Assembly (NCBI GenBank): GCA_030706405.1
Contig: JAUZOO010000001.1
Span: 79,762-143,761 of the forward strand
From: Bacteroidota bacterium
GTDB lineage: Bacteria; Bacteroidota; Bacteroidia; Bacteroidales; JAAUTT01
Direction: 5' to 3'
Length of the DNA: 64,000 bases
Below are positions 1 to 64,000 of the stretch, in pieces. Position numbers and translations under genes: made by a program. Below the pieces are notes generated by a model. That model did not search any database. It saw only the letters and a program-made list of their open reading frames with translations, and had not been told where the DNA came from. Positions within the stretch are counted from its first letter, which is position 1. Each line of letters starts with the position of its first letter.

Positions 1-230
1 TGTTGCTATTATAAATATAAATAACAACGTTAATTGACGCTGAATCACGCTTTTCATAAATAATGAATTTAGTTAGTAAGTACATGTGCGCAGTCAGCGA
101 TATTTTCAGAAGTCAGCCCAAAAATAAGTAAAATAATGATGCTTCTACAAAAGCCTCTCCTAAATTTTGTGCATGTGGATAAATAAGGGTAGTAAAAGCC
201 TTTCGGAACGGAATTACTGATAACCAGAAT

Positions 231-287
231 AAAAAAGCCTTTCGTCCTACGCCAATTTGCCAAAGCAATTTAGGTGGGACGAAAGGC
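231..287 (-). terminator. Rho-independent terminator downstream of the 324..1550 gene
   Basis: 11-bp stem GCCTTTCGTCC (237-247) / GGACGAAAGGC (277-287). On the minus strand the hairpin is followed by a T6 run (A-run 231-236 on +). Confidence 0.6.
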
Positions 288-323
288 TAAGCAGTTTTAC
301 AAATATTCTTTAGCAAATATGGA

Positions 324-1550
324 TTATAGTACGTTTAGAGCATCAAAAATAGCCTTTGTTTCATCGGTTAATTGACTAAACCCGTTGCCAAAATAAGTGT
401 TGATATCCTGAGACGTTCCGTCTTTAAATACCACCTTAAACTTCACATCATAACTTGTTTTGTCATAATACGCATTGGCTTGGGCAATCTTCTTATTGCT
501 GTCGGCATAAACCAATACTAAGGCTGCATATTTGTTAAGAGCTTCAGCAGACCTACTTAAATAAGCTGAATCGGAAATAGTCGTTAATTTATCGAGATCT
601 GTTTGTACGCTGTACAACGATTTAAAATCGACTTTACCAGCCAGCTTAATATTTAACACCTGAAAATAAGCATTAGCTCCGTTTACAAAATTATTAACTG
701 TGCTATCGGATGCAAAAGCCTGGCCAAGGGTATTAACATCGAAACTTCCGGTGGCTGCTGCGTAATAACAAAGAAGTGTGGTATTTCCTCGTAAAAATGA
801 ATATTTAACAGACGCACTCGAAGCACTGTATGTAGGGTTAACCACAAATTTGTAAGCTCCAACAGTTATGTAAGTTGTTGATGAAACAGGTAATCCCTGA
901 TTATATGTTACAGAAAAACCATATTCGCCAACAGCTGCACCTCCTTTGGTTATTACAGCTTTAAGACTTAACGGTAAATCGGAATAACCATAAGTTTCAG
1001 CAGGCGAATTCGCCGACGATGTTGTCGAAAACGTTATAACGATTTTAACATCGTTAGTTTTTCCTGTTTTTGTTGAAGGGTACAGTATTACTACCTGGTT
1101 CGCGGTTTTATCATACCAGTCCCAACGTTTAAAGGCATCGTTCCAGGCATGGGTTCCTTTATATTTGTTGAATTCGCTTTGCAGAGATGTTATACTGTCC
1201 GCTGAAATAGCCATCGATTTAAATACGCCCGAATAAGCTTTTGCGGATTGGCTCAAAGCTCCGGCAGCCTTCATGGTAGAAAAAACCGCAAAATTTGGAA
1301 ACGGGTCGACTATTCCAGCAAAATAACTATAAGTTTCAAGACAGCTTAAATCAGTAGAGTTTTGTAATGCATTCAAATTGTTCAGTAACGAATCTCCTGC
1401 ATTACTCAGACTGGTTTTGCCGGCATCTACATTTTCATCTGCAAAAGGCAGGGAGTTTAGATCTTCTTCATTGTTGTCACTCTTTTTACTACACGAGACA
1501 ACAAACAGGCTCATCGCCAAAATGATAAATAGAAACGAGTTTTTTTTCAT
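324..1550 (-). CDS. Putative lipoprotein, function unknown
   Basis: 408-aa ORF. N-terminal signal peptide ends in a lipobox-like LFVVSC followed by SKK. No catalytic motif recognised. Confidence 0.7.
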   Translation of the reverse strand: MKKNSFLFIILAMSLFVVSCSKKSDNNEEDLNSLPFADENVDAGKTSLSNAGDSLLNNLNALQNSTDLSCLETYSYFAGIVDPFPNFAVFSTMKAAGALSQSAKAYSGVFKSMAISADSITSLQSEFNKYKGTHAWNDAFKRWDWYDKTANQVVILYPSTKTGKTNDVKIVITFSTTSSANSPAETYGYSDLPLSLKAVITKGGAAVGEYGFSVTYNQGLPVSSTTYITVGAYKFVVNPTYSASSASVKYSFLRGNTTLLCYYAAATGSFDVNTLGQAFASDSTVNNFVNGANAYFQVLNIKLAGKVDFKSLYSVQTDLDKLTTISDSAYLSRSAEALNKYAALVLVYADSNKKIAQANAYYDKTSYDVKFKVVFKDGTSQDINTYFGNGFSQLTDETKAIFDALNVL

Positions 1551-1862
1551 GATAATTCTGGTTTATTGCAATTTGCAGTTTGTTAAACTAACTGTTCTAA
1601 ATAATTAAGCCTTGCTAAATTAAGTCATTAAGCTAAAATAAGCAATAGTTTATTTTAATCGACATAAATTTAATCCAAAATGGCCAAAAGCTTTATAGCT
1701 TATTCTCCTTCGGCGACGGCAATACAGGGTACAACTTTTACAAGTTAATTGAGTACTTACCTGTATGTAATTTTTAGATGTATTTACGCTGATGTGATTA
1801 GACTTTTAAGGGGGTAAGAATAAAAAAATCCTAACTTTGTCCTTTTTAAAATAATAAACATT

Positions 1863-2952
1863 ATGATTACCACCGAGCAAGTTAAGGAGTTGGTAGAGCG
1901 CGAGTTTGCGCTCAGGAGGCATCTTTGACATCGATAGCCGATTAATCCAGATAGAAGAAGAAGAACAAAAAACCCACGCCCCCGATTTCTGGGACGATCC
2001 CAAAGAAGCTGAAAAACAGCTGAAGCTGGTGGCTTCGCTAAAAGATTGGACCTCATCGTTTAACAAGGTCGAAAGCAGTATCGAAGACCTCAAGGTCATC
2101 ATGGATTTTTTTGCCGATGGCGAAGCTTCCGAAGAAGACGCTGATAAACAATATCAAGTGGCTTCCGAAGCTCTTGAAGACCTGGAGTTAAAGAATATGC
2201 TCCGTCACGAGGAAGATGAACTGGGCGCTTTCCTCAAAATCAACTCCGGGGCCGGCGGTACCGAAAGTCAGGACTGGAGCGAAATGCTTATGCGTATGTA
2301 CACCCGTTACGGCGAACGTAACAACTGGGGCGTGCGCATTGTCGATATTCTCAAAGGCGACGAGGCCGGTATCAAATCGGTAACCATCGAATTTGTCGGA
2401 CGGTACGCTTACGGCTTCCTCAAAGGCGAAAACGGAGTTCACCGTCTGGTTCGTATCTCTCCGTTTAACGCGCAGGGCAAACGCCAGACCAGCTTTGCCT
2501 CGGTGTATGTTTCCCCTGCCATCGACGACACCATTACCATTGAAGTCAGTCCGGCCGACATCACTTTCGAAACGTATCGTTCCAGCGGTGCAGGCGGTCA
2601 GAATGTAAACAAGGTTGAAACGGCAGTTCGTCTGCGACACTTACCTACCGGCATTATTATCGAGAACCAGGAAGACCGCTCTCAGCTTAAGAATAAAGAG
2701 AATGCCATGCGTATTCTTAAGTCGATGTTGTATGAGCTGGAACTTCAAAAACGTCGCGAAAAGCAAGCCGAGATTGAAGGTAATAAGAAGAAAATCGAGT
2801 GGGGCTCACAAATCCGAAATTACGTACTTCATCCCTATAAACTGGTGAAAGACGTGCGTACCAGTCACGAATCATCCGATGCACAGGCTGTTCTTGATGG
2901 GGATATTCATTCGTTTATTAAAGCGTTTTTAATGGAGTATGGGGCGGACTAG
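1863..2952 (+). CDS. prfB: Peptide chain release factor 2, with programmed +1 frameshift (1863..1925 joined to 1927..2952)
   Basis: ATG at 1863 opens a 21-codon frame ([21 protein letters not shown]) ending at CTT TGA C (1923-1929), with internal AGGAGG at 1914-1919. The +1 frame continues as the RF2 body with SPF (ISPFNAQ) and GGQ (SGAGGQNVN) motifs. Confidence 0.9.
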
Positions 2953-2999
2953 GTAGTAAAGAAATTAAGGGATTAGGATATTAAGTAATTAAGTAAAGA

Positions 3000-3365
3000 A
3001 TGAGGCCGCACAAACAACTTGTTGCATGGAAAGAAGCTATTGAGCTTGTAAAATTGATATACAAGCTTACCAAATTATTTCCGGAAGATGAGAAGTTCGG
3101 AATTATATCTCAACTTCGAAGGGCCTCGGTATCGGTGCCCGCAAATATTGCCGAAGGAGCTGCAAGAGCCAGTTCTAAAGAATATTCTCACTTTATCAAT
3201 ATTGCTTTAGGATCATTAAGCGAGATTGACACTTTACTTACAATCTCTTTTGAATTGGCTTATTTACAAGAAATCGATTTTAATAAAGCTATTCAACAAA
3301 GCGACAAGGTTACTGCTTTAAGTTCCGGCCTCTATAAATCCATTCTAAATTCCTTAAAATCATAA
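3000..3365 (+). CDS. Four-helix-bundle protein (23S rRNA intervening-sequence protein family)
   Basis: 121-aa ORF with the LVAWKEAIELV...SQLRRASVSVPANIAEG signature typical of this family. Confidence 0.8.
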   Translation: MRPHKQLVAWKEAIELVKLIYKLTKLFPEDEKFGIISQLRRASVSVPANIAEGAARASSKEYSHFINIALGSLSEIDTLLTISFELAYLQEIDFNKAIQQSDKVTALSSGLYKSILNSLKS

Positions 3366-3402
3366 TCGCATAATCACTCAATAACATAATAACTTTTTAA
3401 AT

Positions 3403-5034
3403 ATGCCAACACCCGAATTTAAGTATCAGGAACCTTTCCCTCTTGGGAAAGAAAAAACCGAATATTACCTGCTTACCAAAGAGCATGTATCGGTAGCTCA
3501 GTTTGAAGGAAAAGAAATTTTAAAGGTTGAAGCCGAAGGCATTACCAAGCTTACAAATGCTGCTATGCGCGACTGTTCGTTCCTGCTTCGTCCCGAACAT
3601 CAAAAACAGGTTGCTAAAATCCTTGCCGACCCCGAAGCCAGCGATAACGACAAATACGTAGCTGTTACCATGCTTCGTAATGCCGAAATCGCAGCCAAAG
3701 GCTTGTTGCCGTTCTGCCAGGATACCGGAACTGCCACGGTTTATGCCAAAAAAGGTAACAACGTTTGGACCGATGGTAGCGACGAAGAAGCTATCTCGAA
3801 AGGTATTTATAAAACGTACACCGAAGAGAACCTTCGTTACTCGCAGAATGCCGCATTGAACATGTACGACGAAATTAATACCGGAACCAACCTCCCTGCA
3901 CAGATTGACCTGGTTGCCAGCCACGGAAACGAATACAAATTTCTGTTTATGGCAAAAGGCGGGGGGTCGTCAAATAAATCGTACCTCTTCCAGGAAACAA
4001 AAGCATTGCTGAACCCTGTATCGCTTGAGAAATTCCTCACCGAAAAGATGAAAACGCTGGGAACAGCAGCTTGTCCTCCTTACCATATAGCCTTTGTTAT
4101 TGGCGGAACATCGGCCGACGCCTGTATGAAAACCGTAAAACTGGCTTCCACCAAATATTACGACGAACTCCCAACCGAAGGAAATGAACTCGGTCAGGCT
4201 TTCCGCGATGTGGAAATGGAAGCCAAAATTTTGAAAGCAGCCCAGGAGTCCGGTTTCGGAGCCCAGTTTGGTGGAAAATATTTTGCACACGACATTCGCA
4301 TCGTACGCCTTTCGCGCCACGGAGCTTCGTGTTTTGTGGGTATGGCAGTTTCGTGCTCAGCCGACCGTAACATCAAAGGAAAAATCAACAAAGACGGTAT
4401 CTGGGTGGAGAAACTGGAAGAAAATCCAGGCCAATACATCCCGGAAGAATACCGTCAGGCTGGCGAAGGCAATGCCGTGAAGATTGACCTTAACCAACCG
4501 ATGAAAGATATTCTGGCTACATTATCCCAATATCCGGTATCAACACGTCTGTCACTCAGCGGTACAATCATCGTTGGTCGCGATATTGCCCATGCCAAGC
4601 TTAACGAACGTCTCGATAAAGGTGAAGGCATGCCCCAATACCTTAAAGATCATCCAATTTATTACGCAGGTCCGGCCAAAACCCCGAAGGGTATGCCATC
4701 CGGTTCGTTCGGCCCTACCACAGCCGGCCGTATGGACTCGTATGTTGACCGTTTTCAGGCAGCCGGAGGTAGCATGATTATGATTGCCAAAGGAAACCGC
4801 AGTCAGCAGGTTACCGATGCCTGTAAGAAGTATGGCGGCTTCTACCTCGGTAGTATTGGAGGCCCGGCAGCTATTTTGGCGCAGAACAACATCAAAAAAG
4901 TAGAAGTACTTGAATATCCTGAATTGGGTATGGAAGCTATCTGGAAAATTGAAGTGGTTGATTTCCCGGCATTCATCCTTGTTGATGATAAAGGTAACGA
5001 CTTTTTCAAACAAATTAAGCCACGTTCGTGCTAA
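3403..5034 (+). CDS. Class I (Fe-S dependent) fumarate hydratase
   Basis: 543-aa ORF with fused alpha and beta Fe-S hydro-lyase domains ([24 protein letters not shown] stretches), typical of FumA/FumB-type enzymes. Confidence 0.88.
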
Positions 5035-5074
5035 AATACAGATAAGCGTACTGAGTAATTAGTGCTAAGAAAAA

Positions 5075-5106
5075 GCTCTTCTAACTTATGTTGGAAGGGC
5101 TTTTTG
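5075..5106. terminator. Bidirectional intrinsic terminator between convergent fumarase and porP/sprF-like genes
   Basis: 7-bp stem GCTCTTC (5075-5081) / GAAGGGC (5094-5100, one G-U pair), flanked by an A5 run upstream and a T5 run downstream. Confidence 0.5.
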
Positions 5107-5149
5107 CTATTTTGTGCTCAGAGCTCAGTACTAAATACTTATTACTGGC

Positions 5150-6106
5150 TTAATTATACCAATACCCGCGTCGGCGATAATAATTTGCAAAAGCTGATCT
5201 TTGGGGGATTCTGTATTCGAGGGTTATTTCGTGAGTGCCATTTTTTGAATATCCCTGGTTGAAGGTTTGATTAAACGAATAGGCAATCCTAAAATCCTGC
5301 GAAACATACAAACCTAACAATAACGATTGGTACCGGGAGGTGCTATAAGTTGTACCTACCTCGAAGATTTCCCGCGGACCGCTAATCAATCCGGTCTGAT
5401 ATTTAAAACGGATATATGCACTTCCCTGCAGAGTCACAAGATTATCGCGGTTTATTACCATTAATCCCACGTGATAATTAAATAGTTCCGGATTGGTGTT
5501 TTTATAAAACGCAGATATATATCTGTGATTTGCATTCAGGTAAAGATTGTCGGACTTCCCCATCGAAAACAAATGAGTTGAGGAAAGACTAAAAACAAAA
5601 TGGTTATTTTGAAATTCGAATCCAATATTAGCATCGGGCAGGATAGATTTCTCCATCGTGTATTGAATAGAAGGATCAACGATCTCGTCTGCTTCATAGA
5701 GAGCCCCACTGACTGATCTGGAAAATATCCCTGCCGAGAGTCCCATGGAAAAAGCCCAGTCCTGCTCGTGCGATGCCCGGTAAGCATAAGCCAACATAGG
5801 ATTTAACGTCTGTATCACTCCAATTTTGTCTCCAATAATCGAGAGTCCGAGTGCCGATCGTTTTTCGTGGTTATAGCCGGAAACCTGCACGTTAAATACG
5901 CGCGGAGCTCCTTTAACACCAGTCCATTGCAGATGGGCATTAGAAAAAAGATAAAGGTAATCGACCCGGGCAATAGACGCCGGGTTGTAACTTCCCCGGT
6001 TATAGTAATAGGTAGCTATGCTGATATCGGCCTGAGCCCGTACTTTAGGCACTGTTGCCAAGGTCACGGCAATAAATATATACAGGGTTGGGCACAGTTT
6101 CCTCAT
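5150..6106 (-). CDS. PorP/SprF family type IX secretion system membrane protein
   Basis: 318-aa ORF with a signal peptide. N-terminal AQADISIATYYYNRGSYNPASIA matches the PorP/SprF pattern (..D..[FY]S.Y....NPA). It has a 4-nt ATGA overlap with the upstream T9SS cargo gene. Confidence 0.8.
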   Translation of the reverse strand: MRKLCPTLYIFIAVTLATVPKVRAQADISIATYYYNRGSYNPASIARVDYLYLFSNAHLQWTGVKGAPRVFNVQVSGYNHEKRSALGLSIIGDKIGVIQTLNPMLAYAYRASHEQDWAFSMGLSAGIFSRSVSGALYEADEIVDPSIQYTMEKSILPDANIGFEFQNNHFVFSLSSTHLFSMGKSDNLYLNANHRYISAFYKNTNPELFNYHVGLMVINRDNLVTLQGSAYIRFKYQTGLISGPREIFEVGTTYSTSRYQSLLLGLYVSQDFRIAYSFNQTFNQGYSKNGTHEITLEYRIPQRSAFANYYRRRGYWYN

Positions 6107-8274
6107 CGTACTAAAGTAATAAAACCTTTTCGGGTTTGTTCCTGCCGATTTCTATCGGTATAACGAATCAGGTAGAAGTAAGTATCCGGGGCCATTGGAT
6201 GTTCTTTGTAAGTACCGTTCCATCCGGCTGTTCCTTTATACAATATAAGCCCATGCCTGTCAAATACCTGCAAATCAACGTTGGACATAAAAATATCGTT
6301 TATATCATCTCCGTTTGGCGTAAAAACATTTGGAATAAAAAGGTCGATTCCTACATATTGCGAGGCTGTGTCCACGCAGTTGTACTGCGTTGTGGCAGTA
6401 AGATGGATTTTATACTGATATAAAAGGTTTGAAACATTGTAAAAATGGTTAATGTTAGCCCCGCTTTCGGTTTTACCATCTCCCATATCCCATTCATATT
6501 GCACATCGGTTTGGGCCGCAGATGCTCCGGACAGGGTGTTATGCCGTTTATCCACGGTAGTTGCAGAAAGGGTAAAATCGGTAGACGGAAGAGGGCGTTC
6601 TGTAACTTCAATAAATTCTGACTTTTGGCATCCGCGTGCATTTGTTCCTGTAACCGTGAATCCTCCGGATGTTTTTACAACAATTGACGAAGTTTTGTCT
6701 CCGGTATTCCATACATAGTTTATTGCATCTCCGGAAGCGGTAAGGGTGGAGCTATTGCCCTTACAAAACGAAGGATTACCCTGGAGGGCTAATACCCAGT
6801 CGGGTTCTTCTTTTACAGTTATGTAAGCGGTATCAGAAATACAGCCAGTGCTCGAATGACCAATCATCCAGTATTTTCCTCCGGGAGCTCCTACTTTTAT
6901 AGAATCGGTAGTAGCTTTATTACTCCATGTATAAAAATAAGCGCCATAGGCTTTTAACGTAGTAGTTTCTCCGGGGCAGTACGTTGAATATCCTTTAATT
7001 CCAACCAAAGGTGGGGAAAACGATTCTACCGTTTTATTGAGTGTATCGGCACAGGTAGACGGCGGGTTTGCCAAAATAAGGCTAACCGGATGTAATCCCG
7101 AAGAAGCAAAGGAATATTGCGGATCTTTCAGCGTTGATGTAGAAGTTTTGCTCTCTTTAAAATCCCATTTATAGGTTAATGTTCCGTGTGTTGCCGTGGA
7201 GAGATTGGTAAACTGAACCTTATTTGAGAAACAATCGAGCATATACGAACTGAAAGCAGCTTTGGGCTCGTACCTGGCAATCGTTGAATGAAGTGTAACA
7301 CTACATCCCGTGGCCGAATTCATCTCGCAGTAATACGTAGCTCCTTCGGCGGGATTGGCCAGGGTCAATATTTGTGAGGAACCAACTGTATTTCCATTAC
7401 TATCGGTCCATTTATAAGTTTCAAAGCCATTAGGGCCGGTAAGTACGGCTTTGGAATCGCCAGAACAATATTTTACGGTGATGTACATGGGAAGGCATTT
7501 AGCCACAAAATAAGCATAGCCATAATGATACCTTCCGGTACAGTCAGCCGACATAAATTCAACGGTAATGGTTTGCCCGATATATTTAAGCAAGTTGGCG
7601 CCAACCGTTGTCCAGTCCCTCCATTTCACTGGGCTGATGGAGCCCGAAGGAGTGTACGATTGAAATCCCTTTACATTGGCACTCGACGAATATACATCGT
7701 AATTTGCACAATCGTGAATAGTATCACCTTTGCTATCGAATAAGGTTACCCGAAAACGAGGTTCCATCTTTTCAGTGTGATCGCTGGCATATTGTAATAC
7801 ACAGGCAAATTTAAGGATTAGTAAAGCATTGGTTGAGTCAATTACCATGGTGTAGCGCAAGCTCTGCTCCCAGCCTCTCGGATTGGTATCGCCGGACAGA
7901 ATCGCATCGCCTAAACGGCAGGAGTATTTATATCCGGAAGGAACCTTCCGCAAAGCATACCCGGTATTGACGTCATAAGCTGTAGTATCGGTCATGATGG
8001 TATGCCTCCTGAAAACAATGCCCTGTACAGGAGATGTATTTATCGAAGGGACATCGGTACTATACCTCCAGGTAAAACCCGTCCAGTTAGTAAAATTGCC
8101 AAGTTCAAACCCAAGGTTCTGACAATATGGTTCATCGGCACATACCGGAACACAAACAAACAAGACAAAAAAGCAACAAAGACAAAAATTTTTTATTTCT
8201 TTTGCAGCACACACTGGAAGACCGTTAGTTTTGTGATAGGTTAATAATAATGGAATACACCTATTTCTAGGCAA
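6103..8274 (-). CDS. T9SS type B sorting-domain (gliding motility-associated C-terminal domain) protein with PKD/Ig-like repeats
   Basis: 723-aa ORF. C-terminal FIPNVFTPNGDDINDIF...YFYLIRY motif marks the type B CTD. There are several Cys/Thr-rich Ig-like repeats and an N-terminal signal-like hydrophobic segment. Confidence 0.8.
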   Translation of the reverse strand: MPRNRCIPLLLTYHKTNGLPVCAAKEIKNFCLCCFFVLFVCVPVCADEPYCQNLGFELGNFTNWTGFTWRYSTDVPSINTSPVQGIVFRRHTIMTDTTAYDVNTGYALRKVPSGYKYSCRLGDAILSGDTNPRGWEQSLRYTMVIDSTNALLILKFACVLQYASDHTEKMEPRFRVTLFDSKGDTIHDCANYDVYSSSANVKGFQSYTPSGSISPVKWRDWTTVGANLLKYIGQTITVEFMSADCTGRYHYGYAYFVAKCLPMYITVKYCSGDSKAVLTGPNGFETYKWTDSNGNTVGSSQILTLANPAEGATYYCEMNSATGCSVTLHSTIARYEPKAAFSSYMLDCFSNKVQFTNLSTATHGTLTYKWDFKESKTSTSTLKDPQYSFASSGLHPVSLILANPPSTCADTLNKTVESFSPPLVGIKGYSTYCPGETTTLKAYGAYFYTWSNKATTDSIKVGAPGGKYWMIGHSSTGCISDTAYITVKEEPDWVLALQGNPSFCKGNSSTLTASGDAINYVWNTGDKTSSIVVKTSGGFTVTGTNARGCQKSEFIEVTERPLPSTDFTLSATTVDKRHNTLSGASAAQTDVQYEWDMGDGKTESGANINHFYNVSNLLYQYKIHLTATTQYNCVDTASQYVGIDLFIPNVFTPNGDDINDIFMSNVDLQVFDRHGLILYKGTAGWNGTYKEHPMAPDTYFYLIRYTDRNRQEQTRKGFITLVR

Positions 8275-8481
8275 GACACCTGTCCTATAAACGCAATTTA
8301 CCGTAAATTATTACAATATACAGGGGGGTGTATTTAAAATTTAGGGTGTCAGGGTTATTGTTTCGTTCGATATTCATTTATGAAACCTTTTTATAATTCG
8401 ACCGTAACATTCCAATGTTAAACAAACGGTCGGATTATCAGCATGTTTAATGTTCGACCTATAAATCTAAATTTTCTCTTT

Positions 8482-10158
8482 ATGAATTTAAAGAATCTTA
8501 AACTTAGAACCAAGTTAACACTTGGGTTCGCCAGTATTTCGCTAATTGCGGTAGTGATCGGATTGATTGGCCAAATTGGTATGTCCCGAATTATTAGTTT
8601 TGAAAAAGACATTGCAGATAACAGACTGCCGAGCGTAAAGGTACTCTTGAAGTTGCGCCATGCCCAAACCGCTATGGATGCTGCCGAAAATGTATTTTTA
8701 ACCACAAAAGTTTCGCCTGAACTGCGTGAAGAAACCTACAAACGGATGGATAATGCCAAAGGGCGCATAGACAAAGCATGGGAGACATACGTTAAACTGA
8801 TAACCCCCGAAGAAAAGAAAGACTGGGAAACATTTGTGCCATTATACAACGAATGGTGGAAACTGCATGAACAATATATGGAGATGATTAAAGCATACAT
8901 CACTCATCCTTCCGATACAGCCTATGCCACTTATGTAAAGTTTAACCAATCTGTTTTAAACCCTGCATATAATACCTCAAAGATTTATTTGGATAACCTT
9001 ATTGAGATTAACGATAAAGCTGGACAGGAGTCGTCTATTGAAGCGGATAAGACAAGCTCATCGGCTGTTGTCTGGTTAATTATCTTTATGATTATAGGTA
9101 TTATGGTTTCAGGAATTATCAGCTTGTCCATAACTCGTTCTATTCTTAATGACGTTGGTGGAGAACCCGCAGATATCGCGCTTATTACCAAAGAAATTGC
9201 CGAAGGCGATCTAACTATCAATTTCGATCGACACGGTAAGAAAATAGGTATTTATGGGGCAATCTGGAGTATGACAGACAAGCTTAAAGAGACAATCTCT
9301 GACATTATTTCCGGAGCCGACAACATTTCGGATGCCAGTCAGCAGCTTAGTGGTGTTTCCGAGCAAACCTCACAAGGTGCCAGCGAGCAGGCCTCATCAG
9401 TTGAAGAAGTTTCGGCCAGTATGGAACAAATGGTATCGAGCATTCAACAGAATACAGCTAATGCACAACAAACTGAAAAAATTGCCAATTCTGCTGCTTC
9501 CGGCATTCGCGAGAGCTTTGATGCGGTAGAAGATTCGACCAAAGCCGTTAAAGAAATTGCTGGTAAAATAAAGATTATTAATGACATAGCCTTTCAGACG
9601 AACATTCTTGCGCTTAATGCCGCCGTTGAAGCCGCGCGTGCCGGCGAACAAGGAAAAGGATTTGCCGTGGTAGCCGCTGAAGTTCGTAAACTGGCCGAAC
9701 GCAGTAAACTATCGGCCGATGAAATTGACGTTTTATCGCGCAATTGCGTAACTACTTCGGAGCTGGCTTCGTCAAAACTGGCAGGGATTGTTCCTGAAAT
9801 TGAACGTACTACCAAGCTGGTACAGGAGATTGCATCCTCGAGCCTTGAACAGGCAGGAGGAACCGATCAGGTGAATAATGCCATTCAGCAATTGAACGAG
9901 ATAACACAACAAAACGCAGCGGCCTCCGAAGAGATGGCTACCAGCGCCGAAGAACTTTCGGGTCAGGCAGAGCAGCTTAAATCAGTTGTTTCATTTTTCA
10001 AAATAGATGCTGATGTAAAACGTACCAAACGTACGTCTTCTGTCTCCAAGAGACAACCTCTGCGCCCGAATAATCAAAGACCCCGCCCAGCTATGCCAGG
10101 TGTAAACCTCAACCTGAAAGCCTCTGACACAACGGATAACTATTTTGAAAAATTCTAA
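8482..10158 (+). CDS. Methyl-accepting chemotaxis protein (4HB sensor, HAMP, MA domain)
   Basis: Highly conserved MA hairpin [40 protein letters not shown], two TM segments and a HAMP region. The likely start is the [12 protein letters not shown] Met at 8482; the ORF opens at 8443. Confidence 0.85.
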
Positions 10159-10172
10159 AACATCCTTATTTA

Positions 10173-10209
10173 TAAAAAAGCAAGCGAGACTATCACAGTT
10201 ACGCTTGCT
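10173..10209 (-). terminator. Intrinsic terminator after the susD-like gene
   Basis: 8-bp stem AGCAAGCG (10179-10186) / CGCTTGCT (10202-10209). On the minus strand it is followed by a T-run (A-run 10174-10179 on +). Confidence 0.5.
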
Positions 10210-10233
10210 ATAGAAAAATTATCAGTTAACCAA

Positions 10234-11997
10234 CTAATATCCTGGGTTCTGCCCAAATTCTATACCATTGGATAATGCATCCAGTTCGGTTTGAGGGACT
10301 GGCCGGAGCAGAACGTTCTCGAAATGTCCATTACCCTTTTGTAGAAGATTATCAGGCAAATGAATGTTTTTATTGTATTTCTGTATTCGTTGTGCCAGTG
10401 TACGAGTCCTTTTAAGGTCGAACCATCGCATGTGTTCTCCCGCAAATTCCCGAGCTCGTTCGTCGAGGATGAAATCGAGTGTAATATCGCTTGCAGAGAC
10501 ATTCAAGTCGCCCGAATGAGTTTTGGATGCACGGTTACGGATTACGTTGATATCGATAGCTGCGCTTGCTTTATCTCCTAACTGAAATTCGGCTTCGGCA
10601 GCAATCATGTACATTTCTGCCAAACGGATCATAATAATATCGCGGGTTCCGGGTTGGGCCGTTGCTGAAGTACGCGTAGGGTCGAGGAATTTTTTGAGTG
10701 CAGGAAATAAATCGCAGGTGCTGCGAATGGAGTCGGCTGCATATAAGCTGTCGCGGTCAATTACCACGTATTTACGGGTCCGCTTGTCGGCAATGCTTTT
10801 ATTGGTAATATAAATAGCGGTATCGCCTACATTGATTTTTTGTCCGGCTACGGATGGCAATTTACCCCATGTTTTACAGGTCGCAGCTGTCCAAGTGTAA
10901 GTTGAGCTGTTGTTTTTCCAGGTATCCTGAAATGAGGCTGCATAACGCGAATCCTTGGAGCCATCGAACAAATCAAGCAAAAATTCGGTAGGCATAAAAT
11001 ACATAGATTTTGGGTAACCGTTTGCCATATCAGTAACCATCCCCGGCTTACCGTTATAGTTACAGAGGAACCATAGGTGCAGGCGATTACCGTTTCCATC
11101 CACGTCTATGGAGAGGTTCATGGAGTTGGAAACTACATACAGCGCTTCTTTACAATGCTTATTTCCACTTATAGCGCTGTTATCGTTCAACCACAGGTCG
11201 GAATAATTGGGATAAAGCGAAACACCCCAGTTTGCAGCACTGTCGATGACTGTATGAGCAACTTTTTTTGCACGGGTAAAATAGTCATTAGCTTCGGCGG
11301 TATTGCCTTCATCGAGCGAGTAGTATGCCCTTGTCAATAACACCTTGGCCAAAAGTCCGTAAGCTGATTTTCGAACGGCGCGGCCCAGGTCGGAAGTGGT
11401 GGTTGGCAACCAAAGTTTGGCCGAATCGAGGTCGCTAATCATAAGATTGTAAAAATCCTTAACAGAGCTTCGTTGAGCGGTAAGAATTGGCGAAGTAGTT
11501 TCGGCAGTGCGCAAGCATACTCCTCCCCAGGTTTCGACAATGTGATAATAATAAAAGGCTCTTAAATACCTGAGTTCTCCTTCTTTTTGCTTTCTTACGG
11601 CCTGAGACTGGTAACCGGCATTGTTAATACGTTCGATACCTGCATTGCAGAAGTTTATTCCCGGCCATAAATCGCGCCAGTAGTTGGTGCTCGTTCCGGA
11701 ACTGCTGGAAGTAAAATTGGTATACTTAAATAATTGTGATGCATAGTTACCCTTTTGGTAGGCATACCAAAGGTCGGTGCCAGCTTCGGTCATCAAAGCA
11801 CCGTCTTCCTTTCCCAAAAAATACCGTTGACCGATATACGATGCGTTTATTAATGTTTGAAAACCACTCGGCGTATTCCAAACATTTTCAGCAGTAGCGT
11901 TCGATGGATTATATTCTTCCAGTTTATTACAGGACCACATTCCCGGAATAATCAGGATGAATAAAATATAGATGAGATTGTATTTTATGTTTTTCAT
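10234..11997 (-). CDS. RagB/SusD family nutrient uptake outer membrane lipoprotein
   Basis: 587-aa ORF with a lipoprotein signal (PGMWSC) and TPR-like SusD hallmarks (RAFYYYHIV, LAEMYMIAAEA, RWFDLKR). It sits directly downstream of a SusC-like gene. Confidence 0.9.
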   Translation of the reverse strand: MKNIKYNLIYILFILIIPGMWSCNKLEEYNPSNATAENVWNTPSGFQTLINASYIGQRYFLGKEDGALMTEAGTDLWYAYQKGNYASQLFKYTNFTSSSSGTSTNYWRDLWPGINFCNAGIERINNAGYQSQAVRKQKEGELRYLRAFYYYHIVETWGGVCLRTAETTSPILTAQRSSVKDFYNLMISDLDSAKLWLPTTTSDLGRAVRKSAYGLLAKVLLTRAYYSLDEGNTAEANDYFTRAKKVAHTVIDSAANWGVSLYPNYSDLWLNDNSAISGNKHCKEALYVVSNSMNLSIDVDGNGNRLHLWFLCNYNGKPGMVTDMANGYPKSMYFMPTEFLLDLFDGSKDSRYAASFQDTWKNNSSTYTWTAATCKTWGKLPSVAGQKINVGDTAIYITNKSIADKRTRKYVVIDRDSLYAADSIRSTCDLFPALKKFLDPTRTSATAQPGTRDIIMIRLAEMYMIAAEAEFQLGDKASAAIDINVIRNRASKTHSGDLNVSASDITLDFILDERAREFAGEHMRWFDLKRTRTLAQRIQKYNKNIHLPDNLLQKGNGHFENVLLRPVPQTELDALSNGIEFGQNPGY

Positions 11998-12020
11998 AAT
12001 CTTAAAGTTTGGCAGGTTAA

Positions 12021-15000
12021 TCAGAAATCAACATTTACTCCAAAAATGAATTGTTTGCTCATGGGGAATTTTTCTGACCCGCTGTTTTCGGGGTCGTAAT
12101 TCTTAACAAGGTGACTGTTGGTTATTGTCAAAAGGTTCGATGCTGTTACATAAACCCTCAGCTTCTCCATAAAAAACTTTTTAGTCAATCTGGCAGGAAG
12201 AGTGTAACCCAACGAAACATTCTTGACTTTAAAATAGGAACCATCAACAAAATAAAGCGAATAATAACCGGTATAACTGCTGAACGTTGCTCCCTGGAGG
12301 GGTCTTGGAAAGTCATTCGTAGGATTGGAAGGAGTCCAGTAATTAATAAATGCAGGTCCGTTGCCGCTTCCCGAAGGATTATAGCGGCCCAATAAATCGT
12401 CACTAATCATTTGTCCCCAACGCACAAAACAATAAACGCTAAGATCAAAACCTTTATAGGCTACTTTGTTTTCAAAACCCATTTCCCATTTTGGAGATTT
12501 AGAACCAATGTATGTTCGGTCATTGGTATTAATGACAGTATCCCCGTTCATATCGGCCAATTTAATATCGCCGGGTTTAAATTTGGTGGTCTGTTTTGGA
12601 TTTATAGCCTTCAGTGTCAGCGAATCTGCAGTTTGCCAGATACCCAGTTTCTTATATGTATAAATAGATCTTACCGGACGCCCTATTAACAAGGAGTTTT
12701 CTTCTGCACTTTTCCCGTTATAAGCAATCAAGTCGGTATTACCTACAAGTCTGGTAATTTTCTCCTGATTGGTAGAAAATGTTACGGCTGAAGTCCATCG
12801 AAAATTTTTAGTTTCTACGTTTACCGAGTTAATGGCAATTTCAATACCCTTATTTTCAGTAGCTCCCATGTTCTTATAAACAGTAAATGTCGATTTTGAC
12901 GATGTTCCTCCCGTAGAAACCGGCAATGCCTGAGCTAAAAGCATATTGTCGGTAACGGTTTTGTAAACATCGATGGTTGTACTTAAGCGACCTTTAAATA
13001 TTCCGAGATCCAACCCGATGTTGGTTGTTGTGGATCTTTCCCATCCCAGGTCTTCATTTGCAAGAGAGGAAATATATGAATAGGCAGGTGCCGCATTCTC
13101 ACCAAATGACATGTTACTGGCAGGTGCAATCCCGCTTTGTGTTGAATAGGGATTTATATTTGCATTACCCGCAACTCCATAACTTAATCTTAACTTAAGT
13201 TCATTAATTACATTTATATTCTTCATAAAATTTTCATCGGCAACTCTCCATGCAAAAGCGGCAGAAGGAAATGATGACCATTTTTTAGTCAAAACGGAGG
13301 ATCCATCCAAACGATTGGATAAGGTGACCAAATATTTTCCTTTGTAACTATAATTAATTCTTCCTCCGTACGACATGTTTTCCATTTTGGAGTAATTCGA
13401 ACTAATATTACGCGAGGTAACCTGTGTTGCATTTAAGTTATAGAATAATTGTCCGGGTAAAGCCTGTTTAATCCCGTCTTCCGAATAAGTTTCGGCAATG
13501 AGCTTGTTGTAACTTGTCAACGCTGTGATGGTAAACGAATGGTCGCCAATGGCTTTAGTATAGGTTGCAATGTTGTCCCAAACAATATTCCGCGAATTTG
13601 AATTGATAACATTGGCATAGCTGGTACCCATCGCTGACCGGGCTAACGAAAGGGAGTCGTTAAATATGCCTTCGCGGGTGTTTACCAGGTTTACCCCCAT
13701 ATTGGAACGAAGAGTCAGCCCTTTCAGAGGAGTAATTTCGAGATAACCACTGGCGAATATCTTCGTGCTTAACACGTTGTCGGCAGCTGCATTGGGTCGT
13801 AAATCGGACAAGGGCGATATCGTTGAATTATCTCCGGCTATCGGGTGAACGATGATATTCCCATATTCGTCGTATGGAACACCAAGAGGACTTATCGAAT
13901 TAGCCGTAGCAAGAGGGTCTTGCTTCTTATTTTGATTAAAATGGGTTACCTGGGTTTGCATTCCGGCTTTGGCCCAATTGTTAATCGTATGGTCAACGTT
14001 TACACGACCGTTAAAACGGGTATAATCGTCTTTTACGGCCCCAACTTCTTTAAAATAACCTGCAGAGAGATACGATTGTGTTTTCTCTGTGCCCCCGCTA
14101 ACGGACAATTGATGACTGGTCAGAGAACCGTTGTTCAGAAGAAGTTTATCCCAGTTTACCCATTGCCCTGCTTGCATCGCATTCCATTCCTGGGTTGTAA
14201 ACATTGCCTGGTCGGAGGTGTAAGTGTTATTGGCTTTATAGGCTTCGCGACGGAATGCAATATAATCGTCTCCCATTCGTCCGTAAGGATAAGAAGTAAG
14301 CCCGTTTACTCCGTAATAACCATTGTACGAAACTTTGGTTTTACCGGCCTTTGCTTTTTTGGTAGTGATGATAATAACCCCGCCGGCACCCATGTGCCCG
14401 TAAATTGCCGTAGAAGAAGCATCTTTCAGAACCTCAACCGATTCGATGTCATTAGAACTTAAATCGGAATAATCTCCTCCTTGAATACCGTCGATGATGA
14501 CAAGCGGTTTATTGGCTCCTACGTTTAATACATCGACAGTACGGGTACCACGGATTGAAATATTTACACCAGCCCCGGCAGCCCCGGAACTGCGTACAAC
14601 GTCCATGCCGGGTATTTTTCCCTGGATAGCTTCCATTACATTGCTGGTAGGCGCCTTTACAATGTCGTCGGCTTTAACCGAGCTTACCGAACCGGTAAGA
14701 TCTCGTTTTTTTACGGTTCCATAACCGATAACTACAACTTCATCCAGTTTTTGAACATCCGGAGTAAGTTTTAGGTCGAGTATCGATTGTCCGGCAGCTT
14801 TAACTTCTTGTGAAAAATAACCAACATATGAAAACATCAATATTGCATTGGGATCGGAAACCTCAATGGTGAATTTACCTTGAATATCGGTTATAACCCC
14901 TGTTGTTGTACCTTTTACAATAATGCTTACGCCCGGGAGGGTTTCGCCCGTGTTTTTATCGGTAACCGTGCCTGTTATTTTTTGCTGAAGCATAACTCCC

Positions 15001-15305
15001 TGAGTTACTTTTGGGGTAATCACAATCAGCTTGTCGTCGAGTATTTTATAAGTCAGATCCGATTTATTAAAGGCCAGAGCCAGCAATTCCTGAAGAGTCA
15101 GGTTCTGAGCATCGACCTTTAAAAATTGACTGTTCACATATTCCGACCGGTAAAGAAATTTATAGTTACTCTTCGACTCTATCCTGTCAAGCAGTTCCCG
15201 TAGTTGAAGTTTCTCAGCCTTGAAGGTAAAACGTTCGTTCTGCGAAAAAACGGACGCGCTGATACATATAAAATTTAGGAATAGAAGTAATGTAGTAAGC
15301 TTCAT
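12021..15305 (-). CDS. SusC/RagA family TonB-linked outer membrane protein with N-terminal STN (anti-sigma signalling) domain
   Basis: STN-like segment (FTFKAEKLQLRELLDRIE..YKFLY), a carboxypeptidase-regulatory-like domain (ITGTVTD..GETLPGVSIIVKGT), a plug, a beta-barrel and a terminal aromatic (VNVDF). The likely start is MKLTTLLLF at 15305; the ORF opens at 15371. Confidence 0.9.
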   Translation of the reverse strand: MKLTTLLLFLNFICISASVFSQNERFTFKAEKLQLRELLDRIESKSNYKFLYRSEYVNSQFLKVDAQNLTLQELLALAFNKSDLTYKILDDKLIVITPKVTQGVMLQQKITGTVTDKNTGETLPGVSIIVKGTTTGVITDIQGKFTIEVSDPNAILMFSYVGYFSQEVKAAGQSILDLKLTPDVQKLDEVVVIGYGTVKKRDLTGSVSSVKADDIVKAPTSNVMEAIQGKIPGMDVVRSSGAAGAGVNISIRGTRTVDVLNVGANKPLVIIDGIQGGDYSDLSSNDIESVEVLKDASSTAIYGHMGAGGVIIITTKKAKAGKTKVSYNGYYGVNGLTSYPYGRMGDDYIAFRREAYKANNTYTSDQAMFTTQEWNAMQAGQWVNWDKLLLNNGSLTSHQLSVSGGTEKTQSYLSAGYFKEVGAVKDDYTRFNGRVNVDHTINNWAKAGMQTQVTHFNQNKKQDPLATANSISPLGVPYDEYGNIIVHPIAGDNSTISPLSDLRPNAAADNVLSTKIFASGYLEITPLKGLTLRSNMGVNLVNTREGIFNDSLSLARSAMGTSYANVINSNSRNIVWDNIATYTKAIGDHSFTITALTSYNKLIAETYSEDGIKQALPGQLFYNLNATQVTSRNISSNYSKMENMSYGGRINYSYKGKYLVTLSNRLDGSSVLTKKWSSFPSAAFAWRVADENFMKNINVINELKLRLSYGVAGNANINPYSTQSGIAPASNMSFGENAAPAYSYISSLANEDLGWERSTTTNIGLDLGIFKGRLSTTIDVYKTVTDNMLLAQALPVSTGGTSSKSTFTVYKNMGATENKGIEIAINSVNVETKNFRWTSAVTFSTNQEKITRLVGNTDLIAYNGKSAEENSLLIGRPVRSIYTYKKLGIWQTADSLTLKAINPKQTTKFKPGDIKLADMNGDTVINTNDRTYIGSKSPKWEMGFENKVAYKGFDLSVYCFVRWGQMISDDLLGRYNPSGSGNGPAFINYWTPSNPTNDFPRPLQGATFSSYTGYYSLYFVDGSYFKVKNVSLGYTLPARLTKKFFMEKLRVYVTASNLLTITNSHLVKNYDPENSGSEKFPMSKQFIFGVNVDF

Positions 15306-15521
15306 GATTAGGATTGTTTTTTTTAGGCAACAGTTTCTACTGCCCAAAACAATAGTTATGAGTTTTTTCATAAATTTGAAGGTTGAAATTTTACTAAGAT
15401 TTTAACACACTCTCTTGGGCGGAAAATGCTGGTACCATTTTCCGCTTTTTGTTTGTTACTCGCGGGGGAGGTTAAGTCATAGGCTTTATTATTTAGTTAG
15501 TTTAATGTTAGTTGTATGCTG

Positions 15522-16622
15522 TTATTTATAAATGATTATATGATTTTTTTCCATCTGATAATGAAAAGGTGTAGCCAGTTCTAACGCATTTAATGCCTGT
15601 TCAATAGTTTCTTTTACAAAAATGCCCGAGAATAACGCTTGTTTGAGGTTTTCGTCTTTAATTTCAATTTCAACGTTATACCATCGCTCTAATTTTTGAG
15701 ATAAATCTGCAAATTTTTCATCCCTGAATACCATTCTGTTGTCCTTCCACGAAATTACAGGGATAACATCCACCTGCGGGTTTACCGATATTGATTTTAT
15801 AGGTTCTGCTTTCTTACTTTCAGGTTCATTTTGAGTTCCGGATACAACAACTTCATCCTTTTTTATCTCACAGATGGCTTGTTGGTTAGGTTTCAGAACT
15901 ACTAACCGGTCCTTTTCCTTCAGGGATTTTTTGTTCGAATATATCTCGATTGTGCCGGAGACCAAGGTCGTCTGAACCGTTTTTTCGTCCGAATATGATT
16001 TAACATTGAATCTCGTTCCCAATACTTTAATGGTAATGCTGTTGGTTTTTACATAAAATGGATGTTGGGGATCTTTTTTCACATCAAAAAAAGCCTCTCC
16101 TTCAATGAAAACGTTACGCGATTCCTTGTCAAAATGTGCCGGATAACGCAGGGTACTTCCGGAGTTCAGGTTTACTGTGGAGCCATCGGGAAGCGTAACT
16201 TTCGACTTGGAACCGTACGAAACGGTAATTTCATTATTAACAAGGTTACTGCTGTTGGCGGTTGTTTTGACTTTTTTGTCGAGGTATTCCTTTGCAAACC
16301 AGGTTGCACCCATGGTCAAAAAAATGATGGCTGCGTATTTAAAAAAGGAGTTTATGAATAACCTTACGGATTTGCCCACCGAAGCGGCCGGGAGATTAAC
16401 TTCTTTTTCAATATTACCTTTCAATTGGTTCAATATACTGCCGGAAGGAGTTTCAATTTCTGTATCCGAAGATTTTTGCCATATATCGTCAAGTAAGGAT
16501 TTAAACCCTTCGGCTTGGTCTCCTTTTTTTGCGAGCATGGCTAATTCTTTAGCTTCGAGCGGAGACAAACGTCCCTCTCTAAACTTCTCTATCAGGTCTT
16601 TTATGTTGTTTTGTCCGTTCAT
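15522..16622 (-). CDS. FecR family anti-sigma factor
   Basis: 366-aa ORF with a single central TM, a FecR-like periplasmic domain (TLPDGSTVNLNSGSTLRYP) and a C-terminal DUF4974-like part. It lies between an ECF sigma gene and an STN-SusC gene. Confidence 0.85.
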   Translation of the reverse strand: MNGQNNIKDLIEKFREGRLSPLEAKELAMLAKKGDQAEGFKSLLDDIWQKSSDTEIETPSGSILNQLKGNIEKEVNLPAASVGKSVRLFINSFFKYAAIIFLTMGATWFAKEYLDKKVKTTANSSNLVNNEITVSYGSKSKVTLPDGSTVNLNSGSTLRYPAHFDKESRNVFIEGEAFFDVKKDPQHPFYVKTNSITIKVLGTRFNVKSYSDEKTVQTTLVSGTIEIYSNKKSLKEKDRLVVLKPNQQAICEIKKDEVVVSGTQNEPESKKAEPIKSISVNPQVDVIPVISWKDNRMVFRDEKFADLSQKLERWYNVEIEIKDENLKQALFSGIFVKETIEQALNALELATPFHYQMEKNHIIIYK

Positions 16623-16736
16623 TCGATCCTCTGTATTATTATAGTGTGCGTGTAAAATATTTTCCGTGAAGGGAAGATGAATTTTTTTTAATTTTTTTGA
16701 TTGAAGTACTGTTCGTCGGTAGTGACAAGCGATAAC

Positions 16737-17291
16737 TTACTGATTGTTAAGCTCAACTAATTGAACCCGTAAGTAAGCGAGGGCGTGACGAATTTGAGTA
16801 TCCACCGTGTTTTCGCTGATACCCAGTTTTTCGGATATTTCTTTATAACTCATATTTTCAATCCGGCTTAATACGAATATCTCGCGCCGACGTTCCGGAA
16901 GTTTTTGAATAAACCGCTGAAGCAAATCTTCAAAATCTTTATAGAGTACCTGATCTTCCGTAATAAAAGCATATTCATTATTATGTTCCAGATAGTATTC
17001 AATAAACGCTTCGTGGTTAACCCGCTGTTGAATAAACCTGTAAACCATGTGGCGGGCAATTCCATATAGGTAGGCTAAAAATGAGGATGAAAATTGCAAA
17101 GCCTTCCGTTGGTTCCATACCGCCATAAATACGTTTTGGACTATCTCTTCAGCATCGGGGGACGAACGGAGCAAACCATACGCAAAAGCATACACGCGCT
17201 TATTGTAGAGATGAAAAAGAGCCTCAAACGCCTCTGAATCATCTTCCGAAATACGGGTAATTAGTTGGTCGGTTGTATCGAAATTTACCAT
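16737..17291 (-). CDS. ECF-subfamily RNA polymerase sigma-70 factor
   Basis: Region 2 (AEEIVQNVFMAVW) and region 4 HTH (MSYKEISEKLGISENTVDTQIRHA). The likely start is MVNFDT at 17291. Confidence 0.85.
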   Translation of the reverse strand: MVNFDTTDQLITRISEDDSEAFEALFHLYNKRVYAFAYGLLRSSPDAEEIVQNVFMAVWNQRKALQFSSSFLAYLYGIARHMVYRFIQQRVNHEAFIEYYLEHNNEYAFITEDQVLYKDFEDLLQRFIQKLPERRREIFVLSRIENMSYKEISEKLGISENTVDTQIRHALAYLRVQLVELNNQ

Positions 17292-17949
17292 TCGAATATT
17301 TCGTTTTAGTAAACAAAACAAAGTAACCAAAACTAAACGAAACTAAAAAATGACAGTAATAAGTTGCTCGATTCAGATTGAGATGCTAGGCCGAACAAAA
17401 AAAGTGAAATCCTTATAAACCCATTTAACATGCTTTAACAATAGTTACGATTCGTTAACAGTACTTTGGGGTATGTTTGAATAGATTAAATTTTTTGAAC
17501 AAAATTGCTCTAATAAACATCCGATGTATCCTCGTTTTAAACACATTAAAATTTCAACAAATTGTAAAAAATTAGTATAATAAGTAAACAATGAATTAAT
17601 CAGATATACTTTGTTATTTTTAACAGATAATATTCATATAATTCAGTAAAGGTAAAATAGTGCAGTAACCGAAAGATTATTTATATTCGGGTGTAAGAAA
17701 TTATGCTGGACTTGATACCATACTTAACGTTGAATTATTATCTATAAAATGGTCGGAGATCTTGGATGATTTGTCATAATAATAGAGGTACGAAAACTTA
17801 TAGAGGCCATTACGTGGTACTTAGTACAAGTAGTATCTTCTAAAGAATCGGTCAAATTTTTCAGAATATATCAAATCTAACAAATTTTTACCCCACGTGA
17901 CAGGAGGACGTTTATAAAAAATACAGAATAATATACAAAGAAAAATACC

Positions 17950-18162
17950 ATGAGAATAAAGATAAAAAGCGAGGTTCCTTTACAATTGAAGAAAATCGAA
18001 TTAGTAGTTGAAGTAATACCTCAAACCAATGCAGAACTGAAAAGTATTATAAACGAAGAATTTATTAAAAATATAGCCTTAATAATTAGTAATATGGGAT
18101 ATATGGTTCTTGAATTTGTAGAAAGACAAGGTACAGACTTTACTTTTATTGTGCAGAAATAA
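17950..18162 (+). CDS. Hypothetical small protein (70 aa)
   Basis: Only an ORF in a very AT-rich intergenic islet. No motif recognised. Confidence 0.3.
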   Translation: MRIKIKSEVPLQLKKIELVVEVIPQTNAELKSIINEEFIKNIALIISNMGYMVLEFVERQGTDFTFIVQK

Positions 18163-18246
18163 ACTAAAGGAATAGAATGCAATACGTTTAATTAAGACTA
18201 AAAAATAAAAGTATAGAAATTTTCAATCAACAATAATCATAACCTA

Positions 18247-18501
18247 ATGGAAACAAATTCAAAAAACATTTCAATTAAAGTAATTTTAATTACAATTGCC
18301 GTTGGCATTTGGGCTATTGTTCTTCAAAATGCAGGAGTTATTCCAACAAATCAAAATGTAAAAGTTGTAAATGAAGTTGATGCAAACGTTCATGGAAAAG
18401 TTAATGTGAATGGTTCTGTAAATGTAGACAATACTGTTTCTATTTCTATTGATGAAGTTCTAGGAAGAGATGGAAAGAAATATTACTTCGAAAACAAATA
18501 A
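18247..18501 (+). CDS. Hypothetical small membrane protein (84 aa)
   Basis: One clear TM segment (ISIKVILITIAVGIWAIVL) followed by a V-N-V-rich repetitive tail. Confidence 0.4.
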   Translation: METNSKNISIKVILITIAVGIWAIVLQNAGVIPTNQNVKVVNEVDANVHGKVNVNGSVNVDNTVSISIDEVLGRDGKKYYFENK

Positions 18502-18588
18502 ATGTAAAGAGTTAAGAAAGCTAAGTTTTGATTAACAACCAAAAAATACCCTTCGTTAACCGTCATTTGTAATGCCGCTTGGGACATC

Positions 18589-18607
18589 ACCGATTTTATA
18601 AATCGGT
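18589..18607. promoter_or_regulatory. Perfect palindrome ACCGATTT-TAT-AAATCGGT upstream of the PDGLE/cbiQ genes; candidate operator
   Basis: 8-bp arms at 18589-18596 and 18600-18607, 26 nt upstream of the likely ATG at 18633. The half-site AAATCGG recurs at 19925-20001. Confidence 0.4.
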
Positions 18608-18632
18608 ACATCATTTTATCAAAATATCAAAA

Positions 18633-18968
18633 ATGCCTTCTAAACCCATCACCAAAAAACTATTCATCGGACTGCTGGCGTTGGCTTTGCTTTCGCCTTT
18701 GGGAATTATATTGCCCGAAATATTTAAAGCAGACGGAGCTTGGGGTGAGTGGTCGACCGAAAAGGTGGCGAAGGACAAAGGTTATGTGCCGGCCGGAATG
18801 AAACGGGATGCATCACGATGGAAAGCGCCTGTACCAGACTATACTACCGGAAAGGAAAACGATTCGCTGCTGAAACGCTCCGGCAATTATATTTTTTCGG
18901 GATTAATGGGTGTTGGTATAATCGGCTTGATTACCTTAGGGGCTGTTAAAATGATGAATAAAAAGTGA
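18633..18968 (+). CDS. PDGLE-domain protein (CbiN/NikN-like small component of Co/Ni ECF transporters)
   Basis: N- and C-terminal TM helices flank a segment with ADGAWGEW and PDY motifs reminiscent of the PDGLE domain. Its stop overlaps the start of the cbiQ-like gene (GTGA). Confidence 0.65.
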   Translation: MPSKPITKKLFIGLLALALLSPLGIILPEIFKADGAWGEWSTEKVAKDKGYVPAGMKRDASRWKAPVPDYTTGKENDSLLKRSGNYIFSGLMGVGIIGLITLGAVKMMNKK

Positions 18969-19891
18969 CCGACCACGTCCCGTCTTTTCTGCTTTCGCCC
19001 GAACCCCGGCAAGTCCCTGCACCGGGCAGGAAAAGCCGTTCCCTTCCGTTTATCGATCGTACGCTGCATAATGTAGCTCGTTTTATCCGTACGGGTTACG
19101 TGCAAAACGATGTCATCATCAAAAAAGGGTTTTTCCAACGGTTGGATGCCCGTGTCAAAATTCTTTTTCTGGTTTGGTTTGTGGTGCTTTCCGGTATCAT
19201 CCGGCATATTCCGGCACAGCTGGCCCTTTCGGGATGTCTGTTCCTGCTTTTTTTGTTATCGCGCGTAAACCTTTGGGATGTTTACAAGAAAATTTTCCTG
19301 TTTAGTTTCTGGTTTGGATTTGTAGTTGTTTCTCCCGCAGCACTCAACCTTGTTACCGGCGGCGAAATATGGCTAAACCTGTTCCACCTCGATGCTCCCC
19401 GACAATTCCTGATCTATCATATTCCTGCTGACATCGGTATTACCCGCGAAGGTATTGAAGTGGTGCTGAGGCTGTACTTTAAAGTTGTCAATTCCCTCTC
19501 CGTTACGCTGCTGGTCTTATACACCACCGTTTTTGCCGACATTATCAAATCGTTGAAACTGTTTCGCGTTCCCGACATCTTTCTGCTGATTATTACCCTC
19601 ACCCATCGGTTTGTATTTATCCTCTCGCGAACTGTCGAAGAAACCTATTTTGCGCTTAAACTCCGCTGGTGGCAACGGCTCCGGAAATCGGAATCCGGAA
19701 AAATCGTTGCCGGAAGGGTCGGTTACCTGTTTCGCAAATCGTGGCTCCGGTACGAAGAAATCTATCGCGCCATGATAGCCCGTGGATATTCGGGACATGT
19801 GCATATTTATTTTACAAGGCGTCTTTCCGGATTCGATATTATTAGCCTCTTTGGCTTACTTATTGTGGGGGGGCTGCTGCTGGTAATCTAG
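18965..19891 (+). CDS. cbiQ: ECF transporter T component (CbiQ/EcfT family)
   Basis: Polytopic membrane ORF with the conserved C-terminal Ala-Arg-Gly coupling motif (YRAMIARGYSG). It has a GTG start and sits between the PDGLE gene and the ABC ATPase. Confidence 0.72.
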   Translation: MTDHVPSFLLSPEPRQVPAPGRKSRSLPFIDRTLHNVARFIRTGYVQNDVIIKKGFFQRLDARVKILFLVWFVVLSGIIRHIPAQLALSGCLFLLFLLSRVNLWDVYKKIFLFSFWFGFVVVSPAALNLVTGGEIWLNLFHLDAPRQFLIYHIPADIGITREGIEVVLRLYFKVVNSLSVTLLVLYTTVFADIIKSLKLFRVPDIFLLIITLTHRFVFILSRTVEETYFALKLRWWQRLRKSESGKIVAGRVGYLFRKSWLRYEEIYRAMIARGYSGHVHIYFTRRLSGFDIISLFGLLIVGGLLLVI

Positions 19892-19924
19892 GTTAATAGT
19901 ATTGCGACCTTAGCCAATAATTTT

Positions 19925-20001
19925 AAAATCGGGCGTCGAAAATCGGGCGTACAATGGTGGAAATAAGCTTGCGATGAAGCACCGTATAGCATCCGATTTT
20001 C
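19925..20001. promoter_or_regulatory. Repeated AAAATCGGGCGT motifs (two direct, one inverted partial copy) in the cbiQ-cbiO gap
   Basis: AAAATCGGGCGT at 19925-19936 and 19939-19950. An inverted partial copy CCGATTTTC lies at 19993-20001. The AAATCGG core is the same as in the palindrome at 18589-18607. Confidence 0.35.
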
Positions 20002-20040
20002 TTGAATCTTTGTTTTTTCTCGTCAAGGAAAAAGAAAATA

Positions 20041-20874
20041 ATGAATCTTTTATATTGCTCAAGAATGGAAGAAATAATTCGCTTCGAAAACGTTTCGTAC
20101 AATTATACCGACAAGCATAATGCCTTGTCGGACATTAACTTTTCGGTACATCGGGGCGAAATATTCTCTATCATCGGCTCCAATGGGAGTGGCAAGACAA
20201 CGCTTCTTCACCTGCTAAGCGGATTACTGTTTGCCCGGAGCGGCTCTGTTTTTTATAAGGACAAACAGATAACGGAACAATCGCTCAAAAACGAACAGTT
20301 TAACAAATATTTCAGGGAGAGCCTTGGGTATGTTTTTCAAAATCCCGATGCCCAGTTGTTCTGCCCCACCGTTTTCGACGAACTTATCTTTGGCCCGTTG
20401 CAGATGGGTAAGGACAAAGACACCGCTTTTGCCCGTGCCGAATCGGTAATGCAAATGCTAAACATCGATTGTTTGCGCGACCGCCAAACACACATGCTAT
20501 CGGGTGGAGAAAAAAAACGCGTAGCCATCGGCGCTGTACTAACCCTCAACCCCGATGTGCTGGTGTTCGACGAACCGGTAAGCGCCCTCGACCCTAAAAC
20601 CCGCGCCTTTCTCATCGAACTCATATTCCAGTTAAACGAAGCTGGGAAAACCATCATCATCACTACGCACCACCTCGAACTGGTCGACCACCTTCAATCG
20701 CGTGTGGCTGTACTATCCGAAAATCACACCATTGAAAAAACCGGATCTACCGGTGAGATACTTTCCGATACAGACTTATTAATTCGAACCAATCTCATTG
20801 GCGAACATCCGCACCGTCACGGTAGTTTAACGCATAAACACTTGTCTGGTGGATTCTTGTTTCATAAGCATTAA
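20041..20874 (+). CDS. cbiO: ECF/cobalt-type ABC transporter ATP-binding protein with His-rich C-terminal tail
   Basis: Walker A GSNGSGKTT, signature LSGGEKKRV, Walker B VLVFDEP and H-loop TTHH. The C-terminus is GEHPHRHGSLTHKHLSGGFLFHKH. The start could be 20041 or 20065. Confidence 0.85.
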   Translation: MNLLYCSRMEEIIRFENVSYNYTDKHNALSDINFSVHRGEIFSIIGSNGSGKTTLLHLLSGLLFARSGSVFYKDKQITEQSLKNEQFNKYFRESLGYVFQNPDAQLFCPTVFDELIFGPLQMGKDKDTAFARAESVMQMLNIDCLRDRQTHMLSGGEKKRVAIGAVLTLNPDVLVFDEPVSALDPKTRAFLIELIFQLNEAGKTIIITTHHLELVDHLQSRVAVLSENHTIEKTGSTGEILSDTDLLIRTNLIGEHPHRHGSLTHKHLSGGFLFHKH

Positions 20875-21063
20875 CCGAGGATATATATCATTAAAAATAA
20901 GCTATTTTCAGTATTCTTCCTTTTCATCCTGATTATTAAAAACATTTGCGTACCTTTGCGGCCTAATTTTGTGCAGAGGTTTTGGGTTCGGTGATAGTTG
21001 TAAGAAGAATTTGTAAACGGGAATCAGGATCAGCGGCACGCGAATATGGAGTAAAAATAAATC

Positions 21064-22788
21064 ATGATGACATTTGAAGAAATTGGTATCCGTTCGGAGC
21101 TTGTGAAAGCCGTTACCGAACTGGGATACGAACACCCGATGCCTGTTCAGGAACAGGTAATCCCCGTTATTTTGCAATCCGAACAGGATGTAGTTGCTCT
21201 GGCTCAGACCGGAACAGGAAAAACCGCCGCTTTTGGGCTTCCGTTGCTAAGCCGTATCGATGAAACCAACCGTATGCCACAGGTTTTGGCCTTGTGCCCT
21301 ACCCGCGAACTTTGTCTGCAAATTGCCAGCGACCTTACCAACTATTCCAAATACATTAACGGATTACGCATCGTTGCGGTTTATGGAGGAACTAGTATCG
21401 ATGCCCAGATACGCGACCTTAAACAGGGCGCACAGGTTATTGTTGCTACCCCCGGACGTATGAACGACCTTATCCGTCGTAACAAAGTCAACCTTTCTCA
21501 AATTCATTCGGTAGTTCTTGACGAATCGGACGAAATGCTAAACATGGGTTTCAAGGAAGAGCTGAACGCTATCCTCGAAGAAGTTCCTACCGAACGCCGT
21601 ACAATGCTTTTTTCGGCAACCATGCCCCGTGAAGTAGCCGCAATCGCATCGAGCTACATGAAAAATGCCAAAGAAATTACCGTTGGTACTAAGAATGCAG
21701 GTTCGGAAACTATTTCGCATCAATATTGTGTTGTTCACGCGGCCGACAGGTATTTTGCCCTTAAACGCGTAGTTGACTTTTATCCCGAAATTTACGGTAT
21801 CATTTTCTGCCGTACCCGTAGCGAAACCAAAGAAGTTGCCGAAAAATTGATGAAAGACGGCTATAGCGCCGACGCCCTTCATGGCGATCTTTCGCAGGCT
21901 CAACGCGACTACGTGATGCAGCGTTTCCGTCTGAAAAGCATTCAGATGTTGGTAGCTACCGATGTGGCTGCCCGTGGTTTGGATGTGGACGACCTTACCC
22001 ACGTAATTAACTATAACCTTCCCGACGAAATTGAAATTTATACCCACCGTAGCGGTCGTACCGGACGTGCAGGTAAAAGTGGAATCTCGGTTTCTATTAT
22101 CCATTCCAAGGAACGAGGCAAAATACCATTGCTCGAAAAAATCCTGAAACGTAAATTCGAATACAAACCGGTTCCCGGAGGTAAGGAAATCTGCCAGAAA
22201 CAGCTTTTTAATCTGGTTGATAAGATGGAAAAAGTGGAAGTAAACGAAACAGAAATTGAAGAATTTTTGTCGGTAGTTTATACTAAACTCGAAGCATTTA
22301 GCCGCGAAGACCTTATCAAACGATTCGTATCAGCCGAGTTTAACCGTTTCCTCGATTATTACAAAAATGCCCCGGATCTTAATGTTCCCGAAGGACGCGA
22401 ACGCAGGGACAGGGACAGAGACCGCACATCGTCGGGCAAAGACTTTGCATTGTTCCGTATCAACCTCGGATCGATGGATGGCTTGAACGCACGCGACCTG
22501 ATCAGCCTTATCAACGAGTTTACCCGCAACCGGAGTATCGTAATTGGTAAAGCCAGTATTAACAAGAAGTTCTCGCTTTTCGAAGCCGATGGCAAATATA
22601 CCGATACCATGCTGAATGCATTCCGTAGCGGAAACTTCGAAGGCCGCCGTATTTCGGTAGAACTTGCCCGAGAAGGTGACACCATTGAACGTAAGGAACG
22701 TAGTTACCGTGGCGAACGCGGTGGCGAACGTGGCGGCGACAGAGGCTTTGGCCGTCCACAACGCAGAGAATACAAACGAAACAAATAA
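21064..22788 (+). CDS. DEAD-box ATP-dependent RNA helicase with DbpA-like RNA-binding domain and Arg/Gly/Glu-rich tail
   Basis: Q motif, AQTGTGKT, a DESD variant of DEAD (VLDESDEML), SAT and HRSGRTGRAG. The C-terminal tail is RGERGGERGGDRGFGRPQRR. Confidence 0.9.
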   Translation: MMTFEEIGIRSELVKAVTELGYEHPMPVQEQVIPVILQSEQDVVALAQTGTGKTAAFGLPLLSRIDETNRMPQVLALCPTRELCLQIASDLTNYSKYINGLRIVAVYGGTSIDAQIRDLKQGAQVIVATPGRMNDLIRRNKVNLSQIHSVVLDESDEMLNMGFKEELNAILEEVPTERRTMLFSATMPREVAAIASSYMKNAKEITVGTKNAGSETISHQYCVVHAADRYFALKRVVDFYPEIYGIIFCRTRSETKEVAEKLMKDGYSADALHGDLSQAQRDYVMQRFRLKSIQMLVATDVAARGLDVDDLTHVINYNLPDEIEIYTHRSGRTGRAGKSGISVSIIHSKERGKIPLLEKILKRKFEYKPVPGGKEICQKQLFNLVDKMEKVEVNETEIEEFLSVVYTKLEAFSREDLIKRFVSAEFNRFLDYYKNAPDLNVPEGRERRDRDRDRTSSGKDFALFRINLGSMDGLNARDLISLINEFTRNRSIVIGKASINKKFSLFEADGKYTDTMLNAFRSGNFEGRRISVELAREGDTIERKERSYRGERGGERGGDRGFGRPQRREYKRNK

Positions 22789-22803
22789 GCAACTTGCTTG
22801 AAA

Positions 22804-22840
22804 TAAAAAAGGGCTAATCTCATTGAGGTTAGCCCTTTTT
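22804..22840. terminator. Bidirectional intrinsic terminator between convergent genes
   Basis: Stem GGGCTAA (22811-22817) / TTAGCCC (22829-22835), flanked by an A7 run and a T5 run. Confidence 0.7.
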
Positions 22841-22841
22841 A

Positions 22842-23393
22842 CTAATATGCCGACATCATCTTTGCGGCAACATCTTTAGCTTTTTCTTTGTTAATAAGCA
22901 CTTCGACAAGTGCAAACGAAAATTTTAGTGAAGAACCGGCACCATTACTGGTAATGATTTTGCCATCTTTTTCAACAGCACTGCCTGTTGGTGTAGCTCC
23001 AAGAAGATCTGGCTCTGTACCCGGATAACAGGTAGCCTTCTTCCCCTTCAATAAACCTAAATGACCTAATACCATTGGCGCGGCACAGATCGCTGCCAGC
23101 CATTTGCCATTCTTTTCGGCTTCCACAAGTTTCTCCTTTAATCCTGCATGTTCATCGAGATGTTTAGATCCTGGCATACCGCCGGGAAGAACCAGCATAT
23201 CGACGTCGGAATAGTTTACTTCTTCAAAAAGTTTATCGGCAACAACAACAATGCCGCGCGAACTTTTAACCTGCTGTTTTCCTGTTACCGACACCATGGT
23301 TACTTCGCAACCGGCACGGCGAAGAACATCAACAGGGGTGAGGGCTTCAATCTCTTCGAAACCATCGGCGAGGTGTACAAATATCTTTTTCAT
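22842..23393 (-). CDS. DJ-1/PfpI family protein
   Basis: 183-aa ORF with the nucleophile-elbow Cys context (LAAICAAP) and the LPGG motif typical of DJ-1/ThiJ/YajL proteins. Confidence 0.85.
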   Translation of the reverse strand: MKKIFVHLADGFEEIEALTPVDVLRRAGCEVTMVSVTGKQQVKSSRGIVVVADKLFEEVNYSDVDMLVLPGGMPGSKHLDEHAGLKEKLVEAEKNGKWLAAICAAPMVLGHLGLLKGKKATCYPGTEPDLLGATPTGSAVEKDGKIITSNGAGSSLKFSFALVEVLINKEKAKDVAAKMMSAY

Positions 23394-23490
23394 AATATAT
23401 CTTTTTGATAATTAACAACTAGGAATAGCCTTGTTTGTAATTAAATTCGAAATGTAAAGATATTGAGTATTGATGACTTTTAAAATCCGG

Positions 23491-24234
23491 TTATACCTTT
23501 CGGCTGGTATTGTAATAAGTAATCCACCTGTCGATGTGCTCCCCATATTGTACAAGGTTCCAGTCATTCTGGGTTGTACGCCTCGGTGAACCAGCATTAT
23601 ACGTAGCTGCAAGCAAAGGTAACTGATTGTGATGCAGGGAATAATATTTATTGAAATAATCAACAGCTAACTGGGCAGCAACGAGCGATTGCGTCGGCAG
23701 GGTCAATACCAGCTCTGTAATGCGGGCTTCCTTGTCGGGAGCCTTGCTCCATCCTTTTATTTGTAACGCAGTGGATATAAGCATGTGGTGTCCACCCAAC
23801 GATACCCGATGAGGGGTGTTTATCGGATTTATGTAACCCGGTTCGCGCCGTTCGAGGTAACGTGTAGGCTTTGAATTACCAATATGCCGAACAATACTGT
23901 CGAGTTTGGAGCCGGTATCCATGCCGGTTGTTTGCTGTAATTTTTTCGACAGGTCGGAATGATCCATTGGCGAAGGCACCGTACCTAGCGACTCTGTCAT
24001 CGCATTGGCGGTAAGAATATCAACAGCGGTGCCAAATTCGTCGAGTTTACCGAATTTCAGTTTTCCAAGGTAAAACGCTTTAACCCGTCGAACGTTTGCC
24101 AAGGCTGAAGCTAATTTACAGTAATCGGGAATATTGTTTTCGGAACCGATTTCGCAGAGGTAGTGAGGCGATTTAACACGCCAGCGTTTTCCGTTCTCGA
24201 ACCGGAACCAGCCATCTTCAAATTTGTGTAACAT
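23491..24234 (-). CDS. Lytic-transglycosylase (SLT)-like protein without signal peptide; last gene of a four-gene cassette
   Basis: 247-aa ORF with an E-S motif (ANAMTESLG) and a downstream ATYNAGSPR, resembling the SLT/goose-lysozyme ES...AYNAG signature. No N-terminal hydrophobic segment. It overlaps the upstream gene by 17 nt. Confidence 0.5.
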   Translation of the reverse strand: MLHKFEDGWFRFENGKRWRVKSPHYLCEIGSENNIPDYCKLASALANVRRVKAFYLGKLKFGKLDEFGTAVDILTANAMTESLGTVPSPMDHSDLSKKLQQTTGMDTGSKLDSIVRHIGNSKPTRYLERREPGYINPINTPHRVSLGGHHMLISTALQIKGWSKAPDKEARITELVLTLPTQSLVAAQLAVDYFNKYYSLHHNQLPLLAATYNAGSPRRTTQNDWNLVQYGEHIDRWITYYNTSRKV

Positions 24235-24607
24235 GAGCGTCTTTTTTAGGGTCGTTCAATTTCACCTCTTCCACGTATTTATCGCCCTCGCGTTTTATGG
24301 TAAGTTCACAACAAATGGCTTTAGGGTTAGCCGGCTTTGCCAGCGTGTAATGCCATTCGTCGGAGACTTTTTGTTGCAGGATGCTAAACCACAACTTTTT
24401 CCACCACGAAGCCTTTCGGGGAACAAGGTACAGCGTAAATTTCAGCTCCCCAATTCCCAAAAAATTATTATCCGAAAGGTAGAACTCGTGGTATTCGTCC
24501 TTTAACAAATCCTTAAACGCACTGCGCTGGGCCAAAATAAAATTAGCATTAGCCAAATGCGCTTCGCGGCACAGACCGTGTATGAGGTCGTCGAGTTTAA
24601 CCTGCAT
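24218..24607 (-). CDS. Hypothetical protein (129 aa), possibly a divergent short paralog of the two upstream genes
   Basis: ORF translationally coupled to the upstream gene (TGATG, 1-nt overlap). Its N-terminal helix (DDLIHGLCREAHLANANFILAQ) and beta stretch (ELKFTLYLVP) loosely echo the DUF2589-like pattern. Confidence 0.55.
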   Translation of the reverse strand: MQVKLDDLIHGLCREAHLANANFILAQRSAFKDLLKDEYHEFYLSDNNFLGIGELKFTLYLVPRKASWWKKLWFSILQQKVSDEWHYTLAKPANPKAICCELTIKREGDKYVEEVKLNDPKKDAHVTQI

Positions 24608-25152
24608 CAGGAATTCTGGGCTTCGGGAAGGGCCTTAGACAATGCCGAGAGCAGCCGTGCCAAACCTTCGGGTATAGGAGCTTCGCTGGCATGTATGGTT
24701 ATTTCGAGTGAACCACTACGATTCGTACTCGACTCTTCGGCCGATTTGCTCGACACATTGCCTTTTAACGAAAAATTGAGAAAAGGTATCGATTTCAGGC
24801 TTCCATCTACATCAAAACCACAATTTGCCTCTTTTGAATTCTTACTTACCTGCGATATCTCGTACTTAAAATGCGTGGTAAATGAATCAATCCGCATGTG
24901 AGGCACCGGCACCATCGATAAAAGCGGAGCGCTGATTTTTACTTCTTTGGTGGCATCTCCGTCCTGCACATTGAGCGAAAGGTCAATCGTGGTAGGCTTC
25001 CCATCTTTTATCAACGAGTTGATATAAGCCTGAGTAGCCGTTGCTGCCGCAGCCTGGGCTTTAATAACGCCTAAAAGCGGGGCTGCAATAATGTTTTCGA
25101 GAGGTAGTGCCTGAAATTCGGCGGCCGGTAAAAAATTAACGTCATCTGCCAT
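24607..25152 (-). CDS. DUF2589-like protein (181 aa)
   Basis: LPLENIIAAPLLGVIKAQAAAATAT N-terminal helix, ISAPLLSMVPVPHMRIDSFTTHF core and LEITIHASEAPIPEGLARLLSAL C-terminus. I recall this as the DUF2589 (PF11655) pattern; unverified. Confidence 0.65.
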   Translation of the reverse strand: MADDVNFLPAAEFQALPLENIIAAPLLGVIKAQAAAATATQAYINSLIKDGKPTTIDLSLNVQDGDATKEVKISAPLLSMVPVPHMRIDSFTTHFKYEISQVSKNSKEANCGFDVDGSLKSIPFLNFSLKGNVSSKSAEESSTNRSGSLEITIHASEAPIPEGLARLLSALSKALPEAQNS

Positions 25153-25163
25153 AATGGTATAAT

Positions 25164-25784
25164 TTAGGGATTAATATGATTCAACTCGGTCGATTGATTG
25201 AGGGTCGTCAGTAGTTTGTCGAGTCCTCCGGGAAGAGGCTGTTTGCTAACCTTTATTTTTATTTTAATGGATTGAGACGCTTCGGTCGATTTTTCGGAGC
25301 TTGGAGCCATTTGACCCCGCAAACTCACAGGGTTCTGAACCAAATACCAGGGACGGTTTTGTTTAAAATTTTCGGGTTCTTTATCAAGCGTTTTTTCTTC
25401 GGAAACTTGCACCTGTCGGTGACTATCGATACTACTAACTTTGAAGTCGAATTCAAATTCGCCCGAATCGATGGCCAGAGGGTTTACCGGAAGTAGAGCC
25501 AACGTTGGGATACGAATCTCAAAACTTTCGGTTTTGCCATCCACAACTCTATCAAAGCGAAAATCCTGGGTATAAACGGATTGCTTATCTTTTTTGGCTT
25601 CTTCGGTAACAAAACCGTCTTGACCAACTTCGAGGTGAGGATAGCCAATCTGAAGCAGATAACTAAGAAAAGAGCGGCCGGCATGTATCTGCGCTTTGAA
25701 CAGGGAGTTGAGCGGAGCCAGAATAGCTTGCGAAAGAGACATCTCGCTTGAAGCAGATGGTGTTGACATTGGGCTAGAATCCAT
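25164..25784 (-). CDS. DUF2589-like protein, paralog (206 aa)
   Basis: It shares with the downstream gene the motifs [IL]xAPLxxxxKAQ, IxxPxLxxxPVxPxxIDSxxFxF and IxIxxSxxPxPxGLxxLLxxL, seen as QAILAPLNSLFKAQ, IRIPTLALLPVNPLAIDSGEFEF and IKIKVSKQPLPGGLDKLLTTL. Confidence 0.65.
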   Translation of the reverse strand: MDSSPMSTPSASSEMSLSQAILAPLNSLFKAQIHAGRSFLSYLLQIGYPHLEVGQDGFVTEEAKKDKQSVYTQDFRFDRVVDGKTESFEIRIPTLALLPVNPLAIDSGEFEFDFKVSSIDSHRQVQVSEEKTLDKEPENFKQNRPWYLVQNPVSLRGQMAPSSEKSTEASQSIKIKIKVSKQPLPGGLDKLLTTLNQSTELNHINP

Positions 25785-26003
25785 TGTTTAAACTTTTAAC
25801 CCAAAAATAGCAATTATAATCATAATTAAAACATACACAATGTAATATTTATAGTTATAACACCATAAAAACCAAAAACTAAACAAACAAGACATGGGCT
25901 ATCCCATATCCTCCGTTGGTCGCCCATCATGGAAATTCCAGCACTAATTAATATAAGGGATTACACAAAAAATGAAAGTGTTAAGAAACAATAACGCCTA
26001 GCG

Positions 26004-27662
26004 TTATTGATCGTCGAATTGCTTCAGTTGACTGCGCAGTTCCTCGATAGTCCGCAGCAGTTCTTGTTCCCTACGGTCGGATTGCTCCTGCGTTGCCCGT
26101 AATTCTTCAACGTTCTGGCGGGTTTCTTCTTCCTGGGTAGCCAGCTCCTCCGTCTGGACGCGCGACTGCTCCAAAAGTTTGGTTGTATGCGTATTAATCT
26201 TTACCGACGAAAGTGTTGCAGCAATAATCTCGGCTATTTTTTCTACAAATCCAATTTGGTACGGTTCAAACTCATTAAACGAAGCCACCTCAATCACCCC
26301 GAATACCTGATCATTCATCATCAGCGGGACCAACAGCAGGCTGCGCGGAGTTGCATCGCCAAGCCCTGAATTAATTCGGGTGTAATTATCCGGAATTTCG
26401 GTAAGGTAAATGGTTTCCTTTTCGAGAATACACCTCCCGGTAAGTCCCTCGTTCATTTCAATACGCTTTTCGAAAAATTTGCGGCGGTTATAAGCGTAAC
26501 ACGAAATCAGCTCAATAAAAATATCGGATTTGTTATTATCGTTTATTACAAAGATTCCACCCTGATTGGCATTAAGATATTCTACAAGGTTACTGATGAT
26601 ATTGTATGAAAGGATGTCAAACTTGTCGTTGTCCTGCCGCATAATATCACTGAATTTAGCCACACCAGTGGTTGCCCAGTTGCGGTGTTCGTCTTCGAGT
26701 TTACGCTTAGCTTCTTCGTCGGCTGCGGCTTTAAGGTCGTCGCGCATTTGCAGAAGGGCATTACCAAGTACATCACTGTCTCCCAAAGGTTTAAAATTAT
26801 TGTTATAGTTACCTCGTCCAATTTCGAGAGCAAACCCCGACAATGCTCTAAGCCTCGATACCAGTTCATTCAAAGCCTTTGACATTTCACCGATTTCGTC
26901 ATTACGCTCCCTAATTTTATTTTCGGGCAAAATTCCTTTACTCATCGATTGAATAACCTTTTTGATATGCTCAATGGAAACAACCAGCGAACGTACTGAA
27001 AAAAAAGCTATCATTATCGATAACACGATGAGACAGATACAGGTAATGGCTATAAAATGAGATAATCTCGCATAGGATTTGTCAACAGTTGTACGCGAAT
27101 CCTGAATATGAATCTGTTGGTGTTTTACGAGTTCGTCGGTGAGCAAGAGAATTTTTTCAGAAGCCTTGGTTATCGGGCCGTTAGCTGCTACAGCCGGAGC
27201 AATAGAGGCCATCAGGGCCGAGTTATTATAGTTCGCAGGAGTGACTAACCGATCGGTTATCGAAATTTGCTGTGCAAAAAGAGAGTCGGTTAGAGCAAAA
27301 ACCTTTTTTAGCTCTATTTGATCAGTGCTATCCCAATCATCAGAAACAACCAATAAGTCGTGCTTCAGCTTTATAAAATCTTCTTCGTGAATTTTTTTCA
27401 GGCGTAGTTTATCCGGGGTATTAGGAGTTTTGTCAGCATATACCCAGTTTTTCAACAATAATTCCGATGAATTAACCTGATCGCGTAACGAAGTCAGAAG
27501 CCGTTCGGAAGGATGATAAATTAACCGGATATTGTCATTCTCCTGCCTGTTTTTCTTTACAAATGAATTAACCAACAGCGTATTAATGATGAGCGCAAGT
27601 GTCAGAATGCTAAAGCCAATGGCAATTTTGGCTGTTATTTTAAAGGTTATTTTTTTCTTCAT
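26004..27662 (-). CDS. Membrane-anchored HAMP + GAF domain protein with C-terminal coiled coil
   Basis: N-terminal TM, a sensor region, a second TM, HAMP (NDEIGEMSKALNELV), a GAF-like domain (LLLVPLMMNDQVFGVIEVASF) and a Glu/Arg/Gln-rich coiled coil. No kinase, cyclase or other output domain recognised. Confidence 0.75.
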   Translation of the reverse strand: MKKKITFKITAKIAIGFSILTLALIINTLLVNSFVKKNRQENDNIRLIYHPSERLLTSLRDQVNSSELLLKNWVYADKTPNTPDKLRLKKIHEEDFIKLKHDLLVVSDDWDSTDQIELKKVFALTDSLFAQQISITDRLVTPANYNNSALMASIAPAVAANGPITKASEKILLLTDELVKHQQIHIQDSRTTVDKSYARLSHFIAITCICLIVLSIMIAFFSVRSLVVSIEHIKKVIQSMSKGILPENKIRERNDEIGEMSKALNELVSRLRALSGFALEIGRGNYNNNFKPLGDSDVLGNALLQMRDDLKAAADEEAKRKLEDEHRNWATTGVAKFSDIMRQDNDKFDILSYNIISNLVEYLNANQGGIFVINDNNKSDIFIELISCYAYNRRKFFEKRIEMNEGLTGRCILEKETIYLTEIPDNYTRINSGLGDATPRSLLLVPLMMNDQVFGVIEVASFNEFEPYQIGFVEKIAEIIAATLSSVKINTHTTKLLEQSRVQTEELATQEEETRQNVEELRATQEQSDRREQELLRTIEELRSQLKQFDDQ

Positions 27663-27672
27663 GACAAGATTT

Positions 27673-28839
27673 TCAGAGTGATACAGCTTTTTTGATTCTT
27701 TCCATTCCTTCGGCTAATATGGAACGTGGACAACCTACATTAATGCGCATGAATCCTTCGCCATTAGGCCCAAAGTCGGTTCCATTATTTAATCCAACCC
27801 GGGCTTTTTCTATAAAAAATTTGCGCAATTCAGCCTGGGGAAGATTCATTTCACGACAATCAAGGAATGCCAGATAAGTACCTTCGGGCCGTATAAGTTT
27901 TATTTGAGGAATTTTTTCAAGATATGTTTCCACCAAGTCGAGGTTTCCATCGAGGTACACCAACAATTCTTCGAGCCACTGGTCGCCATGTGTATAAGCA
28001 GCTTCGAGTGCTGCCAGACCAAACAGGTTTCCGTTGCCCAAATGGCAACTGTTCGGAAGCTTTTCGAATTTCCGGCGCAATTCCGAATTCGATGTGATGA
28101 TTACCGAGCTTGCCAGACCTGCAATATTAAAGGTTTTGCTGGGGGCCATGGTGGTAACTGTGATGTTGGCCAGTTCGTCCGAAAGACTCGCCATCGGAAT
28201 GTGCCGATGACCCGGCATAATGAGGTCGGAATGAATTTCGTCGGAAATGATGATAATATTGTGTTTCAGGCATATTTCGCCCAAAGCCAGAAGCTCATCT
28301 TTAAGCCATACGCGCCCGGCAGGGTTGTGCGGATTACAGAGGATTAGGACCTTGGTGTGTTTATCAATTTGTGCTTCGAGATCATCCAGATCCATTTCAT
28401 AACGTCCATCATTGAGCTTTAAAGGGTTCAGCACCAATTGACGGCCATGGTCTTTTACCGCGGTAAAAAATGGCGCGTAAACCGGAGTTTGTATGATGAC
28501 CTTATCGCCAAGTTCGGTAAAACCGAGTACGCCAAAGTTAAGCGCCGAAACAACACCGGGGGTAAACGAAATCCAATCGGACTCAATTTCCCAGCCAAAG
28601 CGGCGTTTCATCCATCCTGTAACCGAATTATAAAATCCGGGCGTTTTGATGGTATAACCGAGAATTTCGTGTTCTAGCCTTTTTTTCAGGGCTTTGATAA
28701 TGAAGTCGGGCGTGCGGAAGTCCATGTCGGCAACCCAGAGCGGGAGCACGTCTTCGGTTCCGAAAACCCGTTTTAAGGTATCGTATTTGAGGCTGTTTGT
28801 TCCTTTGCGTTCAATTATTTCGTCGAAATTATAAGACAT
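27673..28839 (-). CDS. MalY/PatB family PLP-dependent cystathionine beta-lyase / aminotransferase class I-II
   Basis: 388-aa ORF with LCNPHNPAGRVW, the PLP-lysine context SKTFNIAGL and overall PatB/MalY layout. Confidence 0.85.
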   Translation of the reverse strand: MSYNFDEIIERKGTNSLKYDTLKRVFGTEDVLPLWVADMDFRTPDFIIKALKKRLEHEILGYTIKTPGFYNSVTGWMKRRFGWEIESDWISFTPGVVSALNFGVLGFTELGDKVIIQTPVYAPFFTAVKDHGRQLVLNPLKLNDGRYEMDLDDLEAQIDKHTKVLILCNPHNPAGRVWLKDELLALGEICLKHNIIIISDEIHSDLIMPGHRHIPMASLSDELANITVTTMAPSKTFNIAGLASSVIITSNSELRRKFEKLPNSCHLGNGNLFGLAALEAAYTHGDQWLEELLVYLDGNLDLVETYLEKIPQIKLIRPEGTYLAFLDCREMNLPQAELRKFFIEKARVGLNNGTDFGPNGEGFMRINVGCPRSILAEGMERIKKAVSL

Positions 28840-28976
28840 GATTCTGCTTTTTTCTGCACAGCGAAAGTACAGACGTTTATATCGAATTCAAAATTAGGAT
28901 TCTTCGCAGGTAAATCAATACCGTTTTCTGAAAAATTACAGATTTCTGAGTAATTTGCGGCCGTAAAAATTTATCA

Positions 28977-29744
28977 ATGACATACGTAAAAGCCAAAAAA
29001 AATCTGGGTCAGCATTTCCTGAAGGATCAAAACATTGCCCGTAAAATTGTGTCGAGCCTCAGGGCCGAAGGTATTGACCATGTTTTGGAAATTGGCCCCG
29101 GTATGGGCGTTTTGACCCGTTACCTGCTCGAAAATGAGACTTTTACCACACATGTTGTTGAAATTGACACGGAGTCGGTCGATTACCTCGAAATAAATTT
29201 CCCGGATTTAAAAGGCCGTATCATTAGTGGTGATTTTCTGCAGCTTAACCTCTCGGAACTTTTTGAAGGATCGTTTGCCGTTATTGGCAACTTTCCATAC
29301 AATATCTCGTCTCAGATTTTTTTCAAGATACTCGAAAACCGCAACCGTATTCCCGAAAGTGTGGGGATGATACAAAAAGAGGTGGCAGAACGGATTGCGG
29401 CCCCTCCCGGAAGCAAAACATACGGAATTCTTAGCGTGTTGCTTCAGGCTTTTTATAAGATTGAGTATTTGTTTACCGTTTCCGAGCATGTTTTTGCTCC
29501 GCCTCCTAAGGTAAAGTCGGCCGTTATACGGCTTACCCGTAATCAAACCGCAACGCTCGATTGCGACGAAAAATTGTTTTTTAACGTCGTGAAAACGGCT
29601 TTTAACCAACGTCGTAAAACACTTAATAATTCGTTAAAAGGGTTGATGAAAGCGCACGAACCCAACGAAATGCTCCAAAAACGTCCGGAACAGCTTAGTG
29701 TTAAAGAGTTTGTAGAACTTACCAAATGGATTTCGGGGTTGTAA
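28977..29744 (+). CDS. rsmA: 16S rRNA (adenine1518/1519-N6)-dimethyltransferase
   Basis: LGQHFL start motif, SAM-binding [10 protein letters not shown] and NFPYNISS. Confidence 0.9.
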
Positions 29745-29780
29745 TTGCTGAATTTTATTTGATGACGGGGACAGCAGCCA

Positions 29781-30848
29781 TCAGAATCGAAACATATTCC
29801 TGAAAATATCCAGTTTATACTCCGTCCAGGATTCGGACGCTACCGGGGCCTTTTCCATTACCGGGGCAGCTACGCCTGAGCCAAAATATTGATTCCCGGT
29901 AAAAACACGGGCCTCATCCCATAAGTTGGCAGCAATGAAACTCGACAACAGTTTGGCTCCACCTTCGATAATAACCGATTGTACCTGATGACGAAATAAT
30001 TCACCCATGATGTGTTCGGGAAGGTATTCGTCAAACGGAATGGTGACAAACTCGGTATTAGGAGCCTCTTCTTCCTCGGTATCTTTGTGAGTAAATACAA
30101 GGGTGGGAGTACTCCCGTCAAAAATGTTCAGGTTACGGGGCAGACGTAAGTGGCGGTCAATGATTACGCGCAGGGGACTGTTGCCCGGCCAATTGCGTAC
30201 GTTAAGCTGGGGATTGTCCAGAAAAGCAGTATTTGTTCCTACCATGATGGCTTGTTCCTCTGTACGCCATTTATGAACGAGTATTCGAGCTTCCTCGTTG
30301 GTAATCCAGGTTGGAGCTTGCGGGCTGAGCGGCTGTCTTTCAATGTCGATGAACCTATCGTCGGTCTGTGCCCATTTTAGGATGATGTACGGACGACTTT
30401 TGCGATGATAGGTAAAGAAACGTTTGTTAAGTTCTTCACCTTCGGATTTAAGAACATCGGTAATCACCTCTACACCTGCGTTTTTAAGTTTCTCCACACC
30501 TTTCCCTTTTACCAGACGATGAGGATCAACATTAGCGATAACAACCCGCGGAATACGATTTTCAATAATTAAGTCGGCACAAGGCGGAGTTTTTCCGAAA
30601 TGTGAACAAGGCTCAAGATTGACATATAATGTCGATTCGGCCAATAGCGATTTGTCTGTTACCGAGTTGATGGCATTTACTTCGGCATGAGGCTCTCCAC
30701 AACGATGATGATATCCTTCGCCGATGATACGGTTGTTGTGCACGATTACCGATCCCACCATCGGGTTCGGGGCAGTTTCGCCCAACCCAAGTTTTGCCAG
30801 CTCCAGACAGCGGCGTATATATTGTTCGTGATTATTGGCTGTATTCAT
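29781..30848 (-). CDS. ribD: Bifunctional riboflavin biosynthesis deaminase/reductase
   Basis: CDA zinc motifs HAEVNAI and PCSHFGKTPPC, followed by a RibD C-terminal reductase domain. Confidence 0.9.
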   Translation of the reverse strand: MNTANNHEQYIRRCLELAKLGLGETAPNPMVGSVIVHNNRIIGEGYHHRCGEPHAEVNAINSVTDKSLLAESTLYVNLEPCSHFGKTPPCADLIIENRIPRVVIANVDPHRLVKGKGVEKLKNAGVEVITDVLKSEGEELNKRFFTYHRKSRPYIILKWAQTDDRFIDIERQPLSPQAPTWITNEEARILVHKWRTEEQAIMVGTNTAFLDNPQLNVRNWPGNSPLRVIIDRHLRLPRNLNIFDGSTPTLVFTHKDTEEEEAPNTEFVTIPFDEYLPEHIMGELFRHQVQSVIIEGGAKLLSSFIAANLWDEARVFTGNQYFGSGVAAPVMEKAPVASESWTEYKLDIFRNMFRF

Positions 30849-30884
30849 TCTATTTTTTACTTTTGAACATTCATAACCATTTCG

Positions 30885-31739
30885 ATGACCGTAAAAGAAA
30901 CTTCCGACTTCATTTCTAAAGAGTTACAATCAATTTATCCGGATTCGGAAATCAGCACTATAACCCATTTAATATTCAGCGAATTATTGAATTTTAAGCG
31001 GTTCGATGCTGTGTTAAGGGCCGGAAGTCTTTTGCCCGAACATGCCGAATTGCAAATTTACAACATAATTGAGCAACTTAAACGTCATCGACCTATTCAA
31101 TATGTGTTGGGATGTACGGAATTTTACGGACTGCCGTTTTCGGTCAGTGAATCGGTACTCATTCCACGACCCGAAACTGAAGAATTAGTGCATTGTATCG
31201 TTGGTGATTACAAAAATAGAAAGCCTCGAATTGTAGACTTTGGAACCGGAAGTGGTTGTATTGCCATTACATTGGCAAAAGAATTGCCCGGAGCCGAAGT
31301 TTTAGCCGTGGATGTTTCGCCCGAAGCCCTTTCTATGGCCCGCAAAAATGCTGAAAGAAATCAAGTGAATGTCGAATTCCTTCAGCTCGACATTCTTTCT
31401 TCAACGTTTCCGGACTTAGGAGGATTTGACGTAATTGTGAGCAACCCGCCTTATGTTACCCAAGCGCAAAAATCGGACATGGACGCCAATGTACTCGATT
31501 ATGAACCTCATCTGGCTTTGTTTGTGCCCGAAAACGATCCTTTATTGTTTTATAAGGCCATTGGCCGGTTTGCCCAAAAATCGTTGAACCCGGGCGGCGG
31601 CCTGTATTTTGAAATTAACGAAGATTTGCCTTACGAAACCGCTTCGGCTATCGAAAAACTGGGTTTTTCGGCTGAATTAAAAAAAGACCTCAACGATAAG
31701 TTCCGCATGTTAAAAGCCGTTCGCAATGACAAAGGATGA
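30885..31739 (+). CDS. prmC: Release factor glutamine-N5 methyltransferase
   Basis: SAM motif DFGTGSGCI and catalytic NPPY (VSNPPYV), with HemK-like layout. Confidence 0.85.
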   Translation: MTVKETSDFISKELQSIYPDSEISTITHLIFSELLNFKRFDAVLRAGSLLPEHAELQIYNIIEQLKRHRPIQYVLGCTEFYGLPFSVSESVLIPRPETEELVHCIVGDYKNRKPRIVDFGTGSGCIAITLAKELPGAEVLAVDVSPEALSMARKNAERNQVNVEFLQLDILSSTFPDLGGFDVIVSNPPYVTQAQKSDMDANVLDYEPHLALFVPENDPLLFYKAIGRFAQKSLNPGGGLYFEINEDLPYETASAIEKLGFSAELKKDLNDKFRMLKAVRNDKG

Positions 31740-32178
31740 AGCACTCGGCAAAGCCATGAAACTTTGCAGCGTGAAGGAATATGCTACTTCCGATATCGTG
31801 CAAAAAATCACCGATTGGGGGCTCGACGAGGAATCTGTCAACCAGCTGATAAATATTCTTCATGAAGATAAATTTCTGGATGATTTTCGTTTTGCCCGCT
31901 TCTTTGCCAACGATAAGCTCCGATTTAATAAATGGGGAAAACTGAAAATCAAATACATGCTTCAGCAGAAAAACGTTTCGCGCGAGGCTCTTTCGGAAGC
32001 CTTAGAGCAAATCAACGAAAGGGAGTATGCCGAAATTATCACGAACGAACTTGTTAAAAAACGAAAATCAATAAAAGACGCAGATTCTTATAAAGTTAAG
32101 GCTAAACTATTCCAATTTGCCGCCGGACGAGGTTTCGAAGCCGACCTGATTTACAAACTTATCGATAAGGTGATGTAA
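31726..32178 (+). CDS. recX: RecX family regulatory protein
   Basis: 150-aa helical-repeat ORF (YATSDIVQKI..., FLDDFRFARFF, KWGKLKIKYMLQQK) typical of RecX. It overlaps prmC by 14 nt. Confidence 0.7.
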   Translation: MTKDEALGKAMKLCSVKEYATSDIVQKITDWGLDEESVNQLINILHEDKFLDDFRFARFFANDKLRFNKWGKLKIKYMLQQKNVSREALSEALEQINEREYAEIITNELVKKRKSIKDADSYKVKAKLFQFAAGRGFEADLIYKLIDKVM

Positions 32179-32224
32179 TTTTAATTGTTTCATGTTATTG
32201 ATAATGAGACATATTTTGTTCAAA

Positions 32225-34441
32225 ATGAAACGTCCGCATAGAATTTATTTTCTGAAACTCATTTTTATAATGACTTTTCCCTGCCGTTTTTTTGTGCCGC
32301 TGCCAGCTCAGGAAAAGTCTCATACATTACAAAAAATAATCATCGATACTACCAAAAATAGCCCCATCTCTCAAACGCTTAATGAGGTTACTGTAAGCAG
32401 CCGTACGATCGATAAAAATGTCCGTTCTTCTTCAACCGGAACTATCGAACTGTCGAAAAATGAGGTGTCGGGTTTGCCATCGTTACTTGGGGAAACAGAT
32501 TTTTATAAGACTATGCAGCTGATGCCGGGTTTCCAGAAAAGCGGCGAGGGGAATGCTGCCATTTACGTGCGTGGCGGCGGGTACGACCAAAACCTCATCA
32601 TGCTCGACGAAGCCACGGTTTATAATCCAACGCATCTACTTGGCTTTTATTCGGTTTTTAATACCGATATTATCGGCGATGCCACCCTGATTAAGTCAGG
32701 CATGCCCGCCGAATATGGCAACCGCATTTCGTCGGTGCTTAAATTTAATACCAAGCGCTCAATTCCCGAAAGGACAATGAATTCAGGAAGCCTCGGCCTT
32801 ATCTCATCAAAGTGGTATTCCGAAATTCCCGTTTTAGGACAGAAAGGCGGTTTGTTTTTAGCCGGGCGCAAGACTTATTTGAACGAGGTTCTGCAAGGAC
32901 TCCGGCATGTTGGCATAATGAAAGTACAACGTAGTGCATTACTGAATTCTATAGGATATGATTTTTACGATTTAAATGTTTCGCTGGTATTAGCCTTATC
33001 TTCCAAAAATCGTCTTACAGCCAGCATCTATAGGGGAAACGATGCATTCTCGATGAGTAATGACGATATTGGAATGACAACCGATATGAGTTGGGGAAAC
33101 CTTGTTTCGTCGCTTACATGGAGTCATCTGTTTAACAACAAAACATATATCGACAATAGTTTTATTTATAGCGGATACAACTTCAACATGCATCTTAACC
33201 AGGACCAGTCGCGGTTTACGCTTAATTCGCAGATAAAGGACATTGGCTTTAAAAGTAAAATCACCCGCATTTTTGACAAGCATAACCTACGCGGAGGAAC
33301 GGAGCTGATCAGGCATAACGTTCAGCCCAATTCGGGCGAGGCAGCTTCCGATACCACGCCGCTCTATCTCGGTTCAACGAGCCGTTACTATTCGTATGAA
33401 TTAAGTTTTTATTTGTCAGATGAATATGAAATTACACCCAAATTGAGCCTGACTGCCGGGACCCGTTATAACCTGTATTATCAAGTTGGGCCTTTTACAG
33501 AATATGTTCGCAGCTCGGAAAGCATTATTACCGACACCCTGCACTATAAAAACGGAGCTTTGGTAAAGAACTATAGTGGTTTGGATGTCAGGCTTTCTAT
33601 GCGCTATCTTATTTCAGAAAAAAGTTCGGTAAAAGCTTCTTTTAATACCAATAACCAGTACATGAATCTGGTAAATATATCATCGGTGGCCTTTCCTTCC
33701 GATTTTTGGGTTCCGTCGTCGAAGTACGTAAAACCCCAGTTTGGAGAGCAATACACCTTGGGTTTTTACCGGAGTTTTCCGAAATTGAAGCTCGAAGGCT
33801 CTGTTGAGATGTATTATAAATCGTTCCGAAATCAGATGGAGTTTACCAAAGGTATCTTTTCGTCGGTGACCAACAGTCCGCTGGATGAAAACCTGATATT
33901 TGGCAAGGGGCGCGCGTACGGGCTGGAAGTGCTAATACGTAAAAGTGTCGGGCATTTCACCGGATGGGTTGGATACACTTTTTCGAGAACCGAGAAAAGT
34001 TTTAACGACATTGAGAACGGACACTGGTATCCGGCAAAGTACGACCGTCCGCACGATATTTCGCTGGTAGGCAACTATACGTTAAATAGTCGTTGGAGCT
34101 TTTCAGGAGTTTTCGTTTATACCAGTGGAAGCACTTATACTCCTGTTGTTGGCCGATACCTTGTTGCCAATAACGTAGTTAGCCAATATGGCGCTTTTAA
34201 CTCGGCACGAATGCCCGATTATCACCGTCTCGATATCTCAACAAGCTATACTTTTAAACCTAAACGCTTTTATAGTTCCAAGCTTAACCTGTCGGTTTAC
34301 AATGTTTATAACCGCAAAAATCCATTTTTCATATACCCTGCAACAACTGGAAGCCTCAAAAAATATTCAATAACCGTTTCTCGTCATGAAGTATCTATCT
34401 TTTCGATTATACCTTCGCTTAGCTGGCAGTTTTCTTTTTAA
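32225..34441 (+). CDS. TonB-dependent receptor
   Basis: Plug motifs (LPSLLGETDFYKTMQLMPG, IYVRGGGYDQNLIMLDEA), a long beta-barrel and a terminal aromatic (SWQFSF). The likely start is MKRPHRIYF at 32225. Confidence 0.85.
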   Translation: MKRPHRIYFLKLIFIMTFPCRFFVPLPAQEKSHTLQKIIIDTTKNSPISQTLNEVTVSSRTIDKNVRSSSTGTIELSKNEVSGLPSLLGETDFYKTMQLMPGFQKSGEGNAAIYVRGGGYDQNLIMLDEATVYNPTHLLGFYSVFNTDIIGDATLIKSGMPAEYGNRISSVLKFNTKRSIPERTMNSGSLGLISSKWYSEIPVLGQKGGLFLAGRKTYLNEVLQGLRHVGIMKVQRSALLNSIGYDFYDLNVSLVLALSSKNRLTASIYRGNDAFSMSNDDIGMTTDMSWGNLVSSLTWSHLFNNKTYIDNSFIYSGYNFNMHLNQDQSRFTLNSQIKDIGFKSKITRIFDKHNLRGGTELIRHNVQPNSGEAASDTTPLYLGSTSRYYSYELSFYLSDEYEITPKLSLTAGTRYNLYYQVGPFTEYVRSSESIITDTLHYKNGALVKNYSGLDVRLSMRYLISEKSSVKASFNTNNQYMNLVNISSVAFPSDFWVPSSKYVKPQFGEQYTLGFYRSFPKLKLEGSVEMYYKSFRNQMEFTKGIFSSVTNSPLDENLIFGKGRAYGLEVLIRKSVGHFTGWVGYTFSRTEKSFNDIENGHWYPAKYDRPHDISLVGNYTLNSRWSFSGVFVYTSGSTYTPVVGRYLVANNVVSQYGAFNSARMPDYHRLDISTSYTFKPKRFYSSKLNLSVYNVYNRKNPFFIYPATTGSLKKYSITVSRHEVSIFSIIPSLSWQFSF

Positions 34442-35288
34442 TGGAAGCGTATTTCTCCTGATGAGTATTTTGTTTTTTTCTTGTCAAAAGGAGGAAAACC
34501 TTACGGGGTATACCCCTTCACTGGTAATCGATGGAAGAATTGAAAGCGGCGGTTATCCAAGGGTTGCAATAACCCGTAATATCCCATATTACGTCAATAT
34601 CGACTCGGCAGATATGTTAAAATTGGTTATCCGTCAGGCTAAAGTAACCGTGTCGGATGGTGTTTCGTCTGAAATCCTAACCCTTAAATATGATAAGAAC
34701 GTATTTCCTCCATTTTATTACGAAGGAAATGAGCTGTCCGGAGAACCCGGAAAAACCTATGCGCTCACCGTAGAATGGGGAACAACGGTACTTACAGCCA
34801 CAACCACGATTCCTGCCCCGGTAAAGCCCGATAGTGTATGGTTTGAACCGCTGGCTGATAATCCTGAAAAAGGAAAGGTTTGCGTTAAACTCAGGGACAA
34901 CGCTGCGGAAAATAATTATTATAAAATGTTTACCCGGATTGTCGGTCAGCAATATGAATTTGTACCGACGCTTATCTCTAATTTCGACGACAAAGCATTT
35001 AACGGAAAGACGTTCGTATTTTCCCTTAATAAAGGGCCGGAATCTTACATTAATATGACGGGAAATGATTTTTATTTTGATAGAGAGGATAGTATATTGG
35101 TTAAAGTATGCACTCTTGATAAGAACCATTTTGCCTTTTGGCGAAGTTATCAGCAGGAAATAGCAAACAGCGGGAACCCGTTTGCCTCATCGTTTCATTC
35201 TGTTGAATCGAATATTAAAGGCGATGGATTTGGAGTCTGGGGAGGTTTTGGAACTTATTGGACGAAAATAGGAAAAAGACAAAAATAA
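34386..35288 (+). CDS. DUF4249-like lipoprotein (usual partner of this TonB-receptor class)
   Basis: Signal peptide with lipobox (ILFFSC followed by QKEE). Its position directly after the TonB-dependent receptor matches the common receptor/DUF4249 pairing. The start is uncertain: 34386 overlaps the receptor, and 34461 is the alternative. Confidence 0.6.
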   Translation: MKYLSFRLYLRLAGSFLFNGSVFLLMSILFFSCQKEENLTGYTPSLVIDGRIESGGYPRVAITRNIPYYVNIDSADMLKLVIRQAKVTVSDGVSSEILTLKYDKNVFPPFYYEGNELSGEPGKTYALTVEWGTTVLTATTTIPAPVKPDSVWFEPLADNPEKGKVCVKLRDNAAENNYYKMFTRIVGQQYEFVPTLISNFDDKAFNGKTFVFSLNKGPESYINMTGNDFYFDREDSILVKVCTLDKNHFAFWRSYQQEIANSGNPFASSFHSVESNIKGDGFGVWGGFGTYWTKIGKRQK

Positions 35289-35405
35289 AAGAGCTTAAAT
35301 GTTATATTTACGTTAACAAGATATTCCCAATGTTCTTATCTCAGTATTCAGTACTTATAACTTATTCTTATCTTTGGGGGAATTTTTTGAAACCATATTA
35401 TCCGA

Positions 35406-36692
35406 ATGAACTTTTTTGAAGAATTGAAATGGCGCGGCATGATTCACGATGCTATGCCGGGCGTAGAAGAGCAGCTAAACAAAGAAATGACCTCCGCATA
35501 CGTAGGAATTGACCCTACAGCCGATTCCCTGCATATTGGCCACCTGGTAGGCGTAATGATGTTAAAACATCTGCAACTGGCAGGGCATAAACCTATTGCC
35601 CTGGTTGGTGGTGCTACCGGTATGATTGGCGACCCCTCAGGAAAATCGCAAGAACGTAACCTGCTCGACGAAACATCGCTTCGTCATAACCAGGAGTGCC
35701 TTAAAAGCCAGTTGAAACGCTTCCTCGATTTCGATTCGGGTGCGGCCAATGCCGCTGAACTGGTAAACAACTACGACTGGATGAAGGAATTTTCGTTCCT
35801 TGCATTCATCCGCGACGTTGGAAAGCACATCACCGTAAATTATATGGTGGCCAAGGATTCGGTAAAAAAACGCCTCAGCGCCGATTCTCGCGAAGGGATG
35901 TCGTTCACCGAATTTACTTATCAGCTGGTTCAGGGTTACGATTTTCTTCACCTCTACCGCACCCATAACTGCAAACTCCAGATGGGAGGCAGCGACCAGT
36001 GGGGAAACATCACCACCGGCACCGAGCTCATCCGCCGTATTGAAGGGGGCGAAGCCTATGCCATGACTTGTCCGCTCATTAAAAAAGCCGATGGCACCAA
36101 GTTCGGAAAAACCGAATCGGGCAACGTGTGGCTCGATGCTACCAAGACTTCACCGTACCATTTCTACCAGTTCTGGCTCAATGCTTCCGACGACGACGCC
36201 AAAATATGGATTAAGATATTTACGCTTCTCACCAAAGAAGAAGTGGAAAGCCTCATTGCCGAACACGAAACAGCACCTCACCTGCGCGTGCTTCAGAAAC
36301 GACTGGCCGAGGAATTGACCTGCTTTGTTCATAGCCGGCACGATTACGAATTTGCCATTAAAGCCTCCGAAATCCTCTTTGGAAATGCAGTTACCGAAAC
36401 CCTGCAAAGCCTTTCGGAAGAACAACTGCTCCAGGTGATGGAAGGCGTTCCAATGCATGAGTTTCCTGCTTCGGAGCTCAATAACGGAATTGACATGACA
36501 TCATTTCTTGCCGAAAGCAAGATTTTCCCCTCCAAGGGAGAAGCACGTAAAACTCTTCAGGGCGGCGGCGTCAGCATAAACAAAGCCAAAGTAACTGTCG
36601 ATGCTAAAATCGATAGCAGCTCGTTACTGAACGGGAAATACATCCTCGTACAAAAAGGGAAAAAGAACTATTTTCTGGTGAAAGCCATTTAA
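35406..36692 (+). CDS. tyrS: Tyrosine--tRNA ligase
   Basis: HIGH motif (SLHIGHLV), KMSKS variant (KFGKTE) and a C-terminal S4-like domain. Confidence 0.92.
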
Positions 36693-36784
36693 TGATATTA
36701 GGATTTGGGCATTAGGCTTTTGAAGGCCTAAGCCTTAAATCCTAAGCTCCATCCTTCTCTCAAACAAATACTTACTAACGAATT

Positions 36785-37783
36785 ATGGCAAAAGGCAAAA
36801 AACGGTACCGGTTCAATTCGGTCGATTTTATCACATACGTATGGGAAAAACGCAGGTATCTGCTACTCATAGTTCTTTTGGCTGCAATTTTATCGGCCAT
36901 TGCCTCGTTCCTGATTACACCAAAGTTCGAATCGCAGGTTGTTTTATACCCTGCCACTTCGGCATCTATCTCAAAAACAGCTTTTGCCCAGGAAGATAAC
37001 CTCAAATTCGGTAACGAGCAGGAAACCGAGCAACTGATACAGGTGTTAAATTCCGAAGAAATAAAAGGACGGATTATCCACAAATTCGACCTTGCCAAAC
37101 ACTACAAGATAAAAACCTCCTCAGATTTCTGGAAAACCCAGCTTACCAATATTTATAGAGGAAATATCTCCATTAAACAAACCGAGTATTCCTCAATTAT
37201 CATCGACGCTATAGATGTCGACCCGGATACCTCAGCTTTAATTGCAAACGAAATTTCAAACCAGGTAGATTCGGTATTTACGCATGTGCAGCGTGAGCGC
37301 GCCCAAAAAACACTGGCCATTGTTGAAAAAGAATATGTTAGACTACAACAGGAAATAAACAAAATAGAAGATTCCCTTAAATTTATTCAGGAACACGGGG
37401 TAACGGACTATGAATCGCAATCGCGCGCTTACAGCAAAGCTTACGCTGAAGCCTTGGCAAACGGCAAATTTGAAGGAGCCAAACGAGTCGAATTAAAGTT
37501 GAAAACAATGGCCCAATACTCGGCCACCAACGCCATGTTAACCGAACTGCTCAAAGCGGAAACCCTACGCCTCAGTAACCTCAAAGCCCGATACTTGGAG
37601 GCTAAAGTAGATGCCGAACAAACTATCCCTCATAAATTCGTAATCGACAAAGCGTATCCCTCGGACAAAAAAGCCTACCCCAAACGTCTGCTGATTGTAC
37701 TGGTGTCAACCATTTCGGCATTCTTTATGGCATTACTGCTTCTGATTATCCGCGACAGCATCACTTATAAAAACCACGATTGA
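36785..37783 (+). CDS. Wzz-like polysaccharide chain-length determinant family protein
   Basis: N- and C-terminal TM helices flank a long coiled-coil periplasmic region. It lies next to an O-antigen ligase-like gene. Confidence 0.55.
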   Translation: MAKGKKRYRFNSVDFITYVWEKRRYLLLIVLLAAILSAIASFLITPKFESQVVLYPATSASISKTAFAQEDNLKFGNEQETEQLIQVLNSEEIKGRIIHKFDLAKHYKIKTSSDFWKTQLTNIYRGNISIKQTEYSSIIIDAIDVDPDTSALIANEISNQVDSVFTHVQRERAQKTLAIVEKEYVRLQQEINKIEDSLKFIQEHGVTDYESQSRAYSKAYAEALANGKFEGAKRVELKLKTMAQYSATNAMLTELLKAETLRLSNLKARYLEAKVDAEQTIPHKFVIDKAYPSDKKAYPKRLLIVLVSTISAFFMALLLLIIRDSITYKNHD

Positions 37784-39246
37784 ACAGGTTTCTATCCATC
37801 TTAACCCGGGAGCGCCAGGTTTTCATAGCAACCATTCTTTTCATGCTCGTCAATGCGATATTGGTGGCAAATGAATGGTATTACCTGTCGTTACTACCCG
37901 CCGCGTTGTTTGTAGTTTACCTTGCCTTTGTTTCACTGGACAGGCTGGTTTATGTGGTGGTATTTCTGGTTCCGATTTCTGTTCCGCTCGAAGAGTATGT
38001 GTCCTCACTGGGCTTTAACGTCCAATTGCCTACAGAACCCATTCTGGTAGCCATCCTTTTTCTATTCTTTTTTAAACTGATACGTGAACGAAGTTTTGAT
38101 GGTGAGGTATTACTTCATCCGGTAAGCCTTGCCATCTATTTTAACTTGTTTTGGATGTTCATAACAGCCATTACCAGCACCATGCCCATCGTTTCATTTA
38201 AATTCATCATTTCGCGGTTGTGGTTTCTGGCTACATTTTATTTTATTGCTACGCAATTATTTACCAACAAAACCAATATCCGCCGGTATGTATGGGTTTT
38301 TATGCCAATGTTGATGGTGGTTATCGGGTATGCATTTGTGCACATGGCGCAGGCAGGATTTCTGAATCAACAAAAAGCTCACCTTTCGGCACACCCGTTC
38401 TTTAACGACCATACATCGTATGGCTGTATCCTGGCTATGGTGTTACCATTTATGGTGGGGTTTGCTTTAAATCGAAAATTCTCCATTCCCTTACTGTTAC
38501 TAAGTCGAATTTTAGTAGTAATACTTTTAGCAGCCTTGCTCCTCTCCTACAGCCGCGCTGCATGGATAAGCATTTTCGTTGTCTCAGGTGTAGCTATTAT
38601 CATGCTGTTAAAAATAAAATTCCGGACGATATTACTCTTTAGCCTAGTGGCAGGTGCGCTGGTTTATAGTTTCCGTACCGAAATTTTTATGGATTTGGAA
38701 CACAACAAACAAAACTCGTCAAAAGATCTTGCCCAACACATTCAATCCATATCAAACATCCGTACTGACGACTCGAATGTGGAACGTCTCAACCGATGGA
38801 AAAGCGCCTTCCGGATGTTTAAAGAAAAACCCGTTTTAGGCTGGGGACCAGGAACCTATATGTTTAACTACGCCCCGTTTCAACTATACAAGGACAAGAC
38901 GTCGATAAGTACCAACCGCGGAGATCATGGGAATGCTCACAGCGAATATATTGGCCCGTTGGCAGAGTCGGGCATATTAGGCGCGTTAAGCTTTATTCTG
39001 ATTGGAATTATAACCCTCACAACCGGCATCCGTTTATATTCAAGGGCAGAGGGGCATTGGCAAACAAAGATGCTGATATTTGCGGCAGTGCTGGGATTAA
39101 TCACATACTACACACATGGTGCATTAAATGACTTTCTGGATACCGACAAAGCTTCCTGTTTGTTTTGGGGATACACGGCCATGATTGTATCCCTCGATGT
39201 GTATCACGTAAAAAAAGCTAAAACAGCTGAACTCCCAACATTGTAA
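37780..39246 (+). CDS. O-antigen ligase (Wzy_C) family membrane protein
   Basis: At least 10 predicted TM segments and a large loop with SYSRAAW..., typical of WaaL/O-antigen polymerase-like proteins. The start codon is uncertain (TTG at 37780). Confidence 0.7.
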   Translation: MNRFLSILTRERQVFIATILFMLVNAILVANEWYYLSLLPAALFVVYLAFVSLDRLVYVVVFLVPISVPLEEYVSSLGFNVQLPTEPILVAILFLFFFKLIRERSFDGEVLLHPVSLAIYFNLFWMFITAITSTMPIVSFKFIISRLWFLATFYFIATQLFTNKTNIRRYVWVFMPMLMVVIGYAFVHMAQAGFLNQQKAHLSAHPFFNDHTSYGCILAMVLPFMVGFALNRKFSIPLLLLSRILVVILLAALLLSYSRAAWISIFVVSGVAIIMLLKIKFRTILLFSLVAGALVYSFRTEIFMDLEHNKQNSSKDLAQHIQSISNIRTDDSNVERLNRWKSAFRMFKEKPVLGWGPGTYMFNYAPFQLYKDKTSISTNRGDHGNAHSEYIGPLAESGILGALSFILIGIITLTTGIRLYSRAEGHWQTKMLIFAAVLGLITYYTHGALNDFLDTDKASCLFWGYTAMIVSLDVYHVKKAKTAELPTL

Positions 39247-40447
39247 TATCGTCCACTACGGCATCATTCCCTTCGACGATGGACAAGTCCGCAATTATAT
39301 GCTGAATATCTTCATCGATCGATTCACCATTACTTATATGTTTTTCGAGCAACTCTGTAGTGGCATTCATCTCTTCGCCATCAAAAATCTCAATAATACC
39401 ATCAGTAAAGCACAAGATTTTGGTGTTCCCGCTGATCTGGTAACTTCCAATTTTAATCGTTGGAATATCATCAAGCATTCCTAATCCTACACAACCGTTT
39501 TTAAGATAGGTTAAAGTCCCGGAAGTAATCTCGTATAACAACGGAGGATTATGTCCGGCATTTAAATATTCGAGTTCTCGAGTAACAATATTATACCGCC
39601 CAATAAAAAATGTGATAAACTTTTCGCCGTTAGTATTTGACAAAACACGTTCGTTCAGTTTATTAACCAGAATATCCAAAGGAATGTCGCTGGAAAAAAG
39701 AGCACGTAATGTAGCTTGAAAATTCGACATCAGCAGAGCAGCCGAAATCCCTTTACCAGAAACATCGGCAATACAAAAGCCCAGAACATCATTCTCCATC
39801 TCAAAAACATCGTAATAATCGCCGCCTACCTCAAAATGAGGTTGATAAAAAGCTGTAATCAGATACTTATCGTTACGGGGAAGATACGTGGCTGCCGGGA
39901 CCAACATAGCCTGCATCCGCGAGGCAAGCTCCATTTCCTTACGAAAAGCTTCCTGTTTCAGACTTTCCTTAAAGAGTCGTATATTCTCGATGGCAACTAT
40001 AATAATATTGGATAGGGTTTGAATAAAATTCAAGTGCTTGATAACGGGACTTACTCCACTGCTTTCCTCGTCAATATCGCCAATAAGCACATAAGCCAAA
40101 GGATTGTTGTTATTAAAAACCGGAATAACAAAATCGAAATCTTTAAGCTTAAAATCTTCAATATTAGTTACCAGCCGAATATCCTGTATTTCCTGAAGAT
40201 CGGGTAATACCTCCAAAACATTGACAACTTCTTCGCATGACATGGTATTGAGCAGGCATTCCCAACCATTCTGGTATTTAAAAATAAGGATGCGGCCAAT
40301 ATTGAGGTTTTCCTGTAAAATATTCCGATAACGGGCTAAAAGCTCTGAAACCGGGAGATTGGCGTTAATAGCCTGTGTAATCTCGAGCAGAGCATTCAAT
40401 TTAAAATTGTAAACCTGATACCGGTTTGAAACAGATTTTTCACTCAT
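39218..40447 (-). CDS. PP2C/SpoIIE family serine phosphatase with N-terminal GAF-like sensor
   Basis: PP2C metal-binding motifs (EVGGDYYD, ADVSGKG, FTDGIIE, DDITMLG) in the C-terminal half. Confidence 0.8.
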   Translation of the reverse strand: MSEKSVSNRYQVYNFKLNALLEITQAINANLPVSELLARYRNILQENLNIGRILIFKYQNGWECLLNTMSCEEVVNVLEVLPDLQEIQDIRLVTNIEDFKLKDFDFVIPVFNNNNPLAYVLIGDIDEESSGVSPVIKHLNFIQTLSNIIIVAIENIRLFKESLKQEAFRKEMELASRMQAMLVPAATYLPRNDKYLITAFYQPHFEVGGDYYDVFEMENDVLGFCIADVSGKGISAALLMSNFQATLRALFSSDIPLDILVNKLNERVLSNTNGEKFITFFIGRYNIVTRELEYLNAGHNPPLLYEITSGTLTYLKNGCVGLGMLDDIPTIKIGSYQISGNTKILCFTDGIIEIFDGEEMNATTELLEKHISNGESIDEDIQHIIADLSIVEGNDAVVDDITMLGVQLF

Positions 40448-40583
40448 TGGGCGAAGGATATAATGACAAAATAAAAGCAGCCTGAATTACAAGGTGAAGA
40501 ATTCTCGTCGTCCTAATAATAACAAGCTGCTTTTAATTATGTCAAAAAATTACCTCCAAAAATAGAAAAAATTTGGAAGAATT

Positions 40584-41150
40584 TTATTTTGCACGTTCAT
40601 AATAAGAACCATCGCGGGTGTCAACGCGAATTTTTTCGCCTTGATTAATGAACAAAGGCACCTGAATAACAGCACCTGTTTCGAGGGTGGCAGGCTTGGT
40701 AGCCGACGAAGAAGCTGTGTCACCTTTAACTCCAGGCTCACTGTACGTAACTTCAAGATCAATAATCGGAGGGAGTTCGCACGACATCGGGGTATCGGTA
40801 TCAACGTGGTACATCACTTCAACGTATTGTCCTTCTTTCAAAAATTTAGGAGCATTAATCAAATCTTCAGAAATCGAGATCTGTTCGAATGTCTCCTGGT
40901 GCATGAAGTTATAACCGGCTTCATCTTTATAAAGAAATTGATAAGGACGACGTTCAACGTTGGCAATATCAATTTTTACGCCCGAGTTAAAAGTATTGTC
41001 GATAACTTTGCCGGAGGTAAGGCTTTTCAGTTTAGTACGCACAAATGCCGGACCTTTGCCAGGTTTCACATGCTGAAACTGAACAACCGTATAAATGTCG
41101 TTATTGAATTCGATAAATAAACCGTTCTTGAAATCTGCTGTTGTTGCCAT
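40584..41150 (-). CDS. efp: Elongation factor P
   Basis: 188-aa ORF with [15 protein letters not shown] loop and three-domain EF-P layout. Confidence 0.92.
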
Positions 41151-41336
41151 TGTAAATTTTTTCGTGTTTTAAAATTTGGGCAAAAATAATTAAATCAGTT
41201 GATTGTAAAAAATATTTTATATCGTCCAGATTATGAAATGAATATTACATTACTCCGATTTCGCCCCGACTAAAGGCTTGCTATTAATGAAGCGATAATT
41301 ATAAATTCTTTTATATTTGCAGAAATTTTTTCAAAA

Positions 41337-41411
41337 GGTTCCATAGTTCAATGGATAGAACGACAGTTTCCTAAACTGTAAATTCGGGTTCGATTCCCGG
41401 TGGGACTACCA
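41337..41411 (+). tRNA. tRNA-Arg (anticodon CCT), CCA encoded
   Basis: Manual cloverleaf fold. Acceptor GGTTCCA/TGGGACT has two G-U pairs. D arm is GTTC-AATGGATA-GAAC. Anticodon arm is ACAGT-TTCCTAA-ACTGT. T arm is TCGGG-TTCGATT-CCCGG, with discriminator A plus CCA. Confidence 0.85.
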
Positions 41412-42921
41412 CATAGGACAAGTTGTTATTATTAACTTCTTGTCCTTTTTTATTTTCTGCAAAATCCGCACCAACACTACAAAGTAAAGTTAGCAATTCG
41501 TTAGGTTGTGTGGTTCGATAAGTATTATTCTCAAATACCAGTTTTTCAGGAAATATCAAACCAATCATTTTTTGCTTACCCTCTAAAGTTGCATTACTAT
41601 AATAAGTAGGTAAGTTGCTCAGTAATGAAACACCATATTTGCAATACTCCATAAATCCACTTTCAGCCCTTTTCAGTTCATCAATTCGTAAGCGAATTTC
41701 TGAACATTCCTTTGAAAGGTTTTCCTTTAGTCTTTTATATGCATACTTGTCTAATTCATCATTAACAAGTTTTTCGGCTGCTTTGTCCATTGTGGCAAGC
41801 TTTTTATTATACTCAGCTTCCAAGCGTTTAATTTCAGAGTCCCGGTCGCCTTCGTTCGTTTTAAAAACGTCCTCCATTATAGCCAAATACAATTGAGCCA
41901 CTTCAGGTTTGAAAGAAATATCACTTAGCCAGTTTTCAAATGTTTTATGTGCAACATCCGTTTTATAACGTTCTTTGCATCCCGGTTGACAGTGATAATA
42001 AAAGTATTTGCCACCATTACCATTTGAGGCACTACCTGTAAGGTTTTTACCACAGCAGCTACAAACTAAATAACCTCGCATAGGTAATTCATCCCTTGTT
42101 TTCGATTGCTTTGCTTTAATAGTCTTTTTACCATCAAGTACATTCTGCACTTCATAAAATAATTCCTGGCTGACAATAGGTTCGTGAATACCTAAAACGA
42201 TTTCTTCCGGCTCATCCCTATAAGCTTTAACTCTTATTTTGCCACAATAAACAGGGTTTCGCAATAAAGCCCAAAACTGGTTTTTACCAATATTCAAACC
42301 TTGTTTGTTCATTTCTTTACGAAGAACATCTATTTGCCAGGTTGCAGTTGCATAATATTCAAAGGCTTTCTTTATTAAATTAGCAGCTTCGGTTTTAACC
42401 AAAATTGGTTTATTAAAAGCATCACGGGCATTTTTATAACCAATAGGTGCAGTACTAACCCAGCGGCCTTCCTTCATGTTCTTGCGCATTCCGTTTAAAG
42501 TATTCAATGCCCTTCGGTCGTTTTCAACCTCTGGCAAAGACAAGTAAAACGAAAGCATAATTTTTTGTTCGGGAACTCTTAAATCGATTGGTTGTTCAAC
42601 TGCATTTACCTCAACACCCATTTTAGCAAGCTTGTCAATCATTCTATATGCCTCTGGTGCATTGCGGCTAAATCTGTCCCAACGTACAATGAGCAATTTA
42701 GTAACCAAACCTTTGTTACTTTTAAGAAATTCAAGGACTTTTTTAAACTCCGGTCTGTCATCAAAATTCTTGGCAGAGTAGTCCTCAGTGAAACACATAA
42801 CAACATTGTCGCCCGAATACTGGCAAAATTGTTCTAAACGTTCTTTCTGATATGGCAAGCTGGTTCCTTTTGCAGCTTGTTCGTCGGTCGAAACCCTTGT
42901 ATAAATAACTACATTAGCCAT
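41371..42921 (-). CDS. Large serine recombinase (resolvase/invertase N-domain + recombinase domain + zinc ribbon)
   Basis: VVIYTRVSTDEQ catalytic-Ser motif, a recombinase domain, a Cys-rich zinc ribbon (CSCCGKNL...YYHCQPGC) and a coiled coil. The last ~27 codons are encoded by the tRNA terminator and the tRNA 3' end, so the native C-terminus is uncertain. Confidence 0.85.
   Translation of the reverse strand: MANVVIYTRVSTDEQAAKGTSLPYQKERLEQFCQYSGDNVVMCFTEDYSAKNFDDRPEFKKVLEFLKSNKGLVTKLLIVRWDRFSRNAPEAYRMIDKLAKMGVEVNAVEQPIDLRVPEQKIMLSFYLSLPEVENDRRALNTLNGMRKNMKEGRWVSTAPIGYKNARDAFNKPILVKTEAANLIKKAFEYYATATWQIDVLRKEMNKQGLNIGKNQFWALLRNPVYCGKIRVKAYRDEPEEIVLGIHEPIVSQELFYEVQNVLDGKKTIKAKQSKTRDELPMRGYLVCSCCGKNLTGSASNGNGGKYFYYHCQPGCKERYKTDVAHKTFENWLSDISFKPEVAQLYLAIMEDVFKTNEGDRDSEIKRLEAEYNKKLATMDKAAEKLVNDELDKYAYKRLKENLSKECSEIRLRIDELKRAESGFMEYCKYGVSLLSNLPTYYSNATLEGKQKMIGLIFPEKLVFENNTYRTTQPNELLTLLCSVGADFAENKKGQEVNNNNLSYVVVPPGIEPEFTV
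41415..41452 (+). terminator. Intrinsic terminator of the tRNA-Arg gene
   Basis: 8-bp stem AGGACAAG (41415-41422) / CTTGTCCT (41439-41446), followed by TTTTTTATTTT. Confidence 0.65.
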
Positions 42922-43066
42922 TTTTACTACGTTTTTGTGCAGTGAATAACTGATAATCCAAATTGCCCAGTTTATAGAGCATTTGCCTGATTTGCTTTAC
43001 TTGTTCGTCTGTGTAACTTTTTCCGTTCTGTTGTAAAATCTTTTTACAAGTTTCTAAATTTAACAT
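42914..43066 (-). CDS. Small ORF (50 aa) translationally coupled to the serine recombinase
   Basis: Hand-translated as MLNLETCKKILQQNGKSYTDEQVKQIRQMLYKLGNLDYQLFTAQKRSKNG. Its stop overlaps the recombinase start by 8 nt (ATGGCTAA). It falls below the ORF-track size cutoff. Confidence 0.4.
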   Translation of the reverse strand: MLNLETCKKILQQNGKSYTDEQVKQIRQMLYKLGNLDYQLFTAQKRSKNG

Positions 43067-43126
43067 CTACTTAATTGCTGCACCTCAACCCCGGGGCTTC
43101 CGGTAGTATAGGCTATCTGCAATTTA

Positions 43127-43981
43127 TCAGGGGGCATCCCTTTTTATCTTTTTCTTTGTTTTTCTAACATATTCAACAATTTCGCCATTTTCCTGCACTA
43201 CTTCAATGGTTGCAAATTGCTGTTCTTTTAATATGTCATGTATTTTTTTGCATGCTTTAAAACGTTCTACACCTTCTATAAGGTCAATCTTTCCGTTTTT
43301 ATATCGAACTTCAATTTTCTCATAATTAGCAACCCTCAGAAATGCCAGCAATTCTACTTCGCCAATATCTAAAGGCAATTCCCCTTTGTATTTCGGTTTC
43401 AAATCAGCATTTGGGAAAAAGCTTTGAAGAATTTCGTTGAGGTTAATTTGCAGGTGGTTTTCTATGCTTTTAAACTCACGGGCTATTTTATACTGGCTGT
43501 AATTGGCAGGTACGGCCACACCATCCTTAAAAACCAATAGCAAAACAGGCATTTTATTACCAATAGCAAAGGCTGTATAAAATTCTAATAATGGCATAGC
43601 TACACCACATTTAGCACTTTCAAACTCCAAACTTTGTTTGGTAATTTTCAATTGTTCCCAACCCATACCAAACTCACGTAGTTCTTTAATAATACGCACC
43701 CAGATAGCGTCTAATATTGTAAACCTTCGCCAGCCCCGGCCCTCACGGTCGCCAATTAATAAACCTTCTTTTTCCCAGCTATTTAATTGCCTATACGTTA
43801 CAGATTCGAGCTTAACATTTCGCTCCCTATTATTGAGTATTTGAGATATTCTATTGTTTTTTAAGTCAGTAAAGTAGTTATAAAATCCACTTTCAAATGC
43901 ATCATTTCTGTAAAGGTCAACTGCCTCATTTCCTTTTTTTTCTATATTTGTAGTTGCACCCATTTCAGTTGGATATTTCAA
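43127..43981 (-). CDS. MerR-like HTH domain protein with unknown C-terminal domain
   Basis: The segment VTYRQLNSWEKEGLLIGDREGRGWRRFTILDAIWVRIIKELREFG resembles a MerR-type HTH-wing. The remaining ~170 aa are unassigned. Confidence 0.55.
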   Translation of the reverse strand: MKYPTEMGATTNIEKKGNEAVDLYRNDAFESGFYNYFTDLKNNRISQILNNRERNVKLESVTYRQLNSWEKEGLLIGDREGRGWRRFTILDAIWVRIIKELREFGMGWEQLKITKQSLEFESAKCGVAMPLLEFYTAFAIGNKMPVLLLVFKDGVAVPANYSQYKIAREFKSIENHLQINLNEILQSFFPNADLKPKYKGELPLDIGEVELLAFLRVANYEKIEVRYKNGKIDLIEGVERFKACKKIHDILKEQQFATIEVVQENGEIVEYVRKTKKKIKRDAP

Positions 43982-44002
43982 TACACAAATATAATAATTT
44001 TA

Positions 44003-44014
44003 TACCATATGGTA
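44003..44014. promoter_or_regulatory. Perfect 12-bp palindrome TACCATATGGTA in the divergent promoter region
   Basis: It lies between the divergently transcribed MerR-like gene (start 43981) and the 290-aa gene that leads the R-M operon (start 44071). Confidence 0.4.
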
Positions 44015-44070
44015 AGATTTATTCTATATAATTTTAAGTTATTTTGACCAATGTAAAAACCTATTAATCA

Positions 44071-44943
44071 ATGCCTAATAATCAAAAACTAACCCTGCCA
44101 AAGCAAGCCAACTTTGAAGTATTCCGTTATCAATTAGTAGTCGATAAAGTACTGCAACTAAACATGTACGATTATAAATCGGCTGAAGACATTCGAGCTG
44201 ATAAAAACAAAATCTTACAAAAGCTTATTACAGATGATACTTTCAAGTTCTACAACTCGCAATCCGAAATATATTCCAAGTTACTACATACCAACGGCAC
44301 GTTAAGTTATTTCAGACTTGGGGTTAAACGAAATACTAAGGTTTTTAAAAAAGATTTCTCCGAAGATTATATAGAAAATTATCCCAACATTATTGTTGCA
44401 ATAAATAACGACCCCAACGTTCAAAAGATAGCAATACAAAGCAATACACATGCATTTCAGGATTGCAACACGGTAAGTCATATTATTCAAAAGACGATTG
44501 ACCCAAAGATTAAAAAAAGCAATCTTTCTTTTTTTGTTGAACCACTATTCGACAAACAAGAGTTTTGGAATTTGATTAAAAAATATCCAAAACAGGTGAA
44601 ACAGGTAACATTTAACCTCATTTCGCCCAACCTAGCCAACATATCAAAAAACCTAAAACTCGACCTCAAAAGTCTTTATGAAGACACCAATACATTAAAA
44701 ACAAAGGTTGAGTTAAATGCTGATGAGGAAAGTTATCTAGATATAAAAGAAAACAGTACGTTTGTAAATAGCCTCGTTGATTATAGTGCCGATGGTGGTG
44801 GAAATATTCAAATGCGGGTGAAAGGCATACGAAAAGCTTTACATACTGCTCAATCTCCAAGCGATTTTAATGTTGATGAACTATTGTTAAAATCAGAGAA
44901 CTGGGACGAGTTGGATAGATTATTTAATGATATTTTGATATAG
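44071..44943 (+). CDS. Hypothetical protein (290 aa), first gene of the R-M operon
   Basis: Long ORF with island-like AT-rich codon usage, ending 28 nt upstream of hsdR. No motif recognised. Confidence 0.6.
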   Translation: MPNNQKLTLPKQANFEVFRYQLVVDKVLQLNMYDYKSAEDIRADKNKILQKLITDDTFKFYNSQSEIYSKLLHTNGTLSYFRLGVKRNTKVFKKDFSEDYIENYPNIIVAINNDPNVQKIAIQSNTHAFQDCNTVSHIIQKTIDPKIKKSNLSFFVEPLFDKQEFWNLIKKYPKQVKQVTFNLISPNLANISKNLKLDLKSLYEDTNTLKTKVELNADEESYLDIKENSTFVNSLVDYSADGGGNIQMRVKGIRKALHTAQSPSDFNVDELLLKSENWDELDRLFNDILI

Positions 44944-44971
44944 AAATTTATTAAAAAGTAGATTAAAAATA

Positions 44972-47752
44972 ATGCACAATCAAAATCCTGAACAAATAGC
45001 CCGCGATAATATCGACAAGCAGTTAGTTGCTTGTGGCTGGATTATTCAGGATAAGGCAAAAATAAATTTAGGTGCTGGAATTGGTGTTGCAATTAGAGAA
45101 TATCAAACAGATGCAGGCCCTGCTGATTATGTGTTGTTCATTAACAAAAAACCTGTTGGTGTTATAGAGGCAAAAAAGGAAGAAGAAGGTATTCACCTTA
45201 TATCTGTTGAAGACCAATCAAGCGAATATGCTTCGGCTAAACTTAAATATTTGAACAACGACCCATTACCGTTTGTATATGAAAGTACTGGCGAGATAAC
45301 ACGTTTTACTGATTATAGAGACCCTAAACCAAGGTCTCGCAATCTGTTTACATTTCATAAGCCTGAAACTTTAATACAGTGGATTAAGGAAGAAAGGACA
45401 CTTAGAGCCAGACTATTCGATATTCCTGAACTTAAAACGGACGGTTTAAGAGATTGCCAAATAAAAGCTATTAACAAACTCGAAAATTCGTTCCGTGAAA
45501 ACAGACCAAAAGCCTTGGTTCAGATGGCTACTGGTTCAGGAAAAACATTTACGGCAATAACATTTATTTACCGGTTGCTAAAATATGCTAAAGCAAAAAG
45601 AATTTTGTTTTTAGTTGACACCAAAAATCTTGGCGAACAGGCCGAACAGGAGTTTATGGCTTACGTTCCGAATGATGATAATAGAAAATTCACAGAGCTT
45701 TATGGCGTACATCGGTTAAAGTCCGGGTTTATTCCTACTGACAATAAGGTGTATATATCTACAATTCAACGTTTTTATTCAATTCTTAGAGGCGAAGAAC
45801 TTGACGAGAAAGCAGAAGAAACTAACCCAGGTGAAATTAAATGGGACAAAAGAGAACCTATACCAGTGGTTTATAACCCTAAAGTTCCTTTAGAATTTTT
45901 TGATTTTGTAATCATAGACGAATGTCATAGAAGCATTTATAATCTTTGGAAACAAGTACTTGATTATTTCGATAGCTTTTTAATAGGCTTAACAGCAACA
46001 CCCGACAATCGAACATTTGGCTTTTTCAACCAAAATATAGTTAGTGAATACACCCATGAACAGGCTGTTGCCGATGGTGTAAACGTTGGGTTTAATGTAT
46101 ACCAAATTGAAACCGAGATAACTAAAAAAGGAAGTGTAATTTGGAAAGGCGAATTTGTTGACCACCGAGAGAAGCTAACACGCAAAAAGCGGTGGGAACA
46201 GTTGGACGAAGATAAAACATACAGTAACAAACAATTGGATGACGATGTGGTAAATCCAAACCAAATTCGGCTAATTATTAAAACGTTTAAGGAGCATTTG
46301 CCTGAGATGTTTACCGAACGTTTTGACGAACATAATGTTTTTGAAGTACCTAAAACATTGATATTTGCTAAAACCGATTCACACGCCGATGATATTATTC
46401 AAATTGTAAGGGAAGAGTTTGCTGAAGAAAATAAATTCTGCAAAAAAATAACATACAACACCGACGACCCCAAAGGCACTTTGGCTCAGTTTCGGAACGA
46501 CTATCACCCACGTATTGCTGTAACAGTCGATATGATTGCTACGGGCACTGATGTAAAACCGTTGGAATGTTTACTTTTTATGCGTGATGTAAAAAGCCGT
46601 AACTACTTCGAACAAATGAAAGGGCGTGGCACAAGAACCATTACATTAGACGATTTGCGGAAGGTTACACCAACAGCCAAATTTACCAAAGACCATTTTG
46701 TAATTGTCGATGCTATTGGAGTAACCAAAAGTTTAAAAACAGATAGTCGGCCATTGGAAAAGAAACCCGGTGTTCCCTTAAAAGATTTACTGGGAGCTAT
46801 TGCTGTTGGTGCTCGTGACGAAGATTTGTTTACCACGTTGGCCGGACGTTTAGCTCGTTTAGATAAACAATTAACTGAAAAAGAAAAAATAGTTTTTGCT
46901 GAAAAAACCGGAGGAAAAACTATCTCACAAGTTGTAAATGACCTTCTAAATGCTTTTAATCCCGATGTTTTGGACGAAGTTCGCCAGGATATTGCAAGGA
47001 AATATGTTGGGGAAGCGCCTGCATTTATTGATGAAAAATACAACATACAATCTTCCGTATTAATTGAGAATGCAGCCTCAATATTTACGGGCGAGCTTAA
47101 TGAATATATTGAAAAAGTGCGTAAAGCCCATTCGCAGGTTATTGACCATATAAACCCCGATAAATTGCTCAATGTGGGTTGGGACAAACAAAATTCTGAA
47201 AAAGCAGAAACACTTATTCAGGATTTCGCAACATGGATAGATAGTAACAAAGATGAAATTACCGCTTTACAGATTTTTTACGGGCAGCCTTTTCGTCGCC
47301 GTGAACTAACCTATAAGATGATAAAGGATGTTTACGAGAAACTTAAAACCGATAAACCTTTACTTGCCCCGCTTCATATTTGGCGAGCATACGAACAATT
47401 AGGACAAACCAATAATGGTTCGCCTAAAAACGAATTAATAGCACTGGTTTCGCTTATCCGCAAAATATCAGGTATTGACACCGCACTTACACCTTATGAT
47501 AAAATTGTAGACAAAAACTTTCAGGATTGGGTATGGAAACGCCATTCCGGGGCAGGACAGAAATTTTCTGAGGAACAAATGGAATGGTTACGAATGATGA
47601 AAGATTATGTAGCCAATAGCTTTCATATTGATAGGGACGATTTCGATTTAAGCCCCTTTAATGCCAATGGTGGTTTAACCAAAATGTGGGCTTTGTTTGG
47701 CGAACAAACCGATGAAATTATTAACGAATTAAACGAGGCTTTAGCAGCATAG
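44972..47752 (+). CDS. hsdR: Type I restriction endonuclease subunit R
   Basis: N-terminal PD-(D/E)xK nuclease (ADYVLF...VGVIEAKKEE), helicase motif I QMATGSGKT, motif II IIDECHRS, and a long C-terminal helical domain resembling the EcoEI-type R C-terminus. Confidence 0.9.
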   Translation: MHNQNPEQIARDNIDKQLVACGWIIQDKAKINLGAGIGVAIREYQTDAGPADYVLFINKKPVGVIEAKKEEEGIHLISVEDQSSEYASAKLKYLNNDPLPFVYESTGEITRFTDYRDPKPRSRNLFTFHKPETLIQWIKEERTLRARLFDIPELKTDGLRDCQIKAINKLENSFRENRPKALVQMATGSGKTFTAITFIYRLLKYAKAKRILFLVDTKNLGEQAEQEFMAYVPNDDNRKFTELYGVHRLKSGFIPTDNKVYISTIQRFYSILRGEELDEKAEETNPGEIKWDKREPIPVVYNPKVPLEFFDFVIIDECHRSIYNLWKQVLDYFDSFLIGLTATPDNRTFGFFNQNIVSEYTHEQAVADGVNVGFNVYQIETEITKKGSVIWKGEFVDHREKLTRKKRWEQLDEDKTYSNKQLDDDVVNPNQIRLIIKTFKEHLPEMFTERFDEHNVFEVPKTLIFAKTDSHADDIIQIVREEFAEENKFCKKITYNTDDPKGTLAQFRNDYHPRIAVTVDMIATGTDVKPLECLLFMRDVKSRNYFEQMKGRGTRTITLDDLRKVTPTAKFTKDHFVIVDAIGVTKSLKTDSRPLEKKPGVPLKDLLGAIAVGARDEDLFTTLAGRLARLDKQLTEKEKIVFAEKTGGKTISQVVNDLLNAFNPDVLDEVRQDIARKYVGEAPAFIDEKYNIQSSVLIENAASIFTGELNEYIEKVRKAHSQVIDHINPDKLLNVGWDKQNSEKAETLIQDFATWIDSNKDEITALQIFYGQPFRRRELTYKMIKDVYEKLKTDKPLLAPLHIWRAYEQLGQTNNGSPKNELIALVSLIRKISGIDTALTPYDKIVDKNFQDWVWKRHSGAGQKFSEEQMEWLRMMKDYVANSFHIDRDDFDLSPFNANGGLTKMWALFGEQTDEIINELNEALAA

Positions 47753-47753
47753 G

Positions 47754-49538
47754 ATGGAGAAAGAGATTATTTCAAACACAATTAATGAGGTGCCGAAAGG
47801 CTGGATAGTTGCTAAACTCAGTGACATGGTAGTTGACCCAAAAAAAGATTTTGTTGACGGCCCTTTCGGCTCAGACTTAAAGGCGAGTGAGTATAAAGAT
47901 GAAGGCGTTCCAGTTTTTAGAATACAAAATATAAAAGCAGGTTATTTTTTAGATAAAAATATTCAGTTTGTTACAAAACAAAAGGCAGAACAACTTAAAA
48001 GACATTCCTTTAAACAAGGAGATATTATTATTACTAAACTTGGAGAACCATTAGGCTTATGTTGTAAAGTTCCTCATAAGTACCCTGAAGGAATAATTGT
48101 TGCTGATTTGATGAGGGTACGTCCAAGTCCAACAATAGTAGATACTGATTATTTAGTATATGCTATTAATAGTAAAATAATTCAAGACCAATTTAAAAAT
48201 ATTACAAAAGGAACAACCAGAGCTAGGGTAAACCTATCAATTGTAAGAGATATTGAAATTCCTATTGCACCTGCAAGTGAACAGAAAAGAATAGTAAATA
48301 AACTGGAAGAACTAATCAGCGAATTAGAAAAGGGGAAGGAGCATATACAAATATCTTTAGAACAATTACGAGTTTATAAGCAATCCGTTTTAAAATTTGC
48401 CTTTGAAGGAAAATTAACTGAAGAATGGCGCAATAAACAAAAAAAGCTAAAAACTCCAAATGAACTAGTTGCTGAAATTAATAATGAAAGAGAAAAAAAA
48501 TACAACAACCTATTAAGTAATTATAGAGAAGGCTTAACAAAAGTAAAACCGCAAATTCCCAAAGAAATCAGCCTAATTTCCCAAAATGAATTACTTGAAT
48601 TACCTAAATTGCCAGATGGTTGGTGTTGGATAAAAGTTGCGTCCTTAGGAGCTATCGAAACAGGAACAACTCCAAGTAAAACAAGACCTGATAATTTTGG
48701 TGTTGACTATCCCTTTTTTAAACCAACGGAACTAAATGCAGGTTATAATGTAAGAGAAGCAACAGAATATTTATCAGAAAAAGGAATAAAAAGTGCTAGA
48801 TTTTTACCTATTAATTCAATTTTAGTTACTTGTATTGGTGCTACAATTGGAAAAGCTGGAATAATTAGGCGTTCAGGCGCAAGCAATCAACAAATAAATG
48901 CCATAATACCATATGAGATTTTCAACCCTAATTTCATCTATTTTCAGGTAATTAGTCGGTTTTTCCAAGACCAGATAAAAAATAATGCAGCTGCGACCAC
49001 TCTTCCTATACTTAATAAATCAAAATTTGAAAATTTGTATTTTGCAATTTGTTCTAATGAAGAGCAAAATATATTAGTCAATGAATTAGATAATAAATTT
49101 TCCAATTGTGAGAACTTGGAAATAACTATAAACCAATCATTACTAAAATGTGATACTTTAAAGCAAAGCATATTGCAGAAAGCATTTAAAGGTAAATTAG
49201 TGAAACAAGAGCCAAGTGATGAATCAGCTGGTGTTTTACTAGATAGGATAAAAAAGGAAAGAGAAGAATATATAAAAAATGAAAAAGAAAAGGCCACTAA
49301 TCTTAAAAAGATGAAACCTAAAGAAATAATAAATCAAAAAGACTTATCACTTAAAGAGATTATATATAATTCATTCTCTTATGGTGAATTTACATTTAAT
49401 GAGTTAAGACGGGTTGTAGAACTTAACTATGACGATTTAAGAGATGAACTTTTTAAGCTGCTTGATGAGGGTATATCAATTGAAATGTATTTTGATAAAA
49501 TGGAGGAAGTAATGAAATATAAATATATTGGCAAATGA
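47754..49538 (+). CDS. hsdS: Type I restriction-modification specificity subunit S (long form, 594 aa)
   Basis: Two target-recognition domains, each followed by a conserved helix (IAPASEQKRIVNKLEELISELEKG...; CSNEEQNILVNELDNKFS...LKQSILQKAFKGKLV). An extra ~100-aa tail follows. Confidence 0.88.
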   Translation: MEKEIISNTINEVPKGWIVAKLSDMVVDPKKDFVDGPFGSDLKASEYKDEGVPVFRIQNIKAGYFLDKNIQFVTKQKAEQLKRHSFKQGDIIITKLGEPLGLCCKVPHKYPEGIIVADLMRVRPSPTIVDTDYLVYAINSKIIQDQFKNITKGTTRARVNLSIVRDIEIPIAPASEQKRIVNKLEELISELEKGKEHIQISLEQLRVYKQSVLKFAFEGKLTEEWRNKQKKLKTPNELVAEINNEREKKYNNLLSNYREGLTKVKPQIPKEISLISQNELLELPKLPDGWCWIKVASLGAIETGTTPSKTRPDNFGVDYPFFKPTELNAGYNVREATEYLSEKGIKSARFLPINSILVTCIGATIGKAGIIRRSGASNQQINAIIPYEIFNPNFIYFQVISRFFQDQIKNNAAATTLPILNKSKFENLYFAICSNEEQNILVNELDNKFSNCENLEITINQSLLKCDTLKQSILQKAFKGKLVKQEPSDESAGVLLDRIKKEREEYIKNEKEKATNLKKMKPKEIINQKDLSLKEIIYNSFSYGEFTFNELRRVVELNYDDLRDELFKLLDEGISIEMYFDKMEEVMKYKYIGK

Positions 49539-58002: not shown

Positions 58003-58078
58003 TGCAAAAAAGCTTTCTTTTTTCTTTTTTTCGGTTTTTCTTTCTTCTTTGTGGAAATGAATTGATATGAAATAGAAA

Positions 58079-58101
58079 AGGCTACCCGATTTGGATAGCC
58101 T
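58079..58101 (-). terminator. Candidate terminator of the 249-aa gene
   Basis: Stem AGGCTA / TAGCCT plus inner C-G pairs. On the minus strand it is followed by TTTCTATTTC. Confidence 0.4.
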
Positions 58102-58126
58102 CAACTATAAAGATTGATTAGCTCAA

Positions 58127-58876
58127 TTAAGCTGTTTCGATGATGGCAAGTGAATTGTAAGCTCCATTTTTTAAGGAATACTGAACACCATTCATTAACT
58201 GGAAAAATTCAAGTTTCAATAAGAAAACTTTTGTTCCGGTTCCAGCAGGTAAAGCAGTAGGGGTTAATGTTACCGCTGTTGAGGTTGCAGAAATTGCAAT
58301 GTTCTGAACATTGGTGAGCTTGACATCAAAAACACCAGTTGCAAAATTGATATTACCCATTGCACCAGTAATGCTTAAATGAGTTGCCCCAGCAGGATAT
58401 ACAACATCGGTTAAGGGAACAAGTCCGGCAATAGTGATTACACCTGTAGTTGTGTTGACTGCATAGGGTTTGTAAAGCACCGCCCCAAGAATTGCGCTGT
58501 CATTAAAATTCAAACCTTTTAATAATGCCCTGCCAGCAGCAACGCCAACACCCACTCCAACAGTTCTTTTACCTCTGACTGACGTTGCATCCATGTTTTT
58601 AATATCAGTCATAACCTGAGTTATTCTCGATGTTACCCGATTGTCGGAGGCATTCATCATTAGTGTTCGAATCGAATCACGTAACAATTTACCTGCGGTT
58701 GCTGCATTTCCAAACTCTGCGCCGTTCTCCCTTGTTCTTTGAAAAGTTGGGTCATTTGCAATTCTGTCGGCAGAAACACCACCCTTTGTTTTTACAAGAT
58801 GACCATCTTGTGTTTTATAGAAGGTTAGATTTTCCAATGTTCCTTCTATCTTTAAAATGCCATTTAATTTAGCCAT
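58127..58876 (-). CDS. Hypothetical protein (249 aa), Gly/Thr/Val-rich beta-type C-terminal half
   Basis: Clean ORF preceded by a canonical AAGGAGG 4 nt upstream of the ATG, unusual in this window. Codon usage is GC-richer than the neighbouring island genes. Confidence 0.65.
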   Translation of the reverse strand: MAKLNGILKIEGTLENLTFYKTQDGHLVKTKGGVSADRIANDPTFQRTRENGAEFGNAATAGKLLRDSIRTLMMNASDNRVTSRITQVMTDIKNMDATSVRGKRTVGVGVGVAAGRALLKGLNFNDSAILGAVLYKPYAVNTTTGVITIAGLVPLTDVVYPAGATHLSITGAMGNINFATGVFDVKLTNVQNIAISATSTAVTLTPTALPAGTGTKVFLLKLEFFQLMNGVQYSLKNGAYNSLAIIETA

Positions 58877-59000
58877 AATTCCTCCTTTTTTAAGTTCAAA
58901 GCTAAAACACTATTAAACCCCTTGCAAACAGAGGCTTCCGTATACTTTCGTTTCTGCCGATATTTCCATTATGAACTAATTATTCTTACTTCTAAATTCA

Positions 59001-59008
59001 GTATCTTT
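59001..59008 (+). promoter_or_regulatory. Bacteroidetes-type -7 promoter box (TAnnTTTG) upstream of the excisionase-like gene
   Basis: TATCTTTG matches the TAnnTTTG consensus, ~70 nt upstream of the ATG at 59077. This is a motif match only. Confidence 0.3.
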
Positions 59009-59076
59009 GCATTGAGCTACAGCATAGTTAGAGTATGGCTGAAGTATAGATAATGTATTAAAACAGTATTTTTAAA

Positions 59077-59268
59077 ATGGAGCGGATTTGTATATATCCA
59101 AAAGATGTGCAAATGGTAACTGGTAAGAGCGAACGATGGGGTCGTGACGTTATCAAGAGAATTAAAAAGCAGTTTAGCAAAGAAGAACACCAATTGGTTA
59201 CAGTAGATGAGTTTTGTAACTATATGGGTTTAGATGCTATTTCAGTGAAACAACTTTTGAGAAACTAA
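59077..59268 (+). CDS. Small helix-turn-helix DNA-binding protein, excisionase/AlpA-like
   Basis: 63-aa ORF. The pattern YPKDVQMVTGKSERWGRDVIKRIKK resembles the small HTH proteins found at the ends of Bacteroidetes integrative elements. Confidence 0.5.
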   Translation: MERICIYPKDVQMVTGKSERWGRDVIKRIKKQFSKEEHQLVTVDEFCNYMGLDAISVKQLLRN

Positions 59269-59488
59269 TTTTTAAACCCTTTTCCCAGTTATTAAGAGTC
59301 TATAATATTATGGTTAGATACATGTAAGGGAGGCTAAGATTAATTAAATCGCAGCTCTCAAAGGTTGAGGCAGTCGAATAGGCTGCAATAGCTGAACAGG
59401 TATAACAGGCTTTAATTCATAGATTCGCCGAAATCTCTCCATTAATTGGTTCGATAATCGTACTTTAGGGGCTACAAAAATAAAGCAT

Positions 59489-59531
59489 AACCCTTTCTTA
59501 GTGAAAATCTTTGAAAGGGTTGCTTGTTTTT
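59489..59531 (+). terminator. Intrinsic terminator-like hairpin near the distal island end
   Basis: 9-bp stem AACCCTTTC (59489-59497) / GAAAGGGTT (59513-59521), followed by GCTTGTTTTT. Confidence 0.45.
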
Positions 59532-59757
59532 AGGGGATAGTTAAGGTAATAGTATTTTTATATGCGTTTTATCATTTATAATCAACCAATGCTTACCAGC
59601 AATAGTATGCGCATTTCAATTACCTATTCTTCATTATTGTTTTTGAGAACAATTCGGATATTTAATTTTTACATGCTATATAACATTATTTTTTGTATTT
59701 TTGTGCGATTTTACCGGAAGGTAACCTGATCGTCAAATTGATACAAAACATCAGATT

Positions 59758-61242
59758 ATGGCAAAGTTATCGAAGTTCGCTGTTTTATTCGTCGGTATAG
59801 CCCTGTTTTCTTATTCGTTACATGCCCAAGGCTATGACATCAAAATTAAAATTCCTGCACTTAAGGATTCAACAGTTCTGTTAGGTCACCATTTTGCCAG
59901 CCTCCTTTATCCCGACGATACCGTAAAGCTCGATAAAAAAGGGATGGGCTCATTTAAACGTACCAAAAAACTTCCCGGCGGAATGTACTTCGTTTTCCTT
60001 CCCACCAAAAAATATTTTGACATTCTTATAGGTGACAATCAATCGTTCACCATCACCGCCGACACTACCGATTTCTTAAAAACTACTAAATTTACTGGCT
60101 CGCCCAATAATCAGCTGTTTTACGAATATCAAAACCTTCTTACCGATAACCGCGCCAAGGCTGACAAACTGATTGAGCGTAAAAAGAAATCGACCTCCGC
60201 ACAGCAAAAAGACTCCATCACCAAAGCCATCGACAAAATTAATCAGGAAGTGATGGGCAACACTAGAAAATGGCTTTCCGACAACCCTTCGCTTTTTTTT
60301 ACAACATTTCTGAAGAGTTTACAGGATGTTGATATTCCTGATTTTCCGCGCGATGCTAAAGGAAATATTCTCGATTCGGCCTTTCAATGGCGCTATTTTA
60401 AAACTCATTATTTCGACAACTTCAATTATGCCGATAATCGGTTGCTCCGGACTCCGGTTTACGAACAAAAAATTAAATATTTCATCGAAAAGGTTATTCC
60501 TCAAACGCCCGATTCGATTAACAAGGAACTGGATATAATCCTCGACAAGGTTAAAGGCAATGAAGAGGTTTTCCGTTATCTGCTTGTAACTTTCTTTAAA
60601 CAATATGCCAATAGCCAGGTTATGGGGCAGGATGCCGTATTTGTGCATCTTTCCGAAAAATATTATATCCCTTCGGCTACCTGGGCTTCAAAAGACGACC
60701 TTGAAAAATTAAAAAAGGAAGTAGCCAAAAAGAAACCTAATCTTATAGGACAGACTGCCCCAAACCTCAGTCTGGTAGAAGTTTCGCCCGACCATTTTAT
60801 GATTGCCAAAACCGATACTGCTTTAAAGAGCAATCCTTATGTTGGAAATCCACTTAACCTTAAAGATATACAGGCTAAATTCCTGGTAGTCGCTTTTTGG
60901 GAAGCCGACTGCGGACATTGCAAAAAAGCAATTCCCGCGCTTCACGAAGTATATCAACGTATTAAAAATAAAGGTGCCAAAGTACTGGCTATCCACATGA
61001 TTTCGAGCGTAGAAGGCAAACGTAAATGGATCGATTTTGTAAACGAAAACAATATGTACGACTGGATTAATGCCTGGAGCCCATACAATCACGATTACAA
61101 AGACTCTTATGACGTTTATTCGACGCCTGTAATCTATGTCCTCGACGAAAATAAAACCATCGTAGCAAAACGTATTGGAGCAGAACAGGTTGAAGAAGTA
61201 ATTGATTTTGAACTTAAGAAAGCTGCAAAAACAAAAAAGTAA
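59758..61242 (+). CDS. Thioredoxin-fold (TlpA/AhpC-TSA-like) protein with large N-terminal domain
   Basis: Signal peptide. The C-terminal thioredoxin domain has a CxxC active site (FWEADCGHCKK). Confidence 0.78.
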   Translation: MAKLSKFAVLFVGIALFSYSLHAQGYDIKIKIPALKDSTVLLGHHFASLLYPDDTVKLDKKGMGSFKRTKKLPGGMYFVFLPTKKYFDILIGDNQSFTITADTTDFLKTTKFTGSPNNQLFYEYQNLLTDNRAKADKLIERKKKSTSAQQKDSITKAIDKINQEVMGNTRKWLSDNPSLFFTTFLKSLQDVDIPDFPRDAKGNILDSAFQWRYFKTHYFDNFNYADNRLLRTPVYEQKIKYFIEKVIPQTPDSINKELDIILDKVKGNEEVFRYLLVTFFKQYANSQVMGQDAVFVHLSEKYYIPSATWASKDDLEKLKKEVAKKKPNLIGQTAPNLSLVEVSPDHFMIAKTDTALKSNPYVGNPLNLKDIQAKFLVVAFWEADCGHCKKAIPALHEVYQRIKNKGAKVLAIHMISSVEGKRKWIDFVNENNMYDWINAWSPYNHDYKDSYDVYSTPVIYVLDENKTIVAKRIGAEQVEEVIDFELKKAAKTKK

Positions 61243-61322
61243 CTCAAAATATAATGAAGTGAGCCAATTGTCAGGCATGATTACTCGCTTCTGAATTTTC
61301 AATTTATAAACAAACACAATAA

Positions 61323-62408
61323 ATGAACAATTCCGCAGAGATTAAACTGGTATTGGAAGACGGAACTGAAATTAACGGCAAATCGTTCGGGTACGAAGGT
61401 TCTGTATCGGGTGAGGTAGTTTTTAACACTGCAATGACGGGTTATCCCGAAAGTTTAACCGACCCCTCGTATAAGGGAGAAATTTTGGTGTTAACTTATC
61501 CATTAATTGGTAACTACGGCGTTCCTGGCAACGAAATGCTGGATAATCTGCTTCAATTCTTCGAGTCGCATACCATCCATATTTCCGCACTTGTTATTTC
61601 CGATTATTCGTTCGAATACAGCCACTGGAATGCTAAAAAGAGCCTGTCCGACTGGTTGAAGGAAAACAAGATCCCTGGAATTTATGGTGTTGACACCCGT
61701 TCGCTCACCAAAATTCTGCGCGAAAAAGGAACCATGCTTGGGAGAGTAATCGTTAACAATCAGGATGTTCCCTGGTACCGGCCCGACGACGACCATTTGG
61801 TAGCCCAGGTAAGCACTCCTACCAAAGAAATTTACGGAAACGGCAAATACCGCATCGTACTGATTGACTGCGGCGTAAAATATAACATTATCCGCTGTCT
61901 GTTATCACGCGACACTACCGTGGTTCGTGTTCCGCACGACTACGATTTTTCGCAGGAACAATATGACGGCCTGTTCATTTCGAACGGCCCCGGCGACCCC
62001 AAAAAATGTGAAGCTACCATTAAAAACCTGGCCAAAGCTTTCGAACAGGATATTCCCATCATGGGTATTTGCCTCGGTAACCAGCTCATGGCACTAGCTT
62101 CGGGAGCCAATACCTATAAACTGAAATATGGACACCGCAGCCACAACCAGCCGGTTTTACAAGTAGGAACCAAAAAATCGTATATTACTTCACAAAATCA
62201 CGGTTTTGCCATCGACAACAGCACACTTTCGAGCGATTGGGAGCCTTATTTCGTCAACCTGAACGATGATACTAACGAAGGAATGCGTCACAAAACAAAA
62301 CCATTCTTTTCGACTCAGTTCCACCCCGAAGCTTCGAGCGGCCCCACTGACACCGAATTCCTGTTCGACGATTTCATTGCGGCTGTAAAGAAGTATAAAG
62401 GCGAATAA
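61323..62408 (+). CDS. carA: Carbamoyl-phosphate synthase small (glutamine amidotransferase) subunit
   Basis: CPSase small-chain N-domain (NTAMTGYPESLTDPSY), a GATase class I active-site Cys (GICLGNQLMA) and a HPE motif (FHPEASSGP). Confidence 0.9.
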   Translation: MNNSAEIKLVLEDGTEINGKSFGYEGSVSGEVVFNTAMTGYPESLTDPSYKGEILVLTYPLIGNYGVPGNEMLDNLLQFFESHTIHISALVISDYSFEYSHWNAKKSLSDWLKENKIPGIYGVDTRSLTKILREKGTMLGRVIVNNQDVPWYRPDDDHLVAQVSTPTKEIYGNGKYRIVLIDCGVKYNIIRCLLSRDTTVVRVPHDYDFSQEQYDGLFISNGPGDPKKCEATIKNLAKAFEQDIPIMGICLGNQLMALASGANTYKLKYGHRSHNQPVLQVGTKKSYITSQNHGFAIDNSTLSSDWEPYFVNLNDDTNEGMRHKTKPFFSTQFHPEASSGPTDTEFLFDDFIAAVKKYKGE

Positions 62409-62602
62409 TTGGATGGTTTAATATTTATGATTTTTATCATGTTTTACTGAAAATAAGTCTTTCATAAATCATGAAAAATCGTTTACTTTACCGCCACAAA
62501 CAATAAAAATAATGACAACAGCTATATTTCATAGGCAATACCCGTGTAGGCCGTCCGTTTTTCGGGACTGAATGGAAGTATTGTATGAAATTGTATCATA
62601 TT

Positions 62603-62634
62603 AAAAAACTTGCCATTCAGTGCAAGTTTTTTTT
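62603..62634 (+). terminator. Strong intrinsic terminator in the carA-argG intergenic region
   Basis: AAAAAACTTGC / GCAAGTTTTTT form an extended stem around an 8-nt loop, followed by a T7 run. It lies 195 nt after the carA stop and 110 nt before the argG start. Confidence 0.65.
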
Positions 62635-62743
62635 GTTTAAACGAAAACACCAATATCGTCAAATATTCAGAGACAAAAATTTTCAATCAAGTCAATTTTA
62701 AATCTTGGTTCCTGGTTCTTGGCTCCTGATTCTAAATTAAAAA

Positions 62744-63943
62744 ATGATGAAAGAAAAAGTAGTACTGGCATTTAGCGGAGGTTTGGACACTTCCTATTGC
62801 GCAAAATATCTGAGCGATGAAAAAGGCCTTGATGTTCATTCGGCCATTGTAAATACCGGAGGTTTTTCGGCAGAAGAACTGAAGGAAATTGAAACTAAAG
62901 CCTTGAAGCTCGGAGTTTCGTCGCACAAAACCATCGATGTTACCGACGAATATTATCAGAAATGTATCAAATATCTGGTTTGGGGTAACGTTCTGCGTAA
63001 CAACACTTATCCTATTTCGGTAAGTTCCGAACGCGTTTTTCAGGCTATTGCCATTGCTAATTTTGCTAAAGAAATCGGAGCTTCGTACATTGCCCACGGG
63101 AGTACCGGTGCTGGTAACGACCAGGTACGTTTCGACCTCGTTTTTCTGATTGTTTGCCCTGATATTAAAGTAATTACCCCAATCCGCGACATGAAACTAT
63201 CACGCGATGAGGAAATTGAATTCCTCAAAAGCAAAGGTGTAGTTTCCGACTGGACAAAATCAGCTTATTCCATCAATAAAGGACTTTGGGGCACCAGCAT
63301 CGGCGGTCGTGAAACACTCACTTCCAGCCAATCACTTCCTGAGTCGGCTTATCCAACCCAATTAACCAAACAAGGCGAAGAAGTACTAACACTCGACTTT
63401 GTAAAAGGCGAAGTGAAAGGGGTAAATGGTAAGAAATTCGAAAATCCGGTTGATTCCATCCGTGAAATCGAAAGCATTGCCGGGGCCTACGCGATTGGTC
63501 GTGACATCCATATTGGTGATACCATTATTGGTATCAAAGGCCGTGTTGGTTTTGAAGCAGCGGCTCCGCTCATTATGATTAAGGCTCACCATCTTCTCGA
63601 AAAACATACGCTTACCAAATGGCAGCTATACTGGAAGGAACAAATGGGCAACTGGTACGGAATGTTCGTTCACGAATCGCAATATCTTGATCCTGTGATG
63701 CGTAATATTGAAAAATTCCTCGACGATTCGCAGGAATTCGTGACCGGTAAGGTTATCGTTAAATTAAAACCTTATCATTTCGAGCTCGTTGGTATCGAAT
63801 CGGAACACGATTTAATGAACGCCAAATTTGCCAAGTATGGCGAAGAAAATACAGCGTTTAGCGGAGAAGATGTTAAAGGCTTCACCAAGATTCTTGCTAA
63901 CCAGATGAAGATTTTTTATTCGATAAATGACAGTACAAAATAG
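62744..63943 (+). CDS. argG: Argininosuccinate synthase
   Basis: ATP-pyrophosphatase P-loop VVLAFSGGLDTS and HGSTGAGNDQVRF motif. Confidence 0.92.
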   Translation: MMKEKVVLAFSGGLDTSYCAKYLSDEKGLDVHSAIVNTGGFSAEELKEIETKALKLGVSSHKTIDVTDEYYQKCIKYLVWGNVLRNNTYPISVSSERVFQAIAIANFAKEIGASYIAHGSTGAGNDQVRFDLVFLIVCPDIKVITPIRDMKLSRDEEIEFLKSKGVVSDWTKSAYSINKGLWGTSIGGRETLTSSQSLPESAYPTQLTKQGEEVLTLDFVKGEVKGVNGKKFENPVDSIREIESIAGAYAIGRDIHIGDTIIGIKGRVGFEAAAPLIMIKAHHLLEKHTLTKWQLYWKEQMGNWYGMFVHESQYLDPVMRNIEKFLDDSQEFVTGKVIVKLKPYHFELVGIESEHDLMNAKFAKYGEENTAFSGEDVKGFTKILANQMKIFYSINDSTK

Positions 63944-64000
63944 CAAGTACTGAGTACGAAGAAAATACATCTTAAAATTCTGTTATTCATTGAAAAGTAT

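Follow-up and report, generated by a model that had tools for sequence, protein, structure and literature searches.

A four-gene operon in the 64,000-nt stretch of Bacteroidota DNA analysed here (the window) is probably an undescribed self-lysis or phage-defence module, and not core-genome housekeeping. We read this cassette tentatively, at a probability of about 40%, as a mobile module for cell suicide or lysis that responds to a trigger and whose effectors can be swapped. The evidence comes from the layout of the operon, the families to which its proteins belong and, above all, the enzymes that stand beside the same three genes in other bacteria.

Operon layout and the DUF2589 paralogs

The cassette consists of four tightly coupled minus-strand ORFs, A to D (Table 1). 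A and B are separated by 11 nt, B and C overlap by 1 nt (TGATG), and C and D overlap by 17 nt; read in the sequence, the layout reported in the initial annotation is correct throughout, coordinates included. Its description of the composition as native also stands, as the GC content of the cassette (about 0.44) equals that of the neighbouring genes.

Table 1. Features of the cassette in the window
Feature	Position	Strand	Description
Gene A	25164..25784	-	DUF2589 protein, 206 aa, acidic, pI 5.6
Gene B	24607..25152	-	DUF2589 protein, 181 aa, acidic, pI 5.2
Gene C	24218..24607	-	Small conserved partner, 129 aa, fits no Pfam family
Gene D	23491..24234	-	Leaderless, divergent SLT-superfamily (GH23-type) putative lytic transglycosylase or muramidase, 247 aa, basic, pI 9.5
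Intergenic region 5′ of A (219 nt)	25785..26003	-	Likely promoter of the cassette (predicted)

The intergenic region 5′ of A is predicted from its sequence to be the likely promoter of the cassette. Two terminator-like hairpins 5′ of A (26009-25989 and 25912-25889) mark the end of the HAMP/GAF-type gene that lies upstream. A TATTTTTG box at 25809-25802, 17 nt ahead of the A start codon, matches TAnnTTTG, which we take to be the Bacteroidota -7 consensus, making the box a candidate promoter element only. A sigma-70 promoter scan of the region scored no better than shuffled sequence, as one would anticipate in Bacteroidota. Parts of A, B and D are covered by metatranscriptome contigs (97-100% identity) at a depth like that of the flanking genes; these contigs are of low depth and may include DNA.

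All four proteins are predicted to be cytoplasmic. None has a signal-peptide-like N-terminus, and no 19-residue Kyte-Doolittle window in A to D reaches the membrane-helix threshold (a mean of 1.6 over 19 residues): the highest value, 1.56, falls in the Ala-rich N-terminal helix of B, and A and C peak at 1.13 and 0.78. The earlier claim that no protein of the cassette has a leader or transmembrane segment is borne out by both measures.

By profile score, A and B are full-length members of DUF2589 (PF11655, gathering score 23 bits), with 60.8 bits for A (E 2.6e-16, residues 17-198 on profile positions 2-154) and 85.3 bits for B (E 7.4e-24, residues 17-173 on positions 1-153). The two are 29% identical by BLASTP (E 1e-10), and hhalign of the A-family and B-family profiles returns a probability of 98.8% (E 7e-17), in agreement with their first description as DUF2589 paralogs. 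They share the motif pairs (A / B) ILAPLNSLFKAQ / IIAAPLLGVIKAQ, IRIPTLALLPVNPLAIDS / ISAPLLSMVPVPHMRIDS and IKIKVSKQPLPGGLDKLL / ITIHASEAPIPEGLARLL; the motifs as quoted initially are present, except that B carries PVPxxxIDS where PVxPxxIDS had been given.

In architecture, A runs from a variable N-terminal tail through a conserved LSQAILAPLxxxFKAQ helix and a Pro-rich beta core to a C-terminal PxPxGLxKLL helix and a second variable tail. Its orthologs (37-53% identity) precede B in almost every locus; the lineage nearest to the window (L004/L037/L038) lacks A. B is the most conserved component of the core, with orthologs 44-77% identical across phyla, which implies a function of its own. That A and B form distinct orthologous lineages suggests a hetero-oligomer.

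The AF2 model of B (mean pLDDT 65) contains a helix (18-46), a hairpin (55-76), a long hairpin of low confidence and a second helix (163-174). It has no significant fold match among PDB structures, and neither A nor B has a solved-structure relative in the PDB by sequence; below significance, the model resembles proteins that form rings or tubes and have long hairpins. A search of BFVD returned one significant match, an unnamed 178-aa viral protein (E 6.9e-6). We considered B as a beta-barrel pore former and found this unsupported: the long hairpin has a pLDDT below 50, matches to pores and toxins have E > 1, and the centre of the hairpin, a conserved polar run of Ser, Lys and Glu, is not that of a membrane hairpin. 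In a full-text literature search, DUF2589 came up only twice, in passing, in expression lists from Bacteroides fragilis and Archaeoglobus fulgidus, and no study of its function was found.

A separate third family and a divergent SLT-like enzyme

C combines an N-terminal helix (LxxLxxxLxxExxxAxAxFxLxQ), beta strands and a Trp-rich amphipathic segment (ASWWKKLWFSI). It had been thought to echo DUF2589 as a possible third paralog, an idea that we abandon: C gives no BLASTP alignment to B, hhalign of its family with the A and B families yields probabilities of 0.2-1.1%, and searches of Pfam (E <= 1), NCBIfam, PADLOC and PHROG return no match. A C-family HMM built from 23 sequences finds one ORF directly 3′ of B in every sufficiently sequenced locus, D-less loci included. 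By this profile, C represents a separate conserved family whose gene comes after B without exception. The HMM detects no similarity in the 259-aa middle gene of a distant gut variant described below.

D on its own scores 12.1 bits against Pfam SLT (PF01464), over residues 186-218 only and below the gathering score of 21.3 bits, so its kinship with SLT enzymes requires profile-level evidence. A D-family profile search gathered 447 representatives at E <= 1e-3. When 100 distant matches (E 1e-38 to 1e-15) were scanned, Pfam SLT was present in 98 (best E 3.8e-20), and a bridge protein (P0109) that is 37% identical to D residues 129-242 passes the cut-off with 30.1 bits. The proposed resemblance to SLT is upheld at this profile level, though D fails Pfam directly, and we regard D as a putative, divergent lytic transglycosylase or muramidase of the SLT superfamily (GH23-type).

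Conservation within D is consistent with this assignment. In its T-E-S motif, E81 and S82 are both at least 90% conserved in the D family; E81 aligns with the invariant motif Glu of SLT relatives, ends helix 70-82 in the model and is the putative catalytic residue. E131, in R-x-E-P-G-Y, is invariant. ATYNAG lies at about 209-215, within ATYNAGSPR (about 209-217); of this AYNAG motif, Y212, N213 and A214 show no variation among 39 family members, and these three and G215 are also constant in the alignment with SLT relatives. Of the G-L-M-Q-T-L segment of the SLT relatives, D keeps only the G and the final L, reading G147-G-H-H-M-L (G-[GA]-H-H-x-L in the D family). The E-S and ATYNAGSPR arrangement first noted in D is present, the former as E81-S82 with its conserved Glu.

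D thus resembles the family-1 SLT/GH23 enzymes (Slt70, MltE, VirB1-type and phage virion-associated) in the position of its E-S pair, R-x-EPGY, AYNAG and flanking W/H/N residues. Unlike them, it is sub-threshold for Pfam SLT, has a helical insertion of about 40 residues (87-126) after the catalytic motif, replaces GLMQ with G-x-H-H-x-L, bears neither signal peptide nor lipobox, and shares an operon with DUF2589 genes. By sequence, D has no solved-structure relative in the PDB. Its AF2 model (pLDDT 97.2) finds lysozyme-superfamily enzymes (SPN1S endolysin, Slt/Slt70 and GH19/GH23 chitinases) at the top of a Foldseek search of the PDB, all at E >= 0.07 (best E 0.07) and with TM-scores of 0.3-0.4. 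An N-terminal beta-hairpin that we considered as a cassette-specific docking domain was rejected, as its W18 region is common to ordinary SLT relatives outside the cassette. D is also of interest to enzymologists, being a compact SLT variant with a confident model and unusual features (HH for MQ, and the insertion).

A constant core beside an exchangeable enzyme

A search of 185,579 species-representative genomes turned up D in 21, which belong to Bacteroidota, Beta- and Gammaproteobacteria, Nitrospirota, Syntrophus and other Deltaproteobacteria, and Calditrichota. The flanks of the cassette differ every time, even in the nearest relative (67% D identity). This rarity and the non-syntenic flanks rule out the core-genome status first assigned to the cassette, and point to a mobile or accessory, horizontally transferred module. 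All 21 genome loci, and the metagenome loci too, have the order A-B-C, which bears out the expectation that the cassette would be conserved as a unit in relatives. Judged by gene order, A-B-C is a constant core, three proteins kept together across many bacterial phyla.

To survey the partners of this core, we used 30 unique loci that were found through B and are hence unbiased for D. A wall hydrolase adjoins the core in 23 of the 30; in 11 this is D by itself, in nine it is D fused to Peptidase_M15_3 or DUF5675, and in three the gene upstream of A encodes PG_binding_1+CHAP, PG_binding_1+Peptidase_M15_4 or Peptidase_M15_4. A distant gut-Bacteroidales variant carries PG_binding_1+Muramidase. In two loci with a GC content of 69% (L073/L074), a 575-aa SIR2_2 protein begins 5 nt after C; it has weak PADLOC matches to ThsA and LmuA and is set between housekeeping genes. 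The SIR2 variant belongs to one lineage only. A membrane-anchored 272-aa partner, 'E', takes the place of D in two further loci (L054 and L094), and in some loci (Hahella, L060) the core stands without a partner enzyme. Neither the 'E' gene nor a 266-aa gene upstream of A in L071 matches Pfam, PHROG or PDB; the protein from L071 may resemble a lysozyme-family protein, and no claim here draws on that. In this survey, the enzyme next to A-B-C is a swappable or dispensable add-on, with a slot that accepts SLT-like D, D+M15_3, D+DUF5675, CHAP, M15_4, muramidase or SIR2_2. Because C accompanies A-B whether the partner is D, CHAP, M15_4, SIR2 or nothing, we also rejected C as an immunity protein for D.

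The partner hydrolases have no leaders and several carry PG_binding_1, which suggests that they must act outside the membrane. The initial argument that a leaderless wall enzyme needs a route to the wall is strengthened, since the same core adjoins four other kinds of wall hydrolase in relatives. These observations bear on an account in which there is no joint mechanism: D would be a cytoplasmic muropeptide recycler, or the DUF2589 proteins its inhibitors or chaperones, and the linkage would have no wider meaning. Cytoplasmic wall-recycling peptidases do exist, the predicted location of all four proteins agrees with it, and acidic A and B against a basic D are compatible with simple binding or inhibition. 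We nonetheless hold this account to be highly improbable. Lytic transglycosylases need polymeric glycan and the partners bear sacculus-binding domains, the core persists both without a hydrolase and with SIR2, and the conservation of B across phyla speaks for a function beyond that of an accessory to D.

Alternatively, A-B-C may form or control a Sec-independent passage for leaderless enzymes, similar in role to holin/muramidase-dependent 'type 10' secretion, with D opening the wall locally and the cell surviving. Most partners are indeed leaderless enzymes whose site of action is outside the cell, some of them with PG_binding_1, and the membrane-anchored 'E' can replace D. In one locus (L017), genes for a leaderless protealysin (Peptidase_M4 with protealysin propeptide) and for the protealysin inhibitor emfourin separate C from D, an arrangement suggestive of cargo; this insertion is a single case. 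We consider non-lethal export rather unlikely, however, as the core lacks a membrane segment, an ATPase and any outer-membrane component, a SIR2 protein acting in the cytoplasm makes no sense as cargo, and the core-only loci have no cargo gene in cis.

A phage or tailocin origin, raised in the initial annotation as a domesticated lysis or release module, finds almost no similar genes in phage or viral collections and is ruled out. Among 50,697 phage records, D has no match and B one weak match; 2.9 million viral contigs hold two distant DUF2589 proteins and no true D; and PHROGs match none of the cassette proteins. There are no tail, sheath or capsid genes near the cassette in the window, and the flanks there and in the examined relatives are housekeeping genes. 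A plasmid collection yielded two distant DUF2589 matches only, both on Vibrio replicons, and no D.

None of the four proteins matches PADLOC-DB v2.0.0 at E <= 1, and the clear defence island of the window lies 16 kb from the cassette. Elsewhere, one locus sits on a satellite-like island (AlpA, DUF3987; L028), one adjoins a QatA/PifA-like KAP NTPase (L003) and one group lies on a mobilisable element with a relaxase (L034-36); in all, two or three of about a dozen annotated contexts are defence- or MGE-like and most of the others consist of housekeeping genes, in a small sample with no background model. The distant gut-Bacteroidales version is very common on mobile elements (1998 related proteins, 427 index blocks), where it is set between an Mfa-type fimbrial operon and relaxase/MobC genes.

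Two further explanations draw on this mobile setting. In the first, the hydrolase would be an antibacterial toxin, bacteriocin-like or vesicle-borne, with A-B-C as carrier or release factors. The fusions of glycosidase and peptidase (D+M15_3, D+DUF5675) are reminiscent of antibacterial effectors and of lysins used by virions or in conjugation, and both the frequent carriage on gut mobile elements and the patchy distribution would suit a weapon. We find this unlikely, because the neighbourhoods examined contain no conserved immunity-like gene next to D, periplasmic or otherwise, and no delivery machine; a free wall hydrolase cannot pass the Gram-negative outer membrane, and the SIR2 variant would need to enter the target cytoplasm. 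In the second, D would be a VirB1-like wall-remodelling factor for an envelope-spanning structure or mobile element, and the DUF2589 proteins structural or scaffold subunits. The fimbrial and relaxase neighbours of the gut variant, the presence of such specialised enzymes in the SLT superfamily and the ring- and tube-forming fold echoes of B all lean this way. Those echoes are not significant, however, no secretion, pilus or conjugation genes lie near the window cassette or most other loci, and the SIR2 and core-only variants do not fit. Enzymes of this kind, moreover, normally carry signal peptides, and we judge wall remodelling to be very unlikely.

Proposed mechanism and comparison with known systems

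The presence of SIR2 in the place of the enzyme suggests that the output is the death of the cell, and not remodelling of the wall, as killing of the producing cell is what wall hydrolases and SIR2 NADases would have in common. In the suicide or lysis module that we favour, A, B and C would form the constant core and D an interchangeable, leaderless wall-cleaving effector. The core, co-produced with the enzyme in the cytoplasm, would keep it harmless until a trigger, most plausibly phage infection or else another insult to the envelope or cell, led the core to activate or release the effector. In the version found in the window, the core would compromise the inner membrane, in a holin-like role, so that D could reach and cut the sacculus; in the SIR2 version, the same core would turn on NAD+ destruction. 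That core-only versions exist suggests that the core has an activity of its own. The steps that we infer are the physical binding of A, B, C and D to one another, the gating of the membrane, lethality and the phage trigger.

This reading is supported by the tight gene coupling and private promoter region, the constant A-B-C order with a wall hydrolase adjacent in most loci, the leaderless hydrolases with PG_binding_1, the SIR2_2 partner, the lack of a conserved immunity-like gene beside D, the mobile accessory distribution and the metatranscriptome coverage of A, B and D. It is weakened by the lack of a PADLOC match, the few defence contexts, the restriction of SIR2 to one lineage, the loss of A in the nearest lineage and the low-confidence, polar hairpin of B, and the core-only loci and 'E' partner fit other readings too. 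The gating step in particular has no structural support, because the core has no membrane segment and searches of Pfam, NCBIfam, PADLOC, PHROGs and PDB show no pore-forming, enzymatic or nucleotide-sensing domain in it. A bolder version, which we regard as a long shot, is that soluble A, B and C assemble on demand into a new inner-membrane breach or conduit that passes folded leaderless enzymes to the envelope. Such a device would be unrelated to holins or known secretion, and DUF2589 would be the founding family of a new membrane-gating and protein-release machinery, spread horizontally from environmental bacteria to human-gut Bacteroidales. The enzymes passing the supposed conduit would be wall hydrolases and perhaps protealysin.

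Among known systems, phage holin-endolysin(-spanin) cassettes are similar in that a leaderless muralytic enzyme is co-transcribed with small non-enzymatic partners in overlapping reading frames. There, too, the class of the enzyme is interchangeable (glycosidase, amidase or peptidase), the partners are constant, and access to the wall, as proposed for the cassette, needs them. In contrast to holins, however, A, B and C lack a membrane-spanning helix, the defining holin property, and A to D have no PHROG similarity, lie outside phages and prophages, and include no spanin-like lipoprotein.

Abortive-infection systems (for example Thoeris, CBASS, Lamassu and Avs) likewise join a constant multi-gene core to variable cell-killing effectors, SIR2 among them, and spread sparsely and horizontally across phyla, with some copies on mobile elements or beside defence genes. 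The A-B-C core differs in having no PADLOC match and no recognisable sensor, signalling-nucleotide or NTPase domain. To our knowledge, wall hydrolases are not an established effector class of abortive infection; if the cassette is such a system, they would be added as one, under a sensor core without known domains.

A third likeness is to holin/muramidase-dependent 'type 10 secretion', as described for Serratia chitinase, Salmonella typhoid toxin and C. difficile TcdE (PMC10516005, PMC12150058). These are chromosomal, non-phage pairings of a wall hydrolase with accessory proteins that export leaderless proteins, but they rely on true holins with membrane helices, whereas the cassette has none and no conserved cargo gene. 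Should the cassette be a release device, it would account for the holin-free exit of some leaderless muralytic enzymes from the cytoplasm. DUF2589 gains its first concrete and testable context, a phylum-crossing three-gene core tied to enzymes that destroy the wall or NAD+, and the abundance of the distant version on mobile elements of human-gut Bacteroidales suggests that it may matter for gut community dynamics.

Layout, expression and distribution of the cassette

Read directly from the sequence, the four ORFs lie exactly as first described, with coordinates, gap and overlaps all correct: A and B are separated by an 11-nt gap, B and C meet at TGATG, and C and D overlap by 17 nt. The intergenic stretch 5′ of A spans 219 nt and contains two terminator-like hairpins closing the gene upstream, as well as a TATTTTTG box, which we take to be a putative Bacteroidota-type -7 element, 17 nt 5′ of the A start codon. 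None of the four N-termini resembles a signal peptide, in agreement with the initial annotation of these proteins as leaderless, and in A-D no 19-residue window is hydrophobic enough to meet the customary cut-off for a membrane helix. A (pI 5.6) and B (pI 5.2) are acidic proteins; D is basic (pI 9.5).

Coordinates of the cassette genes and of related or neighbouring features
Feature	Sequence	Position	Strand	Length
Gene A (DUF2589)	window	25784..25164	-	206 aa
Gene B (DUF2589)	window	25152..24607	-	181 aa
Gene C (small partner)	window	24607..24218	-	129 aa
Gene D (SLT-like)	window	24234..23491	-	247 aa
Region with metatranscriptome matches	window	22800-26300		
Defence island	window	41337-55933		
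TnpB gene between A and B	L013	3680-4813		
Protealysin and emfourin genes between C and D	L017	4538-5944		
B-C-D cassette without A	L037	4926-6638		
Core with SIR2_2 protein	L073	4200-7693		
Core with SIR2_2 protein	L074	4353-7543		
Membrane-anchored protein E	L054	2024-2842		272-274 aa
Membrane-anchored protein E	L094	6041-6865		272-274 aa
Hahella sp. CCB-MM4 A-B-C	L025	7299-9084		
Distant module, PG_binding_1+Muramidase	L030	1-4044		
Distant module, PG_binding_1+Muramidase	L034-L036	~8900-13900		
Vibrio tubiashii pFP31, distant pair	L095	5392-9651		

Pieces of A, B and D are matched at 97-100% identity by metatranscriptome contigs from four runs; those samples therefore contained the organism of the window, or a close relative of it, which was probably transcriptionally active there. 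Matching contigs also cover the flanking genes and come from runs of one coded organism or sample type; the depth of the A, B and D pieces resembles that of these flanks. The data are compatible with transcription of A, B and D in nature, if weakly, because depth is low overall and DNA carry-over is possible.

At ~0.44, the cassette matches its neighbours in GC content, which means only that it is no recent arrival in this genome. D occurs in no more than 21 of 185,579 species-representative genomes, spread over Bacteroidota, Beta- and Gammaproteobacteria, Nitrospirota, Syntrophus and other Deltaproteobacteria, Calditrichota and a MAG labelled Actinomycetota. In all of these D loci the order A-B-C-D is kept, bearing out its conservation as a unit, while the flanks differ from locus to locus, even in the closest relative (67% D identity). 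Given this rarity and these changing flanks, the proposed core-genome status does not hold; the cassette is an accessory module, rare and horizontally transferred.

There are also signs of turnover. In one locus (L013), a gene for an IS605-family OrfB/TnpB of 377 aa, which has a Cas12f1-like TNB domain, separates A from B in a cassette that is otherwise intact. A Nitrospirae cassette (L017) carries, between C and D, genes for a protealysin without leader (Peptidase_M4 plus protealysin propeptide) and for emfourin, its inhibitor. Though a single case, this insertion may be informative about the exit route of protealysin-like proteases. Finally, the Bacteroidales lineage nearest to the window (L004, L037 and L038; B 77% and D 64% identical) has lost A and retains B-C-D only, with an outer-membrane beta-barrel gene on the opposite strand abutting B.

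The proteins: a DUF2589 pair, C and the SLT-like D

Both A and B exceed the Pfam DUF2589 threshold by a wide margin, and their reported paralogy is confirmed by BLASTP (29% identity, E 1e-10) and by profile-profile comparison of the two families (probability 98.8%). Across loci, A proteins share 37-53% identity with one another and B proteins 44-77%, values above the 21-30% found between A and B. These identities indicate that A and B form two separate orthologous lines, and hence that the duplication is old and both copies have been retained, as would be expected of a hetero-oligomer. DUF2589 has neither a solved nor a recognisable fold: the AF2 model of B is mediocre (pLDDT 65; N-terminal helix, beta sheet, C-terminal helix) and has no significant fold match in the PDB. 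In the BFVD it has only one significant match, to an unnamed viral protein of 178 aa that presumably belongs to the family too. The full-text literature holds only two incidental mentions of DUF2589.

C had been put forward as a possible third paralog, a kinship that neither BLASTP nor profile-profile comparison detects, and it has no match in Pfam, NCBIfam, PADLOC or PHROGs. An HMM built on 23 C sequences finds exactly one such ORF immediately downstream of B wherever enough of the locus is available, which marks C as a genuine protein family.

The SLT kinship proposed for D holds through its relatives. D alone scores 12.1 bits against Pfam SLT, under the 21.3-bit cut-off, but a D profile search of 1.84 billion representatives gave 447 matches (~13 full-length D, ~210 covering just the C-terminal 125 residues), and 98 of the 100 distant matches examined carry Pfam SLT, 17 of them with PG_binding_1 as well. 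By sequence, D has no relative in the PDB. Its AF2 model is highly confident (pLDDT 97.2), and enzymes of the lysozyme superfamily (the SPN1S endolysin, Slt/Slt70 and GH19 and GH23 chitinases) rank at the top in Foldseek, none significantly (best E 0.07). In a joint alignment, E81 of the T-E-S motif is aligned with the invariant motif glutamate of SLT relatives, and R129, E131, P132, G133, S145, G147, Y212, N213, A214 and G215 are likewise invariant; E131, in R-x-E-P-G-Y, is so in the D family and the SLT relatives alike. D differs by a ~40-residue helical insertion (residues 87-126) between T-E-S and R-x-EPGY and by G-[GA]-H-H-x-L (residues 147-152) at the G-L-M-Q position of ordinary SLT domains. 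Its kinship and conserved motif residues mark it, despite these changes, as a divergent SLT-type enzyme that is probably active.

An A-B-C core with an interchangeable partner

To remove bias towards D, we searched for partners from B, considering the 30 unique loci with enough flanking sequence to judge.

Partners of the A-B-C core
Partner	Loci
D alone, downstream of C	11/30
D fused to Peptidase_M15_3 or DUF5675, downstream of C	9/30
A different wall hydrolase immediately 5′ of A (PG_binding_1+CHAP; PG_binding_1+Peptidase_M15_4; Peptidase_M15_4)	3/30
Membrane-anchored 272-aa E, family unassigned	2/30
SIR2_2 protein, 575 aa, 5 nt after C, amid housekeeping genes	1/30
Unclassified 266-aa gene upstream of A	1/30
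No recognisable partner (including cultured Hahella sp. CCB-MM4)	3/30

A wall hydrolase, from one of several unrelated catalytic classes, thus stands beside the core at 23 of 30 loci. Such enzymes make up ~1% of bacterial genes by our own estimate, so this adjacency is far beyond chance. What is conserved as a unit is the A-B-C core, with an exchangeable enzyme beside it. This is a more interesting finding than the initial annotation stated: an undescribed, testable module and a first functional context for DUF2589.

For DUF5675, a recent preprint reports structural resemblance to the C82 (L,D-transpeptidase-type) peptidases of lysins. The SIR2_2 protein, on GC-69% metagenome contigs, gives weak PADLOC matches to ThsA and LmuA; one of the two loci (L074) has an A with an internal deletion (144 versus 245 aa). 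E sits where D would follow C, with an N-terminal hydrophobic anchor and conserved Cys residues; its two copies are 43% identical, and it has no match in Pfam, PHROG or PDB. The A-B-C core of Hahella has alpha-2-macroglobulin/PBP1C genes and a gene of the beta-lactamase family for neighbours.

In a distant branch of DUF2589 pairs, the last gene is PG_binding_1+Muramidase. Human-gut metagenomes are very rich in this branch, with 1998 related proteins, one of which appears in 427 index blocks. The genes run LytTR regulator, 182-aa gene, DUF2589 (283 aa, C-terminal extension), 259-aa gene, DUF2589 (203 aa), 76-aa zinc ribbon, 159-aa gene and PG_binding_1+Muramidase. The module belongs to a mobilisable element, with relaxase/MobC genes beside it and an Mfa-type fimbrial operon upstream. 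One copy has been submitted as an unverified 'Bacteriophage sp.' scaffold. Vibrio replicons also carry distant pairs; on pFP31, a gene annotated 'peptidoglycan-binding protein' lies 1.6 kb away on the opposite strand. Vibrio tubiashii FP17 and Hahella sp. CCB-MM4 are cultured carriers of related modules.

A possible triggered suicide or lysis module

The initial annotation had also raised a domesticated phage or tailocin module; every measure applied rejected a phage origin. The cassette has no match among 5027 PADLOC defence models and lies outside, 16 kb from, the window's real defence island. This low-GC (28-36%) island adjoins tRNA-Arg(CCT) and encodes a large serine recombinase, a MerR regulator and a type I restriction-modification system (HsdR, HsdS, HsdM), with an AAA_21/AAA_15 ATPase and a 354-aa gene wedged between hsdS and hsdM; a 202-aa ORF and, after it, an AbiEii toxin gene come next. 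Defence context of the core is inconsistent elsewhere, with three suggestive loci against many housekeeping contexts.

The most economical reading, to which we give a probability of about 0.4, is a suicide or lysis module that responds to a trigger. In it, A-B-C would sense a signal and then activate or release the effector, the core itself probably being membrane-active. What wall hydrolases and the SIR2 NADase have in common is that they kill the producing cell; the SIR2 partner is limited to one lineage. The hydrolases are leaderless yet several have domains that bind the sacculus, and must therefore have some way out of the cytoplasm. No immunity gene accompanies the effectors. The core is also found alone, without effector. 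The gating step of the suicide or lysis model is without structural support, as the core has no membrane segment. Among the alternatives, non-lethal export via the core is unlikely, though serious; an antibacterial weapon is improbable, a dedicated remodelling factor serving some envelope structure slightly more so, and the lack of any joint mechanism very improbable. The remaining probability goes to some explanation not yet thought of. As a suicide or lysis module, core and effector would work like holin-endolysin pairs and like abortive-infection systems with swappable effectors.
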